NCBI GenBank assembly: GCA_964436465.1
Contig: CAYTCV010000001.1
Location: forward strand, 31,852 to 95,851
From: an uncultured bacterium
GTDB taxonomy: Bacteria; RBG-13-66-14
Reading direction: 5' to 3'
Length of the DNA: 64,000 nt
In this document: one piece after another, positions 1 through 64,000 of the stretch
Position numbering within the stretch: the first letter of the stretch is position 1
Layout: every line of letters starts with the position of its first letter
Notes under the pieces: generated by a model
The model's input: only the letters and a program-made list of their open reading frames with translations
What the model was told of the DNA's origin: nothing
The model's database searches: none
Program-made: the position numbers and the translations under genes

Positions 1-936
1 CCAGGGATCGGTGAAGGGGGCGGTGTCCATCTGGTAGGGGGAGGGGGGCGTGGTTACCAGTATCTTCTGCGGCTCGTAGCTGTGACCCTCCTCCGGCGGT
101 AGGATCGAGCTGGCGGTGAGCGCCGGGTCGTTGTCGGCAGCGGTGCGTTTGACATCGAATCCCAAAAAGAGGTTCAGCAGGGGGTCCTCAAGCGTGGAAT
201 AGTAAAAATCGGTGAGGGGTGGTTCGTAATCGGTGAAACTGAAGGTGAGCCGGTTTTTCGTGAGCTCCGCCTGCCACGGCAGGTCTGCGGCACTCTCCTC
301 TGGCAAGGATGTAAAACCGCCGTTGCCGATGAAGAAGAGGATGTCCTCCCAGGTCAGTTCCGGGCCCAGGATGAGCTCGACCTCGCCGTAAAAGACCATG
401 CCCCGCCAAAAAGAGGCGTCGGCGAAGGAGAAATCACAACGTCCGTCATACCCATTTCCACCACCCGTTCCATACCCCGCCGCGTACCGGATCCATACCG
501 TACGGTCTTCGTACTCGCCGAAGTCAACGTTCCAGACCGCTCGTGAGTCGTCGTCGTTTGAGATGAACGCGGGGACGATTTCGGTAGGTAGTTCGTCGCC
601 CACGCCGATCTGAATCAGGCTCGGATCGGCCGGCCACACGGGGTAGGACATCTCCACGGTTGTTTTTGGGCCGTCGTTTTCAAAGACACATGCAATGAAA
701 ACCTCGGCGAAGCGCTGGTGCAGCGTGATCGATACGCGCAGATCGCTCAGGCGGACGGTCTCGTGCTCGGGCAGGTTGGTATAGTAGTAGTTGATAACCC
801 CTTCCTCTTCGGGCTCCCAGAGGTCGGAGTACTCTTCGGGGATGGGGCAACCGATGTACGACGCGCCCCATCCGGCGAGGGCGGGTTCCTCCACCAGCGC
901 GAGACAGAGGAACGGGATCATGAAAATGGCTTTCAC
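1..936 (-). CDS. hypothetical secreted protein, C-terminally truncated by window edge
   Basis: Minus-strand frame is open from ~936 to position 1 by my own translation; it is absent from the ORF track because it has no stop in the window. Possible GTG start 934-936 (VKAIFMIPFLCLALV...) or ATG 919-921; hydrophobic N-terminus suggests a signal peptide. Lies directly downstream of the radical SAM gene on the same strand. Confidence 0.4.
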   Translation of the reverse strand, partial: MKAIFMIPFLCLALVEEPALAGWGASYIGCPIPEEYSDLWEPEEEGVINYYYTNLPEHETVRLSDLRVSITLHQRFAEVFIACVFENDGPKTTVEMSYPVWPADPSLIQIGVGDELPTEIVPAFISNDDDSRAVWNVDFGEYEDRTVWIRYAAGYGTGGGNGYDGRCDFSFADASFWRGMVFYGEVELILGPELTWEDILFFIGNGGFTSLPEESAADLPWQAELTKNRLTFSFTDYEPPLTDFYYSTLEDPLLNLFLGFDVKRTAADNDPALTASSILPPEEGHSYEPQKILVTTPPSPYQMDTAPFTDPW

Positions 937-1004
937 GATTTCTCCCAGCGAAGGGTAGTCTTTAATCCAGCACCGCCCCACTTTGTGCGGTGTTTGAGCA
1001 TCTT

Positions 1005-1877
1005 TCAACAATCGTCCAACGGTTCCCAGTCCAGGTATTTATACGCGTCGCAGCGGGAGCAGAGTTTTATTTTATCCCTCTCGCCCCGTGAGAGCAGTTC
1101 GCGGTAGCCCCCCGCGACGGGACCGTTCCAGATTTCGAGCACTGTCTTCGAGTTCACGTCGCCTATAACGCCGCGTCCCTCCACGTCCCAGCAGCACAGC
1201 ACCGCCCGGCCGTCGGTGAAGAAGAACATCTCGTTTAAAATTTTCAGGCAGGGCTTGAGGACTACGTCGGCCTCGGTCTGACCGGACCAGGGCCAGCGGT
1301 AGAGCTGAACGAGCTCCACGCTGTCGGCCAGCGGCTCCCAGTAGCGCCGGAACTCCTCCCGCTCGTCCGCGTTCTCCGGCATCTCTATCATCCGCACGTG
1401 GGTGGCGCAGGCGGTGCCCTTCGCGAGCTCGCAGAAACGGGTGACGCGCTCGTACACCGCGTCGCGGTCTATTCCGGGCCGCGTCTTTTCGTAAACCTCG
1501 GTGGAGACGGCGTCGATGGAGAAGCGGACCTCGTCGAGGCCGAGCGCCAAAAACGCCCGCGCCCGCTTTTCGGGAAGAAGCTCGCCGTTGGTGTTGAGCT
1601 CCGCCCGCGCCGTGGGGTCCTTCTTGATGTAGGCGACTATTTCCTCCAGCCGGTTGTCGCACAAAGGCTCGTTTTGCAGGAACGGGCGGTAGGTGATGCC
1701 CAGCCCGCGTGTTTCGTCGATGATTTTTCGCCACAGGCGCTCCTCCATCCTCACCGGGCCCCGCGTGAGGTCCTTCTGCAGGCAGAAGGGGCAGGCGGCG
1801 TTGCAGGCGGTGGTGGTCTCGATTTGGATGACCCGGGGAGCGGGGGGGAACTCGCTGAAGCGGTCGGTGTTTTCCAT
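1005..1877 (-). CDS. radical SAM / SPASM-domain protein
   Basis: CNAACPFC (CxxxCxxC) radical SAM cluster motif near the N-terminus; C-terminal Cys-rich SPASM/twitch-like region (CLKILNE...LCCWDVEG...LEIWNG...CSRCD). Confidence 0.8.
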   Translation of the reverse strand: MENTDRFSEFPPAPRVIQIETTTACNAACPFCLQKDLTRGPVRMEERLWRKIIDETRGLGITYRPFLQNEPLCDNRLEEIVAYIKKDPTARAELNTNGELLPEKRARAFLALGLDEVRFSIDAVSTEVYEKTRPGIDRDAVYERVTRFCELAKGTACATHVRMIEMPENADEREEFRRYWEPLADSVELVQLYRWPWSGQTEADVVLKPCLKILNEMFFFTDGRAVLCCWDVEGRGVIGDVNSKTVLEIWNGPVAGGYRELLSRGERDKIKLCSRCDAYKYLDWEPLDDC

Positions 1878-1963
1878 CGTAATCTTTTCGGTGTGCCATG
1901 GAGGTCGAGTTTCGTTTTATACTACCCCCGACAGGCTTAAAATTCCACCCCGGAAGGAGCGAT

Positions 1964-2350
1964 ATGAGGAAGGTCCTGATTTCGGTTTTCATGGTGGTCG
2001 CCCTGGTCCTCCTGACCGGCGCCGATACGGGCGACGTCTGGGGCCCCGACGCGCCCAAGACCACGAGCAACCACGACCACGCCCGGCCGCAGGTCATCGT
2101 CATCATGCTGGTGCCCGGCGCCGACATGACGGCCGTCAATAACTTCAACTCCGCCCAGCACGTGAACCGCATGGAGCACGTCTCGGGCCAGATTTACCGC
2201 GTCTACCTCGAAGCAGGGACGGACATGGTGGCCGCCCGGCAGGCGTACGCCCGGAACGTCCTGTTCTCCAGGGTGGACTACGAGGTCGACGTCAGCTACG
2301 AGGTTCACGCCGGTTGCGCGGCCGGCGGAGGGGTACACGCAGGGACATAG
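1964..2350 (+). CDS. hypothetical small secreted protein
   Basis: GGAAGGAG RBS 6 nt before the ATG at 1964; N-terminal signal-peptide-like MRKVLISVFMVVALVLLTGA; divergent from the radical SAM gene. Confidence 0.45.
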   Translation: MRKVLISVFMVVALVLLTGADTGDVWGPDAPKTTSNHDHARPQVIVIMLVPGADMTAVNNFNSAQHVNRMEHVSGQIYRVYLEAGTDMVAARQAYARNVLFSRVDYEVDVSYEVHAGCAAGGGVHAGT

Positions 2351-2486
2351 GGCGCTTCCCCGGTTGCGGTTTCGGGCGTGTAGGTCGGGTCATCGTGGAG
2401 ACCGTCGTCCCCATCGGGAGATGGTCCGGTTCTTCGTGCTATAATCCTGAAAAATTCCACAAACGATAAGCTCCGGGGGTCACGCG

Positions 2487-4706
2487 ATGAAGACCACGGT
2501 ACGACTCGTTCTTTTGTTCACGCTTCTGTGCGCCGTGACCGGTGTCTCGGCGCGCCAGGTAACGGCGGTCCGAACCCAGGTCGCGCCCATTATCGACGGA
2601 CGGCTGACCGACATCGGCTGGACGCAGGCCGAGGCGACGACGGGTTTCGTTTACCGCGGGGTCGGTCTCCCGTGGCCCGCCTCCCAGCAGACCCTGGTGC
2701 GCGTCCTCTACGATGACGACGCCCTCTACATCGGCGTGGCCTGCTACGAGACCGAGGTGGGCGATATAGTGGCCGACATGGTGTACCACGACGACCCCCT
2801 GTGGCTGGATGACTCTTTCACCGTCTTTCTGGACACCTTCGACGACGGCCGCTCGGCGTACATGCTCGTGGTCAACCCCCTGGGCACACGCTACGACGCC
2901 TACTTTACCCAGGACGGCCAGTACATAGACAGCTCCTGGGACGGGGACTGGAAAGCGGCGGCGGGCATCGAGGAGGACCGCTGGGTGGTCGAGTTCCGAA
3001 TCCCCTGGCGGGAGCTGCACTACGTGGACCCCACCGACGGCTGGGGCATAGATTTCTGGCGCAACGAGATTCCCAACGATGAGTCCTCCATCTGGAGCAA
3101 CCTGGACACCAACCTCTACAAGGTCAGCAAGTTCGGCCGGCTGGAGGGCATCCGGGACCTGGAGATGCCCGTGACGGTGAGCTTCGTCCCGTACGGCACG
3201 GCCAAGCGGCAGTGGAACGACGTGGAGGACGCCATCCTGTGGGAGGACCCGTCGCTCATCACAACCGGCGTGGATGACCGGTTCTCGGGCGGTATAGACA
3301 TCGATTTCCGCCCCTTCCCGGCCATGAGTATCGTGGGCAGCATCAATCCCGACTACGCCCAAATCGAAAGCGACCTGGACGAGCTGAACCTCTCCCGCGA
3401 CGAGCTGTACCTCGACGAGAAGCGGCCCTTCTTCCGCGACGGCAAGTCCCTGTTCGACCTGCCGCTGGAGCTCTTCTACTCCCGGCGGCTCGAGGACATC
3501 TACTACGCCGGAAAGCTCTACGGCAAGCTCGGCGGCCTGCGATACTACCTCCTCGACGTGGAGGGCACCGTGGCCGATAAGGCCGACCTCACTTACTACC
3601 GCGGCGACTGGTGGAGGGAGCGCTTCAACGCCAACGTGGCGGCGGTACGCCTGACCCACGACATCTTCGAATCCAGCGCCATCGGGCTCACGGCCGTCAA
3701 CAAGTACCAGCGCGAGCGGATGACCCTCGAATCGCACGGGCCTTTCGATTGGGAGTACGTGACGGTGCCCGAGCAGCTCAACGATACCACGCTGGGGCTG
3801 GATTTCAGCTGGGCCACGGATTTCGGTCTCCAGGCCACCGGCGAGTTCGCCTACGAGTCGAACCCCGAGCGCGAGGTGGACGACTACGCCTGGTACGTGG
3901 GCGCCGAGTGGAACGACCCCAACTGGACGGTCGGGGTGCAGGCCCAGCAGGTGCAGCCCAAATTCGACGCCGAGATGGGCTACCTGCCCTACACGGACCT
4001 GGACACCCTGGGGGGTTACGCGTACGTGGAGTACCTGTGGAGTATCTGGGAGGGGTGGTTCAAGGACGTGTACGTCGGCGGCGACTACTACCACTACAAC
4101 CAGAACACCGATGACCTGCTGGCCTACCAGGGCTGGAGCTCCTACGTCGGGGTGGATTTCCTCTGGGGCCTGACGCTCTACGGCAGCTACTGGAACTACT
4201 ACGACACCGAGGAACTCTCCGAGACCGAGCGCTACAGCTACCAGAACGGCACCTACTCCGGGACCCTGGGGTTCAACCTGGACCGCTACTCGGGCCTGGG
4301 GCTGACCTACGTCGGCGGGGATTTCTACGGGTACGACCTCAACTACTGGGAGCTGAATTACTCCTACGCGCTCTTCTCGGGGCTGACCCTCGAGGGGGGG
4401 GTGGAGTTCGAGAAGCTGGCGGACCAGGACATCATCGGCGCCCCGGATTTCGACGACCTCGGATGGGAGGGCCAGCACTGGTTCGTGAACCTCGGCATGA
4501 CCGCGAAGTTCGTAGACGAGGTGTGGCTGCGGGTTTTCACTCAGCGTAACACCTTCGGCGGGCGGGAGGAGCTCAACGCCCTTCTGGCCTACAACTACCT
4601 TCCGGGCAGCTACGTGTACCTGGTGTACAACCTGCTCCAGCCCACGACCCGCGAGGAGGCGGAGCACATCCTGTTCCTGAAGCTCACCTTCGCGCTGGAC
4701 ATCTGA
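2487..4706 (+). CDS. secreted CBM9-like / DUF5916-family protein
   Basis: Signal peptide MKTTVRLVLLFTLLCAVTGVSA. N-terminal region (PIIDGRLTDIGWTQA...YDDDALYIGVACYE...DDSFTVFLDTFDDGRSAYMLVVNPLGTRYDAYF) resembles carbohydrate-binding family 9 / DUF5916 proteins; 739 aa. The antisense 815-aa ORF is rejected. Confidence 0.7.
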   Translation: MKTTVRLVLLFTLLCAVTGVSARQVTAVRTQVAPIIDGRLTDIGWTQAEATTGFVYRGVGLPWPASQQTLVRVLYDDDALYIGVACYETEVGDIVADMVYHDDPLWLDDSFTVFLDTFDDGRSAYMLVVNPLGTRYDAYFTQDGQYIDSSWDGDWKAAAGIEEDRWVVEFRIPWRELHYVDPTDGWGIDFWRNEIPNDESSIWSNLDTNLYKVSKFGRLEGIRDLEMPVTVSFVPYGTAKRQWNDVEDAILWEDPSLITTGVDDRFSGGIDIDFRPFPAMSIVGSINPDYAQIESDLDELNLSRDELYLDEKRPFFRDGKSLFDLPLELFYSRRLEDIYYAGKLYGKLGGLRYYLLDVEGTVADKADLTYYRGDWWRERFNANVAAVRLTHDIFESSAIGLTAVNKYQRERMTLESHGPFDWEYVTVPEQLNDTTLGLDFSWATDFGLQATGEFAYESNPEREVDDYAWYVGAEWNDPNWTVGVQAQQVQPKFDAEMGYLPYTDLDTLGGYAYVEYLWSIWEGWFKDVYVGGDYYHYNQNTDDLLAYQGWSSYVGVDFLWGLTLYGSYWNYYDTEELSETERYSYQNGTYSGTLGFNLDRYSGLGLTYVGGDFYGYDLNYWELNYSYALFSGLTLEGGVEFEKLADQDIIGAPDFDDLGWEGQHWFVNLGMTAKFVDEVWLRVFTQRNTFGGREELNALLAYNYLPGSYVYLVYNLLQPTTREEAEHILFLKLTFALDI

Positions 4707-4785
4707 GGCGGGCGGGGATGGTCGGTTATCGTTTATTAGGGTCGGGCGGAGCGGTTCACGACTTTCTCGGAGCGGGGGTCGATAG

Positions 4786-4980
4786 ATGAGCGGCTCCGGC
4801 GGGCTGTCCACGGGCACCAAGGTCCTCATCGGCGTCCTGGCCGTCGTCGGGGCCTTCACGCTGTTGAGCTCCATCTTCTGGTCCATATGGATTTTCCTGC
4901 GCTGGATTCTGGGGCCGATGCTCGTGGTCGGATTGGTCGTGTACCTCGTGGTGCGCTGCCGTGAAAGGAAAAAGCGATGA
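4786..4980 (+). CDS. small two-TM membrane protein, paralog 1 of 3
   Basis: 64 aa, two hydrophobic helices, conserved WILGP motif, basic C-terminus RCRERKKR; stop overlaps start of paralog 2 (ATGA). Confidence 0.5.
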   Translation: MSGSGGLSTGTKVLIGVLAVVGAFTLLSSIFWSIWIFLRWILGPMLVVGLVVYLVVRCRERKKR

Positions 4981-5192
4981 CCGGGGGCTCCGAGGGCGCG
5001 GGGTGCCTGCTGGCGGGATTGGTCTTCCCGCTGGCGCTGGTCGGCATCGGTATCATTGCGATTCTAGGCCTCGTTGCCGGAATTTTCGGCCTCTTCATCG
5101 GCCTGTTCTGGTTTCTTCTAAAGTGGATTCTCGGGCCGCTCGTCGTCGTCGCCGTCATTTTCTATTTCATCGGCCGCGCCCACCGGCGGTAG
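4977..5192 (+). CDS. small two-TM membrane protein, paralog 2 of 3
   Basis: 71 aa; FWFLLKWILGPLVVVAVIFYFIG aligns with LRWILGPMLVVGLVVYLVV of paralog 1; basic C-terminus. Confidence 0.5.
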   Translation: MTGGSEGAGCLLAGLVFPLALVGIGIIAILGLVAGIFGLFIGLFWFLLKWILGPLVVVAVIFYFIGRAHRR

Positions 5193-5211
5193 CACGGCCC
5201 AGGGAGGGAAG

Positions 5212-5388
5212 ATGAAACCTCTTACCGGAAGCAAGGGCACGCTCATCGCCTTCGGCATCCTGGTTCTGGCCATCCTGGTCGCATGGCTGTTGTTCAAGAG
5301 CCTGCTGTTCCTGGTCATCTACGCCCTGCCGGCGGTGGTGGTCATCGGGCTCATCGTGTGGCTGGCGGCCCGCAGGCGGGAGCGGTAG
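5212..5388 (+). CDS. small two-TM membrane protein, paralog 3 of 3
   Basis: 58 aa ORF below the track cutoff, found by manual translation (MKPLTGSKGTLIAFGILVLAILVAWLLFKSLLFLVIYALPAVVVIGLIVWLAARRRER); strong AGGGAGGGAA RBS; same architecture as paralogs 1 and 2. Confidence 0.45.
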   Translation: MKPLTGSKGTLIAFGILVLAILVAWLLFKSLLFLVIYALPAVVVIGLIVWLAARRRER

Positions 5389-5815
5389 AAAGGCCCCCTC
5401 TCCCCGCGGAAAACGGCCCCCTCCCCCCTTTGGGGGGAGGGTCGGGGAGGGGGGTGCCGATATTCCCTCTCCCTTTCAGGGAGCGGCGCGCCGACGGGAC
5501 TAAGGGTGAGGGCTACCTTAATAAACGCGGGCGGACCTAAAGGCCCGCCCCTACGTCATCGCAAATCGTGGGCATGGGTAGATGTATGTGTGTAAAAAGC
5601 GGCGGGGATAGGAATCCCCGCCCTACATTTACGCGAATGTCGGTGGATAAACAACCACGGGCGGGTGTGGACACCCGCCCCTACGGCATCGCATTTTGAC
5701 CAAGAAACGTAGGGCGGCAACCGGCGTGTGCCGCCCGGATTCATGGTGATGAAAAAAAGGGCGGGGTACAGAGCCCCCGCCCTACATTAAAAAAAGCGCG
5801 ATTTATTCCAACTCC
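5389..5815. repeat. cluster of REP-like GC-rich palindromic elements (locus 1)
   Basis: Multiple hairpins (ccctcccccctttggggggaggg; gcggcggggataggaatccccgcc; gggcgggtgtggacacccgccc; gggcggcaaccggcgtgtgccgccc; gggcggggtacagagcccccgccc), each followed by ctacg/ctacat (+catcgca) tails; also the motif actaagggtgagggctacctt. The same motifs recur at 8440-8712, 36190-36470, 42985-43018, 47900-48046 and 63525-63858. Confidence 0.7.
5753..5800. terminator. bidirectional rho-independent terminator downstream of panB
   Basis: A7 - hairpin gggcggggtacagagcccccgccc - tacattAAAAAAA; on the minus strand the hairpin is followed by T7 directly after the panB stop. Confidence 0.5.
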
Positions 5816-5823
5816 GTTTGCCT

Positions 5824-6639
5824 CTAGCTGAACCCGTGCTCCGCGCCGGGGAACTTCCCCTCCCGCACCTCGCCGGAATACTCCCCCACCGCCTTTTTCA
5901 TCATCTCGAAGCCGTCCAGGTAACGCTTCACGTGCTTGAGCTTCTTCCCCGGCAGCAGGTGCAGCATGTCGTGGAAGACGAGGATTTGGCCGTCGGTGTG
6001 CGGTCCGGCGCCGATGCCGATGGTGGGAATTCCCGCGGCCTCGGTGATGCCGCGCGCCAGCTCCGTCGGGATGAGCTCGAGCACGATGGCGAAGGCCCCG
6101 GCCCGCTCAATCTTCTTCGCCTCACGGAGCATCAGCTCGGCCTGGGCGTCGTCGCGCCCCTGCACCCTGTAACCGCCGATGCGGTGAATCGCCTGGGGGG
6201 TCAGGCCCAGGTGCCCCATCACCGGGATGCCGGCGTCGGATATCGCCGCGACTACGCGCTCGATTCCCGGCTGCCACTCGATTTTTACCCCCTGCGCCCC
6301 GCACGCGACGAATTCTCCGGCGTTGCGGACCGCCTCTGTCTCGCCCAACGAGAACGACAGGAAGGGCATGTCGCCCACGAGCATGGCCCGCTTCAGGGCC
6401 CGCTCCACGATTCGGGTGTGGTAGAGCATATCGTCCATCGTCACCCGGAGGGTGGTCGGCTCGCCGTGGATGACGTTGCCCAGGCTGTCGCCCACCAGGA
6501 CGAGGTCCACTCCCGCCGCGTCGCAGACCAGGGCGCTGGAGTAATCGTAAGCCGTCAGGCAGACGATTTTAGAACCCTCGGCCTTCTTCGCGGTAATCTG
6601 GGCGGCCGTCATCCGCTCCACGGACTGTTCCGCTCCCAT
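5824..6639 (-). CDS. panB: 3-methyl-2-oxobutanoate hydroxymethyltransferase
   Basis: Full-length similarity to PanB (LTAYDYSSA..., GDSLGNV..HG, GAQGVKIE, MGHLGLTPQ). Confidence 0.95.
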   Translation of the reverse strand: MGAEQSVERMTAAQITAKKAEGSKIVCLTAYDYSSALVCDAAGVDLVLVGDSLGNVIHGEPTTLRVTMDDMLYHTRIVERALKRAMLVGDMPFLSFSLGETEAVRNAGEFVACGAQGVKIEWQPGIERVVAAISDAGIPVMGHLGLTPQAIHRIGGYRVQGRDDAQAELMLREAKKIERAGAFAIVLELIPTELARGITEAAGIPTIGIGAGPHTDGQILVFHDMLHLLPGKKLKHVKRYLDGFEMMKKAVGEYSGEVREGKFPGAEHGFS

Positions 6640-6648
6640 CGTCTCCCC

Positions 6649-7170
6649 CTAGGGTTGGAGCTCCGCCACTCGCTCGGGCTCACGAATACCGGTTCTTTTA
6701 AGGTTTTCCCACAGCTCGGCCACGGTCAGGCCGTCCTCGGGGTCCATGAACCCGGGCGCAATCTCGTTCGCCGGCGCGAGGACGAAATCTCTCCACCGCC
6801 GGCGCGGATGCGGTACCACGATGCCGTCCCGGTCGTAGAGCTCCTCGCCCAGGTAGATGAGGTCCAGGTCCAGCCGCCGGCCGCCGTCTTCCCGCCGACG
6901 GTCCTCGTCGCGGCCGAACCGCCGCTCTATGCGTCCCAGAAGAGCGATGAACTCTACGGGGTCGAGGGCGGTTTCCACGAGCGCCGCCGCGTTGTAGAAT
7001 TTCTCTCCGGAGGCCTTGCCCTGGGCCTCGGTCTCATACACGCCGGAGACCTTGACGACCTTCACGCCCCCGTCTTCCGCCAGCCGGACCAGGCCCTCGG
7101 ACAGGTTTTTATACCGGTCGCCGGAGTTGGAGCCCAGGGCGACGAGGGCCTGTCTTTTCACCGTGCTCAT
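6649..7170 (-). CDS. folK: 2-amino-4-hydroxy-6-hydroxymethyldihydropteridine pyrophosphokinase (HPPK)
   Basis: LVALGSNSGDR N-terminal HPPK signature; 173 aa; overlaps the aminotransferase stop (ATGA). Confidence 0.85.
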   Translation of the reverse strand: MSTVKRQALVALGSNSGDRYKNLSEGLVRLAEDGGVKVVKVSGVYETEAQGKASGEKFYNAAALVETALDPVEFIALLGRIERRFGRDEDRRREDGGRRLDLDLIYLGEELYDRDGIVVPHPRRRWRDFVLAPANEIAPGFMDPEDGLTVAELWENLKRTGIREPERVAELQP

Positions 7171-8339
7171 CGTTCCCGAAGATGTTCTTCGATAAGTGCC
7201 AGGCCGCGTTCGAGCAATGGCTTGGGCTGCGTGAGCGCCAGGCGGATGCGGCCCCGCCCCGCCTCGCCGAAGGCCGAGCCGGGGGTTAGTACGACGCCCG
7301 TTTTATCCAACAGCTCCCGGCAGAAGGCGACGTCGTCCGTCTCGACTCCCGGAATTTTCAGCCAGAAGTACGTGGCGCCGCCCGGCTTCTCGTGCCGCCA
7401 ATCCATTCCGTCCAACAGGGCCGAGACGGTCTCCCGCCGGTCGGCGTACACGGACACCGCCTCCTCCACGGCCGCATCTCCATCGTTTAACGCCACCACG
7501 GCCGCCGCCAGGGACGGCGCGAAGATGCCGGCCTGGTAGTAAACCTCGATTTTCTTGAGCGCGGCCACCGCCTGCGGATGCCCCGCCGCGAAGGCGATGC
7601 GCACCCCGGCCATGCCGTAGGCCTTGGACAGGGTGTGGAACTCGACGGCCACCTCGGCGGCTCCGGGGATGGACAGAATCGAGAGCGGCCCGTGGCCGTC
7701 GAAGGCGATGAACTGGTAAGCGTTGTCGTAGATTATCAGGGTCTCGGTTCGCCCGGCCCACTCCACCAGCTCCGCGAGGAATTTCGGTGTCGTCGCCGCG
7801 CCCGTGGGATTGTTGGGATAGTTGAGGATGATGAAGCGCGCCCGCTCCGCGACCCCGTCCGGAATTTCCGCAAGAGCGGGATGCCACCCCAGCTCCGGCT
7901 TCAGCTCCAGCCGGTGGACCTCCAGCCCCGCCACCCGGGCCGAGCTCAGGTAGGACGGGAAGGCGGGGTCGGGCAGAATCACCAGGTCGCCCGGGTCGGC
8001 CAGCGCCAGGTTCGCGTGGGAGAGCCCCCCCTTGCTGCCGGGCAGGAGGACGATTTCATCGGCGGAAATTTTTGCGCCGAAGTGGCGGGAGTACCAGCCA
8101 CGGATGGCGCCGACAAGCTCCGTCGAGCCGGTGTAGGGAGTGTATGAATATTGGGCGGGGTCGGCCGCGGTTACGGCCAGTTCCTCGACGACCTCGGCGG
8201 CGGGGCCGATATCGGGACCCCCGCGGCCCAGGTCGATGATTTCCAGCCCTTTGGCCGCGGCATCCCGGCGCCAGAGGGCCGTCTCCGAGAAAATGTAGGG
8301 TTTGACCGAGGCGAGGCGCTGTGCGGGGGAAATATCCAC
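7167..8339 (-). CDS. PLP-dependent class I aminotransferase
   Basis: NYPNNPTG, YDNAY, SKAYGMAGVRIAF (PLP-lysine) and R near the C-terminus; 390 aa. Confidence 0.85.
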   Translation of the reverse strand: MDISPAQRLASVKPYIFSETALWRRDAAAKGLEIIDLGRGGPDIGPAAEVVEELAVTAADPAQYSYTPYTGSTELVGAIRGWYSRHFGAKISADEIVLLPGSKGGLSHANLALADPGDLVILPDPAFPSYLSSARVAGLEVHRLELKPELGWHPALAEIPDGVAERARFIILNYPNNPTGAATTPKFLAELVEWAGRTETLIIYDNAYQFIAFDGHGPLSILSIPGAAEVAVEFHTLSKAYGMAGVRIAFAAGHPQAVAALKKIEVYYQAGIFAPSLAAAVVALNDGDAAVEEAVSVYADRRETVSALLDGMDWRHEKPGGATYFWLKIPGVETDDVAFCRELLDKTGVVLTPGSAFGEAGRGRIRLALTQPKPLLERGLALIEEHLRER

Positions 8340-8439
8340 GGGTTTCTCCTTCGGGCGCCGCTATTGTAACAAATCGGCGGGTGCGGTCGGGGAGATGGAG
8401 GTGATAGACAGCAGCGGGCGACCATGGACGGTCACCCCT

Positions 8440-8712
8440 ACGTCAAATTGTCGTCGTCCGTAAATGTAGGGCGGGGCTTCTACGCCCCGCCGCTTTCACC
8501 CCTCACCCCGGCCCTCTCCCCAAAGGGGAGAGGGGGACGGAAGCCCTCACCCCATCCCCGTCGGTGTGCCGCTCCATAAACGTAGGGCGGGGATTCCCAT
8601 CCCCGCCGCTTCCATGCGATGCCATAGGGCGGGGATTTCAATCCCCGCCGCTTCAACGTTCCTTATCTCGACCATCACTCCACTCTCTCCCCGGTACGGA
8701 GAGAGGAATGGC
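8440..8712. repeat. REP-like palindromic element cluster (locus 2)
   Basis: cccctacgtc; gtagggcggggcttctacgccccgcc; ctctccccaaaggggagaggg; gtagggcggggattcccatccccgcc; gggcggggatttcaatccccgcc; ctctctccccggtacggagagagg. Spurious + strand ORFs 8564-8770 lie inside these repeats. Confidence 0.7.
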
Positions 8713-8730
8713 AGGGGCGGACGCGGCCTG

Positions 8731-9126
8731 TTACAGGTTCAGGCTCTGGCGGGAGATGACCACCCGGTAGTGCCGGCTGTTCTCGGTGTCGTCGTCGGAG
8801 AGGTAGATGTAAAGCTGGTCCTCATGAAGCCGGTAATCCTCGGGCGCCAGCAGGTCCCAGCGCGTGTACGGCTCCCCCGGCCCGTCGCCGTCGTCGTCGG
8901 CGTCCTGGTCCCCGTCGCCCCAGACCTGCACCCCGGGTGCGTCGTCCACGGAGTTGTACTCCAGCTCGGCAATCTGAAGCCAGCCGCCGCCGGCCTCCAC
9001 CTCGGCCCTGGAGAACTCGTAGGAGACGTATCCGGCGAAGGGCTCGACGATGGTGTCCGGGTCCCCGCAGGCCGAAAGACCCAGGGCGAGGACCACTGCC
9101 GCGCCGATTAAAAGCCAGTTGCGCAT
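8731..9126 (-). CDS. small lipoprotein
   Basis: Start taken at MRNWLLIGAAVVLALGLSACGD (lipobox LSAC); the N-terminal extension of the track ORF is low-complexity antisense of the repeat region. Acidic, D-rich mature part. Confidence 0.5.
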   Translation of the reverse strand: MRNWLLIGAAVVLALGLSACGDPDTIVEPFAGYVSYEFSRAEVEAGGGWLQIAELEYNSVDDAPGVQVWGDGDQDADDDGDGPGEPYTRWDLLAPEDYRLHEDQLYIYLSDDDTENSRHYRVVISRQSLNL

Positions 9127-9127
9127 C

Positions 9128-9499
9128 TTACTCCTCCATCTGGTAGAGGATGACGATGCGGTACCACCAGTTGGCGTTGGCCTCCATGTGCATCTCCCCG
9201 TCGCGCACGTGCCAGTCGTTCGAGGAGACCGGATACCAGGTGGCCTTCTCGGAGCCCTGGTCGGTGTAGATGAGTAGCATGGGGGAGGTGTCGTCGTTGT
9301 TGGGGTCGAAGTGGAGCTCATCGAATTCCACGTACTGTTCGGCCATGAAGTTGGAGCCGGGTATCTCGTACACCTTTACCTTCGCGGCCCCCTCCTTGGT
9401 GATGCCGACGGGGTCGTAGGAGCAGGCCACGGAAAGGATGTAGCCGGCCGCCACGGCCGCGACGAGCATCAGCACACCGGTCACGGGTTTAATTGTCAT
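9128..9499 (-). CDS. small lipoprotein, weak paralog of downstream gene
   Basis: MTIKPVTGVLMLVAAVAAGYILSVACS lipoprotein signal; YVEFDELHFDP resembles YEFSRAEVE...ELEYNS of the neighbour; translationally coupled. Confidence 0.55.
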   Translation of the reverse strand: MTIKPVTGVLMLVAAVAAGYILSVACSYDPVGITKEGAAKVKVYEIPGSNFMAEQYVEFDELHFDPNNDDTSPMLLIYTDQGSEKATWYPVSSNDWHVRDGEMHMEANANWWYRIVILYQMEE

Positions 9500-10355
9500 T
9501 TTTGCCCTCCTCGGGGCGGGGGGTCGTCATCATCAACTCCTGGGGAAGGGTGACGAACCCCCTCGACTCGCCGTATATTTCAGCGTAGCGGGGGTCAATG
9601 GTAATCGCCGTTTTATAGTAATTCTCGGATTTCGAGATGTCGCCCAGGGCCCGGTAGCACTGGTAGAGGTCGTAGTAGAGGGCGGGCGTGTCGGGCTGGA
9701 GCTCGAGGGCGGTATCGAGCCGCGCGATGGCGTCCGTGTACTTCCCGGCCAGGTAGTACAGGCGGGCGACGTTGCCGTAGGCGTGCGGCAGGTCCGGTCG
9801 CAGTTTGATGGCCGCCTCGTAGGCCTCGAGGGCGCCCGGAAGGTCGCGCAACTTTTCGCGGGCGCACCCCAGATTGAAGCTCGCCTCGTAGGATGACGGG
9901 TCGAGCTCGGCGGCGCGCTCAAAGGCTTTACAGGCCTCGTCGAAGCTCTGATTTATCTGGTGGATGACCCCCAGGTTTATCCAGGCCGGGGCGTAGTTCG
10001 GGTCGAGGCTGATAACGAGCCGGAAAGCCTCCTCGGCCTCCGGGTATTTTTGGGTCTGGGCCAGGCAGATGCCGTGGTTGAAATGGGCCTCGGCGAAGGT
10101 CGGTGCGAGCTCGGCGGCGCGGCCGAACTGGACGGCGGCCTGTTCCCAGTCCGGGGGTTCCTCCGCCAGAAACGCCTGGCCGAAGCGGAAACGCAGCTCC
10201 GGGTCGTCGGGGTTTTCCCGCACCTGGGCGGCCAGCTCGTCGAGCCCGTGGCCCGTCTTGGGCTCCTCGGGTGCGCAACCGGCGAGGAGCAGCGACAGGA
10301 CGGGGCAGAGGATTGAGAAGACCCGCGGGGGATGGGGGAAGGTGAATCGGCGCAT
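9489..10355 (-). CDS. TPR-repeat lipoprotein
   Basis: Signal + lipobox LLLAGCAPEE; repeated A..A...Y..A....P....A.NLG TPR-like units across 288 aa. Confidence 0.7.
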   Translation of the reverse strand: MRRFTFPHPPRVFSILCPVLSLLLAGCAPEEPKTGHGLDELAAQVRENPDDPELRFRFGQAFLAEEPPDWEQAAVQFGRAAELAPTFAEAHFNHGICLAQTQKYPEAEEAFRLVISLDPNYAPAWINLGVIHQINQSFDEACKAFERAAELDPSSYEASFNLGCAREKLRDLPGALEAYEAAIKLRPDLPHAYGNVARLYYLAGKYTDAIARLDTALELQPDTPALYYDLYQCYRALGDISKSENYYKTAITIDPRYAEIYGESRGFVTLPQELMMTTPRPEEGKNDN

Positions 10356-10456
10356 ATCAGTCCGTATACGGTGGAGGACTCCGTCGGGTTGCGACCGGGT
10401 CTGCGCAGCCGTTCTCCCCCTCGGGCGCGGTACCGAACGGATTTACAGAACCCGTC

Positions 10457-10478
10457 GAACGGACTAGAAAGTCCGTTC
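10457..10478. repeat. perfect palindrome GAACGGACT-AGAA-AGTCCGTTC, copy 1 of twin
   Basis: 9-4-9 inverted repeat followed by TCCAC; near-identical copy 62 bp downstream. Confidence 0.6.
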
Positions 10479-10518
10479 TCCACGTCATCTTCTCGGAGTG
10501 CGGGTTCTCCAACCCGCG

Positions 10519-10540
10519 GAACGGATTGGAGAATCCGTTC
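10519..10540. repeat. perfect palindrome GAACGGATT-GGAG-AATCCGTTC, copy 2 of twin
   Basis: Same 9-4-9 palindrome, also followed by TCCAC; half-sites GAACGGATT (10435) and CCGTTCTCC (10411) lie further upstream. Confidence 0.6.
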
Positions 10541-10547
10541 TCCACCC

Positions 10548-11723
10548 CTATTCGAAGGCGTAGAGCTTTCCGTCCTCGCAGTTGACCACCAGGGTGCCGT
10601 CGGCGTACGCGCCGGAACCGATGACCCCGGCGCCCAGTTCCTTCGACCAAAGCTCTTTGCCCGTCTGGGTATCCACCGCGTGGATGACCCCGGCCTTGGT
10701 GGTGATGAAGACGGCCTGGTCGATGACCGTGGGACAGGAGCGGATGGGGGTCTCGGTTTCGAACCGCCAGCGTTTCTGGGCGTCGTCGGCCGTCAGCGAT
10801 TCGAGATAGTTCTGGGCCACGAAGTAGATGTTGTCCTTGGCGATGGCCGAGGTGCAGGCGAGTGAGGCGATGGTTTCGTGGCGCCAGTTGATTTTCGCCG
10901 TCTCGGCGTCGAGGCTGTAAAGGTAGCCCCGGCTCTTGTCCGACTCGGGAAGGGAGTAGAACAGGTTCCCGGAGTAGAAGCTCGCGGAGCTGGTGGCCTG
11001 GCCCAGGGACTTCGTCTTCCACTTGATGTCGCCGGAACCCTGCCAGACGTTCATCAGGCAGCCGTCGTAGGTGCCGATGAATATGTTGACCATGCCGGTG
11101 GTGGGCTCGCTGAACGCCGACTCCCAGGGGCTTATCCACTTGAGCTGGCAGTGCGAGGCGTCCAGGGCGACCAGGTATCCCTCGCGGCTGGTGAGATAGA
11201 CGTTGGTGCCGTCCACGCAGGGGGTGTTCTGGACGATGTCGTCCAGGTGGAACTTCCACTGTATGAGGCCCGACTCGATTCCGATGGAGTAAAGGTGCTG
11301 GTCTTCGCAGGGGACGTAGGCGAAGCCGTCCCACGAGGTGGCGGCGGGGCTCGTGATTTTCGCGTCCAGAACGGCCTTCCATATCAGCTCGCCGGATTCC
11401 AGGTCGAGGCAGTGGAACTCGTTGCCGTCGCCGGCGGCGGTGAATATGTGCTGGATGGTTACGGTGGGCGAGGTTTTAACCTCGGGGCCGATGTCGTGGG
11501 TGAATTTCAGCTTGCCCTCGACCATCCGTTTGGTCGGTCCGACCGTGCCGGTGTGGGCGGGATTGCCGCGGTACATACTCCAGGTGTAGGAGTCCTCGGT
11601 CTTGAAGCGGAGGAAGTAGCTGTTGATGGTGTCCTTGAGCTTGGAGGTCAGGCGGTCGATTTCGGAGAGAGCGCCTATACGGATGGATTCCAGCTCTTCC
11701 CGGAGGATGACGATTTTTTTCAT
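10548..11723 (-). CDS. PQQ-like beta-propeller repeat protein (BamB-like fold)
   Basis: Start moved to MKKIVIL (ATG at 11721-11723); repeated W-containing beta-propeller blades (LIWKAV, LIQWKF, QLKWIS, DIKWKT, KINWRH, QKRWRF, KELWSK) typical of PQQ / outer-membrane-assembly-like repeats. Confidence 0.65.
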   Translation of the reverse strand: MKKIVILREELESIRIGALSEIDRLTSKLKDTINSYFLRFKTEDSYTWSMYRGNPAHTGTVGPTKRMVEGKLKFTHDIGPEVKTSPTVTIQHIFTAAGDGNEFHCLDLESGELIWKAVLDAKITSPAATSWDGFAYVPCEDQHLYSIGIESGLIQWKFHLDDIVQNTPCVDGTNVYLTSREGYLVALDASHCQLKWISPWESAFSEPTTGMVNIFIGTYDGCLMNVWQGSGDIKWKTKSLGQATSSASFYSGNLFYSLPESDKSRGYLYSLDAETAKINWRHETIASLACTSAIAKDNIYFVAQNYLESLTADDAQKRWRFETETPIRSCPTVIDQAVFITTKAGVIHAVDTQTGKELWSKELGAGVIGSGAYADGTLVVNCEDGKLYAFE

Positions 11724-11832
11724 GGCTCTCCCTGTAGCTTCCCCCACGGCGCCGAACCCCGGCGGGTCGCTCTCGGCGGATTTTCGGGCCGCGACTGCGG
11801 TATAAGGCACAACTTTTTCTAAGATTATATCT

Positions 11833-13011
11833 TTAACCCCTCCCCCGGTCAACCGAGGACTCCCCCACGAGGTCCACCAGGATGCGGTCGGCGACGAGCT
11901 GGTGCTCCCGCGCAATACGCCAGTGGTCTTCACCGGGGATTGACCCCGGCATGAGCTCCAACCTTCCCGCCGCCAGATGGGCCTCGAGGGCGGGAAACGC
12001 CTCCGCCACCCCCACCCCCCAGCGTGCGCGGAACCGCTTCTCGGACAGGCCTTCACGGGTCCGGAGGGCCAGCATCGCCATCTCCAGCCGGCGTTCCCCC
12101 GCCGAGGGCCGCTCCTCCTCACCGTCCGGTAGCCCGCCCCGCTTCACGGCGGTGAGCCAGGCCTCGAGGTCCGGCGTGTTGCGCCGTCGCACCGTCCCGT
12201 CGTCGGAGACCGCCGAGGGGCCGAGGCCGACGAACGGTCCGGCCTCCCAGTAAATCTCGTTGTGCCGGCAGCGGTGGCCCGGGCGGGCGAAGTTGGACAG
12301 CTCGTACTGCAGGAAACCCTCGGCTTCCAGGCGGTCCAGGGCGGCGTAGTAGATGTCGGCCGCCGCGTCGGGGTCCGGCGGGGGGAGCTCGCCCCGCTCC
12401 ACGGCCAGGCCCAGGGGGGTTGACGGCTCCAGCTTGAGCGCGTAGAGGGAGATGTGGTCCGGCGAAAGCGCGAGTGTGGATTCGAGGGTTTTACGAAAGA
12501 CGCTCGGCCTCTGCCCCGGCAGGCCGTACATCAGGTCGATGGACAGCGACCGGACCCCGGCGCGTCGGGCGTTGGCGAAAATTTCGGTGTCCGTGGAGCG
12601 GTGCGACCGCCCGAGCATCCGCAGCTCGCCCTCGTCGAAACTCTGGAAGCCCACCGAGAGCCGGGTCAGTCCGGCCCTAAGCAGCGCCTCGAAGTAGCCG
12701 ACGCCGGAGTTGGCGCAGGGGTTGGACTCCGTGGAGACCTCGGCCCCCGAGGGGATGCGGAACCGGTCGCGCGTCCGGGCGATGAGCTGGCCCAGGTTTC
12801 CCGCGCCCAGGATGTTGGGCGTCCCCCCGCCCACGTAGAGCGTTCGCCCGCGGACCTCTTGCGCGTGCTCCAACTCCCGGAGAAGCCCGGCGGTCACCCT
12901 CCCTCCCGACTCCGGCGTCGCGACGTAGCTGGTGAAATCGCAGTAGTCGCACCGGCGCCGGCAGAGCGGGACATGGACGTACACGCCGAACGAGCGGCGT
13001 GTGATGCTCAA
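11833..13011 (-). CDS. hemW: radical SAM heme chaperone HemW (coproporphyrinogen III oxidase-like)
   Basis: YVHVPLCRRRCDYCDF CxxxCxxC motif, GGGTPN, HemN/HemW C-terminal domain; 392 aa. Confidence 0.85.
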   Translation of the reverse strand: MSITRRSFGVYVHVPLCRRRCDYCDFTSYVATPESGGRVTAGLLRELEHAQEVRGRTLYVGGGTPNILGAGNLGQLIARTRDRFRIPSGAEVSTESNPCANSGVGYFEALLRAGLTRLSVGFQSFDEGELRMLGRSHRSTDTEIFANARRAGVRSLSIDLMYGLPGQRPSVFRKTLESTLALSPDHISLYALKLEPSTPLGLAVERGELPPPDPDAAADIYYAALDRLEAEGFLQYELSNFARPGHRCRHNEIYWEAGPFVGLGPSAVSDDGTVRRRNTPDLEAWLTAVKRGGLPDGEEERPSAGERRLEMAMLALRTREGLSEKRFRARWGVGVAEAFPALEAHLAAGRLELMPGSIPGEDHWRIAREHQLVADRILVDLVGESSVDRGRG

Positions 13012-14408
13012 GACGCCGCCCTCGGGCTATCCGCCGCCGGCCGGACGTAGATGGGATTGGAGAAGAGCCAGAGTCGCTGCACCTTGCCCCAGGGGAGGTT
13101 GGGCGCCTCGACCCAGGCCTCGACCCGGTACACGCCGGACCTGAAGACCCGGTACACGAACCGGTTGTCCGGAATACGCCGCAACAGCTCGCCGTCACGG
13201 ATGAGCCGCAGCTCGATTCCCTCCGCCGGGGGGCAGTAGGCCTCCAGGGTCGTGGGCTCGTCGCCGAGGTTCGTCTCGTCGCCCATAATGACGGTTCTCT
13301 CCCCCGTGCGGGCGGTGAACCGGAATCCCCGGCCGTCCCCGATGGGGGCGATGCAGCCGAAGCAGTGCCCCCGGGCGAGGGCCCCGGTGATGAGGGCCGA
13401 GGCGACGCCGGGGTCGTTCGGCAGGCGTTGCGGCAGAAGGACATAGGTGTGGATTGTTTTAAAGGCACTCTCGTAGCTCGGCACGTTCATGTACCAGTCG
13501 CCCAGGACCTTGGACCGCCCCAGGGCCTCGACGGAGGCCAGCCCAACCACCGGTCTGGTCCGGCACAGCTCGTCCCAGAGCGTGAACACCGCCCGGTCCA
13601 CGCCGAGACGGGCGTAGGAGCGGGGGCCGTCCAGGAGGTTCACACTGACCGCGCCGAGCCAGGTCAGGAGGTCTGCTCCCCGCCACAGGCCGCGCAGGTT
13701 GACCACCTCCAGAGCGGTGAAGTTGGACAGACTCCAGTCGTGCCAGGGTTCTTCGGCGTCCAGCGGCCTGGCGACGACCGACAGCCCCTTCTCGTTGACC
13801 TCGGCGCAGATGCTCGCCGTGGAACGACTGAGTCCCTTGGGCACGGTCTTGGGGCCCAGAATCCACAGCTTCCCCTCGGGCCGTTCGAGCTCGGCGCCGC
13901 AGATGAGGTACAGGTGACCGTAGTTGCCGACTTTGCCGTCTTTGCGGGCCCGCATCGACTGCACGTCGGTGAAGACGACGAAGTCCAGGTCCGCCTTCCG
14001 CGCCAGGACGGCGATTTCACCGTACGTCGAGGCGCCGTCGGAGTATAGGCTGTGCACGCCGAGCACGCCCCGGTAGGCGTAGTACCCGCCCAGCCGGGGG
14101 TAGACGGCGAAGTTCTTCGCGGGGAACTGGACCTGGAGGTTGTAGAGGGAGAAGAGGGTGAAGGCGGCCACCAGGGCCAGGATGACGTCCCGAACCATAC
14201 GGCGGCGTTTCTTGCGGCGGGTTTTCGCTTCCGTCGTGGTCGGGGCGTCGGGGCCGTGGGTGAGGTCCTGGGCGCGGGGGTGGGGACTCTCGGGGGGCGC
14301 CGTTTTGCGGGTCTTCCCTCGCCGGAACAGGCGCCGGAAAAACGCGCCGACCGCCCCCGTGAGGCCGGTCCAACACTTTTTGAGCCTGTGGGATTTTTCC
14401 TGGGTCAA
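13008..14408 (-). CDS. membrane-anchored PHP-domain metallohydrolase (CehA/McbA-like), paralog A
   Basis: N-terminal basic region + TM helix; GVLGVHSLYSDG PHP-like His motif; C-terminus YRVEAWVEAPNLPWGKVQRLWLFSNPIYVRP resembles the C-terminus of the 32648-33799 protein. Confidence 0.6.
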   Translation of the reverse strand: MTQEKSHRLKKCWTGLTGAVGAFFRRLFRRGKTRKTAPPESPHPRAQDLTHGPDAPTTTEAKTRRKKRRRMVRDVILALVAAFTLFSLYNLQVQFPAKNFAVYPRLGGYYAYRGVLGVHSLYSDGASTYGEIAVLARKADLDFVVFTDVQSMRARKDGKVGNYGHLYLICGAELERPEGKLWILGPKTVPKGLSRSTASICAEVNEKGLSVVARPLDAEEPWHDWSLSNFTALEVVNLRGLWRGADLLTWLGAVSVNLLDGPRSYARLGVDRAVFTLWDELCRTRPVVGLASVEALGRSKVLGDWYMNVPSYESAFKTIHTYVLLPQRLPNDPGVASALITGALARGHCFGCIAPIGDGRGFRFTARTGERTVIMGDETNLGDEPTTLEAYCPPAEGIELRLIRDGELLRRIPDNRFVYRVFRSGVYRVEAWVEAPNLPWGKVQRLWLFSNPIYVRPAADSPRAAS

Positions 14409-14426
14409 CGGTCGCTTCCGGGGTGG

Positions 14427-15122
14427 CTATTCGAGAAAACTCCCCCGAACCCCGACCCAGAGCTGCTGCACCGTGCCCGTGGAATTCACTTCGGCGTAGA
14501 GTTGCAGCCAGCGCTCCAGCCGCGGGTCGGCGAAAGGAGGGAGGGGCAGCTTCGATGCCTCCAGGAGCCAGCGGCGGTCGTCGTTCCCGCCCGTGCAGTC
14601 CACCGCCCGCCAGGTGAGGGCGCGGAAAGCCGCCGGGGTCGGGCGGAAGTCGCCGTTGTGCTCCGGGTGGGCCGAGAGGGCGTCCAGGTTCAGCTCTTCC
14701 AGCCGTCCGAGCCAGGCCTCCGGCAGTTCGACCGGGGGGGTGGCGGTCGTGTCGGCGGAGGCCGCTCCGCCGGACAGCCGGACGCCGTACCCGTAAACGT
14801 CGGTTTCGGTCACGAGGGCGTCGGACAGGAGGACGAGCGAGCCCGAGAGTTCGGGAAGCCGCGGCTCCAGGAAGAAAACCTCGCGCGTGATGCCGCCCGC
14901 GTTCCAGGTGTACGAGGTAAGGGTGGTCAGGGCGCCGGTGTCGCGCACGAGGCCGTTGACCGTGACGCGGTCGCCCGGCTCGTAGCCGGAGGCGGTCGCC
15001 CGGTCGGCCAGGTCGCCCCCGGGCGCGACGGGGTGGATTTGGGGGGGAGTGTCCTCCCGGCAGGCGGCGCAGAGGACGAGGGCCGCGAAGAACGGAATCA
15101 GGCGGCGAGGCGTGTCATTCAA
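14427..15122 (-). CDS. hypothetical secreted/lipoprotein
   Basis: Track ORF extends to 15185 and overlaps the upstream gene by 70 nt; a TTG at 15120-15122 gives MNDTPRRLIPFFAALVLCAAC signal-like N-terminus 2 nt after the upstream stop. Start is uncertain. Confidence 0.45.
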   Translation of the reverse strand: MNDTPRRLIPFFAALVLCAACREDTPPQIHPVAPGGDLADRATASGYEPGDRVTVNGLVRDTGALTTLTSYTWNAGGITREVFFLEPRLPELSGSLVLLSDALVTETDVYGYGVRLSGGAASADTTATPPVELPEAWLGRLEELNLDALSAHPEHNGDFRPTPAAFRALTWRAVDCTGGNDDRRWLLEASKLPLPPFADPRLERWLQLYAEVNSTGTVQQLWVGVRGSFLE

Positions 15123-15771
15123 CGGAATACCCGGCCTCCTCCTCGGTGATGACGTGCACCTCCTCCGGGGAGGCGGTGCTGTCACGCAGGGCGGCTATTC
15201 GGTTCCGGGCGAAGGCGATGTCCCCCTCCCCATCCGAGAGGCTGATGTAACGCTGCCAGTGGCGGATGGCGTCCAGAGCGTCGCCGGTCTTCTCCAGAAG
15301 GAGGGCCAGGTTCCAGTGGGCCAGCGCGTAATCGGGCTTGATGTTTAGCGCCTGTTCGTAGGACTCCCGCGACAGGTCGTAGTACGACAGCTCCTGGTAG
15401 GCGTTGCCCAGGTTGTTGTACGCCTTGTAGTAGTAGGGCAGGACCTCGATGGCCTTCTCGAAGTAGCTGACGGCGAGGGAGAAGAGTTCGGACTCCATGT
15501 AGACCAGGCCGAGGTTGTTGTTGACGAAGGGGTCGTCCGGGGCGATGGCCTGTGCCTTCTCGTACTCCCGGGTCGCGCCGCGCAGGTCCCCGGCGGCGAG
15601 GAGGGCGTTGCCCGCGTCGATATAGCCGGACAGCTCGGAGTTTTCGCCGGGCTCCTTGACGGTCGTCTCCTCGGTGAGGGGGGCGGGCTGGGAGCCGCCT
15701 CCCCAGTCGAAGAGGGTACAGCCGGTGGAGAGGATAACGAGCAGGCAGAGGCCGAGGACGAGGTTTTTCAA
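15115..15771 (-). CDS. TPR-repeat lipoprotein
   Basis: MKNLVLGLCLLVILSTGCT lipoprotein signal; TPR units (AYNNLGNAY, ALAHWNLALLL). Confidence 0.7.
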   Translation of the reverse strand: MKNLVLGLCLLVILSTGCTLFDWGGGSQPAPLTEETTVKEPGENSELSGYIDAGNALLAAGDLRGATREYEKAQAIAPDDPFVNNNLGLVYMESELFSLAVSYFEKAIEVLPYYYKAYNNLGNAYQELSYYDLSRESYEQALNIKPDYALAHWNLALLLEKTGDALDAIRHWQRYISLSDGEGDIAFARNRIAALRDSTASPEEVHVITEEEAGYSVE

Positions 15772-15883
15772 TTGTCTGCTCCGGGGGCTTAGTTTCGGGT
15801 ATTCTAGCGTTACGCCGCGCGACAGTCAATGGGTGCGCCGGGCTATACCGTGGCGGAGCACCCGGAAGCGCGCGGGTATAACT

Positions 15884-15912
15884 GCATAAAACCTTGACAA
15901 TTAAAGAAATTC
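15884..15912 (+). promoter_or_regulatory. candidate sigma70-type promoter (TTGACA-N17-TATGTT)
   Basis: Perfect -35 TTGACA, 17-nt spacer, -10 TATGTT about 65 nt upstream of the 15979 start codon. Confidence 0.35.
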
Positions 15913-15978
15913 CGGTTATGTTTTGACCGTGATGACCCGGCGAACGGGTCTGAATAAGACTGTTGAGCATACCGCACG

Positions 15979-16731
15979 ATGGCCGACGACAGCCGACGCA
16001 GTGACGAGCCCCGGGTAAGCTTTCGGCGCGGCACGAAACCGCGCTCCAAGTACGGCTCCATCACGCACATCATCCTCCTGGGCGCCGCCCTGGCCGTAAT
16101 CATCTGGCTCATCTTCTTCCTGAAGGATTCGAGCCTCTTCAGCGGCGAGGGTGAGGGCGGGGAGACGGGGCACACCCCCGTGGTCCGCGGGTCCGGTCTG
16201 GACATCGACGAAAATCTCATCAACTACTTCGACGAGGACATCCAGCTCCTGCGGCCCGACGGCAATTGGGAATTCGCCTACGGCACCAGCCTGCGCCACG
16301 AAGAGGCGGACGCGTTCAGCGCGGTCGCCTGGCTCGACGCCACCGAAATCTGCCGGCTGACACTCTACGACGCCGAGCGACCCGTGGCCCGGGTGCGGGT
16401 GGGGAAGCTCCAGCTTCAGGAACCGCGCACGACAAGTTCGCTGGCCCGCCAGTCCTTCGAGAACATCATGCTCTACGCCCTGAACCCGGACCACCCGTAC
16501 AACGTGGACACCTGGGAGCCGACGACCACCCTCGATTCGGACGGGCTCCAGGGCACATACTACGTCATCAAGGTGACCCACACCCGTAACACCCAGGCCG
16601 ACATCCGCGTCGTCGCCTTCTTCGTAAAGGACCTCTGGGTCTATACCCTGATGGGCGAGGTGAGCTACGAGGAGTACGATATCTACCGGGAGAAGTTGCG
16701 CTATATCTTCGGTCATTTTGTGTTTATATAG
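15979..16731 (+). CDS. hypothetical membrane-anchored protein
   Basis: Basic N-terminus followed by TM helix ITHIILLGAALAVIIWLIFFL; 250 aa; no recognised domain. Confidence 0.45.
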   Translation: MADDSRRSDEPRVSFRRGTKPRSKYGSITHIILLGAALAVIIWLIFFLKDSSLFSGEGEGGETGHTPVVRGSGLDIDENLINYFDEDIQLLRPDGNWEFAYGTSLRHEEADAFSAVAWLDATEICRLTLYDAERPVARVRVGKLQLQEPRTTSSLARQSFENIMLYALNPDHPYNVDTWEPTTTLDSDGLQGTYYVIKVTHTRNTQADIRVVAFFVKDLWVYTLMGEVSYEEYDIYREKLRYIFGHFVFI

Positions 16732-16932
16732 CCCTTTGCATTTGCATATTTATCCGCCGTGTGGCAGACTAAACCTATGAGTCTTCATCTCCGACCCCCC
16801 ACGTATCGGGGCCGCGGTGAGAGGGAAACCTGTGTACGGTGAGAGGACGGCGTTGTACGCCGGTCATTCCCCGTTGACCGTTCCCGACCGTTCCAGCTTC
16901 ATAAACCAGCCGGTTGTTCGGAAGGACCCGTC

Positions 16933-18003
16933 ATGGTTGACCAGAGCTATATCGAGGAGATAAAGCGGAGAAACGCCGAGCGGGCGGCCAAGCTCAAGGA
17001 AAGCCTGAAAATCGGCGATTTCTCGAAGCTCGCTCCCTCGGGGGCCGGTGACGAGCCGCCCGGAGCGGTGGTCATCACCCCCGGTGGTGCAAGGAAGGCC
17101 GCCGCGGGTCCTCCGCCACCTCCCGAAGGTAAACCGGCCGCCGCGGGACCGTCGGTCGCACCGCCCCCTCCACCGCCTTCCCGGGGCGAAGCGGCCCGCA
17201 CCGTTCCGCCGCCTCCGCCGCCCGCCGGCAGAGCCGCGGCGGCTCCCCCTCCACGCGAAGACAGGGCCGAGAGACCGGCGGCCCCGCCGCCCGAAGCGGA
17301 GAGAGAGCCCCTCGTCCCCTCCGAGGGCATCTGGGACGAGATTCTCGGCGAGACCGTGGAGGCGGCGCCCGAGGAGATGCCGTCTCCCCTGGATGCCGGC
17401 CCCAGCACCTCCGAGCTCGAAGAGTTCAAGGTGCCCCTCTTCGATACGAGCCGCATCGAGGAGGAGGAGGAGGTAGAGGAGGAGGAAGAGGTCGCCGCGG
17501 TGGCGGAGGAGCAGGAGGGTATTACCGACGAGTTCGTAGTCCCCGCCTTCGATTCCGGAACGACCACGGAGTTGGTGGGGGAGGAGTACGCAGTTCCCGC
17601 CTTCGATTCCGTGGAGGCGGAGACCCCCGTCGAGGTAGAGGAGGAGGAGTACGCGGTCCCGGCCTTCGACTCCTCCGTCGCGGAGCCCGCTCCCGTCGAG
17701 GAAGCCGTCGAAGCCGCCGAAAAGATGGAGGAAGTCGAGGAGGAGTACGCGGTACCGGCCTTCGATACCTCCGCCGCGGCACCCCCGCCCGTCGAGGAAG
17801 TAGAGGCGGCCCCGGTGGAGGAACCGGTCCGACCGGCCGCCGCCGCGCCCGCCGCAGCCGTGCCCACGGTCTTCGACAACTACGTCATCCTCGAGGTCAA
17901 GGGCTCCGAGCTCCGGCTGAAACGCCGCAACATTTCACTGCGCGAGGCCGTCTCCCTCTTCGAGGTCGCCCTGGAGGAGTGCAGAAAGCTTCTCGAGGAC
18001 TAG
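16933..18003 (+). CDS. acidic proline-rich repeat protein (5 x [DE]E[FY][AV]VPAFD[ST])
   Basis: Structured N-terminus (MVDQSYIEEIKRRNAERAAKLKE), Pro-rich PPPPP segments, five EEYAVPAFDS-type repeats separated by E/V/A-rich linkers, structured C-terminus (VFDNYVILEVKGSELRLKRRNISLREAVSLFEVALEECRKLLED); ends 23 nt before mreB. Confidence 0.55.
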   Translation: MVDQSYIEEIKRRNAERAAKLKESLKIGDFSKLAPSGAGDEPPGAVVITPGGARKAAAGPPPPPEGKPAAAGPSVAPPPPPPSRGEAARTVPPPPPPAGRAAAAPPPREDRAERPAAPPPEAEREPLVPSEGIWDEILGETVEAAPEEMPSPLDAGPSTSELEEFKVPLFDTSRIEEEEEVEEEEEVAAVAEEQEGITDEFVVPAFDSGTTTELVGEEYAVPAFDSVEAETPVEVEEEEYAVPAFDSSVAEPAPVEEAVEAAEKMEEVEEEYAVPAFDTSAAAPPPVEEVEAAPVEEPVRPAAAAPAAAVPTVFDNYVILEVKGSELRLKRRNISLREAVSLFEVALEECRKLLED

Positions 18004-18025
18004 GCGCCCTTTCGGGTCGGTTTAC

Positions 18026-19105
18026 TTGGGGGCGCAGAGTTGCGCCCCGATTTGGACTCCGTTCGAGTCCAGCGAGCGCGCCTTGCTTTTCAACAAAATC
18101 CACCCCCGTTACATCGCCCTGGACCTGGGCACCACCAGCACCCTGATTCACCTCGAGGGTCAGGGGGTGGTCGTGAACGAGCCCTCGGTCATCGCCGTCA
18201 ACGAGAAGGGGCAAATCGAGGCCCTGGGCCGGGAGGCCAAGCGGATGCTGGGGCGCACCCCGCCGAACATCCGCGCCATCCGGCCCATGGAAGACGGCGT
18301 CATCGCCGATTACGAGACCGCCGAGCTCATGCTCAAGGCCCTGTTGCGCCAGGCGCTCAAGGGGGCGTCCATCGTGAAGCCGAGGGCGCTGTGCTGCGTG
18401 CCGTCGGGAATCACGGAGGTGGAGAAGCGGGCGGTGCGCGACTCGGTGAAGAACGCCGGCGTCCGGGAGATATACCTCATCGAGGAGCCCATCGCCGCCG
18501 CGGTGGGGATGCGCCTGCCCATCGAGGAGAGCACCGGCTCCATCGTGGTGGACGTGGGCGGCGGCACCACCGAGGTCGCCGTGATGAGCCTCGGCGGGGT
18601 GGTGGTGTCCGAGTCGCGCAAAATCGGCGGGAATTTCATGGACCAGGCCGTGGACCGCTATCTCCGCAGCCACTACAACGTCTTCGTCGGCGAGCAGATT
18701 TGCGAGGAGATAAAAATCACCATCGGCTCCGCCGTGCCCCTGGAGGAGGAGGAGACCTTCGTGGTCAAGGGCCGGAACATGCTCAACGGCATCCCGACCA
18801 CGGTGACCATCAGCTCCACCGAGGTGCGCGAAGCGCTGCGCGAGAGTATCGTGCAGGTCATCGGCGCCGTGCGTTCCACCCTGGAGCAGACGCCGCCCGA
18901 GCTGGCCTCCGACATCGTCAACGCCGGAATCAACATGACGGGCGGCGGTTCGCTCCTGAAGCGCCTGGACGACGCCATCACCCAGGAGACGAACCTGCGG
19001 GTCCACCGCGCCGCCTCGCCCCTGACCACCATCATCGAGGGGCTCGGGATGATTCTCGACGACTTCCGCCGCTACCGGAGGCTCTTCAACCTCTACCCGA
19101 CGTAG
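18026..19105 (+). CDS. mreB: rod shape-determining protein MreB
   Basis: IALDLGTTSTLIH, NEPSVIA, IRPMEDGVIAD, DVGGGTTEVAV, classic MreB motifs. True start may be the in-frame TTG at 18083 (MLFNKIHP...). Confidence 0.95.
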   Translation: MGAQSCAPIWTPFESSERALLFNKIHPRYIALDLGTTSTLIHLEGQGVVVNEPSVIAVNEKGQIEALGREAKRMLGRTPPNIRAIRPMEDGVIADYETAELMLKALLRQALKGASIVKPRALCCVPSGITEVEKRAVRDSVKNAGVREIYLIEEPIAAAVGMRLPIEESTGSIVVDVGGGTTEVAVMSLGGVVVSESRKIGGNFMDQAVDRYLRSHYNVFVGEQICEEIKITIGSAVPLEEEETFVVKGRNMLNGIPTTVTISSTEVREALRESIVQVIGAVRSTLEQTPPELASDIVNAGINMTGGGSLLKRLDDAITQETNLRVHRAASPLTTIIEGLGMILDDFRRYRRLFNLYPT

Positions 19106-19125
19106 GACGCTTGCTCCCGCCGCAT

Positions 19126-19151
19126 GGAGGGGCTCGGGGCCCTCTTTTTTT
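19126..19151 (+). terminator. rho-independent terminator after mreB
   Basis: GGAGGGGCTCGGGGCCCTC imperfect hairpin followed by T7. Confidence 0.45.
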
Positions 19152-19234
19152 ATGGGAGGATTGACCTCCGCCCGCGTTTAATGAAAGGCACTTTCCGCCG
19201 CGACCGCCGGAGCCGCCGCGCGACCCTCTTCGCG

Positions 19235-19243
19235 TGGTATAAT
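19235..19243 (+). promoter_or_regulatory. extended -10 element TGGTATAAT
   Basis: Consensus TATAAT with upstream TG, 49 nt before the 19292 start; no clear -35. Confidence 0.4.
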
Positions 19244-19291
19244 CCGGACCCGTAAGAACCGAATCCACGCCGGATTACCGATATTTTTCAA

Positions 19292-21739
19292 ATGACCGTC
19301 ACCGCCGCAGGCAGGATTTTCAAGAACGAGGGCGTGCGCTGGGGACTGACCGTCCTCGGCCTGGCGGTCGTCGTCGCCGGCTCGACCCTGCTCCGGCGCT
19401 CCCTCTGGAGCGACGACCCGCTGATGGTTTCCGACGCGGCCTTCCGCTTCCGCCTGGCGCGGATGTACGCCCAGGGGGAGATGCCGCCTTCGCGGGACCC
19501 CAGGGTGCTGCCTCCCGAGGGACAGCCGCTCCACGACGACCTGCTCCTCGTTGAGGACGCCCTGGTGGGGTGGACCTACCGCCTGTTCCACGCCGGGTAC
19601 GACGAGGCGTCCTTCGAGAGTCACCTGGCGACATGGGTCTCGCTGGTGAGCTCCCTGGGCGCGGCGGCGGTCTTCCTCCTGGGTTACGCCCTGTGGCGGA
19701 AAAGAAGCGTGGCTCTCGCCGCGGCGCTCATCGCCGCCTTCGCCGTGGCCTGCGTGGACCGGACGGTCAACGTCTACCTGCGGGAGCACATCGCCGGACC
19801 GTTCATCCTGTTGGGCTGGGCGGGTCTTATCGGCGCCCTCGGACCGCCGGCCGATGGTTTCGGTTGGAGGAGGCACCTTCCCTGGCTCGTCGCCTGCGGG
19901 GCGGGGTGGGGCATGGCGCTGGCCGCCTGGCACCTGGCGGGCTTCCTCCTCACGGTGACGGCGGTCCTCCTGGTCGCATACCTCGTCTGGCGGAAGGAGT
20001 GGCGGTCGGCCGGCCCGACGGCGCTCGTTCTGGGGGCGGTCACCCTCGCGGCCGGTTTTATCGTTCCAGCGCTGCGGGCGAAGGGGCTGGCATTCTCACC
20101 GGGCGCCTGCCTGCTGTACCTGACCGCCCTGGTCTGCTTCATCCCCCGACTGCGGAAGTTTATCGAGCCGAGGCGATGGCGCGCCGTACTGGCGCTCGTC
20201 GGCGGCGCGGCGGTCCTCTACCTCGCTGGAAGGCTACTGGCCGGTCAGGAGTCCCAGTTCGGCCACGTCTACACCCTGTTCTGGGATAAACTGGTCCTCC
20301 TCGGCCAAAAGCCGGTCGAACCGGCCCGACTGTCCTGGATAAGCCGGGCGCTGTGGTCCGGTCCCTTCGACGGCCCGACCCTCGCCGGTTTCCTCGCCTC
20401 GAACTGGCTGCTCCTGCCCCTGGGAGCTGCCGGGACGGCTTTCTGCCTCGTGGATTGGCGCCGGGAGAAAATCCCGCAGGCCGCCGTTCTCTTCCTGGCG
20501 CTGACCGCGGCGCTCCTCGTCGGTTTTCTCTTCTTCCGCCGACTCGAGGTCTTCCTCGCCCCGCTCCTGGCCGTCGCCGCGGCGGGGCTCATCATCCGCG
20601 TCAACTCGTGGCGGAAGCTGCCTCTGGCGGTGGGGCTGGCCGGTCTCGCCTTCTTCAACGTCTACCAGTCGGCCAACATCACCGGCGATGACGCGGTGCG
20701 GCGGGTCGTCTCCCGGCTGGATGAGCAGCCGCCCCCCTGGCCCCACGACATCGGCGACGAGCTGCGGGTCGTCATCGGCTGGCTGCGGGAGAACACGCCG
20801 CCCGACGCCGTGCTCGCCGCGCGGTACAACATCGCCCCCATGCTGCTGACCTACGCCGACCGCCCCATCGCGCTGCACTCCATCTGGGAGTCTCCCGAGG
20901 TCCGGGAGCGGGCGCGAAGGTTCACCCTCGGCCAGTATGGGGCCGAAGTGGATTTCGAGAACCTGCTCGCGGGGTGGGGGGTGGACTTCCTGGTGGTGAG
21001 CGCCGCCGACTACCTCGACGCCGGTCCCGAGTCGGCGCGCTATGAGGCCGACGCGCTCCGGCCCGCCGGGAACGAGGCCGTCGCCACGCTCTGCCTCCAT
21101 CCCGAGGAACTGGCCGGCTTCGACCTCCGGTTCCAGACGCCGTCTTTCCGGGTGTACGCGGTCGGTGATAAACCCCGCGGGCGGCCCTTCTTCGGCGATG
21201 ATAAAGCCTGGGCCCTGGCCGGGAGCCCCCCCGATTCCAGACCGGTCGGCGGATACAGCCCGCTCTTCGACCCGGACTCCCCCGTCGTCGCCGGGACGGA
21301 GCCCGCCGACCGGGCCTCCGCCATCTACGCCGCCCTGGACGACTACAACCTCGGCGCCTCGCTCTACAACGGCGGCCGCTACGCCCAGGCCGTCCCCCGT
21401 TTCCGCCGCGTTCTGGAGCGGGTGGGCGACCTGAACCGCGCCGGGTACTGGCTGGCGGAGGCGCTCTACCGGTCCGGCGACCCGGCCGGGACGGAGGTTG
21501 CGTTGAACGCATTCCTCACGCGCAGCCCCGGGGACCTGGACGGCCTCCTGCTGCGCGCCGAGGTCCTCCCGGCCCTGGGGCGGACCGCCGAGGCGCTGGA
21601 CATGTTGCAGACGGCAATCGCCCGGCTGCCCGACGAGCCGCGGCTGTACGACGCGCTGGCCGACGTGTACCGGGGGCTCGGTGATTTCGGACAGGCGGAG
21701 CTTCTGTCCGACCGGGCGCGGGAGGTGGCCGGTGCCTGA
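19292..21739 (+). CDS. polytopic membrane protein, GT-C-like glycosyltransferase fold candidate, with C-terminal TPR domain
   Basis: About 11 predicted TM segments in the first 480 aa (Trp/Arg-rich loops), then a soluble domain and TPR-like repeats (RAGYWLAEALYRSGD, ALDMLQTAIARLPDEPRLYDALADVYRGLGDFGQAE). Architecture resembles PMT/ArnT-type GT-C enzymes. Confidence 0.55.
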   Translation: MTVTAAGRIFKNEGVRWGLTVLGLAVVVAGSTLLRRSLWSDDPLMVSDAAFRFRLARMYAQGEMPPSRDPRVLPPEGQPLHDDLLLVEDALVGWTYRLFHAGYDEASFESHLATWVSLVSSLGAAAVFLLGYALWRKRSVALAAALIAAFAVACVDRTVNVYLREHIAGPFILLGWAGLIGALGPPADGFGWRRHLPWLVACGAGWGMALAAWHLAGFLLTVTAVLLVAYLVWRKEWRSAGPTALVLGAVTLAAGFIVPALRAKGLAFSPGACLLYLTALVCFIPRLRKFIEPRRWRAVLALVGGAAVLYLAGRLLAGQESQFGHVYTLFWDKLVLLGQKPVEPARLSWISRALWSGPFDGPTLAGFLASNWLLLPLGAAGTAFCLVDWRREKIPQAAVLFLALTAALLVGFLFFRRLEVFLAPLLAVAAAGLIIRVNSWRKLPLAVGLAGLAFFNVYQSANITGDDAVRRVVSRLDEQPPPWPHDIGDELRVVIGWLRENTPPDAVLAARYNIAPMLLTYADRPIALHSIWESPEVRERARRFTLGQYGAEVDFENLLAGWGVDFLVVSAADYLDAGPESARYEADALRPAGNEAVATLCLHPEELAGFDLRFQTPSFRVYAVGDKPRGRPFFGDDKAWALAGSPPDSRPVGGYSPLFDPDSPVVAGTEPADRASAIYAALDDYNLGASLYNGGRYAQAVPRFRRVLERVGDLNRAGYWLAEALYRSGDPAGTEVALNAFLTRSPGDLDGLLLRAEVLPALGRTAEALDMLQTAIARLPDEPRLYDALADVYRGLGDFGQAELLSDRAREVAGA

Positions 21740-23138
21740 CCGGGTGCTCATCCTGGGTGCCGGTCTGACGGGGCTCGCCGCCGCCGACGAGCTGGCGGCC
21801 GTCGGTGTCCCCGGCCTGGTCCTGGAGCGGTCCGCCTCGGTGGGCGGCCTGGCCGGCGGAATCCGGCGCGGGGGGTTCAGCTTCGATTACGGCCCCCACC
21901 GCTTCCACACCCCGGACCCCGCCCTCGAGCGCTGGTTCATAGACCTCTTCCCCGACGGCGCCTACCGGCGCCCCCGGCGCAAGAGTGAAATCCAGCTCGT
22001 CGGTCGGCGTTTCGCCTACCCCCTGGAGCTGGGCGACGTGGTGCGCAAGCTGGATTTTGTGGACAACGTCCGGGTCTTCTCCGACTATCTCGTGAGCGCG
22101 CTGCGGCGGACACTGACGCGCCCCGCCGAGGCGAGCTTCGAGGACTGGGTGGTCGACCGCTTCGGCCGCACGCTCTACGACCTGTACTTCAAGCCGTACA
22201 CGGAGAAGCTCTGGGGCGTTTCCACCCGGGACATCTCGCCCGACTGGGCCGCGCAGCGCATCAGCCTGGTGAGCCTGTTCGACGTCCTCAAGCGGCTTCT
22301 TTCCACAAACGCCGGCGATGACCCCCGGACCTACGCCCGGGAGTTCCTCTACCCGGAGGCGGGAATCGGCGAGCTTCCGCGCCGTCTGGCGGCCCGGGCC
22401 GCGTCCCGCGGGGTGGAAATCCGTCTGAACGCGCAGGTGACCGCCCTGAAGGCGGGGAACGGTTCCTTCGAGGTCGAGGTCGAAGGGGTAGGCGGAAAGG
22501 CCTACCGCGAATCCGCCACCGCCGTCGTCTCCACGGTCCCCCTGGCGGAGTTGGTCGGATTCATCGAGCCGCGTCCCGGGGCGGATGTGCTTCGAGCCGC
22601 CGATGGATTACGCTCCCGCGCCGTGGTCTTCCTCCATCTGGCGCTGGAAGGCGAAACGCCCTCGGACAACCACTGGATTTACTTCCCCGAGCCGGGTTAC
22701 ATCTTCAACCGGGTCAGCGAGCCGGCCAACTTCTCGGAAAAATTGACGCCGCCGGGACGGGCGGCGCTCACCGCCGAGGTGAGCTGCGACGCGGGCGACC
22801 GGTTCTGGCGGATGGGCCGGGAGGAGCTGTGCCGGGAGTCGTACCGCGGCCTGGCGTCGGTGGGCCTCTTGAAAAAACCGCCCCGGGGCTGCGCCGTGTC
22901 ATACCAGCCCCACGCTTATCCCCTCTACGACCGGGGGTACGACGAGCGGCTGGCGGCCTGCCTGGGGCACGTGAACCGTCACCCCGGTCTCGTCACCACC
23001 GGGCGGCAGGGGCTCTTCCGCTACGGGAACATGGACCACGCGGTGGTCATGGGCCGGAAGGCGGCCCTGTCGCTCCTGGGTAAAATCGACCGCGGGGAGG
23101 CCCAGGCGGTGGGCACGACGCAGGAGTACTTCGGCTGA
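21732..23138 (+). CDS. FAD/NAD(P)-binding oxidoreductase (amine-oxidase / protoporphyrinogen-oxidase-like fold)
   Basis: GTG start overlapping the upstream stop (GTGCCTGA); N-terminal Rossmann motif VLILGAGLTGLAAADEL...ERSASVGG; about 469 aa. Confidence 0.7.
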   Translation: MPDRVLILGAGLTGLAAADELAAVGVPGLVLERSASVGGLAGGIRRGGFSFDYGPHRFHTPDPALERWFIDLFPDGAYRRPRRKSEIQLVGRRFAYPLELGDVVRKLDFVDNVRVFSDYLVSALRRTLTRPAEASFEDWVVDRFGRTLYDLYFKPYTEKLWGVSTRDISPDWAAQRISLVSLFDVLKRLLSTNAGDDPRTYAREFLYPEAGIGELPRRLAARAASRGVEIRLNAQVTALKAGNGSFEVEVEGVGGKAYRESATAVVSTVPLAELVGFIEPRPGADVLRAADGLRSRAVVFLHLALEGETPSDNHWIYFPEPGYIFNRVSEPANFSEKLTPPGRAALTAEVSCDAGDRFWRMGREELCRESYRGLASVGLLKKPPRGCAVSYQPHAYPLYDRGYDERLAACLGHVNRHPGLVTTGRQGLFRYGNMDHAVVMGRKAALSLLGKIDRGEAQAVGTTQEYFG

Positions 23139-24457
23139 TGCGGCGTATTCTCCTCATCGTCAAGAACTTCCCCCCCTTCCGGACCGAGCCGAACACGGCC
23201 AACCTGGCAAAGTACCTCGGTCGGCAGGGGTGGAAAATCGACGTCCTGTGCTCCCGGCCCGGCTGGGGGGTGGAAACGGGCGGCCTCACCCGCGATGAGG
23301 CCCAACTCCGGGCGCTCCACCCGAGCACCACCGTTTTCCCGGTGGCGACGGCCAACCCGGTCCACGGCCTCGCGCTGCTCCTCAAGGGGAAAAAAGGTGG
23401 AGGGGCGCCGACGCGGAGGCTGTCGCGGCGCCACGTTTCACCCCTCGGTCGCCTGTTCCGCTCCGTTCTGCACATCCCCGACTCCGACCACTACTGGTTC
23501 CACCCGGCTTTTTGGCACGGCCTGCGGCTGATAAAAGACCGCCGCCCGGACCTGCTTGTCACCTCGGGGCCGCCCTTCACCACCCACCTCGCCGGCCGGG
23601 CGCTGAAACAGGCGACCGGTATCCCGTGGGTCTGCCACAGCCGCGACCTCTTCCTGGAAAATCCGCTCTACACTCCCTGGCTTCCCTGGCGGCGGGGGCT
23701 GGACCGGACGCTGGAGCGTCTGGTGATGCGGGGCGCCGACGCGGTGACCACGGTCTATCCCGAGGCCACGGAGCTGCTCCGGCGGCGGTACGGGAGGCCG
23801 GGTCAGGTTTTCCTGACAGTGCGCAACGGCTACGACGAGGAGATGTTCGCCGGGGCGGAGCCGGTCCGCTCGGACCGCTTTACCGTCCTGTACGGCGGGC
23901 GCCTGGCGGCCGACGACGCCGACGGGCGCACCGGCTGGTCGCTCCTGGACGGCTTCGAGACATGGCTCGGGCGGCGTCCCGACCTGCGGGGAGTCGTCCG
24001 CCTGAAGCTGGTGGGGAACGTCCACCCCGTCTACGCCGGGGAGGTCGCGCGGCGGGGGCTGGCCGACGCCGTCGAGATTCTGCCGCCGGTGCCGCTGGCC
24101 GAGATGATTCGGCTGGAGCTGGGAGCCGATATACTCGTAATCATCCTGGAGGACTCGCCGAAGAACTGGTTCACCGCCGGGGGAAAAATTTACGAGAGCG
24201 CCCGGGCCGGCCGGCCGATTCTGGGCATCCTGCCGGAGAACGCCGCCGCCAGGCTCATCCGGGAGAAAGGCCTCGGACTCGTTGCAAGTTACGGCTCGGC
24301 GGAGGAGGTCGCCTCGGCCCTGGACGCGCTCCGCGCGGGAATCGGGTCGGTAGGTTTCTCCTACGGCGGGCCGGAACGGGACGCCTTCGTGCGTGCGACG
24401 AGCTTCGAGCGTCTGGCGGCGAGATTCGGCGAACTTTTTAATGAACTTCTCGGTTGA
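23138..24457 (+). CDS. glycosyltransferase family 4 (GT-B)
   Basis: Start overlaps the previous stop; C-terminal GT4 region (ILPPVPLAEM...GADILVIIL...E..G.PILG). 439 aa. Confidence 0.75.
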   Translation: MRRILLIVKNFPPFRTEPNTANLAKYLGRQGWKIDVLCSRPGWGVETGGLTRDEAQLRALHPSTTVFPVATANPVHGLALLLKGKKGGGAPTRRLSRRHVSPLGRLFRSVLHIPDSDHYWFHPAFWHGLRLIKDRRPDLLVTSGPPFTTHLAGRALKQATGIPWVCHSRDLFLENPLYTPWLPWRRGLDRTLERLVMRGADAVTTVYPEATELLRRRYGRPGQVFLTVRNGYDEEMFAGAEPVRSDRFTVLYGGRLAADDADGRTGWSLLDGFETWLGRRPDLRGVVRLKLVGNVHPVYAGEVARRGLADAVEILPPVPLAEMIRLELGADILVIILEDSPKNWFTAGGKIYESARAGRPILGILPENAAARLIREKGLGLVASYGSAEEVASALDALRAGIGSVGFSYGGPERDAFVRATSFERLAARFGELFNELLG

Positions 24458-24492
24458 GCGGGGTTGGTGAAATTTATATAAGGGCTTGTCGG

Positions 24493-24522
24493 TTGACCCG
24501 CCTCCGGCGGGCGTGGTAAGCT
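24493..24522 (+). promoter_or_regulatory. candidate promoter TTGACC-N18-TAAGCT (TG-extended) upstream of uppP
   Basis: Matches a -35 consensus 5/6 and has an extended TG; weak -10. About 45 nt before the uppP start. Confidence 0.3.
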
Positions 24523-24563
24523 AAATCCTCAATTGACGCGGTCTTATAGACCCCGGAGGTGAC

Positions 24564-25409
24564 TTGGACCTGTTGCAGGCCGCCGCGCTCGGATTCGTCC
24601 AGGGGGCGACCGAGTTCCTCCCCGTTTCGAGCTCGGGCCATCTGGTGCTCACCGGGGCGCTCATCGGCGTGGAGCCGGATTTCAACCTGGCCTTCGGCGT
24701 TTTCCTGCACTTCGCCACGGCGCTGGCGGTGATGGTTTATTTCGCCAGGCGCTTCGTCGGGCTGGTGCGCGTCCTATTCGTCAATCCGGTCCGGTGGCTC
24801 GGCCGGAAGGAGATTCCCGACGGCGACCGGCGCCTGGGCCGCCTCCTGGTGGGAATCATCCTCGGCACGCTGCCGGCGGTGGCCGTGGGGCTTTTGCTGA
24901 AGGCCCAAATCGACGAGGCGTTCCAATCGCCCGTCCTCGCCGCCGGGATGCTCTACGTCACCGCGGCGATTCTCTTCAGCCTGCTTCTGCGCCGGCGCGG
25001 CCGGGTGAAGGCCGAGACGGATGAAACGGCGGAGCCCCCCGCCCCGACGTGGTGGCGCGCCCTCCTCATCGGCGTCGCCCAGGCGGTGGCCGTCCTGCCG
25101 GGAATCAGCCGCTCCGGGGCGACCATCGTCGCCGGCATCCACCTGGGCGAGGAGCAGAGGCACGCCGCCGAGTTCAGCTTCCTCCTCTCGCTGCCGGCCA
25201 TCCTCGGGGCCAACATCATCGAGCTGGGCGACGTGATTTCCAAGGGCGCGTGGCTCCCCTGGCCGGTGTACCTCGTCGGGGGGGCGGCGGCCTTCTTCAC
25301 CGCTCTGGCGGCCATCTGGGTCGTCATGCGGACCGTGAGGAGCGGGCGCTTCTGGCTCTTCGGCGTCTACTGCGCGGTCGCGGCCACGGTTTCCCTCATC
25401 GTCTGGTAA
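24564..25409 (+). CDS. uppP: undecaprenyl-diphosphate phosphatase
   Basis: GATEFLPVSSSGHL and PGISRSGATI BacA/UppP signature motifs; 8 TM helices. Confidence 0.9.
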   Translation: MDLLQAAALGFVQGATEFLPVSSSGHLVLTGALIGVEPDFNLAFGVFLHFATALAVMVYFARRFVGLVRVLFVNPVRWLGRKEIPDGDRRLGRLLVGIILGTLPAVAVGLLLKAQIDEAFQSPVLAAGMLYVTAAILFSLLLRRRGRVKAETDETAEPPAPTWWRALLIGVAQAVAVLPGISRSGATIVAGIHLGEEQRHAAEFSFLLSLPAILGANIIELGDVISKGAWLPWPVYLVGGAAAFFTALAAIWVVMRTVRSGRFWLFGVYCAVAATVSLIVW

Positions 25410-25413
25410 AGCC

Positions 25414-27330
25414 TTGGTTTCACGGAAAAAGAAGAGGGATAAGGAACGGGCCGTCGGGACGGGCCTGTTGCTGCTCGTCGCCGGGGCCCTGTCTTTCGTC
25501 AGCCTGGTCGTCTTTCTGGATTCGGGCGCGCCGGAAAGTATCGGTGAGGCAAGCTCCGGTGTCGTCGGCGACCTGGGGCTGTCCTGGGGTCGGGCTCAGG
25601 TCTGGCTCTACGGTTACCTGGCCCTGGCGCTGGCCCTGGTCATCGTCTATCTGGGGGTGGAGCTCCTGCGGGGGACGCGGGAGAAGCTCGGCCGGAGAAT
25701 CATCGGCTTCCTCCTCCTGGTCACCTCCCTGGCGGTCCTCTTCGGCCTGACCGGCGTGGGCGCGGCCGACACCCCGTGGCACGGTTACGGGGGGTGGGTC
25801 GGGGTTGGCATCGCCGAAGGGCTGCTCGGCGCCGTCGGCTCCCTGGGCACCGTCGTTTTGGCACTCATCGGCCTGGTTTTCGGTTTTACCCTGTCCACCG
25901 GCGTCCGGCTCGCGGCCCTGGCCGGCGGCGTGTCCGGGGCGTTCCGTTGGACGGCGGGGAAGGTCGGACGCCTGTTCCGGGGCCGCGACTGGACGCGCGC
26001 GGTGCCCGAGGCCGCCGCGCCCGTCGAATCGGTTCCGGTGGAGCCGGTGCTCCCCGTCGAAGAGGTAAACCGAGCGCAGCGAGCTACGCCCCCGGCGAAC
26101 CCCGAGCCTCCCGAGCCCGAGGCGGACGACGCGCAGGTTGCCGAGCTTCCCGAGTGGCAGCAGCCCGGGTCGAGCGCCGTACACGAGGCGCCGCCCCTGG
26201 ACCTCCTCGGGCCCCTGAATCCGGATGACCGGCCGGACGACCCCGAGGAGCGCCTGGCCCGCGTAAGAATCCTCACGAGCTTCCTGGAGCAGAACCAGCT
26301 CGCGGCCAACGTGGTGGAATACACCGAAGGCCCCAGCCTGGGCCGTTTTGAGCTGCGCCTGGCCCCGGGGGTCCGAATCGCCTCCCTCGACCGCCTGCGG
26401 GCCGAGCTGGCGCTGGCGCTGGGGTGCAACCAGGTCCGCTTCGCCCCGAATCCGGAGCGGGGCACGGTGTCGCTGGAGGTTCCGCTGGCCCGACGGCGGA
26501 CGGTCCGGCTGCGCGAGCTCCTCGAGGAGCCCGGCTGGCAGGAGCACGAGAGCCCGCTGGCCTTCCCCGTGGGGCTGACCCAGGACGGCAAGGTCGTGGT
26601 GGCCGATTTCTGCGAGCTGCCGCACCTTTTGGTCGCGGGGACCACCGGCTCGGGCAAGAGCGTCTTCCTGAACGCGCTGCTCGTCTCGCTTCTGTGCCGG
26701 GTGGGCCCGAAGCACCTCCGGCTGGTGCTGGTGGACCCCGGGCGCGTGGAGCTGGCCCCCTACGACGGGCTGCCCCACCTCCTGACGCCGCCGGTGTACG
26801 AGCCCTACGGTGTGCTCGCCGTTCTGGGACGCCTGGTGGACGAGATGGACCAGCGGTACACTCGGCTGTCGGCGGCCCGGTGCCGTTCCATCGCCGACTT
26901 CAACGCCACCGTGGGCGAGCGGAACGACACGCCGATGCCGTACATCGTCCTGGCGGTGGACGAGCTGGCCGAGCTGATGGCCGCCACCGGCAAGGCCCTG
27001 GAACAACCTTTGGCCCGGCTGGCCCAGATGTCGCGCGCCGTGGGAATCCACCTCGTCGTCGCCACCCAGCGCCCCAGCGTGGACGTGGTGACCGGGGTGA
27101 TGAAGGCCAACTTCCCCAGCCGCATAGCCTTCCAGGTCCGCTCGAAGACCGACTCCCGGGTCATCCTGGACCAGGGCGGGGCCGAGGAACTGTCCGGGGG
27201 CGGGGACCTCCTGTTCCTCCCCGTGGGGGCGACGGAGCCGCTGCGGCTCCAGGGGGCCTACGTGGGCACGGCCGAGGTGGACGCCGTGGTGGGCTACTGG
27301 ACTGGAACCGCCGGCCGGAAGCCCTCGTAG
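25414..27330 (+). CDS. ftsK: DNA translocase FtsK/SpoIIIE family
   Basis: N-terminal TM helices, Pro/Glu-rich linker, alpha/beta motor with Walker A (GTTGSGKSVFLNALL) and Walker B (IVLAVDELAELM); ends shortly after the motor with no recognisable gamma winged-helix. Confidence 0.9.
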   Translation: MVSRKKKRDKERAVGTGLLLLVAGALSFVSLVVFLDSGAPESIGEASSGVVGDLGLSWGRAQVWLYGYLALALALVIVYLGVELLRGTREKLGRRIIGFLLLVTSLAVLFGLTGVGAADTPWHGYGGWVGVGIAEGLLGAVGSLGTVVLALIGLVFGFTLSTGVRLAALAGGVSGAFRWTAGKVGRLFRGRDWTRAVPEAAAPVESVPVEPVLPVEEVNRAQRATPPANPEPPEPEADDAQVAELPEWQQPGSSAVHEAPPLDLLGPLNPDDRPDDPEERLARVRILTSFLEQNQLAANVVEYTEGPSLGRFELRLAPGVRIASLDRLRAELALALGCNQVRFAPNPERGTVSLEVPLARRRTVRLRELLEEPGWQEHESPLAFPVGLTQDGKVVVADFCELPHLLVAGTTGSGKSVFLNALLVSLLCRVGPKHLRLVLVDPGRVELAPYDGLPHLLTPPVYEPYGVLAVLGRLVDEMDQRYTRLSAARCRSIADFNATVGERNDTPMPYIVLAVDELAELMAATGKALEQPLARLAQMSRAVGIHLVVATQRPSVDVVTGVMKANFPSRIAFQVRSKTDSRVILDQGGAEELSGGGDLLFLPVGATEPLRLQGAYVGTAEVDAVVGYWTGTAGRKPS

Positions 27331-27352
27331 CTCGAAAAAATACCGGAGTGCC

Positions 27353-27994
27353 ATGCGCCGAATAGCCCTTCTTGCGTTGCTCCTGACGTTCACCGCGGCC
27401 CTCGCCGGGGACCTGACCACGGAGGAGGTCGTGGCGCGGGTCAAGGCGTCCTACGCCGCCGCGCGCACCTTCACCTGCGACGTGCGCCGCGTAACCGCCT
27501 CCGGCATGCTCGGCCAGCGGCACGTCATGCGCGGCACGATGACGAGCCTGTTGCCCGACGAGTTCCGCATCGACTACGTCAGCCCCTTCGAGCAGTCCCT
27601 GGTCTGCAACGGCGAGACGGTCTGGCTCTACACGCCCCGCAACAACCAGGTCATCGTCTCCTCCGTGAACGACTACGCCGAGCGGGAGATGCTGGGGGAC
27701 CTCATCGGCTATTTCGAGCGGGACTACGCCTACGAGCTGGCGGGCGAGGAAGAGGTGGACGGCTGCCGGACGGTGGTGCTGAAGATGACCGCCCTCGCCG
27801 CCGACAACCCCTACCCCCGCGGCCGGATTTGGATAGGCCTCGACACCTGGCTCCCGGCCGAGGTGGAGCTGACCGACGACATCGGGAACACGGTCTCCTA
27901 CCGGCTGTCGAATATCCGGCTGAACGTGGCGGTGGACCGGTCCCTGTTCAATTTCACCCCGCCGCCCGGGGTCGAGACGGTGAGGGTGGACTAG
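27353..27994 (+). CDS. lolA: outer-membrane lipoprotein carrier protein LolA
   Basis: Signal peptide; C-terminal FNFTPPPGVETVRVD matches the LolA FTFTPPQGVTVDD signature; ftsK-lolA synteny as in Proteobacteria. Confidence 0.8.
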   Translation: MRRIALLALLLTFTAALAGDLTTEEVVARVKASYAAARTFTCDVRRVTASGMLGQRHVMRGTMTSLLPDEFRIDYVSPFEQSLVCNGETVWLYTPRNNQVIVSSVNDYAEREMLGDLIGYFERDYAYELAGEEEVDGCRTVVLKMTALAADNPYPRGRIWIGLDTWLPAEVELTDDIGNTVSYRLSNIRLNVAVDRSLFNFTPPPGVETVRVD

Positions 27995-29365
27995 ATGGAC
28001 GCGGGCGGCATTAAAAAAGAGCGTCTCCGGAAGAACCTGCGCACGACGGGGCTGGCCATACTTCTGGCCGGCGCCGGGCTGGTGCTGATTCTTCAGGGCG
28101 GACCGCTGGGCATCTTCTTCGGCATCCCCCTGGGGGCCGGGGGCCTGGTCGCCCTGGTTATCGGCCTCGTCTCGCTCGCCAAGGGAATTCTCGTACCGCC
28201 GCGCCGCTTCGCCTGCCCGCGCTGCAAAACGGAGCAGGGCGTCCTGCGCGACCTCCCCTGGACGCTCTGCGTGAATTGCGGGTTGCCCCTCGTCTTTTTA
28301 GGGGAAAAGTATCTGTCGCTCATCCACTGCGGGCGGTGCGGGGCGGAGTTCGGCGTGGGCGCCAGGCAGGACGCTCCGGTGGCCTGCCCCGACTGCGGCC
28401 AGCTCCACCTGGTAACCGGCGGCGACATCCAGCCCGACGGCGAGCACCGGGAGGCGCTCCGGCTGGAGGATTTCACCCCCGACGGGCTCTACTCGGGCGA
28501 GAAGGGGGACCTGCGCGTATCCCTGTTGAGCGGCCGGGGGCGCGTGTTCTTCGCGGAGAGAATTTCCGAAATGCTGGCCGAGAAGAGCACCGCCGTGGTC
28601 TGGGGAGAGCTGGTGGCCCGCACGCGCGCGTTGCGCCTCGCCTTCCGCCTGCTGGCCGAGGCGGCCGAAGCGGGGGACCTCGAATCCGCACCCGCCTTCT
28701 GGCCCATCCTGCGCGGCTGCGCCGTGAACACGGTCTACGCCTGGGCGCGCTACCTGGAGCTCACCGGCCCCCACGAGTTCCACGCCGCCGACGTCCCCGC
28801 GGAGTTCCCGCTGGGCGAAATCATCGAATGGCAGCACGACCTGACCCGCCGGCCCGGTTTCGGCGAGAAGTGGGACCTGGACGCCGCGGCGCTGGAGGAA
28901 AAGCCGCGGTGGTTCGGGGCGCCACGCCTGGAGTTGGAGGATTTCCGCGCCCTGGAGCGCCTGGCCCGGGAGATGGACCCGGAGAAGGGGATGCCCTCCC
29001 TGGACGAAGAGGAGCGGACGCGGCTTATAGACGCTTTCTCCCTCGACCGTCTGTCCGCGGGGAAACGGAGGCGCGTCGAGACGATTCTGGGCGAAAAGGG
29101 CGGCCGGGCCGCCGCCTTCTGCGACCTGTCTTACAACGGGAACGCCCGCTGCGGTCTGGTGCTCCTGGACGACGGCGGGTTGGCGGCCTACAACCGGGAC
29201 GACGCGCGGTTCTACGCGCCAGACGAGATTGCCTCGGTCTACTTCACCGACCGGAACCTCGTCGTCGAGCCGGTGGAGGGCGAGCCGTTCAAAGTCCCCG
29301 CCGGCATCCCCCGGGAGCGACACTCGTTCCTCCTCCTGCTCCGGTCGGGGGGCACACGTGGATAA
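27995..29365 (+). CDS. hypothetical membrane protein with two zinc-ribbon motifs
   Basis: Two N-terminal TM helices, then CPRCKTE...CVNCG and CGRCGAE...CPDCG Cys4 pairs, then about 300 aa of unknown function; ATG overlaps lolA stop; the rimO GTG start overlaps its own stop by 8 nt. Confidence 0.5.
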   Translation: MDAGGIKKERLRKNLRTTGLAILLAGAGLVLILQGGPLGIFFGIPLGAGGLVALVIGLVSLAKGILVPPRRFACPRCKTEQGVLRDLPWTLCVNCGLPLVFLGEKYLSLIHCGRCGAEFGVGARQDAPVACPDCGQLHLVTGGDIQPDGEHREALRLEDFTPDGLYSGEKGDLRVSLLSGRGRVFFAERISEMLAEKSTAVVWGELVARTRALRLAFRLLAEAAEAGDLESAPAFWPILRGCAVNTVYAWARYLELTGPHEFHAADVPAEFPLGEIIEWQHDLTRRPGFGEKWDLDAAALEEKPRWFGAPRLELEDFRALERLAREMDPEKGMPSLDEEERTRLIDAFSLDRLSAGKRRRVETILGEKGGRAAAFCDLSYNGNARCGLVLLDDGGLAAYNRDDARFYAPDEIASVYFTDRNLVVEPVEGEPFKVPAGIPRERHSFLLLLRSGGTRG

Positions 29366-30749
29366 AGATAAAGCCCCCAAGAGGGTCCATGTCGTCTCCC
29401 TGGGCTGCGCCAAGGCCCTGGTGGACACCGAGGTCATGCTGGCCCAACTCGAGCGGCGGGGGTATCTGCCGACCAACGACGAGGAGGCCGAGCTCTACCT
29501 CATCAACACCTGCGGTTTCCTGGAGGAGGCGCTGGAGGAGACTTTCGGCGAAATCGAGCGCCTGGTCGAGCTGAAAGAAGCGCACCCCGGCTCGCGGCTG
29601 GCCGTGGTGGGCTGCGCGTCCGAGGCGCTCAAAAAGGGGATGGCCGAGCGTTTCCCCCAGGCGGACCTCGTGGCCGGGACCGGGTCGCTGGCGCACATCG
29701 GCGAGCTGGTGGACCGCCTGGAGCGGCGCCGCAAGGCGCAGCCTACGGTCGAACCGCTCCTCGACTTTCCCCCGCCCGGCGGGGCCTACGACGGCAATCC
29801 CGACCCCCTCCCCGAGCGGGTGGCGCTCACCCTGCCGCACGTGGCCTACCTCAAGCTGGCCGAGGGCTGCGACCTGGGCTGCACCTTCTGCGCCATCCCC
29901 GCCCTGCGCGGGCCCCAGCGGAGCCGGCCCGTGGAGCACCTTATCGCCGAGGCGGTGTCCCTGGTCGAGGAGGGGGTGCGGGAGCTGATTCTCGTCGCCC
30001 AGGAGACCACGGCCTACGGGCGGGACCTCTACGGCGAGCCGTCCCTCGTGCGGCTTCTGGCCGAGATGAGCCTCCAGTTGCCCGAGGACGACGTCTGGGT
30101 GCGGCTCCTCTACCCGAACCCCGCCCGGGTGGACGCGGAGCTGCTGGAGTGCATCGCCGCCTACCCCCAGCTCGCGCCGTACCTCGATTTCCCGTTCCAG
30201 CACGCCGACGGGTCCGTGCTCAAGTCCATGGGCCGACCCGGCGACGCGGAGACACTCGCCGAAATCATCGCCCGGGCGCGGGAGACCGTGCCGGGGCTGG
30301 TCCTGCGAGGAACCGCTCTGGTCGGCTTCCCCACCGAGGACGGGGCCGCCTTCGAGAGTCTGGTCCGCTTCGTGGAGCGGACCGGGTTCGACCACCTCGG
30401 GGTTTTCACCTACTCCGCCCGACCGGGGACGCGAGCCGCCGATGAGCTGGGCGACCCCGTGTCGCGGGAGATTAAGGAGCTGCGCGCCGAGGCGCTTCAC
30501 GACCTCCAGGAAGCGGTTTCACTCGCCCGGAATGAATCCCTGGTGGGCACGCAGGACGACGTGCTGGTGGACGCCGTCGCCGCGGGGGGGGCCGTTGCGC
30601 GGAGCCGCCGATTCTGTCCCGACGCGGACGGGGTGGTCGAGGTGGTCCTGCGGTCGGGACACGGATGGCTGCCCGGTGATTTCCGGCGCGTGACCTACAC
30701 CGTGGCGGGGCCCTACGACCTCTTCGCCGAGCCGGTGATAGAAAAATGA
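29358..30749 (+). CDS. rimO: ribosomal protein S12 methylthiotransferase RimO (MiaB/RimO radical SAM family)
   Basis: GTG start at 29358 (the track ORF begins upstream in non-coding overlap); N-terminal MTTase domain (VVSLGCAKALVDTE, INTCGF), radical SAM CDLGCTFCAIP, C-terminal TRAM-like domain. Confidence 0.8.
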   Translation: MDKDKAPKRVHVVSLGCAKALVDTEVMLAQLERRGYLPTNDEEAELYLINTCGFLEEALEETFGEIERLVELKEAHPGSRLAVVGCASEALKKGMAERFPQADLVAGTGSLAHIGELVDRLERRRKAQPTVEPLLDFPPPGGAYDGNPDPLPERVALTLPHVAYLKLAEGCDLGCTFCAIPALRGPQRSRPVEHLIAEAVSLVEEGVRELILVAQETTAYGRDLYGEPSLVRLLAEMSLQLPEDDVWVRLLYPNPARVDAELLECIAAYPQLAPYLDFPFQHADGSVLKSMGRPGDAETLAEIIARARETVPGLVLRGTALVGFPTEDGAAFESLVRFVERTGFDHLGVFTYSARPGTRAADELGDPVSREIKELRAEALHDLQEAVSLARNESLVGTQDDVLVDAVAAGGAVARSRRFCPDADGVVEVVLRSGHGWLPGDFRRVTYTVAGPYDLFAEPVIEK

Positions 30750-31345
30750 CGCTGCCGAATAAGTTGACCCTCGTCAGAATCGCCCTGGCCCCGCTCTTCG
30801 TGGTGGCGGTGAGCCTGGGACATTTTTATTCTTACCTGGCGGCGCTGGTCCTCCTGGCCCTGGCCGCCCTCACCGACCTGGCCGACGGCCGCATCGCGCG
30901 GAAAACGGGGACCCGGTCCGCTTTCGGGGAGTTCGCCGACCCCCTGGCCGACAAGCTCTTCGTCGTGACCGCCCTGGTCTCCTTCGCCGCCGTGGACGCG
31001 GTGCCCTGGTGGCTGGCGCTCATCGTGATTTGGCGCGAGCTCCTCGTCACGACGCTGCGGGCCTACGCCGCCCATCGCGGCGTGGACATCCCGCCCTCCC
31101 GGCTGGGCAAGGCCAAGACCCTGCTGCAGATGGTCGCCGTGCTGGCGGTGCTGGCCTACCTGACGGCCCGAGCCGGCTTCCCCGTCCTCGGCGGGGAGTG
31201 GACCGAGGGCCTGGACCGCCTGTGCCGGATAATCTACCTGGCGATTCTGGGGCTTTCCGTGGTGCAGGCGGTCGTCTCCGGCGTACACTACATCTGGAAC
31301 GCCAGGAAGCTCCTGCGGGGCGGAATCCGCGGGGAGGAGGACTGA
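30746..31345 (+). CDS. pgsA: CDP-diacylglycerol--glycerol-3-phosphate 3-phosphatidyltransferase
   Basis: PNKLTLVRIALAP...DLADGRIAR...FGEFADPLADK CDP-alcohol phosphatidyltransferase motif; start overlaps rimO stop. Confidence 0.9.
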   Translation: MTLPNKLTLVRIALAPLFVVAVSLGHFYSYLAALVLLALAALTDLADGRIARKTGTRSAFGEFADPLADKLFVVTALVSFAAVDAVPWWLALIVIWRELLVTTLRAYAAHRGVDIPPSRLGKAKTLLQMVAVLAVLAYLTARAGFPVLGGEWTEGLDRLCRIIYLAILGLSVVQAVVSGVHYIWNARKLLRGGIRGEED

Positions 31346-31346
31346 G

Positions 31347-31886
31347 ATGGCGTTGGTGAAGCGGACCCGAATTCCCGAAAAACCGCCGCTGCAGTGGTGG
31401 GAGTTTCCCTATCTGGCGGTGGCCAGCTTCGGCGGCACGGGGTTTTTTCCGCGGGCCTCGGGGACCGTCGCCAGCCTGGCGGCCTGCGTCATCTTCGTGC
31501 TGCTGCCCCCCTGGCCCTGGCTGGTCGGTGTTCTCGGTGCGTTGCTCTTCCTCTTCGGCGTCCCGGCCACGGGCTGGATGGCCCTCCGTTACCGCGATAA
31601 CGACCCCAGCCAGGCCACCGTGGACGAGGGCGCGGTGATGCTTCTGATTCTCGCCTTCTTCCCCCGGGAATGGGGCTACCTGGCGGCGGCCTTCCTCCTC
31701 TTCCGCTTCTTCGACATCGCCAAGCTCCCGCCCTGCCGCCGCATCGAACGCATGTCCGGCGGGTGGGGAATCATGCTCGACGACCTGGTGGCCGGTGTTT
31801 ACGCCGCGGTCATCCTGGTCGTTATCCACCTGACGGATATAATGCCCGCCTGGGCCCGCGTCCCGTTACCCGACCTCTGGTTTTAG
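31347..31886 (+). CDS. pgpA: phosphatidylglycerophosphatase A
   Basis: FGGTGFFPRASGTVASL and GWGIMLDDLVAGVYAA PgpA motifs; directly follows pgsA. Confidence 0.8.
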   Translation: MALVKRTRIPEKPPLQWWEFPYLAVASFGGTGFFPRASGTVASLAACVIFVLLPPWPWLVGVLGALLFLFGVPATGWMALRYRDNDPSQATVDEGAVMLLILAFFPREWGYLAAAFLLFRFFDIAKLPPCRRIERMSGGWGIMLDDLVAGVYAAVILVVIHLTDIMPAWARVPLPDLWF

Positions 31887-31896
31887 AGGAGCAGCC

Positions 31897-32634
31897 ATGC
31901 CCGACGAAGAACAGGTTTACAAAAGCCCCTTCGGCCAGTACATCGACGCCGTGGTATCGCCCGGCGAGGCCTTCCGCGGCCTGAAGTCCAGACCGCGCTG
32001 GCTCGTTTTCTTCCTCATCACCATCGCCGTTTCCATAGCCACCGTCCCCATCATGATGCCCTACTCCGTCGCGGCCCAGCGGGATGCAATCAACGAAATT
32101 TTGAAGGAGAACCGGGACGCGATGCCCCCCGAGCAGGTCGCCCGGCTGGAGGAATTCCGGGACCAGGCCGGCACCGGCTTCGTGGGCGAGGTTTTACCCT
32201 ACCTCGCCTTACCCGTCTTGTTTTTACTCTATCTCCTCATCGCCTCGGCGGGCCTGAACGTCGGCGTGGGGCTGACCGGGGAGAAGCTGGGCTTCCGAAA
32301 CGCCGTCTCCATCGTTTCCCTGGCCTCGGTGGCGATGGCCGCGGGAGCGGTGGTCTCGGTGGTCCTGGTGCTGGTGAAGGGCGACGTTTACGTGGGGACC
32401 AACCTGGGGCTTCTGTTTCCCCGGATGCCAACGGAGTGGTACACGCGGGTCCTCAAGGGCTTCGCCTCCCAAATCGACGTTTTCTCCGCCTGGAGCGTTT
32501 TTCTGCTGACCACGGGCGTACGCGAGGTGACCGGCCTTTCCACGAAGCGCTCCTTCCGCGTCGTCATCATCCTGTGGCTGCTCTGGGCGGCGTTGATGAC
32601 GGCCCTGAGCTACTTCGGCTTCGCCGCCCGGTGA
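31897..32634 (+). CDS. Yip1-domain membrane protein
   Basis: Five-TM topology with a hydrophilic N-terminus (PFGQYIDAVVSPGEAFRGL) typical of the YIP1 family. Confidence 0.6.
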   Translation: MPDEEQVYKSPFGQYIDAVVSPGEAFRGLKSRPRWLVFFLITIAVSIATVPIMMPYSVAAQRDAINEILKENRDAMPPEQVARLEEFRDQAGTGFVGEVLPYLALPVLFLLYLLIASAGLNVGVGLTGEKLGFRNAVSIVSLASVAMAAGAVVSVVLVLVKGDVYVGTNLGLLFPRMPTEWYTRVLKGFASQIDVFSAWSVFLLTTGVREVTGLSTKRSFRVVIILWLLWAALMTALSYFGFAAR

Positions 32635-32647
32635 GGATTTTCCCCCG

Positions 32648-33799
32648 ATGAGCCGCCCCCGGACAGACCCCGCCTTCCCCGACGGGTACCGCGAGTACAC
32701 GGGCGTCGTTCATCTGCACTCGACCTATTCCGACGGGCACTGGCCCGTGGGCCGCATCCTCGGGGAGGGCATCCGCGCCGGGCTGGACTTCGTCTTCATC
32801 ACGGACCACGACACCCTGGAGGCGAAGGAGGACGGCTGGGGCGGCTGGTACGCCCCCGGCGGCTTCGAGGGCCCCTGGCTCTCGGTGCGGCCGGTGGAGA
32901 GGCGGGGCCCGTCCGCGCACCGCGTCTTCCTCGGGGTGGGGGCGGAAATCACCCCGGCCCGGTCGCACTACCTGGCCTTCGGCGTGGACCGGCTCCCCGC
33001 CCCCAACCTGCCCAGCCAGAAAATCATCGACTTCGTCCGCGCCCGCGGCGGCCTCGGCGTCATCACCCACCCCGACCACCGGGGGAACGCCCGGTTCGGC
33101 ATCGGCTGCTACAGGTGGGAGGACTGGTCGGTCACCGGCTACGACGCGCTGGATGTGTGGGACCTGATGACCGACTGGCAGGACTCGCTGCGGGGCATCG
33201 TGAGCGCCTACGCGGCGTACCACCGGCCGGCCTGGGCCCTGCGCGGGCCGAAGCGGGTGACCCTGGAGCGCTGGGATAAACTACTCGCGCGGGGTCCGAT
33301 GCCGGTCATCGGCTGCTGCGACAACCACGGCCGTCCCTACCGCCTGGTGCGGACCTACGACATCCTCCCCTACCCCACGGCCCTGCGCCTGCTGCACCTC
33401 CACCTTTTCACCCGGCCGCTGGAGAGTCTGGACGCAGCAGAGACCGAGCGGGAGCTTCTGGGCGCCATGCGGGCCGGGCGCGGTTTCGTGGCCCAGGAGT
33501 TCTGGTGGCCCGCCCGCGGATTTTCTTTTTTCGCCGGGAACGGGGCCGAGACCGTGCCGATGGGCTCCACCGTTCCGCCGGAAAACGGCCCCTGGACCCT
33601 GACCGTGCAGTTGCCGGAGCGGGGGCTCATCACGTTAATCAAAGACGGCGTCCCCGTCGCCGCCCGAACCGGGCGGGAGCTCGTCCACCGGGCGGACGCG
33701 GGAGTCTATCGGGTAGAGGTTCACCGGAGGCGGAAGTGGCTGAAAAAACCGTGGATATTCTCCAACGCCATCCGCATCCGGGATTTGAACGGAGGTTAA
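32648..33799 (+). CDS. PHP-domain metallohydrolase (CehA/McbA-like), paralog B
   Basis: GVVHLHSTYSDG and FITDHD PHP His motifs; C-terminus (YRVEVHRRRKWLKKPWIFSNAIRIRD) parallels the 13008-14408 protein. Confidence 0.7.
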   Translation: MSRPRTDPAFPDGYREYTGVVHLHSTYSDGHWPVGRILGEGIRAGLDFVFITDHDTLEAKEDGWGGWYAPGGFEGPWLSVRPVERRGPSAHRVFLGVGAEITPARSHYLAFGVDRLPAPNLPSQKIIDFVRARGGLGVITHPDHRGNARFGIGCYRWEDWSVTGYDALDVWDLMTDWQDSLRGIVSAYAAYHRPAWALRGPKRVTLERWDKLLARGPMPVIGCCDNHGRPYRLVRTYDILPYPTALRLLHLHLFTRPLESLDAAETERELLGAMRAGRGFVAQEFWWPARGFSFFAGNGAETVPMGSTVPPENGPWTLTVQLPERGLITLIKDGVPVAARTGRELVHRADAGVYRVEVHRRRKWLKKPWIFSNAIRIRDLNGG

Positions 33800-33800
33800 A

Positions 33801-34601
33801 ATGCGTTTCGTCTTGTTGTTTCTGATGCTGCTTGGAGTCGCCTGCGGTGCCGAGGAGGCTCCGCCCACCGAAGAACTCATCTCCGACGAGGACCTCTCTA
33901 TCTCGCCATGGCACTGGCACTCCACGCCGGTCATCGAGCCCGGCGGCTCGCTGTGGCTGGGCTTTACCGCCACCAACCCCACATTGGAGACGGTGACCGG
34001 CGGGGACTTCTGGGGTAAATCGACGCTCACGCTCATCTCCCTCTCCGGTGCGACGCAGACCGTCCCCGGCGCCCGGATGCTCGAGGTGGGCGATTACATC
34101 GGGGACATGGAGCCCGGCGCCGGCGACACCGCCGTGGTCAAGATAGAGGACCTGTTCTCCTTCACCGAGACAGGTCCGCACGTCCTGCGCTGGGAAACGC
34201 CCTTCGGGGTCATGGACTACATCGTCATGGTGCTGGACGGTCTCGACTACCTCTACTACCGCCTGGAGAACGACGTGGTCTACAACGAGTGGGGGCTTTA
34301 CCTCTACGGCATGGACGGGGTCTTCCTCTCCAACTCCTTGGCGACAAGGGTCTTGGCCTTCGGTGAAGAGGCGATAGACGGCCTGGCCGCCTTCCTCGAC
34401 AGCGAGAAGGAATGCTCCATCGAAGGTTCCGAGGAGGCGACCATCGGCTCGATGTACGAACACCGGGTGAAGGACTACGCGGCCATCATGCTCGCGGCAA
34501 TTCTCGGCGCCGGAGTCCCCGAACTGCGGTCCATGGACCCCGCCGAGCGGGACGCGGGCGTCGAGAAGGTCAGGCTTCTTCTCACCGAAGGCGGGTACTG
34601 A
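33801..34601 (+). CDS. hypothetical lipoprotein
   Basis: MRFVLLFLMLLGVACGAEE lipoprotein signal; 266 aa. Confidence 0.5.
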   Translation: MRFVLLFLMLLGVACGAEEAPPTEELISDEDLSISPWHWHSTPVIEPGGSLWLGFTATNPTLETVTGGDFWGKSTLTLISLSGATQTVPGARMLEVGDYIGDMEPGAGDTAVVKIEDLFSFTETGPHVLRWETPFGVMDYIVMVLDGLDYLYYRLENDVVYNEWGLYLYGMDGVFLSNSLATRVLAFGEEAIDGLAAFLDSEKECSIEGSEEATIGSMYEHRVKDYAAIMLAAILGAGVPELRSMDPAERDAGVEKVRLLLTEGGY

Positions 34602-35260
34602 TGTCACTCCGTACGCTGGCCGTCACCGACGAAATCTACGCCTACCTGGAAAGCACCCTGCGGGAGCCCGCGGTCCTGCGGCGGCTCCGCGAGGAGACCT
34701 CGAAGCTGCCCAATCCGGAAATGCAAATCGCCCCGGAGCAGGGGCAGCTCATGGGGCTGCTGGTGGAGCTCATCGGGGCGAGGCTCTGCCTGGAGCTGGG
34801 CGTCTTCACCGGCTACAGCTCCACCGCGACGGCCCTGGCGCTGCCGCCGGACGGGAAGCTCATCGCCTGCGACAAGAGCCGTGAGTGGACCGACACGGCC
34901 CGGCGGTACTGGGCGGAGGCCGGGGTTTCGGATAAAATCGAGCTCCGACTCGGACCGGCCCTCCAGAGCCTGGATGCGCTTCTGGCCGAGGGCTACGCCG
35001 GGCGGTTCGACTTCGCCTTCATCGACGCGGACAAGGACAACTACGACGCGTACTACGAAAAGGTTCTGACCCTCCTGCGCCCCGGCGGTCTCGTGGCCCT
35101 GGACAACGCCCTGCGGCACGGGCGGGTGGCCGACGCCGCCGACGCCGACCCGGGGACGGTCGTCATCCGCGACCTGAACCGCAAAATCCGGGACGACGCC
35201 CGCGTGTCCATGTCCCTCGTTCCCATCGCCGACGGGCTGATGCTGGCGAGGAAGCGTTGA
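34601..35260 (+). CDS. class I SAM-dependent O-methyltransferase (caffeoyl-CoA OMT-like)
   Basis: Start reassigned to the ATG at 34601 (ATGA overlap with the upstream stop); LELGVFTGYSS SAM-binding motif, FIDADKDNY, LDNAL; the 5' extension in the track ORF is non-homologous. Confidence 0.8.
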   Translation: MSLRTLAVTDEIYAYLESTLREPAVLRRLREETSKLPNPEMQIAPEQGQLMGLLVELIGARLCLELGVFTGYSSTATALALPPDGKLIACDKSREWTDTARRYWAEAGVSDKIELRLGPALQSLDALLAEGYAGRFDFAFIDADKDNYDAYYEKVLTLLRPGGLVALDNALRHGRVADAADADPGTVVIRDLNRKIRDDARVSMSLVPIADGLMLARKR

Positions 35261-36165
35261 GTCGCGTCGCCGTAATCGGCTCCTCGATTCTGGATGTGGC
35301 GGTGGTTACACCGCGCTTCCCGCGTCCCGGCGAGACGGTGCGGCCCGACGCGCTCGGGCTCTACCCCGGCGGCAAGGGATTCAACCAGGCCCTGGCGCTG
35401 GCCCGGCTGGGGCACGAGGTCCTCTTCATCTCCAGATTGGGGGACGACCCGCTGGCGGAAGTGTTCCGCCGGGAGATGGCCGCCGCCGGGATTGACGGCG
35501 CCCACGTCGGGACGGACCCCGCGGGGACCGGCGTGGGGATTCCCATGATTGCCCCGGGCGGGGACTGCCGCATCATCGCTCACCCCCGGGCCAACCTCGC
35601 CCTGACGAAGGCCGACGTGGACGCCGCGGCGGATGAACTCCCCCGCTGCGCGGCGGTCCTGGCCCAGCTCGAGGTGCCGGTCGCGGTCGTGGCGCGGGCC
35701 TTCGCAATCGTGAAACAAGCCGGCGGCCTGACCATTTTAAACGCGGCTCCGGCGGCCGGACTTCCCGATGATATTTGGCCCCTCGTGGACGTGCTGGTGG
35801 TAAACGAGGTGGAGGCTTCGTTCTACGCCGGCGTGGAGGTGGCCGACGTTGAGTCGGCCGGAGACGCGCTTCCGCGATTGCGGAAACTCGGGCCGCCGCG
35901 CGTCGTCGTCACCCTGGGGGACAAAGGGCTGGTCGCCGGGGACGGGGAAGGGACTGTCATTCTCCCCGCGGTCGTGGTCGAGGCGGTGGATTCCACCGGG
36001 GCGGGGGACGCCTTCTGCGGGGCGCTGGCGGCGGGATTGGTGGAGGGGCTGTCTTTCGCGGATTCGTTGAAGCGGGCGAACGCGGCGGGGGCCTTCGCCG
36101 TGACGCGCATGGGCGCCGGACCGTCCATGCCGACGCGGGCGGAGCTGGACCGCTTTATAATGTAG
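35257..36165 (+). CDS. PfkB-family carbohydrate kinase (ribokinase-like)
   Basis: TTG start; VIGSSILDV, GGKGFNQALA, C-terminal DSTGAGDAFCGALAAGL ribokinase signatures. Confidence 0.75.
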   Translation: MSRVAVIGSSILDVAVVTPRFPRPGETVRPDALGLYPGGKGFNQALALARLGHEVLFISRLGDDPLAEVFRREMAAAGIDGAHVGTDPAGTGVGIPMIAPGGDCRIIAHPRANLALTKADVDAAADELPRCAAVLAQLEVPVAVVARAFAIVKQAGGLTILNAAPAAGLPDDIWPLVDVLVVNEVEASFYAGVEVADVESAGDALPRLRKLGPPRVVVTLGDKGLVAGDGEGTVILPAVVVEAVDSTGAGDAFCGALAAGLVEGLSFADSLKRANAAGAFAVTRMGAGPSMPTRAELDRFIM

Positions 36166-36189
36166 GGACCGACCGACCGGTCGGCCCGC

Positions 36190-36470
36190 GGTTTCCCTCT
36201 CCCCGTGGGAGCGGCTCGCCGACGGGCTACGGCGAGGGCTTCCATTGAAAAAGCGGCGGGGATGGGTATCTGCGGCCGAAGGCAAATCCCCGCCCTACAT
36301 TTCGGCATACTCCCTCCCCTCTTTGGGGGGAGGGCGGGGGAGAGGGGTGGAACGGCGGCCCGCAGAGGACTCGTCCTACGGGGCCGCCCTACGTCATCAC
36401 AACCCGGGGTGAGCGTCGGGATTGGAGGGGCGGGCGGGTGTGGACACCCGCCCCTACGTCGTAGCGAGCG
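36190..36470. repeat. REP-like palindromic element cluster (locus 3)
   Basis: ccctctccccgtgggag; gcggcggggatgggtatctgcggccgaaggcaaatccccgccctacat; ccctcccctctttggggggagggcggggg; gggccgccctacgtcatcaca; gggcgggtgtggacacccgcccctacgtcgtagcgagcg (the last unit is identical to one at 5650-5690). Confidence 0.7.
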
Positions 36471-36473
36471 CGT

Positions 36474-36514
36474 TTTAAAAAAACCCGGCGCCGTAAAGAC
36501 GCCGGGCGTTTTTT
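36474..36514. terminator. bidirectional rho-independent terminator
   Basis: A7-cccggcgccgtaaagacgccggg-cgT7; it serves tRNA-Ala on the minus strand and the ribokinase side on the plus strand. Confidence 0.5.
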
Positions 36515-36590
36515 TGGTGGACCCGAGGGGATTCGAACCCCTGACCTCCTCCACGCCAAGGAGGCGCGCTCCCAACTGCGCCACGGGCCC
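36515..36590 (-). tRNA. tRNA-Ala (anticodon GGC), CCA encoded
   Basis: Reverse complement GGGCCCGTGGCGCAGTTGGGAGCGCGCCTCCTTGGCGTGGAGGAGGTCAGGGGTTCGAATCCCCTCGGGTCCACCA folds as a cloverleaf: 7-bp acceptor stem, D-arm GCGC/GCGC, anticodon stem CCTCC/GGAGG with loop TTGGCGT, T-arm AGGGG-TTCGAAT-CCCCT. Confidence 0.9.
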
Positions 36591-36658
36591 TTGAGGTGCG
36601 GCATGCTAGCACAGGGGCGGGATTTTGTCAACGTCGGCCGCCGCCCCCGAAATGCGGC

Positions 36659-37705
36659 CTAATGGCCGAAGAGCTCCTCGTACTTCTCCGCGACCGCTTT
36701 CACCTTCGGGTCGTCCTCGGTGTACTTGAGCGTGTTGTAGGTCAGGTAGAGGTCCTTGACCACGACCGGATTCTCGGGGTCCACCTCGAAGAAGGCCGTC
36801 TCCAGGTATTTCACGGCGATGACGAGGTCTTCGAAAGCCATGTCGTTGCGGGTGATGTAGTAGACTCCGGCGTCGGAGAGCGCCTCGGCGTAGTCCGTTC
36901 TGGCTTTCTCTGCGTTTTCGGCCGTCGCGGTGTTGTAGTCATTCTCGGCGTCGACGACGAGGGCCTTGTAGGCGTCCTCGGCGCCGGGGTCGCCCATGTC
37001 GTAGAGGACGCGGGCCCGGGTGCGTTCCACCTTGACGTAGCCCGGGAACTTCTCCAGCCCCATGTCGCAGACCTCGAGGGCCTTGTCGTAAAGCTTGGCC
37101 TCGGCGATGGTGGCGCTGCCGACGTAGTACACCGTCCGCTGGGTTTCTTCGTCGGGCATGGTGAAGCGTCCGACGGTCTCCATGTTGTACAGCTTCTGGA
37201 TGGCGAGGTAGTACTCCTCGGCGGCCTCGGTGTTGCGCTCCATCAGCCGCAGGCATTCGGCGGCGATGTAGAAGGCCTGGTAATGGTCGGGTTCCAGCTC
37301 TTCGGCGAACCGGGCGTAGGAGAGCGCCTTCTCGTATTCGCGGCCGTTTATGGCCTTGGCCGCTTCCTGGCGCGCCACGAGGAAGTACTCGAACTCGACG
37401 ATGATATCCTCCATCTCCTTGCGGGATTCGGGGTCGAGCGCGATGGCCATGTCGTAGTACTTCATGGCGGTCTCGAAGTCGTGGAGTTGGGCGTAGCCCC
37501 AGAAGAGCATGATGTAGGCGCAGGGCTCGTTCTTGCCTTCGCCGGCAATGTAGTCGAGCATCTTGTCCACGGCCCGCTGCGGCTCCTTGGCGCGGCGGAT
37601 GTCGGTGGCGGCCCCCTCGCACTGGTACGTGCGGGCGGTCTTGCAGGAGCCGACGAGTGCGAGGCACGCGGCGAGCAACAGAATCGCAACGAGGGTCTTA
37701 CGCAT
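36659..37705 (-). CDS. TPR-like repeat lipoprotein
   Basis: MRKTLVAILLLAACLALVGSCK lipoprotein signal; helical repeat-rich, K/E/Y-rich sequence; the + strand 418-aa ORF on the same DNA is low-complexity antisense. Confidence 0.6.
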   Translation of the reverse strand: MRKTLVAILLLAACLALVGSCKTARTYQCEGAATDIRRAKEPQRAVDKMLDYIAGEGKNEPCAYIMLFWGYAQLHDFETAMKYYDMAIALDPESRKEMEDIIVEFEYFLVARQEAAKAINGREYEKALSYARFAEELEPDHYQAFYIAAECLRLMERNTEAAEEYYLAIQKLYNMETVGRFTMPDEETQRTVYYVGSATIAEAKLYDKALEVCDMGLEKFPGYVKVERTRARVLYDMGDPGAEDAYKALVVDAENDYNTATAENAEKARTDYAEALSDAGVYYITRNDMAFEDLVIAVKYLETAFFEVDPENPVVVKDLYLTYNTLKYTEDDPKVKAVAEKYEELFGH

Positions 37706-37822
37706 CTAAACTCCTTTAACTGGCCGGTTTCTAAGGCTCTCGTCCGGTCGAGTGATGATACAACCGGGGGTGGAAAAAGTAAACCGGACCCGTTTTTCGG
37801 GTTACGCGCGCCTGGCGGCCGT

Positions 37823-37848
37823 ATAAAAACCGGGGCCTGGCCCCGGCG
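37823..37848 (-). terminator. rho-independent terminator ending the hdr operon
   Basis: On the minus strand, CCGGGGCCAGGCCCCGG hairpin followed by TTTTTAT directly after the HydG-like gene. Confidence 0.45.
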
Positions 37849-37864
37849 GTGAGGCACGCGTGTG

Positions 37865-38695
37865 CTAAAAGTCCGGCGGGAGCTCGTCGATTTCCGCCTG
37901 GCTGAAGACCGGCCCGTCCAGGCAGACATACTTGGCCCCGACGTTGCACCGGCCGCATTTGCCGATGCCGCACTTCATCCGGTTCTCCAGGGTGGTGATG
38001 ACCCTTTCCGGCGCGAAGCCCATCTTGGACAGGCTCTGGAAGGCGAACTTTATCATGATGGGCGGGCCGCAGGTGACGACGAAGGCGTCCTTCGGGTCCA
38101 GCGCCGCCTCCTCCATCACCGGGGGCACGAAGCCGACCTTGCCCTTCCAGTCCGGGGTCTCTCCACCGGGGTCCACGGTGAGAATGAGCTTCGCGTCGTG
38201 CTTGGCCCACTCGTCGAACTCGCGCTTATAGAGGAGGTCACCGACGGAGCGGGCTCCGTAGAGGATGGTGACGTTTCCGTAATCCTTCCGGTTGTCCAGG
38301 ACGAACCATATCAGGCTGCGCAGAGGGGCGATGCCGATGCCGCCGCCCACGATGTGCAGGTTCTTCCCCTTCATGGACTCGTAGGGGAAATGGTTTCCGT
38401 AGGGGCCGCGGAAGCCGACGGGGTCTCCCGTATTCCGGCGCGAGAGGCCGCCGGTGACACGGCCCACCTCCTTGAAGGTGCACTCGATGTACCCCGTGCG
38501 CGAAGGTGAGCTGGCGATGCAGAAGGTGGACTCCCCTTCGCCGAAGGCCGAGTACTCGCCGAACTGCCCCGGCTCGAAGGTGAATTTCTCCCGGACCCCC
38601 TCGTCGGCGAACTCGAGCCGATAGGTCCGGGTGTCCGGGGTTTCCTGCACAATGTCCTTGATTTCCGCCAGCTGGGGCGCGTAGACGTTGGGCAT
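37865..38695 (-). CDS. FAD/NAD(P)-binding [2Fe-2S] oxidoreductase subunit (sulfhydrogenase gamma / AsrB / HydG-like)
   Basis: Ferredoxin-NADP reductase-like fold (RTYRL, HIVGGGIGIAPL) with C-terminal CGIGKCGRCNVG [2Fe-2S] motif; last gene of the hdr operon. Confidence 0.8.
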   Translation of the reverse strand: MPNVYAPQLAEIKDIVQETPDTRTYRLEFADEGVREKFTFEPGQFGEYSAFGEGESTFCIASSPSRTGYIECTFKEVGRVTGGLSRRNTGDPVGFRGPYGNHFPYESMKGKNLHIVGGGIGIAPLRSLIWFVLDNRKDYGNVTILYGARSVGDLLYKREFDEWAKHDAKLILTVDPGGETPDWKGKVGFVPPVMEEAALDPKDAFVVTCGPPIMIKFAFQSLSKMGFAPERVITTLENRMKCGIGKCGRCNVGAKYVCLDGPVFSQAEIDELPPDF

Positions 38696-38724
38696 GTTCT
38701 CCGTCCTTTCGGGCGGTTGACTCG

Positions 38725-39540
38725 TCAGAGCAGGATATCCTTACGCCGATATAAGATGTGCGAAACCAGAATGCAGAGCGCGGTCAGGCCGATGAAGTAG
38801 GCCACCCGCCACCAGTCGCAGCCGAAATGCCCGACCGCGATGTTGATGTCCACGAAACGGAAGGGGCTGATGTATCCGTAAGCCCGGGTGGTTTCGGATA
38901 TTTGGGTGAAACCGTTGATGAAGTAGAACCCCAGGACCACCCCGAGGCCCACCTTGGTGGCGGACCGACCCCTCGTCGTCAGCGTGGAGATGAAGACTCC
39001 CATTGCACCGAGGGCCAGCATCAGGAGCCACGTCTGCAGGGCGACGATGAGGAAGATGCCGGCGTCGTAAGGGCCGTCCGCCATTATCGCCATGGTAATG
39101 AGACTGGCCGGGACTACTATCAGATTCAGGGCGGTGAGTAGGGTTCCCAGGGCAGCCAGCTTGGAGTTGAGCACCTCGGCCCGTGTGATGGGCTTCGTCA
39201 GGAGGAATTCGGCGGTTTTCCGGGATTCCTCGTCGGCGATGAGCCGCGAGCCCAGCAGCATCGCCACGATGCTCCCCAACAGCAGGGTGTAGAGCCCGTA
39301 GTAGGTTACGAAGAACCCGAGCACGTTGGTCATGTTGTCCAGGTTTACGCCGAAAACGGTCAACATGCTTTTAAAGAAGGGATTGTTGAAAAATGAGTCC
39401 AGTTGTTCGAAGACCTTGCTCTGAATGATGATGGGGTAGAAGAATGTTATCAGGGTATTCAGGCCGACGAGAACCGCGCTCCAGACGAGGACCTCCTTCC
39501 AATGCCGCCGCAGCTCCATGAGGTAGACGTTCGCGTTCAA
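38725..39540 (-). CDS. ABC-2 family transporter permease
   Basis: Six TM helices, ABC-2-type permease topology; start overlaps the ATPase stop. Confidence 0.7.
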   Translation of the reverse strand: MNANVYLMELRRHWKEVLVWSAVLVGLNTLITFFYPIIIQSKVFEQLDSFFNNPFFKSMLTVFGVNLDNMTNVLGFFVTYYGLYTLLLGSIVAMLLGSRLIADEESRKTAEFLLTKPITRAEVLNSKLAALGTLLTALNLIVVPASLITMAIMADGPYDAGIFLIVALQTWLLMLALGAMGVFISTLTTRGRSATKVGLGVVLGFYFINGFTQISETTRAYGYISPFRFVDINIAVGHFGCDWWRVAYFIGLTALCILVSHILYRRKDILL

Positions 39541-40445
39541 TCTTCCCCGCCGTCCCGGTAGTAGTGAAGGAAAATTTCTTCCAGGTCCGGCTCCTCGAGG
39601 GTCAGGTCGGTGACCGGCATCCCCGCCAGGAGCGCGAGCAGGTCCCCGATGCGCCCGTCGAAGAGGAAGCGGCAGTCGCGGTCCCGGATTTCGAGCTCGT
39701 GCACACCAGCGACGTCGAGCGCGCCGGGCGCTGGAGTTTCACTCAGGCTCAGGCGGACCTTCCTGAGCTGCTTCTGGCGCAGGGAGCTAATCTCCTCGAC
39801 GTCGACGACGTGTCCCTCCTTGAGAATCGCCACCCGCCCGCAGATTTTCTGGACCTCGGACAGGACGTGGGAGGAGTAGAAGACCGTCGCCCCCCGGGCG
39901 TTCTCCTCGCGCAGCGTCTCGGTGAGGCGGGCCTGGATGAGGGGGTCGAGGCCGCCCGTCGGCTCGTCCAGAATCAGAAGCTCCGGCGAGTGGAGGAGCG
40001 CCGCCAGGATGCCGACCTTTTTCTTGGTGCCCAGGGAGAGGTCGGCGAAGTTTCGGGCCAGGTCCACCTTGAAGCGCTCGGCCAGCACCCGCGTCCGCTT
40101 CCCGTCCACCGCCCCGTAGAAGCGGGCCGAGTAGGCCAGAAGCTCGCCCACCCGCAGGCGGTCGTAGCAGTTCACCTCCGCGGGCAGATACCCGACGCGC
40201 CGCTTTATCGCCTTCGAATCCCGGACGATGTCCAGGCCGAAAATCCTCCCCGCGCCGCGCGTCGGGTACAGAAGGGACAAAAGGGTGCGGATGGTGGTGG
40301 ACTTGCCGGCGCCGTTGGGCCCGATGAAGCCGAAGATTTCCCCCGGCTCCACCTCCAGGTCCACGTCCTGGATACCCCGCGTTTTGCCGTAAAACTTGGT
40401 CAGGCCGCGGGTTTCAATCGCCGGGTGGTGAGCGGTGTCCGTCAC
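39537..40445 (-). CDS. ABC transporter ATP-binding protein (ABC-2 subfamily)
   Basis: Walker A GPNGAGKST, signature LSLGTKKKV, Walker B LLILDEPTGGLD, H-loop; C-terminal extension. Confidence 0.9.
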   Translation of the reverse strand: MTDTAHHPAIETRGLTKFYGKTRGIQDVDLEVEPGEIFGFIGPNGAGKSTTIRTLLSLLYPTRGAGRIFGLDIVRDSKAIKRRVGYLPAEVNCYDRLRVGELLAYSARFYGAVDGKRTRVLAERFKVDLARNFADLSLGTKKKVGILAALLHSPELLILDEPTGGLDPLIQARLTETLREENARGATVFYSSHVLSEVQKICGRVAILKEGHVVDVEEISSLRQKQLRKVRLSLSETPAPGALDVAGVHELEIRDRDCRFLFDGRIGDLLALLAGMPVTDLTLEEPDLEEIFLHYYRDGGED

Positions 40446-40481
40446 ATGTCCCTTAATCCCGAGCGGGGTTCCATCCGTCGC

Positions 40482-41513
40482 CTATTCCCCCTGCTCGGCC
40501 ACGGCGCCCATGACCTCGGTGATGTCCTGGCCGACGGGGCAGACGCGGATGCAGCGCCCGCAGCCGACGCAGCCGGGCAGGTTCCACTTGTCCAGGAAAA
40601 TCTTGAACTTGCAGGTGAAGCGGTTGCGCCAGCGCAGCGGCTGCCGCCCGCGCGGGTTGTGCCCCGAGGCGTGGAGGGTGAAGTGGTCGAACTGGCAGGC
40701 GTCCCAGTTCCTTTTGCGCTCGCCGGCGCCCAGCTTGCCCTCGTCCACGATGTCGAAGCAGTGGCAGGTGGGGCAGACGAAGGTGCAGGCGCCGCAGGAG
40801 AGGCAGCGGAACGCCATCTTCGGCCACTTCTCGGAATCGTAATTGTCGTAATCGTCGAGCCAGGCCTTGATGCGCTCCGGTGTTTCCGCCAGGTCGTGGC
40901 GCAGGTCCTTGTACGCCTTCTCGATGGCCTTGTCGCGCAGGGCGCGCTCGGGCGCCGGGGCGAAGACCTTTTCGTGCCTGGCCAGGAGCTCCTCGCCCTT
41001 TGTGCTGCCGGTCTCGACGTAGAAGCCGTCCTCGAGGGGGGTCAGCAGGATGTCCGCCCCCTCGACGCCGTCGGGCCGCCCGCCGGTGGAGGTGCAGAAG
41101 CAGGCGTCGTCGGCGGCGGTGCAGCTCACGGCGACGATGACGGCGGCGGCGCGCCGCTTCAGATAGAACTCGTCCTCGTACTCCCCGGCGAAGACCGCGT
41201 CCAGGCTCTGCATGCCGCGGGCGTCGCAGGGCCGGCAGAAAATCACCGTGGGCGGGTACACGTCGAGGAGGAGGTCGCGGACCCGCGTCTCGGCCGCGTC
41301 GTAGTCGTAGGCGAGAATCGGCTCCGTCCGGGCGAAGATGAAGTCCTTGGCGGAGTTGGCGGTGCAGACGTAGTCCGCCTCGTACTCCTCCATCGAGGAG
41401 AGCTCGGCGAGGACGACGTCGTCGCCGCGCCTGGTCGGCCCGACGATGCGGTAGTTGTCGCCCGTGAGCGCCTGGAAGAGGTCGCTAAAATCCCGCAGCT
41501 TGCCCTCGCGCAT
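40482..41513 (-). CDS. 4Fe-4S cluster oxidoreductase subunit (sulfhydrogenase beta / AsrA / HydB-like)
   Basis: Cys motifs CRPCDARGM, CFCTSTGG, CLSCGACTFVCPTCHC, CVGCGRCIRVCPVG characteristic of AsrA/ShyB-type FeS subunits. Confidence 0.75.
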   Translation of the reverse strand: MREGKLRDFSDLFQALTGDNYRIVGPTRRGDDVVLAELSSMEEYEADYVCTANSAKDFIFARTEPILAYDYDAAETRVRDLLLDVYPPTVIFCRPCDARGMQSLDAVFAGEYEDEFYLKRRAAAVIVAVSCTAADDACFCTSTGGRPDGVEGADILLTPLEDGFYVETGSTKGEELLARHEKVFAPAPERALRDKAIEKAYKDLRHDLAETPERIKAWLDDYDNYDSEKWPKMAFRCLSCGACTFVCPTCHCFDIVDEGKLGAGERKRNWDACQFDHFTLHASGHNPRGRQPLRWRNRFTCKFKIFLDKWNLPGCVGCGRCIRVCPVGQDITEVMGAVAEQGE

Positions 41514-41546
41514 GGCATCCCTCTGGTTGAAACGGCTGGCCGTTTT

Positions 41547-42422
41547 TTAACGGATGAACTCCTCCGCATCCTTCTCGGTGTAGGTGGTCAGCGGCGGCCG
41601 GGATTCGGGGTCCAGACCGGCCACGTAGCCGAAGCGCTCGCTGACGATTTTGCGCAGGTGCTGGTTCAGTAAATCCAGCGGTATTCCCACGGGACAGGCC
41701 CGCTGGCACTCGCCGCAGCCGATGCAGCGCCCGGCCAGGTGAAACGCCCGCACGATGTTCCAGCTCCAGCTTCCCAGCTCGTGCCCCGAGGTGGGGACCC
41801 ACTGCGGCTGGTTCGAGTCGGCGATGCACCGCTCGCAGGAGCACAGGGGGCACGCCGCGCGGCAGGCGTGGCACCGGATGCATTTGGCCAGTTCCTCGCG
41901 CCAGAAGGCGTAGCGCTCCTCCCGGGATTTTTTCGCCAGTTCCGCGGCCAATTCGCTCGGCGCGTACTCCGTGCGCGGCGCCTCTTCGGGCAGGTCGCCG
42001 ATGACGTGGGCCGTGTGCCGCGGCCGGTGGACGTCGCAGATTTCACACTTGAACGGGCGCTCGCCGTCGGCGGCGTCGAAGTTCGGGACCACGCCGGAGC
42101 AGCAGACGCCGATGAGGGTGACCTTCTCCGGGTCGAGCTGGGCCTCCTGGATGAGCCCCACGGCGGCCTTGGCGTCGCAGCCCTTCAGCACGACCGCCGG
42201 CTTGGAGAACTCCGCCCCCAGAAGCTTGTAGCGCTTGTTCAGATACCCGGCAAGGTTGTTCAGGCAGCGCTCGTCGAAAACGAGCCGCTCCACGTCCGCG
42301 GGGTCGGTGATGAAGACCGGCGCCCGTCGCCTTTCGTCGTGGTGCTTGCCGTAGCCGATGACGACGTCGGCCTCGCCGGATTCGAGGAGCTTTTTCGCCA
42401 GCTCGCGCAGTTGGGTTTCCAT
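41547..42422 (-). CDS. Hdr-associated 4Fe-4S dicluster protein (FrhB/FlxC-like)
   Basis: Start set to METQLRELAKK (the track ORF has a low-complexity 5' extension overlapping mvhD); CIRCHACRAACPLCSCERC and CIGCGECQRACPVG ferredoxin-type motifs; 4 nt after the mvhD stop. Confidence 0.65.
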   Translation of the reverse strand: METQLRELAKKLLESGEADVVIGYGKHHDERRRAPVFITDPADVERLVFDERCLNNLAGYLNKRYKLLGAEFSKPAVVLKGCDAKAAVGLIQEAQLDPEKVTLIGVCCSGVVPNFDAADGERPFKCEICDVHRPRHTAHVIGDLPEEAPRTEYAPSELAAELAKKSREERYAFWREELAKCIRCHACRAACPLCSCERCIADSNQPQWVPTSGHELGSWSWNIVRAFHLAGRCIGCGECQRACPVGIPLDLLNQHLRKIVSERFGYVAGLDPESRPPLTTYTEKDAEEFIR

Positions 42423-42426
42423 GTCC

Positions 42427-42948
42427 CTACCTGGAGAGATTGTGGTAGTCGGTGTGCGGCCCCAGCTCCCGCACCTTGTCCGTGACCTCGTTGATGACCT
42501 TGACCCACTTGACGCCCTCGGCCGCCGAGACCCAGGAGAACTGGAGCCGGTCAAGGTCCAGGCCGAGGAAGCTGAAGAGCTCGCGGAAGACGGTCCAGCG
42601 CCGCCGGGCGTGGTAGTTTCCCGTGTTGTAGTGGCAGTCGCCGGGGTGGCAGCCGGAGACCAGCACGCCGTCGGCCCCGTTCTCGAAGGCCTTGAGCACG
42701 AACAGCGGGTCTATGCGCGCCGTGCAGGGCAGCTTGATGACGCGCACGTTCGCCTGGTACTTCATGCGGCTGGTGCCCGCCAGGTCCATGCCCAGGTAGG
42801 TGCACCAGTTGCAGACGAAGGCGACTATTCGCGGCTCCCACTCCCCGCCGGAGGGCTCCGGTTTTTCCGTCTTTTCCAGGGGGACGGCCGTATCCTCGAC
42901 GACCAGCTCGTCGGCGGCCTTGGTGGTCAGGGCTTCTTTCTCGGCCAC
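42427..42948 (-). CDS. mvhD: methyl-viologen-reducing hydrogenase delta subunit (MvhD)-like protein
   Basis: FVCNWCTY...CTARIDP...SGCHPGDCHY canonical MvhD cysteine pattern. Confidence 0.85.
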   Translation of the reverse strand: MAEKEALTTKAADELVVEDTAVPLEKTEKPEPSGGEWEPRIVAFVCNWCTYLGMDLAGTSRMKYQANVRVIKLPCTARIDPLFVLKAFENGADGVLVSGCHPGDCHYNTGNYHARRRWTVFRELFSFLGLDLDRLQFSWVSAAEGVKWVKVINEVTDKVRELGPHTDYHNLSR

Positions 42949-42984
42949 AAGATTCTCCTTATTCCTTCGCAGGAGGAGTCTCTT

Positions 42985-43018
42985 TCGGGCGGGGACGGCG
43001 CCCCGCCCCTACACCCGG
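42985..43018. repeat. REP-like hairpin between hdrA and mvhD (locus 6)
   Basis: gggcggggacggcgccccgcccctacaccc, same GGGCGGGG-loop-CCCCGCCC-CTAC architecture, sitting inside the operon. Confidence 0.55.
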
Positions 43019-43125
43019 ATAGTCACGTCGTTAAAACTTACAGCGACTGAATTTCGGCGCGGCTTCGCCGTTTGTCAACTCCGGCTTTGGAGACGAGGGG
43101 TTTATCCACATTTTTCCAAAAGGGC

Positions 43126-45171
43126 TCACAGAGACTGAATCTCTGCGTAGAGCTGCCGGTCGTTGAAGCCGGCCAACTGAGCCGAGTTGGAGCGGCAGAC
43201 CGCCGTGCACAGCCCGCAGCCCTGGCACAGGCCCGGGTTGACCTCGGCCACCATCCGCAGCACCGCGCCCTCGCGGTTCTTGATTTCCTTCTCGGTGATG
43301 GCCTGGTAGGGACAGGCGTTGACGCAGTCCCAGCAGCCGATGCAGGTCGTCTCGTTGATGTGGGCTACGACGGGCTCGCGCTCCAGCTCGTCGAAGGCGA
43401 AGAGGTTCTGAATTTTCGAGGCGGCGGCGGAGCCCTGGGCCACGCAGTCCGGGATGTCCATGGGCCCCTGGCAGACCCCGGCGAGGAAGATGCCGCCCGT
43501 GTTCGTCTCCACGGGCCGCAGCTTCGGGTGGGCCTCGACGTAGAACCCATGCTGGTCGTAGCTGATGGAGAGCTTGCGGGCCAGCTCCTTGGCGTCGGGC
43601 TGGGGAATCATGGCCGGGGCGACCACGACCATGTCCACGGCCACCTCGAGCTCCTCCCCGGCGATGGTGTCGGCGCCCTTGAGGACCAGCTTGTCGCCGT
43701 CGCGGTAAATTCGGGATACGCGGCCGCGCAGGTAGAGCGCCCCGTCCTCCTCGATGGCCCGGCGGACGAACTCCTCGTAGCGCTTGCCGCCCGCGCGCAC
43801 ATCCATGTAGAACACCACCGGTTGCCCGTCGTGCACGGCGTGCTTGTAGAGCATGGTGTGCTTGGCGGTGTACATGCAGCAGATTTTACTGCAGAACTCG
43901 ATGCCCTTCTCCGGGCAGCGGGAGCCGATGCACTGCAGGAAGGCGATTGTTTGGGGGACCTTGTTGTCCGAGGGGCGCTTGAGCTGGCCCAGGGTGGGCC
44001 CCGACGAGGTCACGATGCGCTCGAACTGGAGCCCGTCGATGATGTCGGGGTCCTCGCCGTAGCCGTACTCGCCGTAGCCCGTGTACAGGCTCCCCTCCGG
44101 CTGGCGCCCCAACTCGTAGAGGGTGTAGCCGGTGGCCACGACGACGGCGCCGATGTCGAACTCCAGCAGCTCATCCTGCTGCTCGTAGTCGATGGCCCCG
44201 GTGGGGCAGACCTTTTCGCAGACCTTGCACTTGCCGGTCTGGAAGTAGGTGCAGTAATCGGGGTGGAGGACCGGGGTGTTGGGCACGGCCTGGGGGAAGG
44301 GGGAGTTGATGGCCTTGGTCATGGCGCCCTTCCGGACGTCGGAGGCCTCTTTGTAGCTGCCCTCGAACACCCCGAGGCCGGCCTCGAAGTAGTTGGGCAT
44401 CCGGGAGGGGCACTTCTCCTGGCACAGGCCGCAGCCGGTGCAGAGCTCGGCGTTGACGTAGCGGGCCCGGCGGCGGATGGTGGCCTTGAAGTTGCCGATG
44501 AAGCCCTCCAGCTTCTCCAGCTCGGCCCAGGAGATGATGGTGACCTTGGGGTGCTTGGCCGCCTCGACCATCCGCGGGGTGAGGATGCACTGGGAGCAGT
44601 CCAGGGTGGGGAAGGTTTCGTCGAGCTGGGACATGTGGCCGCCGATGGAGGGATTCCGCTCCAGGAGAATCACCTCGTGGCCGCCGTTGGCGATGTCCAG
44701 GGTGGCCTGGATGCCGGCGATTCCCCCGCCGATGACCAGCGCCCGCTTGGTCATCGGGACCCGGATGCGCTCCAGCGGCTCGTCGAAGAACGTCTTCTCC
44801 ACCATCATCTTCGTCAGCTCGACGGCCTTGGGGGTGCCCGTCTCCTTGGACGGGTGGACCCAGGAGCAGTGCTCGCGGATGTTTGCCACCTCGAGCATGA
44901 AGGGATTCAGGCCGCTGGACTGGGCGGTGGAGCGGAAGGTCTTCTCGTGCATGTGCGGGCTGCAGGCGGCAACCACCACGCCGTCCAGGTGATGCTCCTT
45001 GATGGCCTGGGCAATCATGTCCTGCCCCGGAGCCGAGCAGACGAACTTGTAGTCCGCCGCGTAGACCACCCCGGGGATTTTCTTGATTTCCTCGGCCACC
45101 CGGGGGCAGTCCACGGTGTCGCCGATGTTCTTGCCACAGTGGCAGACGAAAACGCCTATTCTGCGGGCCAT
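43126..45171 (-). CDS. hdrA: heterodisulfide reductase subunit A (HdrA), FAD + multiple 4Fe-4S
   Basis: 681 aa; N-terminal Cys cluster, FAD-binding VIGGGIAGIQA, ferredoxin motifs CTGCGLCQEKCP and CIGCWDCVNACP, CCG-adjacent thioredoxin-like inserted domain; the antisense 728-aa ORF is rejected. Confidence 0.95.
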   Translation of the reverse strand: MARRIGVFVCHCGKNIGDTVDCPRVAEEIKKIPGVVYAADYKFVCSAPGQDMIAQAIKEHHLDGVVVAACSPHMHEKTFRSTAQSSGLNPFMLEVANIREHCSWVHPSKETGTPKAVELTKMMVEKTFFDEPLERIRVPMTKRALVIGGGIAGIQATLDIANGGHEVILLERNPSIGGHMSQLDETFPTLDCSQCILTPRMVEAAKHPKVTIISWAELEKLEGFIGNFKATIRRRARYVNAELCTGCGLCQEKCPSRMPNYFEAGLGVFEGSYKEASDVRKGAMTKAINSPFPQAVPNTPVLHPDYCTYFQTGKCKVCEKVCPTGAIDYEQQDELLEFDIGAVVVATGYTLYELGRQPEGSLYTGYGEYGYGEDPDIIDGLQFERIVTSSGPTLGQLKRPSDNKVPQTIAFLQCIGSRCPEKGIEFCSKICCMYTAKHTMLYKHAVHDGQPVVFYMDVRAGGKRYEEFVRRAIEEDGALYLRGRVSRIYRDGDKLVLKGADTIAGEELEVAVDMVVVAPAMIPQPDAKELARKLSISYDQHGFYVEAHPKLRPVETNTGGIFLAGVCQGPMDIPDCVAQGSAAASKIQNLFAFDELEREPVVAHINETTCIGCWDCVNACPYQAITEKEIKNREGAVLRMVAEVNPGLCQGCGLCTAVCRSNSAQLAGFNDRQLYAEIQSL

Positions 45172-45212
45172 TTAACTTTCTCCTTCAAGCGCGTCGGGCG
45201 CAGATGGCGGGG

Positions 45213-45491
45213 TCACTCGAAGAGGTCCGGCTTCTTCCGCTCCGTCTCCTGGTGGTAGAGGCGGGCGATGATGCGGCGGCTCTGCAGGTACCGGATGATG
45301 CCGACGGCGGTGATGATGCCTCCCAGGGGGAGGAAGACCCAGCCGAGTACCTGGAATATCAGCACGTCGCCGAAGAACTTCAGCATCGTGAATCCCACCG
45401 CTCCGAAGCCCAGAGCGGTGCGGATGTAAGCCAAAAGGGTTCTTTCGGCGGCCAGGAGGTTCCTATGGGCGGCCAGTTTATCCCGAATCAA
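45213..45491 (-). CDS. DUF202 (YidH-like) small membrane protein
   Basis: ERTLLAYIRTALGFGAVGF signature of the DUF202 family; 92 aa; embedded in the hdr operon. Confidence 0.7.
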   Translation of the reverse strand: MIRDKLAAHRNLLAAERTLLAYIRTALGFGAVGFTMLKFFGDVLIFQVLGWVFLPLGGIITAVGIIRYLQSRRIIARLYHQETERKKPDLFE

Positions 45492-46264
45492 TGGACCCTC
45501 TCGCCGTATTTGCCGACCTTGAGTTGGTCGAACCGGCAGGCCCCGCCCGTCTCGCCGGTGCTCGGCTCATCGGGGGAAGCCTCCTCGGAGGATTCGGCTG
45601 TCGAGACGGCGCCTACCCTGCGGAAATCGTGGACGTACAAGCCGCGGACCAGGCCGCTCTTCGGCGACGCGCCGTCCCAGAGGGCCGAGTAAGCGGCGTC
45701 CAGGAGCGCGTCATCGGCGACTTTCTGGCCGCTCGAACGGATGAGCCAGACATCGAGCGCCAGCCCCACGTCGTCCACCTCGAGACCGATGACGGCGAAG
45801 CCGTCCACGGCATAGTCCACGCGGATGGGTGAATGGGGCCGGAGCTCCGCCAGCGGCTCGGAGTCCTCCGTTTCCGCGGACGGCTTGGTCAACGCCGGGC
45901 CCAGCGGGTCGCCGGGGTTGACGCCCAGCTCGAACCGGTAGGGAATGGTGAGCCGGCTCGATACGGGGACGCCCTCCAGGGTGGCCGGTTTCCAGTGGGT
46001 GGCCTCAGCCGCCTCGAGGGCGGCGAGGTCGATGTCCTCCCGGTTGCTCGACTGCGCGAGCCAGGCTTCGCTCACCTCGCCGAGCCCGTTGATTATAAGG
46101 CTGACGCGGCACTCCCCCTCGAATCCGGCCTCGGCGGCTTCCGGGGGGTAGGCCGGCGGCTCGATGGGCTCCAGCGGAACGGGCGCGGTGTAATTCACCG
46201 CCGCCCCGGCGGCGCCGGAGAGCAGGACTAGGATTGCGGAAATCTGTAAGACTAGACTCTTCAT
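45488..46264 (-). CDS. secreted protein with two TonB-C-terminal-like domains
   Basis: Start set at MKSLVLQISAILVLLSGAAGA (signal peptide); two segments (GECRVSLIINGLGEVSEAWL...VPVSSRLTIPYRFEL; FAVIGLEVDDVGLALDVWLIRSS) resemble TonB C-terminal domains. This is a weak call. Confidence 0.4.
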   Translation of the reverse strand: MKSLVLQISAILVLLSGAAGAAVNYTAPVPLEPIEPPAYPPEAAEAGFEGECRVSLIINGLGEVSEAWLAQSSNREDIDLAALEAAEATHWKPATLEGVPVSSRLTIPYRFELGVNPGDPLGPALTKPSAETEDSEPLAELRPHSPIRVDYAVDGFAVIGLEVDDVGLALDVWLIRSSGQKVADDALLDAAYSALWDGASPKSGLVRGLYVHDFRRVGAVSTAESSEEASPDEPSTGETGGACRFDQLKVGKYGERVH

Positions 46265-46269
46265 CGCGT

Positions 46270-47133
46270 TCAGGCAAATCTCGCCGAGACGGAACGGGTC
46301 GGGACCAGGTGCATGTTCAATCCGAGCTCCCGGGGCTTGTGCCCGTAGGCCAGGCCGATGAGCTCGGTGAGGTAGACGATGGGAATCCGCAGTTTTTTTC
46401 CGGCTATTCTTCCGGCGCCGCTCTGGCGCATGTCCAGGTTGGCGTGGCACATGGGGCAGGCCACGGCGATGCAGTCCGCCGAAACCTTTTCCGCCGCCAC
46501 GAGGATTTTGGCCGCCAGGGCCTCCACGATGTCCACCCGGCTGAAGGGGAAGGCCGCCCCGCAGCACTCGGTGCGGTGGCTCCAATCCACCGGCTCCGCG
46601 CCGACGCTCTCGAGAATCCGCTCCATCTTGCGCGGCTCCTCGGTGTCGTCCACGACGGCGTAATCCGGCGGCCGCGTGAGCAGGCAGCCGTAGTAGCAGG
46701 CGACCTTCAGGCCCTCCAGACGGCGGTGGACCTTTTTCGTAATCTCCTCATAACCGACGTCGTCGGCGAGGAAATCCACGATGTGCTTGACCTCGACCGA
46801 GCCGTCGTAGGGTTCCTCGACCGTCTCGGCGACCCGGGCCGCCAGCTTCTTGTCGTGCCTGAGCTCGTAGTTCGCGGCCGAGAGCCGGGAGTAACACGCG
46901 GCGCAGGTGGTCAGCACCGGAAGGCCGAGCGGCTTCGCCTGCGACAGATTGTACGCCCCCAGGGAAACGGACAGGAGCTTCGAGTGGTGGTGTCCGGGGG
47001 AGGCGGCGCAGCAGACCCAGTCCGGCACCTCCGTCAGCTCGACGCCCAGGTCCTTGAACACGGCGAAGGCGCTTTTCTCGAACTCGCGGCTGGTGCCGTG
47101 GTTGGAACAGCCGGGGTAGTAGGCGATTTTCAA
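46270..47133 (-). CDS. hdrB: heterodisulfide reductase subunit B (HdrB), two CCG domains
   Basis: YYPGCS, WVCCAAS, CAACY, YYGCLLTRP, ECCGA, ACPMCHANLD, typical HdrB CCG cysteine-rich motifs. Confidence 0.9.
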   Translation of the reverse strand: MKIAYYPGCSNHGTSREFEKSAFAVFKDLGVELTEVPDWVCCAASPGHHHSKLLSVSLGAYNLSQAKPLGLPVLTTCAACYSRLSAANYELRHDKKLAARVAETVEEPYDGSVEVKHIVDFLADDVGYEEITKKVHRRLEGLKVACYYGCLLTRPPDYAVVDDTEEPRKMERILESVGAEPVDWSHRTECCGAAFPFSRVDIVEALAAKILVAAEKVSADCIAVACPMCHANLDMRQSGAGRIAGKKLRIPIVYLTELIGLAYGHKPRELGLNMHLVPTRSVSARFA

Positions 47134-47148
47134 GAATCCTCCCAGGCT

Positions 47149-47727
47149 CTATTCGGTGCCTTCGGATTCGGTTCCGAGTACCCGCTTGTAGATGTCTTTG
47201 ACGGCCTGCCGGCCCTTCTTCGTCCCCCGCTGGGGGAAGAGTCTGAGCTTGCCCTTGAACAACAGGCCCGGCAGCTTGGTCATGTTGTTGAAGAAGTGTC
47301 CGCTGGTCAGGTTATACATCGCGGCGAGCTGGGCCTCGAACAGGCGGCTGTGCATCCGCACCGTGCCCAGGAATCGGCGCTCGAAGGTCAGCAGGTCGCG
47401 GTTCGGCGGCTTGATGCCCCGCATCCGGGCCACCTGGCGCAGGGCGTCCATGACGGCGGCCACGGACACGCCCTTGGGGCAGCGCGTGTAGCAGGTCTCG
47501 CAACTGGCGCAAATCCAGGGGGTGTTCACCTTTAAGAGCCTCTCGCCGAGGCCGAGCTGCAGGTAGCGCATGACGCGGTTCGGCTTGATTTCCATCTCGT
47601 AGGCGGTCGGGCAGCCGGCGGAGCAGTTGCCGCACTGGTAGCACTCCGCGGCGACCTGGCCCGAGAGCGCCTCGACCTGTCGCTCGATGTCGCCCTGCAG
47701 CCGCTCAAGCTCGAGAATCAGCTCCAT
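47149..47727 (-). CDS. hdrC: heterodisulfide reductase subunit C (HdrC)
   Basis: CYQCGNCSAGCP and CASCETCYTRCP 2x[4Fe-4S] motifs; 192 aa; first gene of the operon. Confidence 0.85.
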   Translation of the reverse strand: MELILELERLQGDIERQVEALSGQVAAECYQCGNCSAGCPTAYEMEIKPNRVMRYLQLGLGERLLKVNTPWICASCETCYTRCPKGVSVAAVMDALRQVARMRGIKPPNRDLLTFERRFLGTVRMHSRLFEAQLAAMYNLTSGHFFNNMTKLPGLLFKGKLRLFPQRGTKKGRQAVKDIYKRVLGTESEGTE

Positions 47728-47899
47728 GAAATCCCTCGTGGGGTTGAGTTCGTGAAAAATGGTGCGCAGTGGGGGAACGATACGGCTCGCCCTGGAGCAA
47801 GCCCTTTTCGCGGAGGGGATTCGGAAAATCTTTCATCCCACGGCGTAACCTAGCAGACGGGTAAGGCTTTGTCAAGGCCGGTGTATAGCGACGGACCGC

Positions 47900-48046
47900 G
47901 GCCCCTGGTCTCCCTCTCCCCGTGGGAGAGGGATTAAGGGTGAGGGCTACCTTCTGCCCCCTCGCCCCTCTGGGGAGAGGGCTGGGGTGAGGGGAGGGCC
48001 GACCTAAACGGCGCGCCGTCGGTCGGCCCCTACGTAATCGCAGCGG
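47900..48046. repeat. REP-like palindromic element cluster (locus 4)
   Basis: ctccctctccccgtgggagaggg; ttaagggtgagggctacctt (same motif as at 5497); cccctctggggagaggg; ggtcggcccctacgtaatcgcagcggc. Confidence 0.65.
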
Positions 48047-48087
48047 CAATATGGTGCGGATGACCCACAGTTCGCCCTTACCGCTGA

Positions 48088-49692
48088 CTAATCTGCGGCC
48101 CGGGTCTCCGCCTCCTGCCGAATCAGCCGCTCGACCAGCGGGACCGGTGAAATCTCGGCGTAGCCCAGCTCGGCGGCGAGCTCCCCGGGCGTCGGCTTGT
48201 ACCCCTGCGACCACAACCCCTCCAGAAAATCCCCCGCCGCCGGGTCGCGCCACCACTCCCCGCCGAAACGGTCCAGGAGCGTCTCGCGGACCAGGGCCTC
48301 CAGCATCCAGGCGTAGAGGTAGTCAGTAGTGTAAAAATCCTCGTTGGTGGTGTAGAGGCCGACGTCGTACTCCTCCTCGGTGCGGGTCCAGACGCCGGCC
48401 CAGTCAATCAGCTCCCGGTAGCTTTCTCGCGGGTCGGCCTCCACGCCGTGGAGGGAGAGCTCGTACAGGAAGCTCACGCAGTAAGCCCGCAGGCCGGAGA
48501 CCTCGCAGTAGAGCTGTTCGCGCCGGAAGCTCCGACTTTCCGCCTCGTCCGTCATCCCCACGGCCCGGCTCAGGAACGCCGGGTTCTCGAAGACGTTCTC
48601 GAAGGTGAAAGCGTAGGTCTCGGTCACCGCGTCGTCGCCGAGGAGCTTGAACTCGTAGGGCAGGCTCGGGTCGGTGAAGGCGAAGTGCAGGGCGTGGCCC
48701 ATCTCGTGGAACAGGGTCTCGTAGTCGGTGAACCCGCCCGTGGGCTTGACCAGAACCCGGACGTCCTCGGGGACCCGCATGGGCCAGCAGGCGGCGCGGG
48801 GCTCCTTCTCCGGCCGGTCCTCGGAGTCGAGCCGGATGTTCGTCAGGCCTTCGAAATCGATGCCGAGTCCGTGGGTGAAATCGAGCCACAGGGGGATGAG
48901 CCCCTCGGCGGGGAAGTGCGAATCGTAGGCATCGGTGCGCCAGAGCTGGCCCCGGTCGTAGCTGCGCACGTCCGCCAGGGCCAGGTCGGGGAAGACCTCC
49001 GCCACCCTTTCGCGCGCCAGGGTCTCGAACAGGCCCCGCGTAGCGCCCAGGATGTAGAGGCAGTCGCCGGTGAGCTGGCCGAAATCCCGGCCGTAGATTT
49101 GGGCGTAGTAATCCACGAAGTCGTCGAAACCCAGCTCGCGGCACTCCCCGCGGGTGGCCTCCACGATTCCCGCCAGGCGCGGGTTGATTTCGTCCACGAT
49201 GAACCCCCGCTCGGCGGTCCACAACTCCCGGCGGCGGTCGCGGTCGTCGGAGCGGAAGATGACGTCGTCCATCTGCCGGTAGGGAATCTCCTCCCCGGCG
49301 ACCTCGAGGACCGCGGACGCCTCGGTGGAGACGTAGTCGTTGTAGAGCTCGTCGAGGGGGAACCAGAGAAGGTTATTCTCTAAGTCTCTCACCAGGAACG
49401 CGTAGGACCGGCGCTGGAGCGGGTCCGTCGCTTCGGCCTCCAGGGAGCGCAGCCAGTCCGCCAGGGCGGGGTCGTCCAGGTAGGCGTACTTCTCGTAGAT
49501 GGGCCCGGTGTCGACCTCCTCGCCGTAGGCGTCCATGGCGTAGTACGCCTCGCCCAGCTCGTAGCCGAAATTCTCCAGGTCCCCGCGCAGCGTATCCACG
49601 GTGAGTGGCTCTCCGTCGGGGCCGAGCGGCGACGGGAGGGACGCGAGGGCGCCGGAAACGATGAGCAGCAGAAAGAGTGTGTTACGTCGCAT
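48088..49692 (-). CDS. secreted zinc metallopeptidase (HExxH; M3/oligoendopeptidase-like)
   Basis: Signal peptide MRRNTLFLLLIVSGALASL; HEMGHALH zinc-binding motif with downstream Glu; 534 aa. Confidence 0.6.
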   Translation of the reverse strand: MRRNTLFLLLIVSGALASLPSPLGPDGEPLTVDTLRGDLENFGYELGEAYYAMDAYGEEVDTGPIYEKYAYLDDPALADWLRSLEAEATDPLQRRSYAFLVRDLENNLLWFPLDELYNDYVSTEASAVLEVAGEEIPYRQMDDVIFRSDDRDRRRELWTAERGFIVDEINPRLAGIVEATRGECRELGFDDFVDYYAQIYGRDFGQLTGDCLYILGATRGLFETLARERVAEVFPDLALADVRSYDRGQLWRTDAYDSHFPAEGLIPLWLDFTHGLGIDFEGLTNIRLDSEDRPEKEPRAACWPMRVPEDVRVLVKPTGGFTDYETLFHEMGHALHFAFTDPSLPYEFKLLGDDAVTETYAFTFENVFENPAFLSRAVGMTDEAESRSFRREQLYCEVSGLRAYCVSFLYELSLHGVEADPRESYRELIDWAGVWTRTEEEYDVGLYTTNEDFYTTDYLYAWMLEALVRETLLDRFGGEWWRDPAAGDFLEGLWSQGYKPTPGELAAELGYAEISPVPLVERLIRQEAETRAAD

Positions 49693-50659
49693 GTGTCTCT
49701 CCGTGTCCGCGGAGGAGTTCGAGGGTTTTGGTAAATACCGGCGGTGGCTCCGAAGTAAAGGTCAAACGTTCGCCGCTCTCCGGGTGATTGAAGGCCAGCA
49801 ACCGGGCGTGGAGGGCCTGGCCTTCGAGGGGCAGGCCGGCGGAGGCGCGGCGGCTGGCCCGTGTGCCGTACACCTCGTCCCCCAGGAGCGGATGGCCCCG
49901 GTGGGCGAGGTGCACCCGGACCTGGTGCGTGCGGCCGGTTTCCAGGCGGCATTCGACCAGCGCGGCCCAGGGCTCTTTGGGCGGCAGGGTTTCCAGGACG
50001 CGGTAATGGGTCACGGCTTGGCGGCCGCTCTGCACCACGGCGAAGCGCTTGCGGTCCCGCGGATGGCGGCCGATGGGCGCCTCGATGGTCCCCGCGGCGG
50101 GCTCCGGCACGCCGTAGGTGAGCGCCCGGTAGACCCGCTCGGTGGTGTGCGCCGAGAACTGGCCCACCAGCGACAGGAGAGCGGCCCGGGTCTTGGCCAG
50201 CACCAGCACCCCCGAGGTGTCCATGTCGAGCCGGTGGACCACCCCGGGGCGGCGTCCGTCTCCCACTACGGCCAACCGGATTCCCCGGGCGGAAAGGGCG
50301 TTCAGCAGGGTGTCGTCGGCGTGGCCGTGGGCCGGGTGGACGACGAGCCCCGCCGGCTTGTCCACCACGACTACCAAGGAATCCTCGTACAGGATTTCAA
50401 TCTCCGCCTCGCGGGGGGTGAGCGGGTCGAGCGGTTCCGGCTCGGCCAGGGCCTCGGGCAGGATTGTCACCCTCTCGCCGCCTTTGAGCCTTTTATCCGA
50501 CGAGGAGGGAGCTCCGTCGAGGAGAATGAGCCCCTCCCGGATGGCCGCCGTGATGCGCGAGCGCGAGACGCCGAGCCTTTGGGCCAGGTAGCGGTCCAGC
50601 CGCCCCCCGGTTGCTTCTTCGTCGGCCTGAAATTCCACCGTTCCAGCGTCCACGTTCAA
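49682..50659 (-). CDS. rluD: RluA-family 23S rRNA pseudouridine synthase (RluD-like)
   Basis: N-terminal S4 domain (RLDRYLAQRLGVSRSRI), catalytic HRLDMDTSGVLVLAK motif. Confidence 0.85.
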   Translation of the reverse strand: MNVDAGTVEFQADEEATGGRLDRYLAQRLGVSRSRITAAIREGLILLDGAPSSSDKRLKGGERVTILPEALAEPEPLDPLTPREAEIEILYEDSLVVVVDKPAGLVVHPAHGHADDTLLNALSARGIRLAVVGDGRRPGVVHRLDMDTSGVLVLAKTRAALLSLVGQFSAHTTERVYRALTYGVPEPAAGTIEAPIGRHPRDRKRFAVVQSGRQAVTHYRVLETLPPKEPWAALVECRLETGRTHQVRVHLAHRGHPLLGDEVYGTRASRRASAGLPLEGQALHARLLAFNHPESGERLTFTSEPPPVFTKTLELLRGHGETHAT

Positions 50660-50733
50660 TCCCGTTTTACGGCGGTGCCGTCCCGGTTTGACCCCCGGTG
50701 TCGGAGGGCGGTAAAATCCCCTCGGGAGGCCCC

Positions 50734-50970
50734 ATGCCCTACGTCCGGTACCGCGGTCGGTACGCCGTTCTGGTCCACGCCTGCCGCCGGGGCGGGAAGG
50801 TTGTGCAGCGGCACCTGGCCTATCTGGGGAAGCGGTCGAGGGTGGAGCCGGAGCTGCGGGCGAAAATCGAGGCCCGGTTCCCGGAAATCGCCTTCGACTG
50901 GGAAAAGCTGGAATCTTGTCTGCGCGGCGGCGCCGGGAGAAGCGCTTCGAGCTGGCTCGAGGAGGATTAG
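50734..50970 (+). CDS. hypothetical small basic protein
   Basis: GGGAGG RBS 5 nt upstream of the ATG at 50734; 78 aa (MPYVRYRGRYAVLVHACRRGGKVVQRHLAYLGK...). Divergent from rluD. Weak call. Confidence 0.3.
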   Translation: MPYVRYRGRYAVLVHACRRGGKVVQRHLAYLGKRSRVEPELRAKIEARFPEIAFDWEKLESCLRGGAGRSASSWLEED

Positions 50971-51035
50971 CGTCGAGACAGTGTATTCAAGCCCCGTGGA
51001 AGGGGCTTTTTTGGATTCCCTCGCCGGACCGGCGG

Positions 51036-52214
51036 TCAATCCTGCCGGAAGAGGATGATGCGCGCCTGGTCCTCCGGCACGTACTCCTCCTCCCACGGCT
51101 CGTACCAGAAGTAGGCGTCCACGACCCACAGGTCGCCGTCCTCCGTCACCGTCAGGTCCAGGGGGCAGCGCAGCCGCCAGTAACCCTCGCCGTAGATGAC
51201 CGCCAGCAGCTCGCCGTCGCCGGAGAACTTCTGGATGCGGGCGTTGCGTGCGTCGCAGACGTAGATGTTCCCGTCGGAGTCCGTGTCAATCCCGAAGGGG
51301 GAGGAAAGCTGGCCGTTGTGGAAGCCGAATTTGCCGATGGTCCCCTGGTAGCGGAATATGTATGGATAGGTATATAACGGGTCGTAATCGGGGTCCTCGG
51401 GGTCGGTGGGCGTGGGCTCCATGGTGAATTTCTGGAGCCGGTGGTTGATGGTGTCGGAGACGACGACCGTCTCGTCGGGCGTCACGCAGATGCCCATGGG
51501 CCGGTAGAATCTACCTTCCTGGTCCCCCTCGCCGCCACCCACGGCCGTCACGGATTCCCCCTCGATGTGGAAGAGGTAGCCCAACGCGACGTCGGTGTAC
51601 ACGACTTTATCCGACGGGTAGTAGACCACTGGGCCGGGTTGATAGGTAACGGGGTACCCGACGAGGATGTCGGTTTGGGTTATCTGGGTATAGCGGGGAC
51701 GTCGGTCGTCGGGATTGTCCAGATATGGCACGGGCAGTTTCAGCTTGGAGACCTGCCTCCCGAACTCGAACACGGGACCCATCTCCGACTGGGATTCGGA
51801 GACGTACATCAGCTCGTTATCGGAGGTCGATTCAGGCTCCGATTCGATGAAGAGCTGGTAGGTGGTTTCCAGGCGCCCGCGGGGCCAGACCCAGTAGGCG
51901 TCCCAAATCGCGCTGCCGTCGGGGTTGGGGATGAAGCGCTCGAGGTAACCGCCCCGGATGTTGGTGACCAACAGGTTGCCCTCGGAATCGGTCGTGATGG
52001 AGTAGGGGAACCAGAAGCCCCAGTCGGGGTCGCCTTCGGCGTCTCCGAGGGAGTAGGGGCCGGGGTCCGGGTCGCCGACCCGGGTGATTTCGAAGCCGCC
52101 GATGGAGGAGTAGCTTTCGGTGGGTACGGGGTAGACGGTCTCCTCGCAGCCGGTGAGGAGCAGGGTGGCGCAGGCCGTGCCCAGGGCGAACAGACTGTGT
52201 TTTTTCAGGACCAT
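51036..52214 (-). CDS. NHL-repeat beta-propeller lipoprotein
   Basis: MVLKKHSLFALGTACATLLLTGC lipoprotein signal; repeated NHL-like blades (DSEGNLLVTN, GICVTPDETVVVSD, IDTDSDGNIYVCDARNARIQKF, DLTVTEDGDLWVVD). Confidence 0.65.
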   Translation of the reverse strand: MVLKKHSLFALGTACATLLLTGCEETVYPVPTESYSSIGGFEITRVGDPDPGPYSLGDAEGDPDWGFWFPYSITTDSEGNLLVTNIRGGYLERFIPNPDGSAIWDAYWVWPRGRLETTYQLFIESEPESTSDNELMYVSESQSEMGPVFEFGRQVSKLKLPVPYLDNPDDRRPRYTQITQTDILVGYPVTYQPGPVVYYPSDKVVYTDVALGYLFHIEGESVTAVGGGEGDQEGRFYRPMGICVTPDETVVVSDTINHRLQKFTMEPTPTDPEDPDYDPLYTYPYIFRYQGTIGKFGFHNGQLSSPFGIDTDSDGNIYVCDARNARIQKFSGDGELLAVIYGEGYWRLRCPLDLTVTEDGDLWVVDAYFWYEPWEEEYVPEDQARIILFRQD

Positions 52215-52288
52215 CGTCAGCATTTTACCACACCGCCCCGCGGCCCGCCAACGGTACGCCAATGGTATAATCACCGGTCGGAGGACTG

Positions 52289-53293
52289 TTGAGCCCAGAA
52301 ATAATCACCCTGGCCCACGGCGGCGGCGGCATCGCCTCGCGGCGCCTGCTCACCGAGCACCTGCTGCCGCGGCTGGAATCGGCGGCGCTCCGGCCGTTGG
52401 GCGATTCGGCGCTGGTGGACGTCCCCTCGGGCCGAATCGCGCTGACGACCGACAGCTACGTGATTCAGCCCTGGCGCTTCCCCGGCGGCGACATCGGCCA
52501 GCTGGCGGTATGCGGGACGGTCAACGACCTGGCGGTGACGGGCGCCCGGCCGCTATACCTCACCCTGGGGCTGATTCTCGAAGAGGGCCTATCGCTCGCG
52601 GACCTGGACGCGGTCATCGACTCTGTGGCGCGGACGGCGGGGGAGGCCGGGGTCGAGGTCGTGGCCGGGGACACCAAGGTGGTCAACCGGGGCGACGCCG
52701 ACGGCCTTTACATCAACACGGCGGGGGTCGGCGTCTTCGACGAAGGTCACGCGCAGCTTCCCGGGCCGCGGTCCGGCGATAAGCTCCTCGTCACCGGGGC
52801 CCTGGGGGACCACGGCCTGGCGGTGATGGCCGCCCGAGAGAAATTGCCCCTGAAAAGCGAGCTCGTTTCCGATTGCGCCCCGCTCGCGGGGCTGGTCGAG
52901 GCGATGCGCGGGGCGGGTGAAATCCACTGGATGCGGGACTGCACGAGAGGCGGGCTGGCCTCGGCGGCCAACGAGCTGGCGGAGGATTTTAGTATGGGCG
53001 TTCGCCTGGCCGAGGAACGACTGGTAGTTCACGACGCGGCGGCGGCGGTGGCCGAGCTTCTGGGTCTCGATATCCTCCACGTGGCCAACGAGGGCGTAAT
53101 CCTGGCCGCGGTGGCGGAGAAGGACGCCGGGCGGGTCCTGGCGGCGGCCCGCGCGCACGTCTACGGCCGGGAGGCGTCCTTGGCCGGCGCCCTGACGGAG
53201 ACCCACCCGCGCCGGGTCGTCCTCGAAACGGCCGTCGGCGGGGAGAGAATCGTGGACATGCTCAGCGGCGAGCAACTCCCCCGCATCTGCTAG
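52289..53293 (+). CDS. hypE: hydrogenase maturation carbamoyl dehydratase HypE
   Basis: TTG start; LAHGGGG, TDSYVIQPWRFPGGDIGQLAVCGTVNDLAV, DTKVVNRG, LVTGALGDHG, ELVSDCAPL and the diagnostic C-terminal PRIC. Confidence 0.9.
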   Translation: MSPEIITLAHGGGGIASRRLLTEHLLPRLESAALRPLGDSALVDVPSGRIALTTDSYVIQPWRFPGGDIGQLAVCGTVNDLAVTGARPLYLTLGLILEEGLSLADLDAVIDSVARTAGEAGVEVVAGDTKVVNRGDADGLYINTAGVGVFDEGHAQLPGPRSGDKLLVTGALGDHGLAVMAAREKLPLKSELVSDCAPLAGLVEAMRGAGEIHWMRDCTRGGLASAANELAEDFSMGVRLAEERLVVHDAAAAVAELLGLDILHVANEGVILAAVAEKDAGRVLAAARAHVYGREASLAGALTETHPRRVVLETAVGGERIVDMLSGEQLPRIC

Positions 53294-53355
53294 TGTCCGC
53301 CCGGGGAATGTGTTAATCTTCCGGCGAATCTTATCGTTCACCCGAAGGAGACGAG

Positions 53356-54402
53356 ATGGCAGAGGGTACTGGTGGGGAAAAGGCGCGCAACCTGGAGGCG
53401 GCCTTCGCCCAAATCGAGCGGAAATACGGCAAAGGCGCGATTATGCGCATGGGCGGGGAAGGCGAACGGGACATAGACGTCATCCCCACCGGCTCTCTCT
53501 CCATAGACCGCGCCCTGGGCGTGGGCGGTCTCCCCCGGGGTCGAATCATCGAAATCTACGGCCCCGAGGCCAGCGGCAAGACCACCCTCACCCTGCACGT
53601 CATCGCCAGCGCCCAGTCGTTGGGCGGCATAGCGGCTTTCATCGACGTGGAGCACGCCCTGGACGTCAATTACGCGAAAAACCTCGGCATCAACATCGAG
53701 GAGCTGCTTGTCAGCCAGCCCGACACCGGGGAGCAGGCGCTGGAAATCGTGGAGATGCTCGTCCGCTCGGGCGCCGTGGACCTCGTGGTGGTGGACTCCG
53801 TGGCGGCCCTGGTCCCCCGGGTTGAAATCGAGGGCGAGATGGGCGACAGCCACGTGGCCCTGCAGGCCCGGCTGATGAGTCAGGCCCTGCGCAAGCTTAC
53901 CGGCGTGGTGAGCCGTTCCCACTGCTGCATCCTCTTCACCAACCAAATCCGCGAGAAGGTCGGCGTGGTTTTCGGCAATCCCGAGATAACACCGGGCGGA
54001 CGGGCGCTCAAGTTCTACACCACGGTGCGCATGGAGGTGCGCCGCATAGGCTCGTTGAAGGTCGGCGGCGACAACATCGGCAACCGCAGCCGGGTCAAGG
54101 TGGTCAAGAATAAGGTCGCCCCGCCGTTCAAGGAAGCCGAGTTCGACATCATTTTCGGTCAGGGCATCAACCGCGTGGGCGAGGTCATCGACCTCGGCGT
54201 GGAGGCCGGCGTCATCGAGAAGTCGGGGAGCTGGTTTTCATACGAAGGCGAGCGGTTGGGTCAGGGCAAGGAAAACGTCAAGGAGTCGCTCGACGAAAAG
54301 CCGGAGATGCTGGCGACCATCGAGGCCAAGGTGCGCGACTTCTTCGGCATCCCGGCGCAGAAGGGCGCCGCGAAGCCCAAGAAAGAGGCCGCCGCGGAGT
54401 GA
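53356..54402 (+). CDS. recA: recombinase RecA
   Basis: GPEASGKTT Walker A, full-length RecA similarity including the L1/L2 loop regions. Confidence 0.97.
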
Positions 54403-54477
54403 CCGTCCGTGGTTTTCGGGGCGCATATACGGCGGGGGCTGCGGTCCCCGTTTTTTACCGCGCCCTTGTACGACGCG

Positions 54478-54510
54478 AAAAAAAACGGCGCCCGGGCGCC
54501 GACTTTTTTA
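54478..54510. terminator. bidirectional rho-independent terminator between recA and the convergent membrane-protein gene
   Basis: A8-CGGCGCCCGGGCGCCG (perfect palindrome)-ACTTTTTT. Confidence 0.5.
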
Positions 54511-54530
54511 AAAATTTTCCCAAGGGATGC

Positions 54531-54938
54531 CTAATACTCCGATGGCTTGTCGCCGATGACGCCCTTTAAAACCAGAATCCCAACCGCGACCAGCGCCAGG
54601 CCGACCCAGCCCGGAATCGAGGTCCAGAAGCCTATCCACAGCGGAAGTCCCATGAAGGTGCAGCCCAGAAAACACGCGAGGCCGATGAAGAAGAGTATCA
54701 ACCCGGAGGTGAAGAATCCCGCCGCCCGCTGCCGGGGCGTTTTCGGCTTACGTTCGATGTCGGTAAGCCAGTCGGGCGGCGTGATGCCCTGCCGTAGCGC
54801 CTCCATCCTCTCCTCGTGAACCAGCTTCTTCCTCCGGAAGTCCAGCCAAATGGCCAGCATCCCGATGCCGATTCCCATGAAGACCGCGGTGAATCCGACT
54901 ACATCCATGAGAGCCCCCGTCCGCAGTATTCGCCTCAC
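54531..54938 (-). CDS. hypothetical small multi-TM membrane protein
   Basis: Three to four hydrophobic helices; may start at the internal MDVVGF (54908). Confidence 0.45.
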   Translation of the reverse strand: MRRILRTGALMDVVGFTAVFMGIGIGMLAIWLDFRRKKLVHEERMEALRQGITPPDWLTDIERKPKTPRQRAAGFFTSGLILFFIGLACFLGCTFMGLPLWIGFWTSIPGWVGLALVAVGILVLKGVIGDKPSEY

Positions 54939-55101
54939 ACCCTAAGATACGCCCCGGGCGGGACCGGTTTCACTGGTGTGCTACCTCCATTTCACCTTGA
55001 CGATACTACCACATCGTCCTACCATTGGAAAATAGAGTCAGGCGCAGGGAAACCCGTCGAAGCGAACCGGGTCGCGCTCCGGTGAATACTTGAGCGAAGG
55101 C

Positions 55102-55229
55102 GTATCCGCGACGGCGAGCCGTTAATCCGCGACGGCGAGCCGTGTATCTGCGACGGCGAAGCCGTGAATCCGCGACGGCGAGCCGTGTATCTGCGACGGC
55201 GAAGCCGTGAATCCGCGACGGCGAGCCGT
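55102..55229. repeat. six tandem 21-22 bp direct repeats (GAATCCGCGACGGCGAGCCGT consensus) in a divergent intergenic region
   Basis: Units at 55102, 55123, 55144, 55166, 55187 and 55209 alternate between two variants (ATCCGCGACGGCGAGCCGT / ATCTGCGACGGCGAAGCCGT); they lie 45-175 bp upstream of the ECF sigma gene start and 165-290 bp from the divergent membrane-protein gene start. Confidence 0.8.
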
Positions 55230-55275
55230 GAAACCGCTCCGCCCTTTTTTGTATCGAAGGGTATGAAAGCCGTTT

Positions 55276-55860
55276 TTGTTGGAGACGGAACGGGAACAGG
55301 AACTGATTCGCCGGGCGATAGAGGGCGACGAGAACGCATTCGCCGAGCTGGTGCACGCTACACAGGATTTAGTTTATACGTGCTGTTACCGCGTCCTGCG
55401 GGAGCCCCGGGCGGCCGAGGAAGCCGCGAACGAGGCCTACCTGCGGGCCTGGCGCGGCCTGGCCGGTTTCCGCTTCCAGGCGAAATTCTCCAGTTGGATT
55501 TTCCGCATCGCCCACAACGCCGCGGTGAGGATGGCGACCCGTCGGCGCCTGGAAACGGTCTCCATGGACGACGAGGAGCACCCCGGCCTGGCGCAGGCGG
55601 CCGTGGACGAGCCTACGGCGGAGCGCGCCCTGGAGGCGGACGGCGAGTTGACGCTCGTGCGCGGGCTGCTGGACGAGCTGCCGGAGAACGAGCGCCGGGC
55701 CATCGAGCTGGCGTACCTGGAGGGTGTGGATTACCGCGACGCCGCCGCGGCCCTCGGGTGCCCCGTGGCCACCCTCAAGACCTGGGTTCATCGCGGAAGG
55801 AAGCGGCTGCGGGAGCTCTACATCGAGCGGACGGGCGGTCCGTTCCGGGTTGCCGAATGA
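55276..55860 (+). CDS. ECF-type RNA polymerase sigma factor (sigma-70 family region 2 + region 4)
   Basis: TTG start; region 2 (FAELVHATQDLVYTCCYRVL...AEEAANEAYLRAWRGL) and region 4 HTH (LPENERRAIELAYLEGVDYRDAAAALGCPVATLKTWVHRGRKRL). Confidence 0.85.
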   Translation: MLETEREQELIRRAIEGDENAFAELVHATQDLVYTCCYRVLREPRAAEEAANEAYLRAWRGLAGFRFQAKFSSWIFRIAHNAAVRMATRRRLETVSMDDEEHPGLAQAAVDEPTAERALEADGELTLVRGLLDELPENERRAIELAYLEGVDYRDAAAALGCPVATLKTWVHRGRKRLRELYIERTGGPFRVAE

Positions 55861-55894
55861 TTGTATATTAGGCTATGCTTTACGAGGGGTGAAC

Positions 55895-56590
55895 ATGGAC
55901 GCCGACGAGCTGCGGGACTTTTTAGACCACGGTGGTCGGTCGAGCGGGGAGAGGGGGAGTCGCGGAAATATGAACGCCGACGAGCTGAGGGAGCTTTTGG
56001 ACCGGTACGCGGCCGGTGAGCTTCCCCCCGAGGAGCGGGAGGCCTTCCGGAGCGCCCTGGAGAGGGTCCGCCGGAAGGCAGAAGGCGTCGAGGAGCGGGT
56101 CGGCCGGCTGGAGGAAAAAATCACCGACCGGGTGAACCGGGCCGTGGAGAAGATTGACACCCGGCTGGCCGAGGGCGGGGAGAAGCTCCGACGCAAGCTG
56201 GACCTCCTGGATGAGCTGAACCTCGCCCGGCGCATCGAGGAAAAACTACACCGGGTGGTGCTCTTCCGAGCACCGGAGAATCTGAGCGCCGCCGTGATGC
56301 GGGGCGTTTGTGCCGAGAAGCGGCCGAAGGTGGTCATTCCGCCGATGCGCCGCTCGCTGATGCCCGCCGTGCTACTGGGGGGCGGCCTCCTCGTGGCGCT
56401 GACCGTCGGCGCCGCCGCCATCCTGCCCATGTTCGGGGTAAACCTCGGGGTAAATCTCGGCGGGCTTCCCGACTGGTTCACCTGGATTCCCGCCGGTCTT
56501 TCGGCCTGCTTCGGCGCCGGCATGGTCCTGCGGACCCTTCTGCGCTCCCGGAACGACCCGGCCTTCCGGACCGCCGTAAAAAAAGGGTAG
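55895..56590 (+). CDS. anti-sigma factor candidate (membrane-spanning), with duplicated N-terminal segment
   Basis: Immediately downstream of the ECF sigma gene; N-terminal ELRELLDRYAAGELPPEEREAF anti-sigma-like helix, coiled-coil middle, C-terminal TM segments; MDADELRDFLD and MNADELRELLD are a tandem duplication, so the start may be 55895 or 55970. Confidence 0.5.
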   Translation: MDADELRDFLDHGGRSSGERGSRGNMNADELRELLDRYAAGELPPEEREAFRSALERVRRKAEGVEERVGRLEEKITDRVNRAVEKIDTRLAEGGEKLRRKLDLLDELNLARRIEEKLHRVVLFRAPENLSAAVMRGVCAEKRPKVVIPPMRRSLMPAVLLGGGLLVALTVGAAAILPMFGVNLGVNLGGLPDWFTWIPAGLSACFGAGMVLRTLLRSRNDPAFRTAVKKG

Positions 56591-56596
56591 GAATAG

Positions 56597-57064
56597 ATGG
56601 ACGGGGACCTTCTGCCCGACGGACGGCGCGAGATGAGCGTCTTGTTCACCAACCTCGAAGGCTTTAAGGGGCTGGCCGAGAAGCTGGGCGATGAAGGGGC
56701 GGCCTCGCTCCTGGCCGAATACTACGACGCCGTGGGCCGGATAGTCGAAAAGCACGGTGGGGTGGTGGACAAGCTCATGGGCGAAGGCGTCCTAGCCACG
56801 TTCAACGCCGTGGCCGAACTGGAGGACCACGGCCCGGTGGCGCGTCGGGCGGCGGAGGAGATAATCGCCGAGGTCTCCCGGCTGACGGCCGGGGGCGGTC
56901 CGCTACGGGCGGCGGTGGGCGTGGCGTCCGGTCCCGCCGATGTTCGTACCTTTTCCGCCGGCTCGTACACCGCCACCACCGTAGTCGGCGGGACGGTGAG
57001 CCGCGCCGCCCAGGCCGCGCGCGGACGACGTTACGGCTCGGTTTCCGACACCGACGCGAAGTAG
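56597..57064 (+). CDS. class III adenylate/guanylate cyclase-homology domain protein, catalytically degenerate
   Basis: MSVLFTNLEGFKGLAE...HGGVVDKLMGEGVLATFN aligns with the FTDIVGFT...GG.VDKFIGD cyclase core, but both metal-binding Asp positions are N and E; 155 aa, standalone. Confidence 0.55.
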   Translation: MDGDLLPDGRREMSVLFTNLEGFKGLAEKLGDEGAASLLAEYYDAVGRIVEKHGGVVDKLMGEGVLATFNAVAELEDHGPVARRAAEEIIAEVSRLTAGGGPLRAAVGVASGPADVRTFSAGSYTATTVVGGTVSRAAQAARGRRYGSVSDTDAK

Positions 57065-57146
57065 GCGTCCGTTTCACGATGAATCCCGCCCCGGCGGGGT
57101 TTTTTCCATATTTGACGCCCGCGGCGGCCTGGGATAAGATAGCCCC

Positions 57147-58583
57147 ATGCTCAACGGGTCCCCAGCGGTCGAGCCCTACAGCGTCAGCGCGCTGACCGCC
57201 CTCATCAAGGGCACCCTCGAGGAGCGCTACGCCGGGGTCTGGGTGGCCGGGGAGCTTTCCGACGTGAAACTGGCCGCCAGCGGCCACCTGTACTTCCGCC
57301 TGAAGGACGAGGGCGCGGTGCTGGGCTGCGCCATGTTCCGGCCGCGGCCCCAGCGCCTCGGCTTCGTCCCCGCGGACGGGCAGGAAGTCGTGGCCCGGGG
57401 CGACGTCTCCGTCTACCCGCCCCGGGGCAGCTACCAGCTCATCTGCGACGAATTGGTCCTGCGCGGGCTGGGGGAGCTTCAGCGGGCCTTCGAGGAGCTG
57501 AAGCGCAGGCTGGCCGCCGAGGGGCTTTTCGCCGCCGAGGGAAAACGGCCGCTGCCGCGCCTGCCGAAACGGGTGGGGGTGGTCACCAGCCGCGACGGTG
57601 CGGCCCTGCGCGACATCCTGCGCGTCCTGGCGCGCCGTCACGCCGGCCTGGACGTGGTTCTCCGGCATGCACAGGTCCAGGGCGAGGGCGCCGGGGCGGA
57701 GCTGGCCCGCGCCGTGGAGGAACTCGGAGCCTCGGGGCTGGTGGACGTGCTCATCGTCGGGCGGGGCGGCGGTTCCTACGAGGACCTGTTCTGCTTCAAC
57801 GACGAACGGCTGATTCGGGCGATTCGCGCCTGCCCGGTGCCGGTCATCTCCGCCGTGGGGCACGAGGTGGACGTGACGTTGGCGGACCTGGCGGCCGACG
57901 TGCGGGCCCCAACCCCCAGCGCCGCCGCCGAGATGGTCACCGCCGAGCGCGACGAGCTGCGCCGCCGCGTCGTCGCCGGGAAAAACTCCATCCGCCGCGT
58001 CGCCGCGGACCGGGTGAAGCTCGAGCGGCAGCGGCTCGAAAATATGGCCAAAACCCTCTCCGCGGAGCGGCTGGACGGTTATCTGAACCTCCGCCGCCAG
58101 CGGGTGGACGGCCTGGGCGAGCGCCTGCGGCACGCCTCACTTTCGGCTCTGGACGCGGGGAGGTCCGCCTTCGCGCGGCTTCGGCTGGCCCTCTATCGAA
58201 CCCATGCGGTCCCCCGCCTGCGCGAGAGGGCCCTATCCGGCCTCGTCCGCCGATTGAGCCTGTCCGCCTCGGGCGGAATAAACGCCCGGCGCGTGCAATT
58301 GAGCACCGGGTCCGGAAAGCTCGTCGCCCTCGACCCCCGGGCCGTCATCGGTCGGGGCTACGGTTATCTTTCGCGCAGGGGCGCGTCCGTGCGTTCCATT
58401 AAAGAACTGCATCCGTCCGACGAACTGGGCGTGACCGTCCGCGACGGGACGGCGCTCACCGTGGTCAGGAGGACTTTTGGGGAAAAAGCCGACCTTCGAG
58501 GAGGCGATGGAGAGGCTGGAGGCCATCGTCGCCGAGCTCGAGAGCGGGGGGTACCCCCTGGACAGACTGACCTCCCTCTTTGA
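57147..58583 (+). CDS. xseA: exodeoxyribonuclease VII large subunit
   Basis: N-terminal OB-fold (YSVSALTALIKGTLE, GHLYFRLKDE), catalytic core (VGVVTSRDGAALRDIL, IVGRGGGSYEDL); the 3' end overlaps xseB by 107 nt in another frame. Confidence 0.85.
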   Translation: MLNGSPAVEPYSVSALTALIKGTLEERYAGVWVAGELSDVKLAASGHLYFRLKDEGAVLGCAMFRPRPQRLGFVPADGQEVVARGDVSVYPPRGSYQLICDELVLRGLGELQRAFEELKRRLAAEGLFAAEGKRPLPRLPKRVGVVTSRDGAALRDILRVLARRHAGLDVVLRHAQVQGEGAGAELARAVEELGASGLVDVLIVGRGGGSYEDLFCFNDERLIRAIRACPVPVISAVGHEVDVTLADLAADVRAPTPSAAAEMVTAERDELRRRVVAGKNSIRRVAADRVKLERQRLENMAKTLSAERLDGYLNLRRQRVDGLGERLRHASLSALDAGRSAFARLRLALYRTHAVPRLRERALSGLVRRLSLSASGGINARRVQLSTGSGKLVALDPRAVIGRGYGYLSRRGASVRSIKELHPSDELGVTVRDGTALTVVRRTFGEKADLRGGDGEAGGHRRRARERGVPPGQTDLPL

Positions 58584-58716
58584 GGAGGGACTTGCCCTGG
58601 CGAAACTCTGCCAGTCCCAACTCGACGCCACCGAGCGCCGACTCACCGAGCTGGCCAAGGGCGACGACGGCTCCCCCGTCGAGCGCCCCCTGGACCTGCC
58701 CGACGTGGAGGGATGA
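58477..58716 (+). CDS. xseB: exodeoxyribonuclease VII small subunit
   Basis: TFEEAMERLEAIVAELESGGYPLDRL...EEGLALAKLCQSQL, the typical XseB helix-hairpin. Confidence 0.8.
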   Translation: MGKKPTFEEAMERLEAIVAELESGGYPLDRLTSLFEEGLALAKLCQSQLDATERRLTELAKGDDGSPVERPLDLPDVEG

Positions 58717-59615
58717 ACTTGGCCGTTGAGCTCAAGACCTATCTGGAACAGAAGCGGGCCTTCGTCGACGGCGAGCTGGCCAGGCTCCTGCCGAACCGAG
58801 GGGCCTACCCGCCCGACGTTCACGAGGCGCTGCACTACGCCGTCTTTTCCGGCGGCAAGCGCCTGCGGGCGATTCTGGTCCTGACAACCGCCGAGGCGAT
58901 TGCCGACGAGTTGCCCGACGGGGCCTCCGAGGCGGCCTGCGCCGTCGAGTGCGTTCACAACTACTCCCTGGTCCACGACGACCTGCCCTGCATGGACGCG
59001 GACGAGCTGCGGCGGGGTCGGCCCACGGTATGGAAAAAGTACGGGGAGGCGGTGGCCGTCCTGACCGGGGACGCACTCCTGACCGTGGCGTTCCAGATTC
59101 TGGCCCTGGGGGCCACGCGGGAGCTCGAGCTCTCCGACCGCCTGCTGCTGTGCTCTCAGGAACTGGCGGTGGCCTCGGGCACCTTCGGGATGGTCGGCGG
59201 CCAGGCGGCGGACGTGGCCAACGAGGGCACCGACGTCGATGCCTCCATGCTGAACTTCATCCACACCCTCAAGACGGGGGCGCTCATCCGCTGCGCCTGT
59301 CGGATGGGGGCGATTCTCGCCCGGGCCGACGACCCCCGGCTCGTGGCCGCCACGCGCTACGGGGAGCATCTCGGCCTGGCGTTTCAAATCGCCGACGACC
59401 TGTTGAACGTCGGCGGCGACGAGGCGAAGCTGGGCAAGTCCGTGGGCTCGGACGAAAAGCGGGGCAAGAACACCTTTCCGAAAATTCACGGGGTCGAAAA
59501 ATCGCGGGAGATGGCGAAAAAACACACCGATTACGCCGTGGAAGAGGCGAAGCGCCTGCCCCGGCCGGAGATTCTGGTGGAGCTGGCGCGGTTCGCCGTC
59601 GAGAGGGACCACTAG
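58713..59615 (+). CDS. ispA: polyprenyl synthetase (farnesyl/geranylgeranyl diphosphate synthase)
   Basis: First DDxxD motif LVHDDLPCMDADELRRG and second FQIADDLLN; xseB-ispA linkage conserved; ATGA overlap with the xseB stop. Confidence 0.9.
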   Translation: MNLAVELKTYLEQKRAFVDGELARLLPNRGAYPPDVHEALHYAVFSGGKRLRAILVLTTAEAIADELPDGASEAACAVECVHNYSLVHDDLPCMDADELRRGRPTVWKKYGEAVAVLTGDALLTVAFQILALGATRELELSDRLLLCSQELAVASGTFGMVGGQAADVANEGTDVDASMLNFIHTLKTGALIRCACRMGAILARADDPRLVAATRYGEHLGLAFQIADDLLNVGGDEAKLGKSVGSDEKRGKNTFPKIHGVEKSREMAKKHTDYAVEEAKRLPRPEILVELARFAVERDH

Positions 59616-60932
59616 TTGCCGACCGCAAGTACCAGGCCGCTGCTGCTCAAGGGCGGGACGGTGGTGGACCCCGTCCGGGGCTTCTTCGCGAAAACCGACG
59701 TGCTGTTGCGCGGCGGGCGGGTGGCCGCCGTGGAGCGGGGTCTCGCCGACCGGGCGGCGGAAGTCATTGACTGCGGCGAGCTTTTCATCGTGCCCGGCCT
59801 GGTGGACATGCACGTCCACCTGCGCGAGCCGGGTCTGGAGGACAAGGAAACCATCGCCACCGGAACGCGGGCGGCGGCGCTGGGCGGATTCACCTCCATC
59901 GCCTGCAAGGCGAACACCGGCCAGTTCGTGGACAACGAGGCGGCGGTGGAGTACGTCCGCGCCATGGCGGAGTTGCGCGGGCTGGTGAACGTCTTCCCCA
60001 TCGCGGCCCTGACGGAAGGACTGGCCGGGGCCGGAATCGCCCCGCTCCACGAGCTCCGGGAAGCGGGGGCGGTCGCCCTCTCCGACGACGGTCACCCGGT
60101 CCGCCGCTCCGGTCTCCTCCTCAACGCCCTGAAATACGCCCGGGATATCGGCTTTCTGGTCATCAGCCACGCCGAGGAGGAGGCGCTCTCCGCGGGCGGC
60201 GTGGTGTCCGCGGGCCCGTCGGCCACGGCGGCCGGGCTGGAGCCCATCCTGGCCGAGGCCGAAGAGGTGGGCACGGTCAGGGATATCCTCGTGGCGGCCC
60301 GCGTCGGGGTGCCGCTTCATGTGGACCACGTCTCCACGGCCCGCTCCGTGGAGATGGTGCGCGACGCCCGACGGCGCGGCTTCGACGTCACCGCCGAGGC
60401 GACGCCCCACCACTTCTGTCTGGACCGGACGTCCCTCCCGGACGATTTCGACCCGAAGACCAAGGTCAATCCGCCGATTCGCTCCGCCGCGGACCGCGAG
60501 GCGGTGGTCGCCGGGCTGCGGGACGGAACGCTGGAGGTCATCGCCAGCGACCACGCCCCGCACACCGTGGCGGAGAAGGACCAGCCGTACCAGACCGCCC
60601 CCTTCGGAATAGTGGGGCTCGAGACGACGCTGGGGCTGACGCTGACCTACCTGGTGGAAACCGGGCATCTTTCCTTCGGCGAGGCGGTGGAGCGGCTCTC
60701 CACCAATCCGGCGCGACGGCTGGGGCTTGCGGGAAAGGGCGAACTCGGGGTGGGCTCGGCGGCCGATATTACGGTAATCGACCGGGGCGAGCGGTGGACG
60801 GTGGACCCGGATAAATTCGCCGGCAAGGGGGTCAACACGCCCTTCGCCGGGTGGGAGCTCACCGGCCGCGCCGTGTGCACGGTGGTCGGGGGGCGGGTCG
60901 TGATGCACGACGGCGCCCTCATCGGGGATTGA
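59616..60932 (+). CDS. pyrC: dihydroorotase (multifunctional-complex type)
   Basis: TTG start right after the ispA stop; DMHVHLREPG, metal-ligand His/Asp pattern (HVDHVST, ASDHAPH) of the amidohydrolase superfamily dihydroorotases. Confidence 0.85.
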   Translation: MPTASTRPLLLKGGTVVDPVRGFFAKTDVLLRGGRVAAVERGLADRAAEVIDCGELFIVPGLVDMHVHLREPGLEDKETIATGTRAAALGGFTSIACKANTGQFVDNEAAVEYVRAMAELRGLVNVFPIAALTEGLAGAGIAPLHELREAGAVALSDDGHPVRRSGLLLNALKYARDIGFLVISHAEEEALSAGGVVSAGPSATAAGLEPILAEAEEVGTVRDILVAARVGVPLHVDHVSTARSVEMVRDARRRGFDVTAEATPHHFCLDRTSLPDDFDPKTKVNPPIRSAADREAVVAGLRDGTLEVIASDHAPHTVAEKDQPYQTAPFGIVGLETTLGLTLTYLVETGHLSFGEAVERLSTNPARRLGLAGKGELGVGSAADITVIDRGERWTVDPDKFAGKGVNTPFAGWELTGRAVCTVVGGRVVMHDGALIGD

Positions 60933-60935
60933 CGC

Positions 60936-61160
60936 ATGCCGCTCGATAAATCGCTGACCAACGGCGACCGGGTGGAGACCATTCTCCATCCGGCGAAGGT
61001 CCTGGCCTTCACCCGGGACCGGGGGGTCATCGAGAACATCCCGGAGCCGCCGGTGGACCGCTCCCTGCTCATCGGGGACGAGGGACGCGCGTTCGATAAA
61101 TCGGTGCGCCTCGCCCGGGGCCTCGAACCGGCGTCGAACGGGGGCTTTTTTTCGCCATGA
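60936..61160 (+). CDS. hypothetical small protein
   Basis: 74 aa ORF packed between pyrC (3-nt gap) and the pilin-like gene (ATGA overlap); no recognised motif. Confidence 0.3.
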   Translation: MPLDKSLTNGDRVETILHPAKVLAFTRDRGVIENIPEPPVDRSLLIGDEGRAFDKSVRLARGLEPASNGGFFSP

Positions 61161-63157
61161 GGACCGGACTCATCACCCGCAGGATGGTCTCAACCCGCGG
61201 CCAGCGCGGGTTGACCCTCATCGAGCTCCTCATCGCCATGGCGATTTTCGCGATTATCATGGTGCCGATGGTGCTTCTGGTAACCGGGGCCGGGACCGGA
61301 TTCAACGAGTCGAGCCGGAGGGCCGAGCTTCAACGCCGGGGCCGCATAGCCCTCCAGACGATGGTGGCCGCCCTGGGCCAGGCCGGGGCCGACCCGACGG
61401 GTGGAGACCTCTTCGAGGCGATTCCCGAGGCGGGGCCCCACGCCGTCGTCGTGGCCGCCGATTACCGGGGTAACGAGCCGTACACGCCCCCCGACGGCGA
61501 CGCCGATGACCGGGCCGAACGGGTCGGATTCCGCCTCGTACCCGGCGGCTCCCTGGTCGATGAAATCGGCGACCCCGAACGGCCGGACCTCTTCGAGCTC
61601 TCCCGCGACGTGCGCGATTTCAGCGTGGTTTACCGGGACGGGGCCGGCGAGGTCATCGCCCCCGAGGAGCTGGCCTCGGAGAAGGCCCCCGGCGTCATGG
61701 CCCGCCGTCGCATCCGCAGCCTGGAGCTCAGTCTGACGCTCGCCCCGGCCGACGACCCCCGGTTCGCGCCCATCGTTCTTTCCACCACCGTGACTCCGGT
61801 GAACCTGGCCTCCCGGTATCTCGGCGTGGCGGCGGGGGGCGTGTTTCCCACGGGCGAGGAGGCGGGCGGGGCCGGGGAGACGGCCGTTCCCGGCGAGGGT
61901 GCCCCGCCCCAGGGTCCGCCCGTGCTCCTGACCCAGGGGGCGGCGGCGGAGCTGCGCGATTCGGGCGTCGGCTCGCCCCGGGTCGTCTTCGATTCCCCCA
62001 CCGACGGCGCGGTGCTGCGGGGGTCGGTCCCCGTGGGCGCGGCGGCCTACGACGCCGACGGCACCGTGCGCCAGGTGGAGTTCTACCTCGACGACCGGGT
62101 GCTCGGGGTGGACGGCTACGCGCCCTACGACGCCCTGGACGGCGGCTGGAATCCAGTCTCCGGCGACGCGGCCGTCCCCGACGGCCACCACCTGCTCTAC
62201 GCCCTGGCGGTGGACAACCGCCACCAGGTCGGCTCCGACGCGCTGGTCGTGGACGTGCGCTCGGGCTCGGGACCGGCGCTCCGGCTGGATACCTCGCGCC
62301 CGGCCTACGTTCTGGCCAGCCGCGAGCTCACCGGCGCCTTCAGCATCGAAAATTCCGGCGACGCCGAGGTCCGCCTGACCCAGCTCCGGGTGGTGTGGAA
62401 CCGCCGGGGGCTGCTCCTGTCGGGGGTGGAGTACGACGGGGTGAGCCGTTTCAGCGACGCGGAGGGCGTGGCGAGCGGCGACCTCGTTACGCTGAAGGAG
62501 ACGCTGGTCCTGCCGCCGGGCGCGAGCGGGGAACTGGTTCTGCAATTCATCCCCGGACCGGGCGCCAATAATCCGCGCCTCGCGGGGACGCGGCTGGCCG
62601 TGCTGGCCGCCGACGCGCAGGGGCGCAGATGGGGGATGAGCTGCTACCTGACCCCGGCCTCCTTCATGCTCGACCGGCTCTTGGTGCAGGGCTCGGCCTA
62701 CCTGGACCGCTGGGCGGATTATTACCGTCTGGCGCGTTTGGCCACGGGCGACGCCCTGTACTCGGATGAAAGGTATTCAATCCTGACCTTCCCAATCTCC
62801 TACGACGGCCTGGTTTGGCTCCTGACGGCCGACCGGGACAGAACCAAGGGTTGGGGTGAGGCGGCGCTCGGTCGGGACTTCCTGGGCCGCCTGAGGGCTG
62901 ACAACCGGGTCCACGTTTACCTCCTCTACGACGACACCGCCACCCCGCCGATGTGGGTGCGCGATAGCTTCCTGAAGAGCCGCTACGTGGCGCTCACCGA
63001 CAACTCCCGGGCCGACCGCCTGCGCGTGTGGCTGGACACGGCCGAACCGGGCGAGATTTTCTTCTACGGCAACCGCTCCGCCGGGGTCTCCGACAACGCG
63101 GACTGTATGTACATGCTGGGTTTCGGCGGGCTCTTCGCCCCGGGAACGGGCGATTGA
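61157..63157 (+). CDS. large type IV pilin-like (pseudopilin) protein with N-terminal prepilin cleavage/methylation motif
   Basis: GLTLIELLIAMAIFAIIMVP: Gly at the cleavage site, Glu at +5, hydrophobic helix; followed by about 620 aa including Ig-like beta-rich regions. An alternative start at 61184 gives a 9-aa leader. Confidence 0.65.
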   Translation: MRTGLITRRMVSTRGQRGLTLIELLIAMAIFAIIMVPMVLLVTGAGTGFNESSRRAELQRRGRIALQTMVAALGQAGADPTGGDLFEAIPEAGPHAVVVAADYRGNEPYTPPDGDADDRAERVGFRLVPGGSLVDEIGDPERPDLFELSRDVRDFSVVYRDGAGEVIAPEELASEKAPGVMARRRIRSLELSLTLAPADDPRFAPIVLSTTVTPVNLASRYLGVAAGGVFPTGEEAGGAGETAVPGEGAPPQGPPVLLTQGAAAELRDSGVGSPRVVFDSPTDGAVLRGSVPVGAAAYDADGTVRQVEFYLDDRVLGVDGYAPYDALDGGWNPVSGDAAVPDGHHLLYALAVDNRHQVGSDALVVDVRSGSGPALRLDTSRPAYVLASRELTGAFSIENSGDAEVRLTQLRVVWNRRGLLLSGVEYDGVSRFSDAEGVASGDLVTLKETLVLPPGASGELVLQFIPGPGANNPRLAGTRLAVLAADAQGRRWGMSCYLTPASFMLDRLLVQGSAYLDRWADYYRLARLATGDALYSDERYSILTFPISYDGLVWLLTADRDRTKGWGEAALGRDFLGRLRADNRVHVYLLYDDTATPPMWVRDSFLKSRYVALTDNSRADRLRVWLDTAEPGEIFFYGNRSAGVSDNADCMYMLGFGGLFAPGTGD

Positions 63158-63171
63158 AAAAGGGAGTAACG

Positions 63172-63486
63172 ATGCGCGGATGGATTCCGGTCCTGCTGGT
63201 GCTGGCGGTGGTGGTCATGGCCGAGGGAACCGGGGAGCCGGCCTCGGACTTCGACACGGCGATTCCGGTCACCACCATCGACGAGGAGTACGCCTACGTC
63301 GCCGACCGGGTCTGCCCGGAGTGCGGCGGGGCCTACGCGGTGGCGGAGCAGTCTCTGGTGTTCGACGACGCCGGCACGCCCTTCGACCTTCTCCATGCCC
63401 AGTGCCAGAGCTGCGGCGCTGAGCGGGATTTCTTCTTCGACGTTTCGGCGCTGCCGTGGTTCTCCGGCGAGTGGGACGGGGAGTAG
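63172..63486 (+). CDS. small secreted protein with CxxC...CxxC zinc-ribbon-like motif
   Basis: AAGGGAG RBS 5 nt before the ATG; signal peptide MRGWIPVLLVLAVVVMA; CPECGG...CQSCGA. Confidence 0.4.
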   Translation: MRGWIPVLLVLAVVVMAEGTGEPASDFDTAIPVTTIDEEYAYVADRVCPECGGAYAVAEQSLVFDDAGTPFDLLHAQCQSCGAERDFFFDVSALPWFSGEWDGE

Positions 63487-63524
63487 GTTCATCGGCGTTC
63501 CGTTAGAGGCTAGTGGCGGATTTT

Positions 63525-63858
63525 CGCACCCGCCCGATGCTTCCGGTGCATAAATGTAGGGCGGGGATTTTAATCCCCGCCGCTTTGTTTACATGGCAGC
63601 CATCACCCCTGACCCCTCTCCCACAGGGAGAGGGGGGACCGCTACACCCCCCTCCCTAGCCCTCCCCCCAAAGAGGGGAGGGGATTGGCGGCAACCCTCG
63701 CCCCAAATGTGTTTGCGATGACGTAGGGGCGGGGCTCCGTCCCCGTCCGTTTTGCCTCTGAATGTAGGGCGGGGAATCCTTTCCCCGCCGCGTCTACCCT
63801 CACCCTAGCCCTCTCCCTAGCCCGTAAGCGCGCTTCCCCCCAGAGGGGGGAGGGGACT
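63525..63858. repeat. REP-like palindromic element cluster (locus 5), copies in both orientations
   Basis: gtagggcggggattttaatccccgcc; cccctctcccacagggagagggg; cctccctagccctccccccaaagaggggagggg; gcgatgacgtaggggcgggg (reverse complement of ccccgcccctacgtcatcgc); gtagggcggggaatcctttccccgcc; ctaccctcaccc (reverse complement of gggtgagggtag). Confidence 0.7.
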
Positions 63859-63861
63859 TTA

Positions 63862-64000
63862 TCAATGCGCGTCGAGCCAGTTCCCCCCGCTCCCCACCTC
63901 GACCACCAGCGGCACCTGCAGCTTCAAGAGGCCCTCGCAGGCGTTCTCCATCGCCTCCCGCAGAATCCCGCCCACGCGCCCCTTCTCCCCCTCCGGGCAC
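63862..64000 (-). CDS. polA: DNA polymerase I, C-terminal fragment (gene continues beyond the window)
   Basis: Minus-strand frame ending ...GEKGRVGGILREAMENACEGLLKLQVPLVVEVGSGGNWLDAH* matches the conserved PolA C-terminus (...VPL.V.V..G.NW..AH); absent from the ORF track because it has no start in the window. Confidence 0.7.
   Translation of the reverse strand, partial: CPEGEKGRVGGILREAMENACEGLLKLQVPLVVEVGSGGNWLDAH

Follow-up and report, generated by a model that had tools for sequence, protein, structure and literature searches.

A tandem array of genes for three small predicted membrane proteins beside a DUF5916 gene in Candidatus Coatesbacteria

Gene content of the locus

The window, defined here as the whole 64,000-nucleotide stretch of DNA that was analyzed, contains three consecutive small genes designated m1, m2, and m3 and referred to together as the minis. 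A sequence-only reading of this DNA had described three plus-strand ORFs with an ATGA overlap between the first two, a strong ribosome binding site before the third, and a position directly 3' of a CBM9/DUF5916 gene. Each of these features was confirmed. The ATG of m2 overlaps the stop codon of m1 as ATGA, and a strong Shine-Dalgarno (SD)-like site ends 2 nucleotides 5' of the m3 ATG. Weaker SD-like sites precede m1 and m2, and all three sites were read directly from the sequence. The m3 ORF is below the usual 60-amino-acid annotation cut-off. The features of the window and of related contigs are listed in Table 1.

Table 1. Positions of the mini genes and associated features in the window and on related contigs (L numbers).
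Feature	Contig	Position	Strand	Remarks
Radical SAM/SPASM gene	Window	1005-1877	-	Divergent pair with p128 in the RBG-13 clade
p128	Window	1964-2347	+	128 aa; signal-peptide-like N-terminus; no family match
815-aa ORF	Window	2439-4886	-	Opposite the DUF5916 gene, extends into m1; high-GC shadow ORF, not a gene
CBM9_1 and DUF5916 protein	Window	2487-4706	+	739 aa; upstream neighbor of the minis
Spacer, DUF5916 stop to m1 start	Window	4707-4785	+	79 nt; m0 of relatives absent here
SD-like site of m1	Window	4770-4778	+	GAGCGGGGG; weaker
m1	Window	4786-4980	+	64 aa; A-type mini membrane protein
Antisense ORF	Window	4856-5158		Overlaps minis; usual high-GC shadow ORF
SD-like site of m2	Window	4965-4969	+	AAGGA; weaker
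m2	Window	4977-5192	+	71 aa; A-type paralogue
Antisense ORF	Window	5118-5318		Overlaps minis; usual high-GC shadow ORF
SD-like site of m3	Window	5201-5209	+	AGGGAGGGA
m3	Window	5212-5388	+	58 aa; B-type paralogue
REP-like hairpins	Window	5389-5790		Cluster
Nested G+C-rich hairpin	Window	5392-5458	+	Right after m3 stop; likely transcript end
panB-folK-aminotransferase operon	Window	5824-8339	-	
REP-like hairpins	Window	8414-8660		Cluster
REP-like hairpin	Window	36432-36457		
tRNA	Window	36518-36590	-	Rfam, 65 bits
REP-like hairpin	Window	42987-43012		
Near-copies of m2 insertion 17-mer	Window	55150-55209		Two copies
REP-like hairpin	Window	63723-63748		
m0	L008	6497-6691		Translationally coupled 5' of m1
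m0	L034	4113-4307		Translationally coupled 5' of m1
m0	L013	9704-9901		Translationally coupled 5' of m1
Polytopic membrane protein (198-225 aa)	L013	9076-9672		Between DUF5916 and m0; clade C only
Polytopic membrane protein (198-225 aa)	L009	9075-9752		Between DUF5916 and m0; clade C only
DUF3592 gene	L029	3735-4526		After array, same operon
DUF3592 gene	L032	10626-11417		After array, same operon
DUF3592 gene	L032	11468-12235		After array, same operon
m2 pseudogene	L017	8515-8752		
m2 pseudogene	L024	1741-1978		
m2 remnant	L010	10733-10984		4 copies of FGIL-encoding repeat
m2 remnant	L009	10733-10948		2 copies of FGIL-encoding repeat

The protein encoded upstream of the minis has a signal-peptide-like N-terminus and matches the Pfam families CBM9_1 (E = 6.5e-8) and DUF5916 (E = 2.9e-10). 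A literature search for DUF5916 was without a match. This protein is 94% identical to one on an RBG_13_66_14 MAG contig, which identifies the source organism as a member of Candidatus Coatesbacteria.

The core of m1 is FWSIWIFLRWILGP and its tail is RCRERKKR. It is the best conserved of the minis, with 73% identity where the DUF5916 protein has 63%. The m2 protein has an FWFLLKWILGP core, a GRAHRR tail, and a Gly-rich first hydrophobic segment. Its Cys10 is invariant, and among the minis a conserved Cys is confined to m2. The m3 protein has a YALPAVVV core and an ARRRER tail.

The three minis are real genes under purifying selection. Their GC3 values are 0.86, 0.79, and 0.88 for m1, m2, and m3, compared to 0.82-0.91 in the neighboring genes, and GC at codon position 2 is approximately 0.4. 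The dN/dS ratio, from our own Nei-Gojobori estimates on close orthologue pairs of m1, m2, and m3, is 0.10-0.33 per gene. Starts and stops are conserved among orthologues, and gene calls made independently on JGI, ENA, NCBI, and Logan assemblies include all three. That the ORFs are coding and conserved is borne out by the coding-type GC3 and by orthologues in approximately 35 independent metagenome or MAG contigs, including a lineage of 56% GC. A six-frame comparison of stop-free lengths gave no discrimination at the GC content of the window. Spurious ORFs are frequent in high-GC DNA and two antisense ORFs overlap the region, but the reading of the minis as chance ORFs or antisense-coding shadows in 67% GC DNA is effectively refuted by GC3 in phase with the plus-strand ORFs, the SD sites, the conserved starts and stops, dN/dS below 0.35, persistence at 56% GC, and the independent calls in many assemblies.

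Paralogy, family range, and arrangement of the array

Paralogy was assessed by local alignment against 2000 composition-preserving shuffles. The m1-m2 alignment has a z of 10.2 and the m1-m3 alignment a z of 6.8, and none of the 2000 shuffles reached either score. The m2-m3 alignment is weaker, with a z of 3.0 and 29 of 2000 shuffles reaching the score. Judged by these alignments, m1, m2, and m3 are true paralogues, and their likeness exceeds an effect of composition.

The minis can be sorted into two types. The A-type consists of m1 and m2, which have the common core F-W-x-x-W-x-F-L-[RK]-W-I-L-G-P. Across the family the A-type is defined by F-W-x-x-W-x(2,3)-[RK]-W-[IVL]-L-[GA]-P, after which come a short Tyr-containing hydrophobic helix and then a basic tail, and this pattern is present in the alignments. 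The B-type is m3, a divergent form (z = 6.8 against m1) with Y-A-L-P-A-V-V-V at the position of W-I-L-G-P. The earlier claim of a W-I/L-L-G-P core in all three proteins thus holds for m1 and m2, but not for m3, which has Y-A-L-P-A there. The most divergent lineage has L-R-F-I-V-P-G in its m3, which bridges the A- and B-types.

A word-seeded search of 5.8 billion proteins identified 31 homologues, which split cleanly into three orthologue groups of the 64-aa, 71-aa, and 58-aa types. A second search added five for a total of 36. Among 1.84 billion representatives at 50% identity, searched exhaustively with an HMMER profile, only 4 clusters reached E<=1e-3, all belonging to the same three groups. 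The family is new, and in the databases covered it occurs only in Candidatus Coatesbacteria (phylum Coatesiibacteriota).

The three peptides, m0 (described below), and the neighboring genes were scanned against Pfam, NCBIfam, PHROGs, and PADLOC, and the minis and m0 gave only sub-threshold, composition-type matches. With the PDB included, no significant match was obtained, in agreement with the initial impression that no family can be assigned. PADLOC returned 0 anti-phage defence families at E<=0.1, and the best E-value in a profile search of PDB sequences was 0.91. The best NCBIfam match of m1 is NF041554 (SA1362 family, also a small membrane protein), aligning residues 12-58 with model positions 2-47 at E = 9.7e-4. 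The match reaches 19.2 bits, below the curated cutoff of 42, and m2 and m3 are unmatched. The PLDc_N domain (PF13396), a small membrane domain having two hydrophobic segments, has a Trp at the start of its second helix, Pro/Gly within it, and a terminal Y-x-x-x-R basic stop-transfer. These three features also occur in the minis in a register of W, P, and Y that differs by 2 residues; PF13396 is not among the matches at E<=1 for the 31 members.

Rfam at gathering thresholds showed no RNA element near the array. The sole Rfam match in the window at these thresholds is the tRNA in Table 1.

The arrangement of the array can be sorted into five clades. In clade A, which includes the window and relatives with at least 90% DUF5916 identity, DUF5916 is followed by m1-m2-m3. 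In clade B (approximately 82% identity), it is followed by m0-m1-m2-m3, with 4-nucleotide overlaps at m0/m1 and m1/m2. Clade C (approximately 63% identity) has DUF5916, a 198-aa polytopic membrane protein, m0, m1, m2, and m3. In this clade the whole block has the opposite orientation with respect to its flanks, panB-folK-aminotransferase at one end and p128 with the radical SAM gene at the other. Clade D (56% GC; L027 and L029-31) has an AI-2E transporter gene, a promoter, m1-m2-m3, a gene for a DUF3592 membrane protein of 263 amino acids, and, at the end, a strong terminator. Clade E (L032-33) has fabD, a promoter as in clade D, m2-m3, a truncated extra m3, and two DUF3592 genes, and m1 is absent. 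Homologues of p128 lie near the array in clades A, B, C, and E.

The order m1-m2-m3 is constant from 98% to 63% DUF5916 identity and in the 56% GC lineages that lack DUF5916. The triplication is ancient, because this order is kept in every lineage having all three genes. The tandem triplication proposed from the sequence alone is therefore upheld as paralogy (z = 10.2 and 6.8), but not as a recent event, as the array is old and ordered.

The m0 gene, absent from the window lineage, encodes an extra 64-65-aa membrane protein with two hydrophobic segments and a conserved FIEGLS loop. Its placement as a fourth paralogue was considered and is not demonstrated (hhalign probability 3%; shuffle z of -1.2 to 2.9 against m1-m3). 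The polytopic protein of 198-225 amino acids between DUF5916 and m0 has no Pfam or PADLOC match. The DUF3592 proteins of the DUF5916-less lineages are membrane-anchored, 255-263 amino acids in length, and score 25.4 and 26.7 bits, just over the gathering score of 25.3. The function of DUF3592 was called unclear in a published paper. No co-operonic partner is common to all mini-bearing lineages.

Individual genes of the array have deteriorated or been lost in several lineages. The m2 genes of L017 and L024 are pseudogenes with a TTG to TAG change and a 19-nucleotide insertion (TACGGCTTCGCCGTCGCAGTTACC) that falls within the WILGP codons. The two contigs were assembled independently from one strain, and its DUF5916 protein has 98% identity to that of the window. 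Near-copies of a 17-mer from the insertion are present twice in the window and also in an intergenic spacer of L018, which may point to a very small element of mobile or REP type. The m2 of L009-L012 is degenerate: the second hydrophobic segment is gone, and an expanding FGIL repeat is present. This repeat is encoded by a 12-nucleotide tandem unit present in 4 copies in L010 and 2 in L009. Contig L018 contains an apparent frameshifted m1/m2 chimera, so no intact A-type copy is present there. Coverage of this MAG contig is low (13), and for this reason the chimera is possibly an assembly error. The m3 gene is intact in every lineage examined, and at least one intact A-type gene is retained with it in every lineage, L018 possibly excepted.

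Transcription signals and relation to DUF5916

The ATGA or GTGA overlaps of 4 nucleotides join m0, m1, and m2, and the spacers before m3 are 3-19 nucleotides long. Gene spacing of this kind shows the minis to form one polycistronic unit that is, by its overlaps, partly translationally coupled.

A consensus scan of the 79-nucleotide spacer between DUF5916 and m1 found no promoter-like or plus-strand terminator-like site, which makes co-transcription of the minis with DUF5916 plausible in the window genome. No sigma-70 promoter was found in a scan of window positions 2000-6000. The m1 leader was considered by eye as a promoter like that of L029 and rejected; the spacer would be 20 nucleotides, with the -10 hexamer overlapping the ATG. 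Contig L029 has a sigma-70-like TTGACT-17-GATAAT promoter, followed by m1-m2-m3, the DUF3592 gene, and a terminator with a 12-bp stem. A promoter of this type is also kept in L027 and L032. By these predicted signals, the array is shown to be an autonomous transcription unit in the deep lineages.

The hairpin that follows the m3 stop is the likely transcript end. The folded stretch at 5380-5480 has a free energy of -61.6 kcal/mol and a z of -2.6. This hairpin belongs to a cluster of REP-like sequences.

Intergenic DNA of the window contains scattered REP-like G+C hairpins with the pattern GGGCGGG-N8-CCCGCCCCTAC, which has 9 matches against 0.64 expected. Two of the clusters are mutual inverted copies with arms 86-94% complementary, and they bracket the panB-folK-aminotransferase operon. 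The inverted clusters could have served as a recombination substrate for the inversion of the DUF5916 and mini block between clades.

The tie to DUF5916 that had been read from the window holds in the RBG_13_66_14-like clade, but not in the deeper lineages, where the array is present and DUF5916 is absent from the contigs (L027, L029-31, and L032-33). Within the clade, the minis are always immediately 3' of DUF5916 over 63-98% DUF5916 identity, and DUF5916 and the minis were inverted as a single unit between clades. Together with the window spacer, in which promoter- and terminator-like sites are absent, this would fit minis that are dedicated accessory subunits anchoring, inserting, or regulating the CBM9/DUF5916 envelope protein. 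Such a role is nevertheless considered improbable. The arrays of the deeper lineages have their own promoter, and the minis have no extramembrane domain that would extend to a protein secreted or located in the outer membrane. Relatives of DUF5916 at E<=1e-10 number more than 1600 and are spread over Zixibacteria, Acidobacteriota, Gemmatimonadota, Bacteroidota, and other phyla, compared to approximately 36 minis and their 4 clusters among the 1.84 billion representatives. The triplet did not recur beside DUF5916 in other phyla: no small genes were found downstream at three non-Coatesbacteria loci (Zixibacteria and two others), where the next gene is 75-113 nucleotides away and there is therefore no room for minis. 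The adjacency is thus shown by gene order to be specific to the clade.

Predicted topology and candidate roles

The minis have GRAVY values of 1.05-1.67 and an uninterrupted hydrophobic stretch of 43-44 residues in m1 and m3 and 57 in m2, in accord with the earlier view that they are membrane-embedded. Gly, Ala, and Ser are abundant in the first hydrophobic segment. Near the middle of the stretch, one basic residue has aromatics on either side, and Gly-Pro comes next. The C-terminal tails contain 3-5 Arg/Lys each and are basic as originally described.

Two hydrophobic helices had been proposed for each protein. The 43-57-residue stretch with its central cluster agrees with this, but the AlphaFold2 monomer models show one unbroken helix for m1 (pLDDT 85) and m2 (pLDDT 87). 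These single helices neither fit a bilayer nor settle the topology. No PDB structure matched the m1 model in a Foldseek search. The hydrophobic stretch is too long for one span and fits a tight helical hairpin with both ends cytoplasmic, and this predicted topology is plausible for the minis. The N-terminus of m2 is acidic and has no Lys or Arg; in view of this and the invariant Cys10, m2 could have a third membrane span.

The reading preferred here, held tentatively and judged close to an even matter, is that the array constitutes an autonomous operon whose products, hairpin proteolipids translated together, would form a hetero-oligomer in the membrane. Each hairpin would be composed of a short N-terminus, a small-residue-rich TM1, a minimal turn, a short TM2, and a poly-Arg/Lys tail in the cytoplasm. 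The turn would bear the conserved aromatic and basic belt (FW..W..[RK]W), with Gly-Pro after it. In the cytoplasmic membrane, hairpins of the A- and B-types would come together as a hetero-oligomeric proteolipid complex, as may be expected because two distinct types are retained and co-translated. Since almost no residue protrudes from the bilayer, action would have to be intramembrane, through helix-helix contacts. The complex may scaffold or tune membrane-anchored envelope proteins of its own operon, or alter a property of the membrane itself. The candidates encoded in the operon differ between clades, one having the 198-aa polytopic protein with m0 and another the DUF3592 proteins. A generic role of this kind is suggested because the changing partners are all membrane or envelope proteins. 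Given the losses of m0, m1, and m2, the paralogues could also be redundant formers of homo-oligomers and not obligate partners.

The Pmp3/YqaE/RCI2 proteins (PF01679) are approximately 55-65 amino acids long, have two hydrophobic segments and no soluble domain, act within the membrane, and are often present as several paralogues. The minis resemble them in size, in the two hydrophobic segments, and in the lack of a soluble domain, and their extreme hydrophobicity and basic tails would also suit stress-type proteolipids that modulate ion leak or membrane potential in this manner as homo-oligomers or redundant paralogues. The dispensability of individual paralogues in some lineages suggests redundancy, and the near-consensus promoter of the low-GC lineages suggests high expression. 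The minis differ in their FW..W..[RK]W[IL]L[GA]P motif and in the fixed heterotypic A/A/B array. Neither PF01679 nor any other stress family is among the matches of the 31 members at E<=1, and two types conserved in a fixed order point to distinct roles, not to simple redundancy. This alternative is regarded as about as improbable as the accessory role for DUF5916.

A more specific form of assembly, in which A- and B-type hairpins would build a phylum-specific hetero-oligomeric ring or pore, acting as a channel or as a lipid or envelope-assembly scaffold with the adjacent envelope protein (DUF5916 plus the 198-aa protein, or DUF3592), is less likely again; it would be a membrane machine not described before.

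Class II holins have two TMDs, an N-in/C-in topology, and a basic C-terminus. The minis are like them and like PF07332 (Phage_holin_3_6, YqjE-like) in a length of 60-70 amino acids, two hydrophobic segments, a putative tight turn, and a basic tail. Hydropathy and charge agree with the holin pattern of two TMDs and a charged C-terminus, whereas the AlphaFold2 monomers show one continuous helix. Weak sub-threshold PF07332 matches over the hairpin were obtained in 10 of the 31 members (best E = 0.014). The two members with scores shown reach 12.6-13 bits against a gathering score of 28.4, and no PHROGs match was found below E = 0.078. The annotated neighbors include no phage, endolysin, or spanin gene, and the flanks are housekeeping (panB, folK, aminotransferase, and radical SAM). 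The three to four ordered paralogues of the array lie in conserved chromosomal synteny and are under purifying selection over deep lineages. The holin-like function suggested earlier is consequently not sustained, and a lysis or cell-death cassette is very unlikely.

Leaderless bacteriocin loci, such as those of aureocin A70 and garvicin KS, contain three to four tandem paralogous cationic small ORFs. The minis are likewise tandem, paralogous, cationic, and Trp-containing, their copy number varies between lineages, and a radical SAM/SPASM gene lies less than 3 kb away in the RBG-13 clade; secreted multi-peptide bacteriocin-like peptides or RiPP precursors for that enzyme would be the corresponding reading. 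The minis differ in being approximately twice as long and far more hydrophobic, and their locus has no adjacent exporter or immunity genes and lies in a housekeeping neighborhood. A soluble secreted peptide would not have such GRAVY values or so many contiguous hydrophobic residues, an adjacent ABC exporter or peptidase is absent, and conserved Cys occurs in m2 only. The radical SAM gene pairs with p128, not with the minis, in the RBG-13 clade and is absent at the L029 and L032 loci. The RiPP idea is rejected on account of the hydrophobicity and this absence from distant loci, and the bacteriocin-like reading as a whole is scarcely credible. Type I toxin arrays (ldr/ibs-like) have a promoter and an antisense RNA for each copy and encode single-TM peptides of less than 50 amino acids. 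The minis, unlike these, overlap (ATGA) or sit 3-19 nucleotides apart in one polycistron, and no Rfam family reaches its gathering score in the region.

Small membrane proteins are systematically overlooked by annotation, and orphan hydrophobic micro-proteins are common. The minis are an unannotated family without relatives in curated libraries, from a candidate phylum without a cultured member. The family is new yet of a familiar sort, the orphan small hydrophobic membrane proteins, and its taxonomic range is narrow. A ring or pore, if real, would provide the first functional handle on the neighboring DUFs and on Coatesbacteria envelope biology. If the preferred hetero-oligomer reading is correct, the array would be a lineage-specific intramembrane module and would point to functional partners for DUF5916, DUF3592, and the 198-aa polytopic protein.

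Follow-up and report, generated by a model that had tools for sequence, protein, structure and literature searches.

GTAG-tagged REP repeats, unusually often paired with BoxC motifs, in intergenic clusters of a Coatesbacteria-like bacterium

REPs are short hairpin repeats, and their spread is attributed to a domesticated transposase, RAYT. REP/RAYT systems have been studied thoroughly in Proteobacteria, and catalogs exist for a few other phyla. In the BIMEs of E. coli, REPs of the Y and Z types alternate in orientation and are accompanied by S, L or r motifs and an IHF site. REPs of the GTAG type and their RAYTs were reportedly described by Nunvar in 2010. Another element, BoxC, is conserved from E. 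coli to Cyanobacteria and linked to genome instability; as the BoxC/PIT/TM_ECO triplex motif it is said to have been reported by Hoyne in 2000. To our knowledge, its mode of spread has never been explained. GTAG-type REPs and RAYTs make up 'REPtrons', which include GTAG families of Opitutus terrae (Verrucomicrobia) (Di Nocera, De Gregorio and Rocco 2013; PMC3733652). Titles and abstracts of papers that mention Coatesbacteria, which are metagenomic surveys, a review and a text-mining resource, gave no description of REPs. Here we analyzed a 64-kb stretch of DNA (the window) from a Coatesbacteria-like organism. Its intergenic repeats are a known kind of element, the REP, whose copies are unusually often paired with the known BoxC motif. 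We consider it very probable that the six repeat loci are mosaic, BIME-like clusters composed of GTAG-tagged REPs, the cognates of RAYTs, and of BoxC/TM motifs.

An earlier note on this DNA had described GC-rich hairpins at six intergenic loci (5389-5815, 8440-8712, 36190-36470, 42985-43018, 47900-48046 and 63525-63858), and such hairpins are present at all six. Two units begin slightly outside these spans (8416-8441 and 36162-36187), and where several hairpins per locus had been claimed, 42985-43018 and 47900-48046 hold only one of REP type each. A REP unit in the window consists of GTAG, a GC stem of 7-9 bp and a loop of 4-22 nt, and folds as DNA with -8 to -14 kcal/mol; the tail CTAC(G/A)T that follows the hairpin is the reverse complement of the 5' GTAG tag. 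Scanning strictly for GTAG followed immediately by a perfect GC-rich hairpin of at least 7 bp, with 100 Markov shuffles as the null, we obtained 17 units in the window compared with a shuffled mean of 4.4 and maximum of 10, which bears out the view that these are not chance GC hairpins. Sixteen of the 17 lie inside the six loci, and all 16 start with GTAGGG. Two variants, one with an ATAG tag (8624) and one with a single stem mismatch (36162), bring the total to 18 REP units, 17 tagged with GTAG and one with ATAG. Of the 20 or more repeat units claimed earlier, about 12 belong to BoxC/TM motifs and not to the REPs.

A covariance model built from 83 aligned copies with exact cores gave eight strong matches in the window (26-63 bits) plus weak ones. 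The strong matches and those weak ones counted as REPs all fall within or at the edges of the six loci; matches outside, at 8288, 29092 and 55797, have E>1 and look like chance. In the same alignment the closing stem pair, which the search pattern left unconstrained, covaries (UA 44, CG 23, AU 10, UG 1, unpaired 5), to an extent reached by none of 500 shuffles. C34 of the CTAC tail is kept in at least 90% of the copies, the CTA columns beside it being fixed by the search pattern. Shorter motifs are enriched as well. The reported CATCGCA tail was recovered as TGCGATGACGTAGGG, found seven times in the loci versus 1.8 expected window-wide; CCCTCTCCC-N3-8-GGGAGAGGG has three exact matches in the window versus 0 expected and GGGCGG-N6-20-CCGCCC nine versus 1.9, and TAAGGGTGAGGGCTACCTT occurs in exact copies at 5501 and 47935. 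The unit GGGCGGGTGTGGACACCCGCCCCTACG, noted before as present twice, was confirmed at 5659 and 36432, 30 kb apart and identical over 27 nt. Rfam at gathering thresholds detected only tRNA-Ala in the window and no known RNA family over the repeats.

The REPs belong to two sub-families. Family 1 has the form AAT before GTAG-GGCGGGGA-N4-TCCCCGCC (sequence forms GTAGGGCGGGGA...TCCCCGCC and AATGTAGGGCGGGGATTAAAATCCCCGCCGCTTT) and a consensus that ends in GCTTTTT; family 2 has TGCGATGAC before GTAG-GGGCGGG or GGGCCGACC (sequence form TGCGATGACGTAGGGGCGGG...). The 5' tails segregate with the stems: AAT precedes GTAG in 75 of 118 family-1 units, and TGCGATGAC precedes it in the family-2 consensus. A second hairpin type and a linear motif, noted earlier as recurring alongside the first hairpins, turned out to be no REP variants but the known BoxC/TM triplex motif, a purine-rich and potentially triplex-forming hairpin. 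Its architecture, CCCTC(T/G)CCC-loop-GGGAGAGGG-linker-GGGTGAGGG, is found in the window in six strict short-form copies and three strict long-form copies, the long form carrying a CGGCGCGCCGAC insert of 12-14 nt. The copy at 47959-47994 matches TM_ECO numbers 9, 16, 19 and 22 at 34 of 36 positions, these E. coli copies being the TM_ECO/BoxC motif tabulated in PMC4666352 (Table 1). By BLAST, a window BoxC has matches in all 5426 E. coli genomes, with 87% identity over 53 nt and a median of 19 matching places per genome.

The first cluster lies beside panB (5824-6639, minus strand; Pfam). It contains a short-form BoxC/TM at 5419-5452 (plus; CCCTCCCCCC-TTT-GGGGGGAGGG-TC-GGGGAGGGG; pattern match) and a long form at 5465-5519 (plus; CGGCGCGCCGAC insert, end GGGTGAGGGCTACCTT), 9 nt 5' of a family-2 REP at 5529-5563 (minus; TGCGATGAC before GTAG-GGGCGGGCC-TTTA-GGTCCGCCC, a 9-bp stem including one G-T pair). 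A canonical family-1 REP follows at 5601-5626 (minus; GTAG-GGCGGGGAT-TCCT-ATCCCCGCC, then GCTTTTT; 62.6 bits; DNA fold -11.8 kcal/mol, z -3.7), and then a family-2 REP at 5659-5693 (minus; TGCGATGCC before GTAG-GGGCGGGTG-TCCA-CACCCGCCC) with the same core as unit 36432. The REP at 5709-5735 (plus; GGCGGC stem; strict scan, covariance model and fold) is inverted relative to its neighbors, and the last one, at 5746-5785 (minus; GTAG-GGCGGGG...CCCCGCC, then T7), is terminator-like for panB. In the second cluster a family-2 REP at 8416-8441 (minus; GTAG-GGGTGACCG-TCCA-TGGTCGCCC; strict scan and fold) is followed by a family-1 REP with a 6-nt loop at 8466-8491 (plus; 43.3 bits) and by a short-form BoxC/TM at 8501-8534 (minus), directly 5' of REP 8466 on the minus strand. 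Beyond this copy there are a partial long form (8544-8578) and a degenerate copy (8683-8705). A canonical family-1 REP at 8582-8607 (plus; 56.2 bits) stands head-to-tail with the ATAG-tagged unit at 8615-8649 (plus; 51.4 bits), which has a family-1 stem and a TGCGATGCC 5' flank.

The third cluster opens with a family-2 REP at 36162-36187 (plus; GTAG-GGACCGACC-GACC-GGTCGGCCC with one mismatch; 14.3 bits). We also observed that the TAG of its GTAG is the stop codon of the ORF at 35257-36165. Two BoxC-REP pairs come next: a long-form BoxC/TM at 36195-36238 (plus) lies 5' of a REP with a family-1 stem and an enlarged 22-nt loop at 36255-36298 (minus; 31.9 bits), and a short form at 36312-36345 (plus) lies 5' of a REP at 36354-36401 (minus; strict scan and fold) that has a GGCGGCC stem, a 19-nt structured loop and a TGTGATGAC flank before GTAG. 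The family-2 REP at 36432-36457 (minus; strict scan) is the same as unit 5659. At the fourth locus there is a single REP at 42987-43012 (minus; GTAG-GGGCGGGG-CGCCGT-CCCCGCCC). It occupies the spacer between hdrA (43126-45171) and mvhD (42427-42948), 38 nt upstream of the mvhD GTG, so that the placement of one element within the hdr operon is verified. Its position is conserved in three relatives, and the spacer holds 1, 2, 5 or 2 REP units in four relatives. The fifth locus combines a short-form BoxC/TM with a CTACCTT tail at 47912-47953 (plus; pattern match), the BoxC/TM CCCTCGCCCCTCTGGGGAGAGGGCTGGGGTGAGGGG at 47959-47994 (plus) and a family-2 REP with a 16-nt loop at 47996-48042 (minus; TGCGATTAC before GTAG-GGGCCGACC...GGTCGGCCC; strict scan and fold). 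The sixth begins with a canonical family-1 REP at 63556-63581 (plus; 62.6 bits), followed by GCTTTGTTT. Two BoxC/TM motifs occupy 63606-63682 (minus), one fitting the strict pattern (63649-63682) and one degenerate (63606-63637). They are followed by a family-2 REP at 63714-63748 (plus; TGCGATGAC before GTAG-GGGCGGGG...CCCCGTCC; strict scan), a canonical family-1 REP at 63764-63789 (plus; 55.3 bits) and a long-form BoxC/TM at 63809-63854 (minus), 5' of REP 63764 on the minus strand. Five of the six loci therefore interleave REPs with BoxC/TM, in accordance with the definition of BIMEs as REPs combined with other conserved motifs.

The repeats are neither confined to the window nor generic stems without conserved tails. 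GTDB genomes contain the exact core, GCGGCGGGGA-N6-TCCCCGCCCTA, in at least 98 stretches. Among the matches listed, the genomes carrying it are Ca. Coatesbacteria MAGs, two unclassified MAGs and Opitutales, the latter with a distinct sub-type, GTAGGGCGGGGAC. One core-carrying MAG shares 88-92% identity with the window and 87-92% with Coatesbacteria RBG_13_66_14, and the related MAGs as a group (Ca. Coatesbacteria RBG_13_66_14 and relatives) share 87-92% nucleotide identity with the window. About 395 kb of loci from this Coatesbacteria group contain 257 units of GTAG or ATAG plus hairpin. Samples JGI 3300031692 and 3300031364 are rich in the window organism. The comparison with the REP/BIME elements of Proteobacteria made in the earlier note was thus right about the kind of element, while the hosts are Coatesbacteria-like bacteria and Opitutales instead.

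REPs are extragenic and located at gene 3' ends: where a gene was called on either side of a canonical copy, the two genes are convergent in 20 cases, tandem in 16 and divergent in one, and only one of 84 canonical copies is inside an ORF. Their orientation is unbiased with respect to transcription (9 versus 7), and in the window they are split 10 to 8 between the strands of a sequence with uniformly positive GC skew, which gives no sign of a directional function or of a preference for the lagging strand. Adjacent REPs are mostly arranged head-to-tail, both in the window (8 of 11 pairs, 3 inverted) and in the Coatesbacteria-group loci (62 head-to-tail, 40 head-to-head and 32 tail-to-tail). This arrangement does not fit an inverted-doublet REPIN as the mobile unit, and we rejected the REPIN doublet as the predominant form because inverted pairs are a minority in both data sets. 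The pairs in Opitutales loci do fit REPINs (17 head-to-head, 7 tail-to-tail, none head-to-tail). An alternation of the BIME Y/Z type was also rejected, as the units of a cluster mostly share one orientation. The clusters turn over between genomes: in one orthologous spacer a sister MAG carries a cluster of 230 bp where the window has none, and clusters at other orthologous 3' ends differ between genomes. Look-ups by exact sequence gave no record for hdrA and mvhD, and a panB look-up yielded only short contigs, which end inside cluster 1. Because contigs end inside them, REP clusters evidently break metagenome assemblies of this group.

RAYT genes beside the same REPs in related contigs support the REP/RAYT reading. 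A gene for an HUH/Tyr transposase of 124-155 aa adjoins same-family REPs in four Coatesbacteria-group contigs. In the three that include its 3' end (L055, L106 and L108), inverted family-1 REPs flank it on both sides and it lies downstream of the same aldehyde dehydrogenase gene; in the fourth (L008) its 5' REP is seen before the contig ends. The protein has the motifs LPDHVHLLL (HUH as HVH) and YILANP (Y-x3-NP) and matches Pfam Y1_Tnp. With the NCBIfam model NF047646, 'REP-associated tyrosine transposase' (cut-off 80), protein P0001 scored 86.9 bits, P0002 77 and the Opitutales protein 74.6, while with the IS200 model, whose cut-off is 55, proteins of this type reached 14-19 bits. Among solved structures in the PDB, E. 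coli TnpAREP is the best match (4er8, E = 0.004), and its alignment with P0002 takes in the HUH and Y-x3-NP regions. The gene of a second RAYT clade (P0005, 44% identity) has GTAGGGGCGGGTGTCTACACCCGCCC as its flanking repeat, which is the family-2 unit of the window bar one loop difference; contig L114, with REPs beside its RAYT gene, is a family-2 case. The Opitutales RAYT, encoded beside the core GTAGGGCGGGGAC, is 26-29% identical to the Coatesbacteria RAYT. In the window itself, neither made-up consensus queries nor 24 real RAYT homologues detected a RAYT-like ORF; the enzyme is known from relatives, from which we infer a cognate RAYT in the window organism. Overall, the anatomy of the repeats, their copies in sister genomes and the adjacent RAYTs in relatives uphold the assignment to a REP/BIME-like, RAYT-associated family.

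The REPs would then be the cognate repeats of RAYTs encoded once per genome in the Coatesbacteria-like lineage. By analogy with the biochemistry of E. coli TnpAREP, the enzyme may recognize the folded REP hairpin together with GTAG on single-stranded DNA and may cleave and rejoin the DNA at the REP. This could multiply, delete and reshuffle REPs in the intergenic DNA beside gene 3' ends. These catalytic steps, like present-day mobility and any function of the REPs at the RNA level, are putative. On transcripts, in-operon copies such as that between hdrA and mvhD would form a stable mRNA stem that could slow 3'-5' decay or modulate downstream expression, and copies with a hairpin followed by a T-run (for example 5746-5785, minus strand) may act as intrinsic terminators.

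The coupling of REPs to BoxC is possibly new. Among 49 strict BoxC copies, 34 (69%) have a REP 0-60 nt to their 3' side in one polarity compared with 2 in the other, spacings of 5-10 nt are the most frequent, and all nine strict-pattern copies of the window obey this polarity. Seen from the REPs, 41 of 73 family-1 units have a BoxC-type element just upstream. No BoxC was found in 196 kb of Opitutales loci with the related REP, so the coupling is lineage-specific. These data invite the idea that a composite module of ~80-110 nt (BoxC hairpin, G-rich tail, A-rich linker and REP) moves or replicates, or that REPs insert preferentially beside BoxC; in the second version, the BoxC structure would stall replication and expose single-stranded DNA beside which REPs insert. 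Either way the spread of BoxC would be tied to the RAYT, with BoxC spreading together with RAYT-mobilized REPs in this lineage or serving as their preferred landing site. It is also in keeping with this idea that, according to PMC4666352, no transposase has ever been found near BoxC and DNA polymerase is blocked in vitro by BoxC (PIT) elements. However, BoxC sub-types showed no linkage with REP loop or tail sub-types among 73 units, which argues against rigid co-replication; 8 of 49 BoxC copies have no REP, about 44% of REPs have no BoxC, the REPs flanking RAYT genes are without BoxC, and no whole composite was seen to be present at a site in one genome and absent in another. We regard a RAYT-linked spread of BoxC as rather unlikely. 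If true, the oriented BoxC-linker-REP would represent a composite, non-autonomous element of a new kind and would connect BoxC mechanistically to a transposase for the first time.

A REP/RAYT origin could also lie entirely in the past, with the REPs now immobile fossils, the clusters changing by slippage, recombination and deletion, and the RAYT a decaying remnant. The RAYT of RBG_13_66_14 (MFAF01000041) is frameshifted within an A-run, which may reflect either decay of the system in some members or an error in the assembly. A comparison of the window with the sister MAG yielded no clean insertion with defined boundaries, their one overlapping spacer being replaced and not interrupted. Orthologous spacers vary in copy number or are replaced rather than cleanly interrupted, and head-to-tail arrays would be expected from slippage or unequal recombination. 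Yet at least two other genomes keep intact RAYT ORFs at the syntenic site, with 76-85% protein identity, implying purifying selection. The many identical cores (83 exact) and the two units that agree over 27 nt at a distance of 30 kb also speak against fossils, and we hold this explanation to be improbable.

Very improbable, in our view, is that the repeats are ordinary Rho-independent terminators or generic GC stems that arose convergently in a 66% GC genome, with no common origin or mobility. Most copies do lie at gene 3' ends, several are followed on one of the strands by a T-rich tract, and GCTTTTT closes the family-1 consensus. In the terminator scan, 5783-5758 plus T7 passed on the minus strand; a lax scan added three further minus-strand REPs and none on the plus strand. 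The bidirectional terminator proposed at 5753-5800 did not hold up, since the T-run is present on the minus strand only. Against terminators in general, many copies have no T-run (42987 and 47996 among them), orientation is random relative to transcription, several tandem copies share a spacer, and the genuine terminators of the window (36477-36515 and 54448-54488) look unlike REPs. Stem, GTAG and 9-nt flanks, moreover, are identical across loci and genomes and the same repeat brackets a RAYT gene, so that conserved tag and flanks together with the RAYT association already largely refute this explanation. MITEs were rejected because the units are single hairpins of 26-45 nt with an asymmetric GTAG and no flanking direct duplication in 83 aligned copies, and a CRISPR array because the repeats stand at uneven intervals and in both orientations, with further repeats in the sequence between them; no cas gene was noticed among those window genes that were annotated.

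Returning to REPs as cognates of RAYTs, the closest described systems are the GTAG REPtrons (PMC3733652). Like these, the repeats have a 5' GTAG, a GC stem (6-13 bp in the REPtrons), a short loop and several stem sub-families per genome, they lie between convergent or tandem genes, the RAYT is flanked by cognate REPs, and RAYTs are repeat-specific where families coexist. Opitutales MAGs even carry nearly the same core, GTAGGGCGGGGAC, beside a RAYT. The differences are a host from a candidate phylum, extended conserved 5' flanks (AAT or TGCGATGAC) and the regular coupling to BoxC. With the REPs/BIMEs of E. coli and TnpAREP (RayT/YafM; 4er8; PMC3479197, PMC8266576), the system shares mosaic intergenic clusters, GTAG hairpins and a single-copy HUH/Tyr enzyme. 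Unlike in E. coli, the REPs of the window do not alternate in orientation and their partner motif is BoxC; the enzymes are only weakly similar in sequence (E = 0.004) and the REP sequences are unrelated bar GTAG. As in the REPIN-RAYT systems of Pseudomonas and Enterobacteria (Bertels and Rainey 2011, PMC3116915; Bertels 2017, PMC5581495), the RAYT is single-copy and apparently vertically inherited at a conserved site (in three genomes) and cognate repeats are abundant, whereas the inverted REP doublet that is the REPIN unit is a minority here. A REP/RAYT system with two REP families and two RAYT clades is thereby documented in an uncultured candidate phylum.

The BoxC copies, finally, share the TM_ECO architecture, the intergenic location and the multiple copies of BoxC/PIT/TM_ECO (Holder et al. 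2015, PMC4666352; G4-hairpin switch, PMC5100583). While E. coli BoxC stands alone or in inverted A+B pairs with no mobility gene near, the copies described here lie beside REPs in a fixed polarity and include the additional long form with the CGGCGCGCCGAC insert. BoxC is nearly base for base alike in E. coli and in the window organism, and the transposase-associated repeat adjoining it here makes its spread testable.

The hairpins described in the earlier note are present, on direct reading, at all six intergenic clusters of the window (5389-5815, 8440-8712, 36190-36470, 42985-43018, 47900-48046 and 63525-63858). They exceed chance, as GGGCGG-N6-20-CCGCCC occurs 9 times compared with 1.9 expected. 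We defined a strict unit as GTAG directly followed, on the tag-first strand, by a GC-rich stem of 7 bp or more without mismatch. The window contains 17 such units, whereas 100 first-order Markov shuffles averaged 4.4 and never exceeded 10. Sixteen of them lie inside the six clusters and all 16 start with GTAGGG, while the seventeenth, within a coding region at 36968, looks like a chance match. Including the variants at 8624 (ATAG) and 36162 (one stem mismatch), the window holds 18 repetitive extragenic palindromes (REPs). About a dozen of the units tallied in the earlier note belong to another element, BoxC/TM. Several hairpins per cluster were found except at 42985 and 47900, which have a single REP-type hairpin each, and two REP units begin slightly outside the ranges first assigned. 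A covariance model from 83 non-identical copies, searched against the window without filters, gave 8 strong matches (26-63 bits) and a number of weak ones. Every strong match, like every weak one counted as a REP unit, is within or at the edges of the clusters; the few matches outside with E>1 (8288, 29092 and 55797) look like chance. The repeated 27-nt unit is indeed identical at 5659 and 36432, the recurrent tail TGCGATGACGTAGGG occurs 7 times within the clusters and TAAGGGTGAGGGCTACCTT is found exactly in two places in the window.

The canonical copy reads (A)AAT-GTAG-GGCGGGGAn-NNNN-n'TCCCCGCC-GCTTT. Our genome search pattern fixed 8 of the 9 stem pairs and left the ninth free. Across the 83 copies this pair covaries (UA 44, CG 23, AU 10, UG 1, unpaired 5) to an extent reached by 0 of 500 shuffles, so the hairpin itself is maintained. 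Folded as single-stranded DNA, the units have energies of -8 to -14 kcal/mol. Comparison of flanks and stems in 257 GTAG/ATAG plus hairpin units, from about 395 kb of related genomes and the window, revealed two cleanly separated super-families, both present in the window. Family 1 combines a GGCGGGG stem with taAAT directly before GTAG (n=118), and family 2 combines GGGCGGG, GGGCCGA/GGGCGAC or GGCGGC stems with TGCGATGAC directly before GTAG (n=133).

Scanning GTDB species genomes with the core GCGGCGGGGA-N6-TCCCCGCCCTA detected it in at least 98 stretches. Hosts among the matches listed are Candidatus Coatesbacteria MAGs (RBG_13_66_14, CSMAG_1439), two unclassified MAGs and Opitutales (Verrucomicrobiota). 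Over 8 kb, the unclassified MAG SRP214966_co4_317 shares 88-92% identity with the window; it also shares 87-92% identity with RBG_13_66_14, placing the window in the same genus-level group as the latter.

No gene for a REP-associated tyrosine transposase (RAYT) was found within the window by a tblastn-type screen and then with real RAYT homologues. In related loci, a rough tblastn screen with checks against real homologues identified small genes directly beside REPs. RBG_13_66_14 (L055, MFAF01000041.1) contains a 530-bp segment bracketed by ATGTAGGGCGGGGACTTTAGTCCCCGCCGCTTT and the inverted copy GGCGGGGACTAAAGTCCCCGCCCTACATT, between which an HUH/Tyr protein (LPDHVHLLL ... YILANPVR) is encoded. 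Its frame is broken by a +/-1 shift at a run of eight A's (3890-3905); the gene is either a pseudogene or misassembled at the homopolymer. REPs likewise bracket the genes of the intact homologues P0001 and P0002 (85% and 76% identity), which are located downstream of the same aldehyde dehydrogenase gene. The RAYT genes lie at 3796-4262 in L055, at 3001-3468 and 1611-2075 in the related loci L106 and L108, and at 4095-4466 in L008 (CSMAG_1439), where a 5' REP precedes a frame that is intact until the contig end. Their GC content is 45-51%, 10-19 points lower than that of the flanks (61-66%), and Opitutales RAYTs lie 6-7 points below theirs, which could reflect foreign origin or constraint on the gene.

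RAYT proteins match Pfam Y1_Tnp. With the NCBIfam model NF047646 ('REP-associated tyrosine transposase', cut-off 80 bits), P0001 scored 86.9 bits, P0002 77 and the Opitutales protein 74.6, while an IS200 model with a cut-off of 55 gave only 14-19 bits. Among solved structures, E. coli TnpAREP (4er8) matches best, with the alignment spanning the HUH and Y-x3-NP motifs. A second RAYT clade (P0005, 44% identity) has GTAGGGGCGGGTGTCTACACCCGCCC on its flanks, which differs from the family-2 unit of the window by a single loop base. The window lineage thereby resembles genomes with several GTAG families, where each REP family has its own RAYT clade (Di Nocera et al., PMC3733652). The Opitutales RAYTs are 26-29% identical to those of Coatesbacteria and are flanked by GTAGGGCGGGGAC doublets, which fits the known GTAG-REP richness of Opitutus terrae. 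At two of these genes (L094 2700-3420 and L035 280-800, both in MAGs) the doublets alternate two stems, GTAGGGCGGGGACTCCGTTCCCCGCC and GCGCGGAGCGGAGTCCGCGCCCTAC; despite the protein divergence, the GTAGGGCGGGGA core hardly differs from the core of the Coatesbacteria family.

With GTAG REPs in the window and RAYT genes flanked by the same REPs in its relatives, the proposed REP/RAYT-type reading stands: the repeats are a genuine family of GTAG-type REPs that has cognate RAYTs, and systems of this kind are already known. By analogy with E. coli work (PMC3479197, PMC8266576), the RAYT would act on folded single-stranded REPs. We found no earlier description of REPs in Coatesbacteria in the titles and abstracts of the papers naming the phylum (metagenomic surveys, a review and a text-mining resource).

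The second hairpin type and the linear motif of the earlier note are the known BoxC/TM motif. With window 47905-47995 as query, BLAST found a match in every one of 5426 complete E. coli genomes, at a median of 19 places per genome and with 87% identity over 53 nt; one match lies in the uxuR-uxuB spacer. Window 47959-47994 differs at 2 of 36 positions from CCCTCGCCCCTCTGGGGAGAGGGTTAGGGTGAGGGG, one of the tabulated E. coli 'TM_ECO' copies, formerly BoxC or PIT (Holder et al. 2015, PMC4666352). According to that study, the motif occurs in more than 260 genomes and is linked to local genomic instability, and transposase or integrase remnants were never found beside it (PMC4666352). The window contains six copies of the short form and three of the long form, which has a CGGCGCGCCGAC-like insert; about three more are degenerate. 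All of them are confined to five of the six clusters. In the long form (5465-5512, 36195-36238 and 63809-63854), a 12-14 nt GC palindrome, CGGCGCGCCGAC or variants, sits within the second block between GGGAG and GGG. This form recurs at many related loci in several genomes, and none was seen in the E. coli TM_ECO table.

BoxC and REPs are coupled with a polarity. Coatesbacteria-group loci together with the window contain 49 strict BoxC matches. In 34 of these a REP lies no more than 60 nt from the G-rich end, in the order BoxC, A-rich linker, hairpin, CTAC; the opposite polarity occurs in 2, a REP on the other side only in 5 and no REP in 8. The spacing is most often 5-10 nt. All 9 strict-pattern copies in the window follow the rule, and a BoxC-type element lies immediately upstream in 41 of 73 family-1 REPs. 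BoxC is absent from 196 kb of Opitutales loci. No linkage between BoxC and REP sub-types was found, and the REPs flanking RAYT genes lack BoxC; the composite may move as a whole, or one of the two elements may target its partner.

Adjacent REP pairs in the window are head-to-tail in 8 of 11 cases (head-to-head 1, tail-to-tail 2). The corresponding counts are 62, 40 and 32 in Coatesbacteria-group loci and 0, 17 and 7 in Opitutales loci. Head-to-tail pairs being the most frequent, the inverted-doublet REPIN model does not describe the main pattern in the window or the Coatesbacteria group. Where genes were called on both sides of a canonical copy, they were convergent in 20 cases, tandem in 16 and divergent in 1, and only 1 of 84 canonical copies is inside an ORF; 46 of the 84 lack a called gene on one side, so these are near contig or locus ends. 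REP orientation showed no bias relative to transcription (9 versus 7) or strand (10 versus 8; GC skew in the window is uniformly positive). At two loci the TAG of the REP's GTAG is a stop codon, that of ORF 35257-36165 (window 36163-36165) and that of hdrA in L109, another related locus (339-341); REP insertion can therefore define or replace the stop codon of a gene.

Relatives differ markedly in the REP content of their orthologous spacers. Downstream of the gene that ends at 54402, a sister MAG carries a 230-bp REP/BoxC cluster but the window carries none, and genomes sharing about 80% identity have different clusters at other orthologous 3' ends. At 54403-54530, where the neighbouring genes converge, the window contains two back-to-back terminator-like hairpins (54448-54488 and AAAAAAAACGGCGCCCGGGCGCCGACTTTTTT) and a relic, ACGGCGGGGGCTGCGGTCCCCGTTTTTT, that resembles a REP but lacks GTAG. 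Metagenome contigs from the window's own species (99.6-99.9% identical) terminate in every case within cluster 1, the first of the six. Short-read contigs ending in REP/BoxC clusters include L001-L006, which carry window 5824-6639, and many of CAZNZF01 and DAOVLG01. Such ends are the usual sign of a high-copy repeat, and in practice these repeats cause MAGs of the Coatesbacteria-like lineage to fragment.

The REP placed by the earlier note within the hdr operon is a single unit (42987-43012) without a T-run, 38 nt upstream of the mvhD start, between genes assigned by Pfam as HdrA-like (43126-45171) and MvhD (42427-42948). Three relatives (MvhD 82-90% identical) have a REP at the same position, in the context TATCCGGnnGTAGGGGCGGG, with variable stem and loop sequences and 1-4 further units alongside; the spacer thus holds 1, 2, 5 and 2 units in the window and the three relatives. 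This conserved position is compatible with a role in the transcript without proving it. The suggested bidirectional terminator is not supported: 5783-5758 followed by T7, downstream of panB, is a good call on the minus strand, with none on the plus strand. Three more minus-strand REPs passed the terminator scan with weaker T-tracts, and no plus-strand REP did. The family-1 consensus ends in GCTTTTT on the tag-first strand, which makes any copy in this orientation inherently, if weakly, terminator-like. A symmetric A7-hairpin-T7 bidirectional terminator (36477-36515) abuts the minus-strand tRNA-Ala(GGC) at 36515-36590 and separates it from the third REP cluster. At 10457-10540, in the spacer upstream of a minus-strand gene ending near 10355-10442, a 22-nt perfect palindrome plus the same 5 nt occurs twice, 62 nt apart (GAACGGACTAGAAAGTCCGTTC-TCCAC and GAACGGATTGGAGAATCCGTTC-TCCAC); it resembles a paired operator or some other small repeat, and it is unrelated to the REPs.

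Compared with published REP descriptions, the polar BoxC-REP coupling and the head-to-tail arrays depart from the known pattern, and these features of the Coatesbacteria-like lineage merit more study.

Follow-up and report, generated by a model that had tools for sequence, protein, structure and literature searches.

An acidic, disordered protein with a conserved repeated peptide motif, encoded upstream of mreB in Candidatus Coatesbacteria and relatives, as a candidate MreB adaptor

Introduction

MreB normally works in concert with MreC, MreD, RodZ, RodA, and PBP2, and we know of few other direct partners of this protein. RodZ, for its part, binds MreB and couples that cytoplasmic protein to the periplasm across the membrane. 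In the case of another actin-family protein, MamK, the gene mamJ is located directly upstream of mamK. MamJ (LimJ) is an acidic, repetitive, and largely disordered protein that binds MamK, links the filament to a membrane structure, and modulates its dynamics (PMC5059902), the acidic repeats being described there as dispensable for function (reference 22 in PMC5059902). ParR and CorR are operon-encoded adaptors whose C-terminal peptide binds ParM and CorM, respectively, with the valency being attained via oligomerisation; CorR, in addition, possesses a helix at the N-terminus and acts in the control of cell shape (bioRxiv 10.1101/2025.06.27.661541). FtsZ ends in a conserved peptide with D, P, and F fully conserved, which numerous partners bind, among them FtsA, a protein with the actin fold (PMC9939409).

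Here we analyse a locus from a stretch of 64,000 nucleotides (hereafter, the window) in which a gene that we call rep, for a mostly disordered protein with five copies of a short motif, is situated between up250, encoding a membrane protein, and mreB (Table 1). Like MamJ/LimJ of Magnetospirillum, rep is acidic (pI 4.16), repetitive, and encoded upstream of an actin-family gene (at 79 nt); but that gene is mreB and not mamK, and rep had no match in the Pfam scan or in the NCBIfam scan (E up to 0.01), the latter of which includes magnetosome models such as those of MamA and MamK. Furthermore, whereas the MamJ repeats are long, hypervariable, and dispensable, the rep motifs are short and sharply conserved; and no magnetosome genes were present among the window ORFs scanned. 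With ParR and CorR, rep shares the position beside an actin-like gene, the short peptides—whose binding is in rep putative—and, with CorR, the N-terminal helix. Each ParR or CorR chain, however, has one C-terminal peptide plus a DNA- or membrane-binding domain, whereas rep and its orthologues have 4–8 internal copies; and rep, which contains no ribbon-helix-helix, is not homologous to those adaptors. Finally, up250 and rep together could give the same topology as RodZ, although rep lacks a helix-turn-helix and a transmembrane segment and up250 lacks DUF4115 (neither a helix-turn-helix nor DUF4115 was matched in rep or up250 by Pfam or NCBIfam), so that what RodZ does alone would here be divided between two proteins.

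Table 1. Positions of the features of the up250–rep–mreB locus within the window
Feature	Position	Strand	Description
Sigma-70-like promoter TTGACA-17-TATGTT	15894..15922	+	Consensus scan; upstream of up250
up250	15979..16731	+	250-aa bitopic membrane protein, first of the conserved triad
Non-coding element TTTGCATATTTATCCGCC(G/T)TGTGGCAGACTA	16741..16772	+	32 nt, between up250 and rep
Shine–Dalgarno-like GGAAGGA of rep	16920..16926	+	Identical in 8 of 11 aligned up250–rep spacers
rep	16933..18003 (stop codon included)	+	356 aa, acidic, proline-rich, mostly disordered
N-terminal helix, residues 4–26 (QSYIEEIKRRNAERAAKLKESLK)	16942..17010	+	Net charge +3; pLDDT above 90
Pro/Ala-rich segment, residues 37–125	17041..17307	+	33% Pro
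GIWDEILG motif, residues 132–139	17326..17349	+	Conservation within the family, 90% or more
Motif copy 1, EEFKVPLFDT	17419..17448	+	Same position in orthologues
Motif copy 2, DEFVVPAFDS	17527..17556	+	Same position in orthologues
Motif copy 3, EEYAVPAFDS	17581..17610	+	
Motif copy 4, EEYAVPAFDS	17644..17673	+	
Motif copy 5, EEYAVPAFDT	17740..17769	+	
C-terminal domain, residues 313–356	17869..18000	+	Beta-hairpin plus helix, 20 invariant columns
GC-rich hairpin GGGGCGCA-GAGT-TGCGCCCC	18029..18048	+	rep–mreB spacer
mreB	18083..19105	+	340 aa, TTG start, no obvious Shine–Dalgarno
Intrinsic terminator	19126..19155	+	GC stem and T-run, after mreB

Results and discussion

The rep gene and its product

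The rep gene starts at an ATG that is preceded by the Shine–Dalgarno-like GGAAGGA. An ORF in the antisense direction (16947..17879, minus strand) was rejected as a real gene because that Shine–Dalgarno sequence, the ATG, and the conserved ends all belong to the plus frame, whose orthologues are among the genes called on other contigs; at 67% GC, moreover, long antisense ORFs are to be expected. The product is rich in E (18.8%), A (16.3%), and P (14.6%) and has a net charge of −51, which composition, together with the pI, bears out the initial annotation of an acidic, proline-rich protein of 356 aa encoded upstream of mreB. The charge is bipolar: both ends are basic, and the middle section carries about −54. 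Neither a signal peptide nor a transmembrane segment was found in the sequence, in which no hydrophobic segment is present (Kyte–Doolittle 19-residue maximum, 1.27); for these reasons rep is likely to be cytoplasmic.

An AlphaFold2 run with the family alignment predicted a helix at residues 4–26, then a stretch (35–314) with a pLDDT mostly below 50, and at the C-terminus two strands (317–323 and 326–332) plus a helix (336–355) with a pLDDT of 71–86, a pattern that agrees with the earlier description of folded-looking termini around a disordered middle. In the N-terminal helix the residues K11, R12, R13, N14, R17, K20, and K22 are invariant. As to the C-terminal domain, we infer that it serves for oligomerisation or docking; when the rep model was compared with the PDB by Foldseek, no match below E = 5 was obtained, and the rep profile against the PDB sequences gave polyproline noise only (E above 0.7). 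The segment following the N-terminal helix, annotated at first as basic and PPPPP-rich, is indeed rich in proline, with three PPPPP(P) tracts that hardly vary across the family alignment; but residues 37–125 are net neutral, only the core of that segment being slightly basic. The GIWDEILG motif, for its part, contains the sole Trp of rep and a short predicted helix (134–137).

The repeated motif

The disordered region of rep carries five copies of [DE]E[FY]xVPxFD[ST], so that the five EEYAVPAFDS-type repeats noted beforehand were all located, at positions 17419–17769. In 200,000 shuffles of the rep protein, at least one match to [DE][FY].VP.FD[ST] was encountered in just two; and the six-frame translation of the window yielded no further copies outside rep. 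The five copies differ in synonymous codons, which differences argue against a recent DNA duplication alone; and Tandem Repeats Finder detected no DNA-level tandem array behind the repeats, but short GAG runs only.

Among 20 distinct full-length orthologues the number of copies ranged from four to eight, and over 114 instances the core was conserved to the extent of 94% for V, 100% for P, 98% for F, and 82% for D. The linkers between the copies, by contrast, are divergent, acidic, and not alignable among the orthologues. The motif therefore appears to be under selection, as the core is kept while the linkers diverge; and its conservation in orthologues, a check that had been named beforehand, extends down to 40% identity.

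One reading would nevertheless take the repeats as low-complexity expansions without a binding function, neutral and set in a spacer that evolves fast, with the terminal domains alone being of consequence. Though the variable copy number would suit that idea, as would the acidic repeats of MamJ, described as hypervariable and dispensable in the account of that protein (reference 22 in PMC5059902), the 82–100% conservation of V-P-x-F-D in orthologues as distant as 40% identity, along with the synonymous differences between copies, makes such neutrality extremely improbable.

Family and distribution of rep

The homologues found at first were 10, at 40–82% identity, and the 20 orthologues eventually collected all have both ends conserved. 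Among 1.84 billion representative proteins, a profile of the C-terminal domain retrieved five clusters, all of them of the rep family; the other matches of that profile were giant repeat proteins with spurious multi-stretch alignments and were discarded. Thus, rep is a conserved real gene and constitutes a new orphan family in Candidatus Coatesbacteria and relatives, in keeping with the lineage-specific factor that had been suggested. The identity of MreB is 66–99% inside the rep-bearing clade and 56% or less outside, and in the loci examined the distribution of rep is co-extensive with this MreB clade, the outgroups being devoid of rep. A search of the literature on Coatesbacteria with MreB or on acidic disordered MreB partners retrieved nothing relevant.

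mreB and its neighbourhood

The product of the gene downstream of rep matched PF06723 (E = 3e-124) and exceeded the cutoffs of both NF010539 (438.6 bits versus 293) and TIGR00904 (415.5 versus 365.75), while reaching 60.4 bits against the MamK model, whose cutoff is 400. The nearest structures were the MreB chains 7zpt, 8azg, and 1jce (E = 1.9e-101 for the Geobacillus 7zpt), and no insertion or unusual domain was found with respect to the solved MreB structures. As judged by these sequence comparisons, then, the actin homologue beside rep is a bona fide MreB. The initial annotation had rep ending 23 nt before mreB; the actual gap is 79 nt, because a TTG or GTG at the position of 18083 is conserved in 15 loci, most of which have no alternative start upstream. 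By that conserved position we ruled out as the start of mreB the TTG at 18026, which belongs to the longest ORF and would leave a gap of 22–23 nt.

The order up250, rep, mreB was present in every clade locus examined, including those whose MreB is only 66–74% identical, so that the synteny of rep with mreB, likewise a check asked for in advance, proved to be constant. In two sublineages (loci L005 and L017) the rep–mreB gap is 5–6 nt and a Shine–Dalgarno-like GAGGAA lies within the 3' end of rep. In the loci L002–L004, an unrelated 448-aa gene separates rep from mreB, which insertion indicates that a tight juxtaposition is not obligatory. Moreover, since the whole neighbourhood is collinear among related genomes, the rep–mreB synteny is less discriminating than it might seem.

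The first gene of the triad codes for a protein with a basic cytoplasmic tail, a transmembrane helix at about residues 26–50, and a periplasmic domain at about 110–250 that is PsbP/DcrB/Mog1-like and also LpqN-like. Downstream of mreB are the genes of a Dpy19-like membrane protein with TPR repeats, an amine-oxidase-like flavoprotein, a GT4 glycosyltransferase, and BacA, which set varies among loci—an 815-aa protein being missing in L001, L015, and L019—whereas mreB is constant. The nearest outgroup phyla have the operon mreB-mreC-mreD-PBP2-rodA. Neither MreC (PF04085) nor MreD (PF04093) was found in the window ORFs scanned, including the genes flanking mreB, and those ORFs likewise contained no PBP2 or RodA; and outgroup queries for MreC, MreD, PBP2, and RodA had no tblastn match in 242 kb of clade DNA. 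The contrast that the initial annotation had drawn with canonical mreB operons, in which mreC and mreD are downstream, accordingly holds. In WOR-3, an HTH_3 protein is encoded upstream of mreB that may be RodZ, although its translation contains no obvious transmembrane segment.

A possible role of rep

We propose, with a probability of about 0.4, that rep is a multivalent cytoplasmic protein that serves MreB as an adaptor or regulator and whose peptide motifs are candidate MreB-binding sites. The resemblance to MamJ with MamK, to the ParR/CorR peptides, and to the FtsZ tail bound by FtsA would be one of analogy and not of homology. The motif peptides would fold on binding and each would dock one copy of the partner, of which the likeliest would be the MreB subunits in a filament; and MreB might then be tethered, bundled, or concentrated locally by a single rep molecule or by several joined through their C-terminal domains. 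To up250, rep could be attached by its N-terminal helix or its C-terminal domain, which association would provide a connection from the periplasm to the cytoskeleton of the RodZ kind. The choice of MreB as the partner of the motifs is a guess, and the same data would fit another partner; in addition, as the acidic repeats of MamJ are dispensable, by analogy the repeats of rep need not be the part that binds MreB. That MreB has no insertion or unusual domain also counts against the proposal. We regard as doubtful the further-reaching proposal that the motifs bind MreB and that rep, anchored via up250, is a multivalent organiser of the MreB filament—a tether, a bundler, or a nucleator—replacing the RodZ/MreC/MreD coupling. 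The accompanying idea that the polyproline, the short Trp-containing helix, and the acidic multivalent region would form a convergent counterpart of the architecture of eukaryotic actin regulators is, in our opinion, speculative to a comparable degree.

Other partners of the motifs have to be weighed. Were rep, like PopZ, a self-assembling hub or a scaffold for condensates, the motifs would recruit various clients and MreB would not be the specific partner. The general plan would be fitting: a conserved helix at the N-terminus, which would bind clients; a disordered linker, acidic and rich in Pro and Glu (about 280 residues in rep); and a small folded C-terminus, an assembly domain in PopZ, which would serve for oligomerisation; the bipolar charge of rep would favour self-association, and the motifs could be conceived of as multivalent 'stickers' with spacers in between. 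The sequence MEEILASIRR of PopZ also resembles WDEILGE of rep, which resemblance we take as a lead only. PopZ, however, has no repeated VPxFD and no linkage to mreB, while rep, having no Pfam match, has no DUF2497, and for its C-terminus a beta-hairpin with a single helix is predicted, unlike the helices of PopZ. Since such a hub would, furthermore, leave the invariant mreB linkage, with the 5–6 nt gaps, unexplained, we consider it unlikely.

The constancy of the bitopic up250, with its PsbP/DcrB/LpqN-like domain, directly upstream of rep would instead point to rep as a cytoplasmic adaptor of up250 that recruits enzymes of envelope synthesis, with MreB being merely co-expressed. The candidate clients would be the neighbouring GT4 glycosyltransferases, BacA (lipid-carrier recycling), and peptidoglycan enzymes; and the Dpy19-like/TPR, flavoprotein, GT4, and BacA genes are in fact downstream. 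But precisely those genes vary among the loci and mreB does not, and we therefore consider such an adaptor quite unlikely. As for the tail of FtsZ, there, too, a disordered linker is combined with a short acidic peptide having a P-x-F core, which in FtsZ folds on binding (PMC9939409); and the common [IV]-P-x-F core after acidic residues could mean that the motif mimics the FtsZ C-terminal peptide (D-[IV]-P-x-F), with rep acting on binders of that tail such as FtsA, SepF, ZipA, or MinC-like proteins, whether as a multivalent competitor or by bridging the divisome and MreB. In the rep motif, nevertheless, the F is followed by D-[ST], where FtsZ tails have L-[RK]; the conserved aromatic at −3 has no counterpart in FtsZ; and the copies are internal, whereas FtsZ has a single terminal one with other flanks plus a tubulin-like domain that rep lacks. 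This mimicry seems to us very unlikely.

Whatever the partner, a candidate phylum has kept a canonical MreB uncoupled locally from the genes mreC, mreD, PBP2, and rodA, and mreB is fixed instead with two orphan proteins, the one a membrane protein with a periplasmic domain and the other a disordered peptide-motif protein. If, as in the adaptor model that we prefer, the motifs bind MreB, they would represent a new MreB-binding peptide of defined sequence, of use as a probe or an inhibitor; a natural case in which multivalent short motifs regulate a bacterial actin; and a second, independent case of the MamJ–MamK logic. Were rep in effect a filament organiser, it would embody a new class of MreB partner; and if the motifs bind another target, rep is still a clean bacterial array of short motifs in a disordered scaffold. 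Though the organisms are uncultured, the proposal is open to in vitro work with synthetic genes.

Expression signals in the locus

The sigma-70-like TTGACA-17-TATGTT, conserved in eight related loci, is a candidate promoter of an up250–rep–mreB unit, and a consensus scan revealed no such promoter in the rep–mreB gap, the conserved one being found upstream of up250 only and a canonical terminator after mreB only. These observations and the gaps of 5–6 nt in other loci make it plausible, on indirect grounds, that rep and mreB are co-transcribed, as had been called probable in the initial annotation; the spacing of 23 nt on which that suggestion was based does not stand. None of the outcomes that the initial annotation had named as refuting it was observed. 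The expression of up250, rep, and mreB would then be coupled through one conserved promoter and one terminator. Against a single shared promoter, however, counts a possible separate one in the 32-nt element between up250 and rep, which element is preserved in 9 of the 11 loci aligned, the remaining spacer being divergent. It could represent an internal promoter of low strength (TTTGCA-18-CAGACT, with a score under the threshold of the promoter scan) or an operator.

The GC-rich hairpin of the rep–mreB spacer sits in a structured leader (18004–18082) with a predicted RNA-fold z-score of −3.2, whose predicted outer stem joins the region of the rep stop to that of the mreB start. This leader structure is conserved in eight loci, albeit with thin covariation, the outer stem containing a single compensatory pair; and Rfam, applied to 15700–19400, recognized no known RNA family for the spacer. 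The weak TTG start of mreB, lacking a Shine–Dalgarno sequence, would be paired with the end of rep, and the translation of rep may unmask it. The hairpin was ruled out as a dispersed repeat, there being one copy in the window; and in the locus L002 it stays with mreB, the inserted gene being upstream of the hairpin.

A conserved acidic protein of no described family

The gene rep (Table) starts with ATG seven bases past a Shine-Dalgarno-like GGAAGGA, and encodes a protein rich in Glu (18.8%), Ala (16.3%) and Pro (14.6%), with a pI of 4.16 and a net charge of -51; which values, along with the five motif copies located, bear out the initial annotation of a real acidic, proline-rich ORF. The PPPPP-rich segment, there called basic, is net neutral and not clearly so. 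Two antisense ORFs over rep and mreB (16947-17879, 310 aa, and 17897-19006, 369 aa, both on the minus strand) were rejected as genes, such long frames being due to the 67% G+C and recurring throughout the window. Since the protein has neither a hydrophobic segment (Kyte-Doolittle 19-residue maximum, 1.27) nor a signal peptide, it should be cytoplasmic.

AlphaFold2, run with the family alignment, likewise predicted the folded-looking termini proposed around a long disordered middle: residues 4-26 form a confident helix (pLDDT >90), confidence is very low at 35-314, and a C-terminal beta-hairpin (317-323/326-332) plus helix (336-355) reaches pLDDT 71-86. Within the family the N-terminal helix (MVDQSYIEEIKRRNAERAAKLK..GDFSKL, its basic residues and N14 invariant), three polyproline tracts, a GIWDEILG island and the C-terminal ~45 residues (..LEVxGxELRLRRRNISLREA..EECRKLLEE) are conserved; a small conserved module stands at either end of the protein, and the long, acidic, disordered stretch between them bears four to eight motifs.

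No Pfam or NCBIfam model matched rep, a profile search of PDB chain sequences gave polyproline noise only, and Foldseek with the rep model returned nothing. A first search for homologues yielded ten proteins (40-82% identity), every one from a metagenome or MAG and labelled "bacterium"; genome and metagenome scans added further loci, one titled Candidatus Coatesbacteria. In an exhaustive HMMER search of 1.84 billion cluster representatives, the 47-residue C-terminal domain recovered five clusters, all of the rep family, the remaining matches being spurious hits to giant repeat proteins. These searches indicate an orphan family, belonging to no described one by sequence and confined to a narrow uncultured lineage, as the suggestion of lineage specificity had anticipated.

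Synonymous codons differ between the five motif copies, so the repeats are maintained as protein sequence and do not stem from fresh DNA duplication; Tandem Repeats Finder detected no DNA-level array behind them. Only 2 of 200,000 shuffles of the protein contained even one match to the pattern, and the six-frame translation of the window held none outside rep. Among 20 distinct full-length sequences, the orthologues carry four to eight copies, the first two being orthologous in position and the later ones expanding and contracting in number; the linkers between the conserved islands are not alignable. The 114 pooled instances gave the consensus [ED]-E(84%)-[FY](81%)-x-V(94%)-P(100%)-x-F(98%)-D(82%)-[ST](92%), so that the repeats are indeed conserved among orthologues. 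The array has the hallmarks of short linear motifs ("stickers") embedded in a disordered spacer, and not those of low-complexity sequence that is drifting.

Table. Features located in the window
Feature	Position	Strand	Description
TPR lipoprotein	within 13008-15771	-	lipobox-like N-terminus ending ..STGC
252-aa orphan	within 13008-15771	-	
466-aa protein	within 13008-15771	-	weak CehA/McbA metallohydrolase match
Sigma-70-like promoter	15894-15922	+	TTGACA-17-TATGTT, upstream of 250-aa gene
32-nt non-coding element	16741-16772		TTTGCATATTTATCCGCCGTGTGGCAGACTA; between 250-aa gene and rep, just past the 250-aa stop codon
rep ORF	16933-18003	+	356 aa
Motif copy 1	rep residues 163-172		EEFKVPLFDT
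Motif copy 2	rep residues 199-208		DEFVVPAFDS
Motif copy 3	rep residues 217-226		EEYAVPAFDS
Motif copy 4	rep residues 238-247		EEYAVPAFDS
Motif copy 5	rep residues 270-279		EEYAVPAFDT
GC hairpin, 8 bp	18029-18048		rep-mreB spacer; invariant; unique in window
Canonical terminator	19126-19150		GC stem and T-run after mreB; only one found
815-aa protein	within 19292-27994		Dpy19-like membrane protein, C-terminal TPR repeats
Other envelope genes	within 19292-27994		amine-oxidase-like flavoprotein; GT4 glycosyltransferase; BacA/UppP; FtsK; LolA

Linkage to an mreB outside its usual operon

Against NF010539 the product of the neighbouring gene scored 438.6 bits, the cutoff being 293; the MamK model, with a cutoff of 400, gave it only 60.4 bits. 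It also aligned with solved MreB structures without notable indels, and by these comparisons it is a genuine MreB. The order ~250-aa gene (encoding a bitopic membrane protein), rep, mreB was constant in every locus where it could be checked. An MreB search delimited a clade with matches at 66-99% identity, beyond which the values drop abruptly to at most 56% (Edwardsbacteria, WOR-3 and others); the additional clade members looked up (L015, L017/L018 and L019) all had the ~250-aa gene and rep directly upstream of mreB, which makes rep co-extensive with the MreB clade. The synteny is thus kept in every clade locus examined, rep forming a constant unit with MreB and a bitopic envelope protein. 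Rep and mreB need not be strictly adjacent, since in L002-L004 rep is parted from the leader hairpin of mreB by a visibly A+T-richer 448-aa gene without a Pfam match (7286-8632 in L002), probably foreign and recently acquired.

The textbook arrangement is mreB-mreC-mreD-PBP2-rodA, and that operon, without rep, occupied the two outgroup loci opened. In contrast, tblastn with the outgroup proteins detected no MreC, MreD, PBP2 or RodA in 242 kb of clade DNA, nor were their domains present in the window ORFs scanned; mreC and mreD are therefore not downstream of this mreB, as had been noted, and the clade gene has left that operon. The genes that follow it are envelope-related and vary between sublineages: the window has an envelope-biogenesis stretch (Table), while L001, L015 and L019, which diverge most, lack the 815-aa gene and have two GT4 genes directly after mreB. 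Divergent from the triad lies a conserved three-gene set, syntenic in all loci reaching that far.

Expression signals

The 23-nt gap originally reported between rep and mreB was an artefact of a longest-ORF start at 18026, which start we rejected because the one conserved in 15 loci corresponds to 18083 (TTG, or GTG in two sublineages), most of those loci having no alternative upstream; the gap is consequently 79 nt. The TTG (18083-18085) has no recognisable Shine-Dalgarno, by contrast with the start of rep. Such a conserved non-ATG start without a Shine-Dalgarno is unusual for mreB, whose product is normally abundant.

In the window's sublineage the spacer (18004-18082) is conserved and strongly structured as RNA, not promoter-like, with a fold z-score of -3.2 and no Rfam match. 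In the RNAalifold model the mreB start region (CGCCUUG..UCUUC) forms an outer stem with the final codons and stop of rep (GAGGA.UAGGCG), which stem has one compensatory pair, the others being invariant; in L002 the inner hairpin stays with mreB despite the gene inserted upstream of it. A stem over a start lacking a Shine-Dalgarno weakly suggests, as a model, that ribosomes completing rep may unmask the mreB start; the spacer could be a translational-coupling or an mRNA-stability element.

The probable co-transcription of rep and mreB found partial support. In its favor, the sole sigma-70-like promoter found on the plus strand (conserved in eight loci) precedes the 250-aa gene and the lone terminator follows mreB; in L005 the two gaps within the triad measure 39 and 6 nt, and the rep-mreB gap is 5 nt in L017, where a GAGGAA within the rep end is likely the Shine-Dalgarno of the GTG start. 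Against it, the 32-nt element, which 9 of 11 loci retain amid an otherwise divergent spacer, may be a weak internal promoter (TTTGCA-18-CAGACT) or an operator. The indications that all three genes are expressed together are indirect but consistent. The spacer before rep, ~200 nt elsewhere, is enlarged in L011 (about 5250-5676, 429 nt) and L014 (about 415-980, 566 nt) apparently by a unit repeated in tandem.

A possible partner

What rep most resembles is of an already known kind, a partner that is disordered, acidic and motif-bearing and whose gene sits next to that of a bacterial actin. MamJ, also acidic, links magnetosomes to filaments of MamK, whose dynamics it accelerates (PMC5059902), though the actin there is MamK whereas that beside rep is, by bit scores, MreB; ParR and CorR each use a short peptide at the C-terminus to bind their actin-like partner, ParM and CorM respectively (bioRxiv 10.1101/2025.06.27.661541); and FtsA is one of many partners to which the FtsZ tail presents a conserved D..P.F peptide (PMC9939409). 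These likenesses are analogies, not homologies, and that the rep motif mimics the FtsZ peptide we consider improbable. Still less credible is the reading of the repeats as functionless low complexity, which the conservation of the motif contradicts.

Each motif would bind one copy of a partner, for which MreB is the most economical candidate. At a probability of roughly 0.4, we tentatively propose that the motifs bind MreB, rep acting as its multivalent tether, bundler or local concentrator; perhaps anchored through the upstream membrane protein, it might couple periplasm to MreB, a role held elsewhere by RodZ and MreC. A possible hint comes from 20 MreB positions fixed in the clade and differing from the residue conserved in 104 outgroup MreBs, among them 10, 94, 123, 150, 179, 207 and 232 (gene at 18083-19105): D10Y, E123K, I179R and D232N (100% D in the outgroups) make the clade protein less acidic, while R94G goes in the opposite direction. 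A self-assembling hub like PopZ is unlikely, and an adaptor joining the membrane protein to envelope enzymes instead of MreB somewhat more so. The hosts are uncultured; the gene arrangement and motif array, both clean, lend themselves to tests in vitro.

Elsewhere in the window, a 666-aa protein (61157-63157) combines an N-terminal prepilin-type methylation motif (N_methyl) with a bacterial Ig domain (Big_7), and is unusually large for a pilin-like protein.
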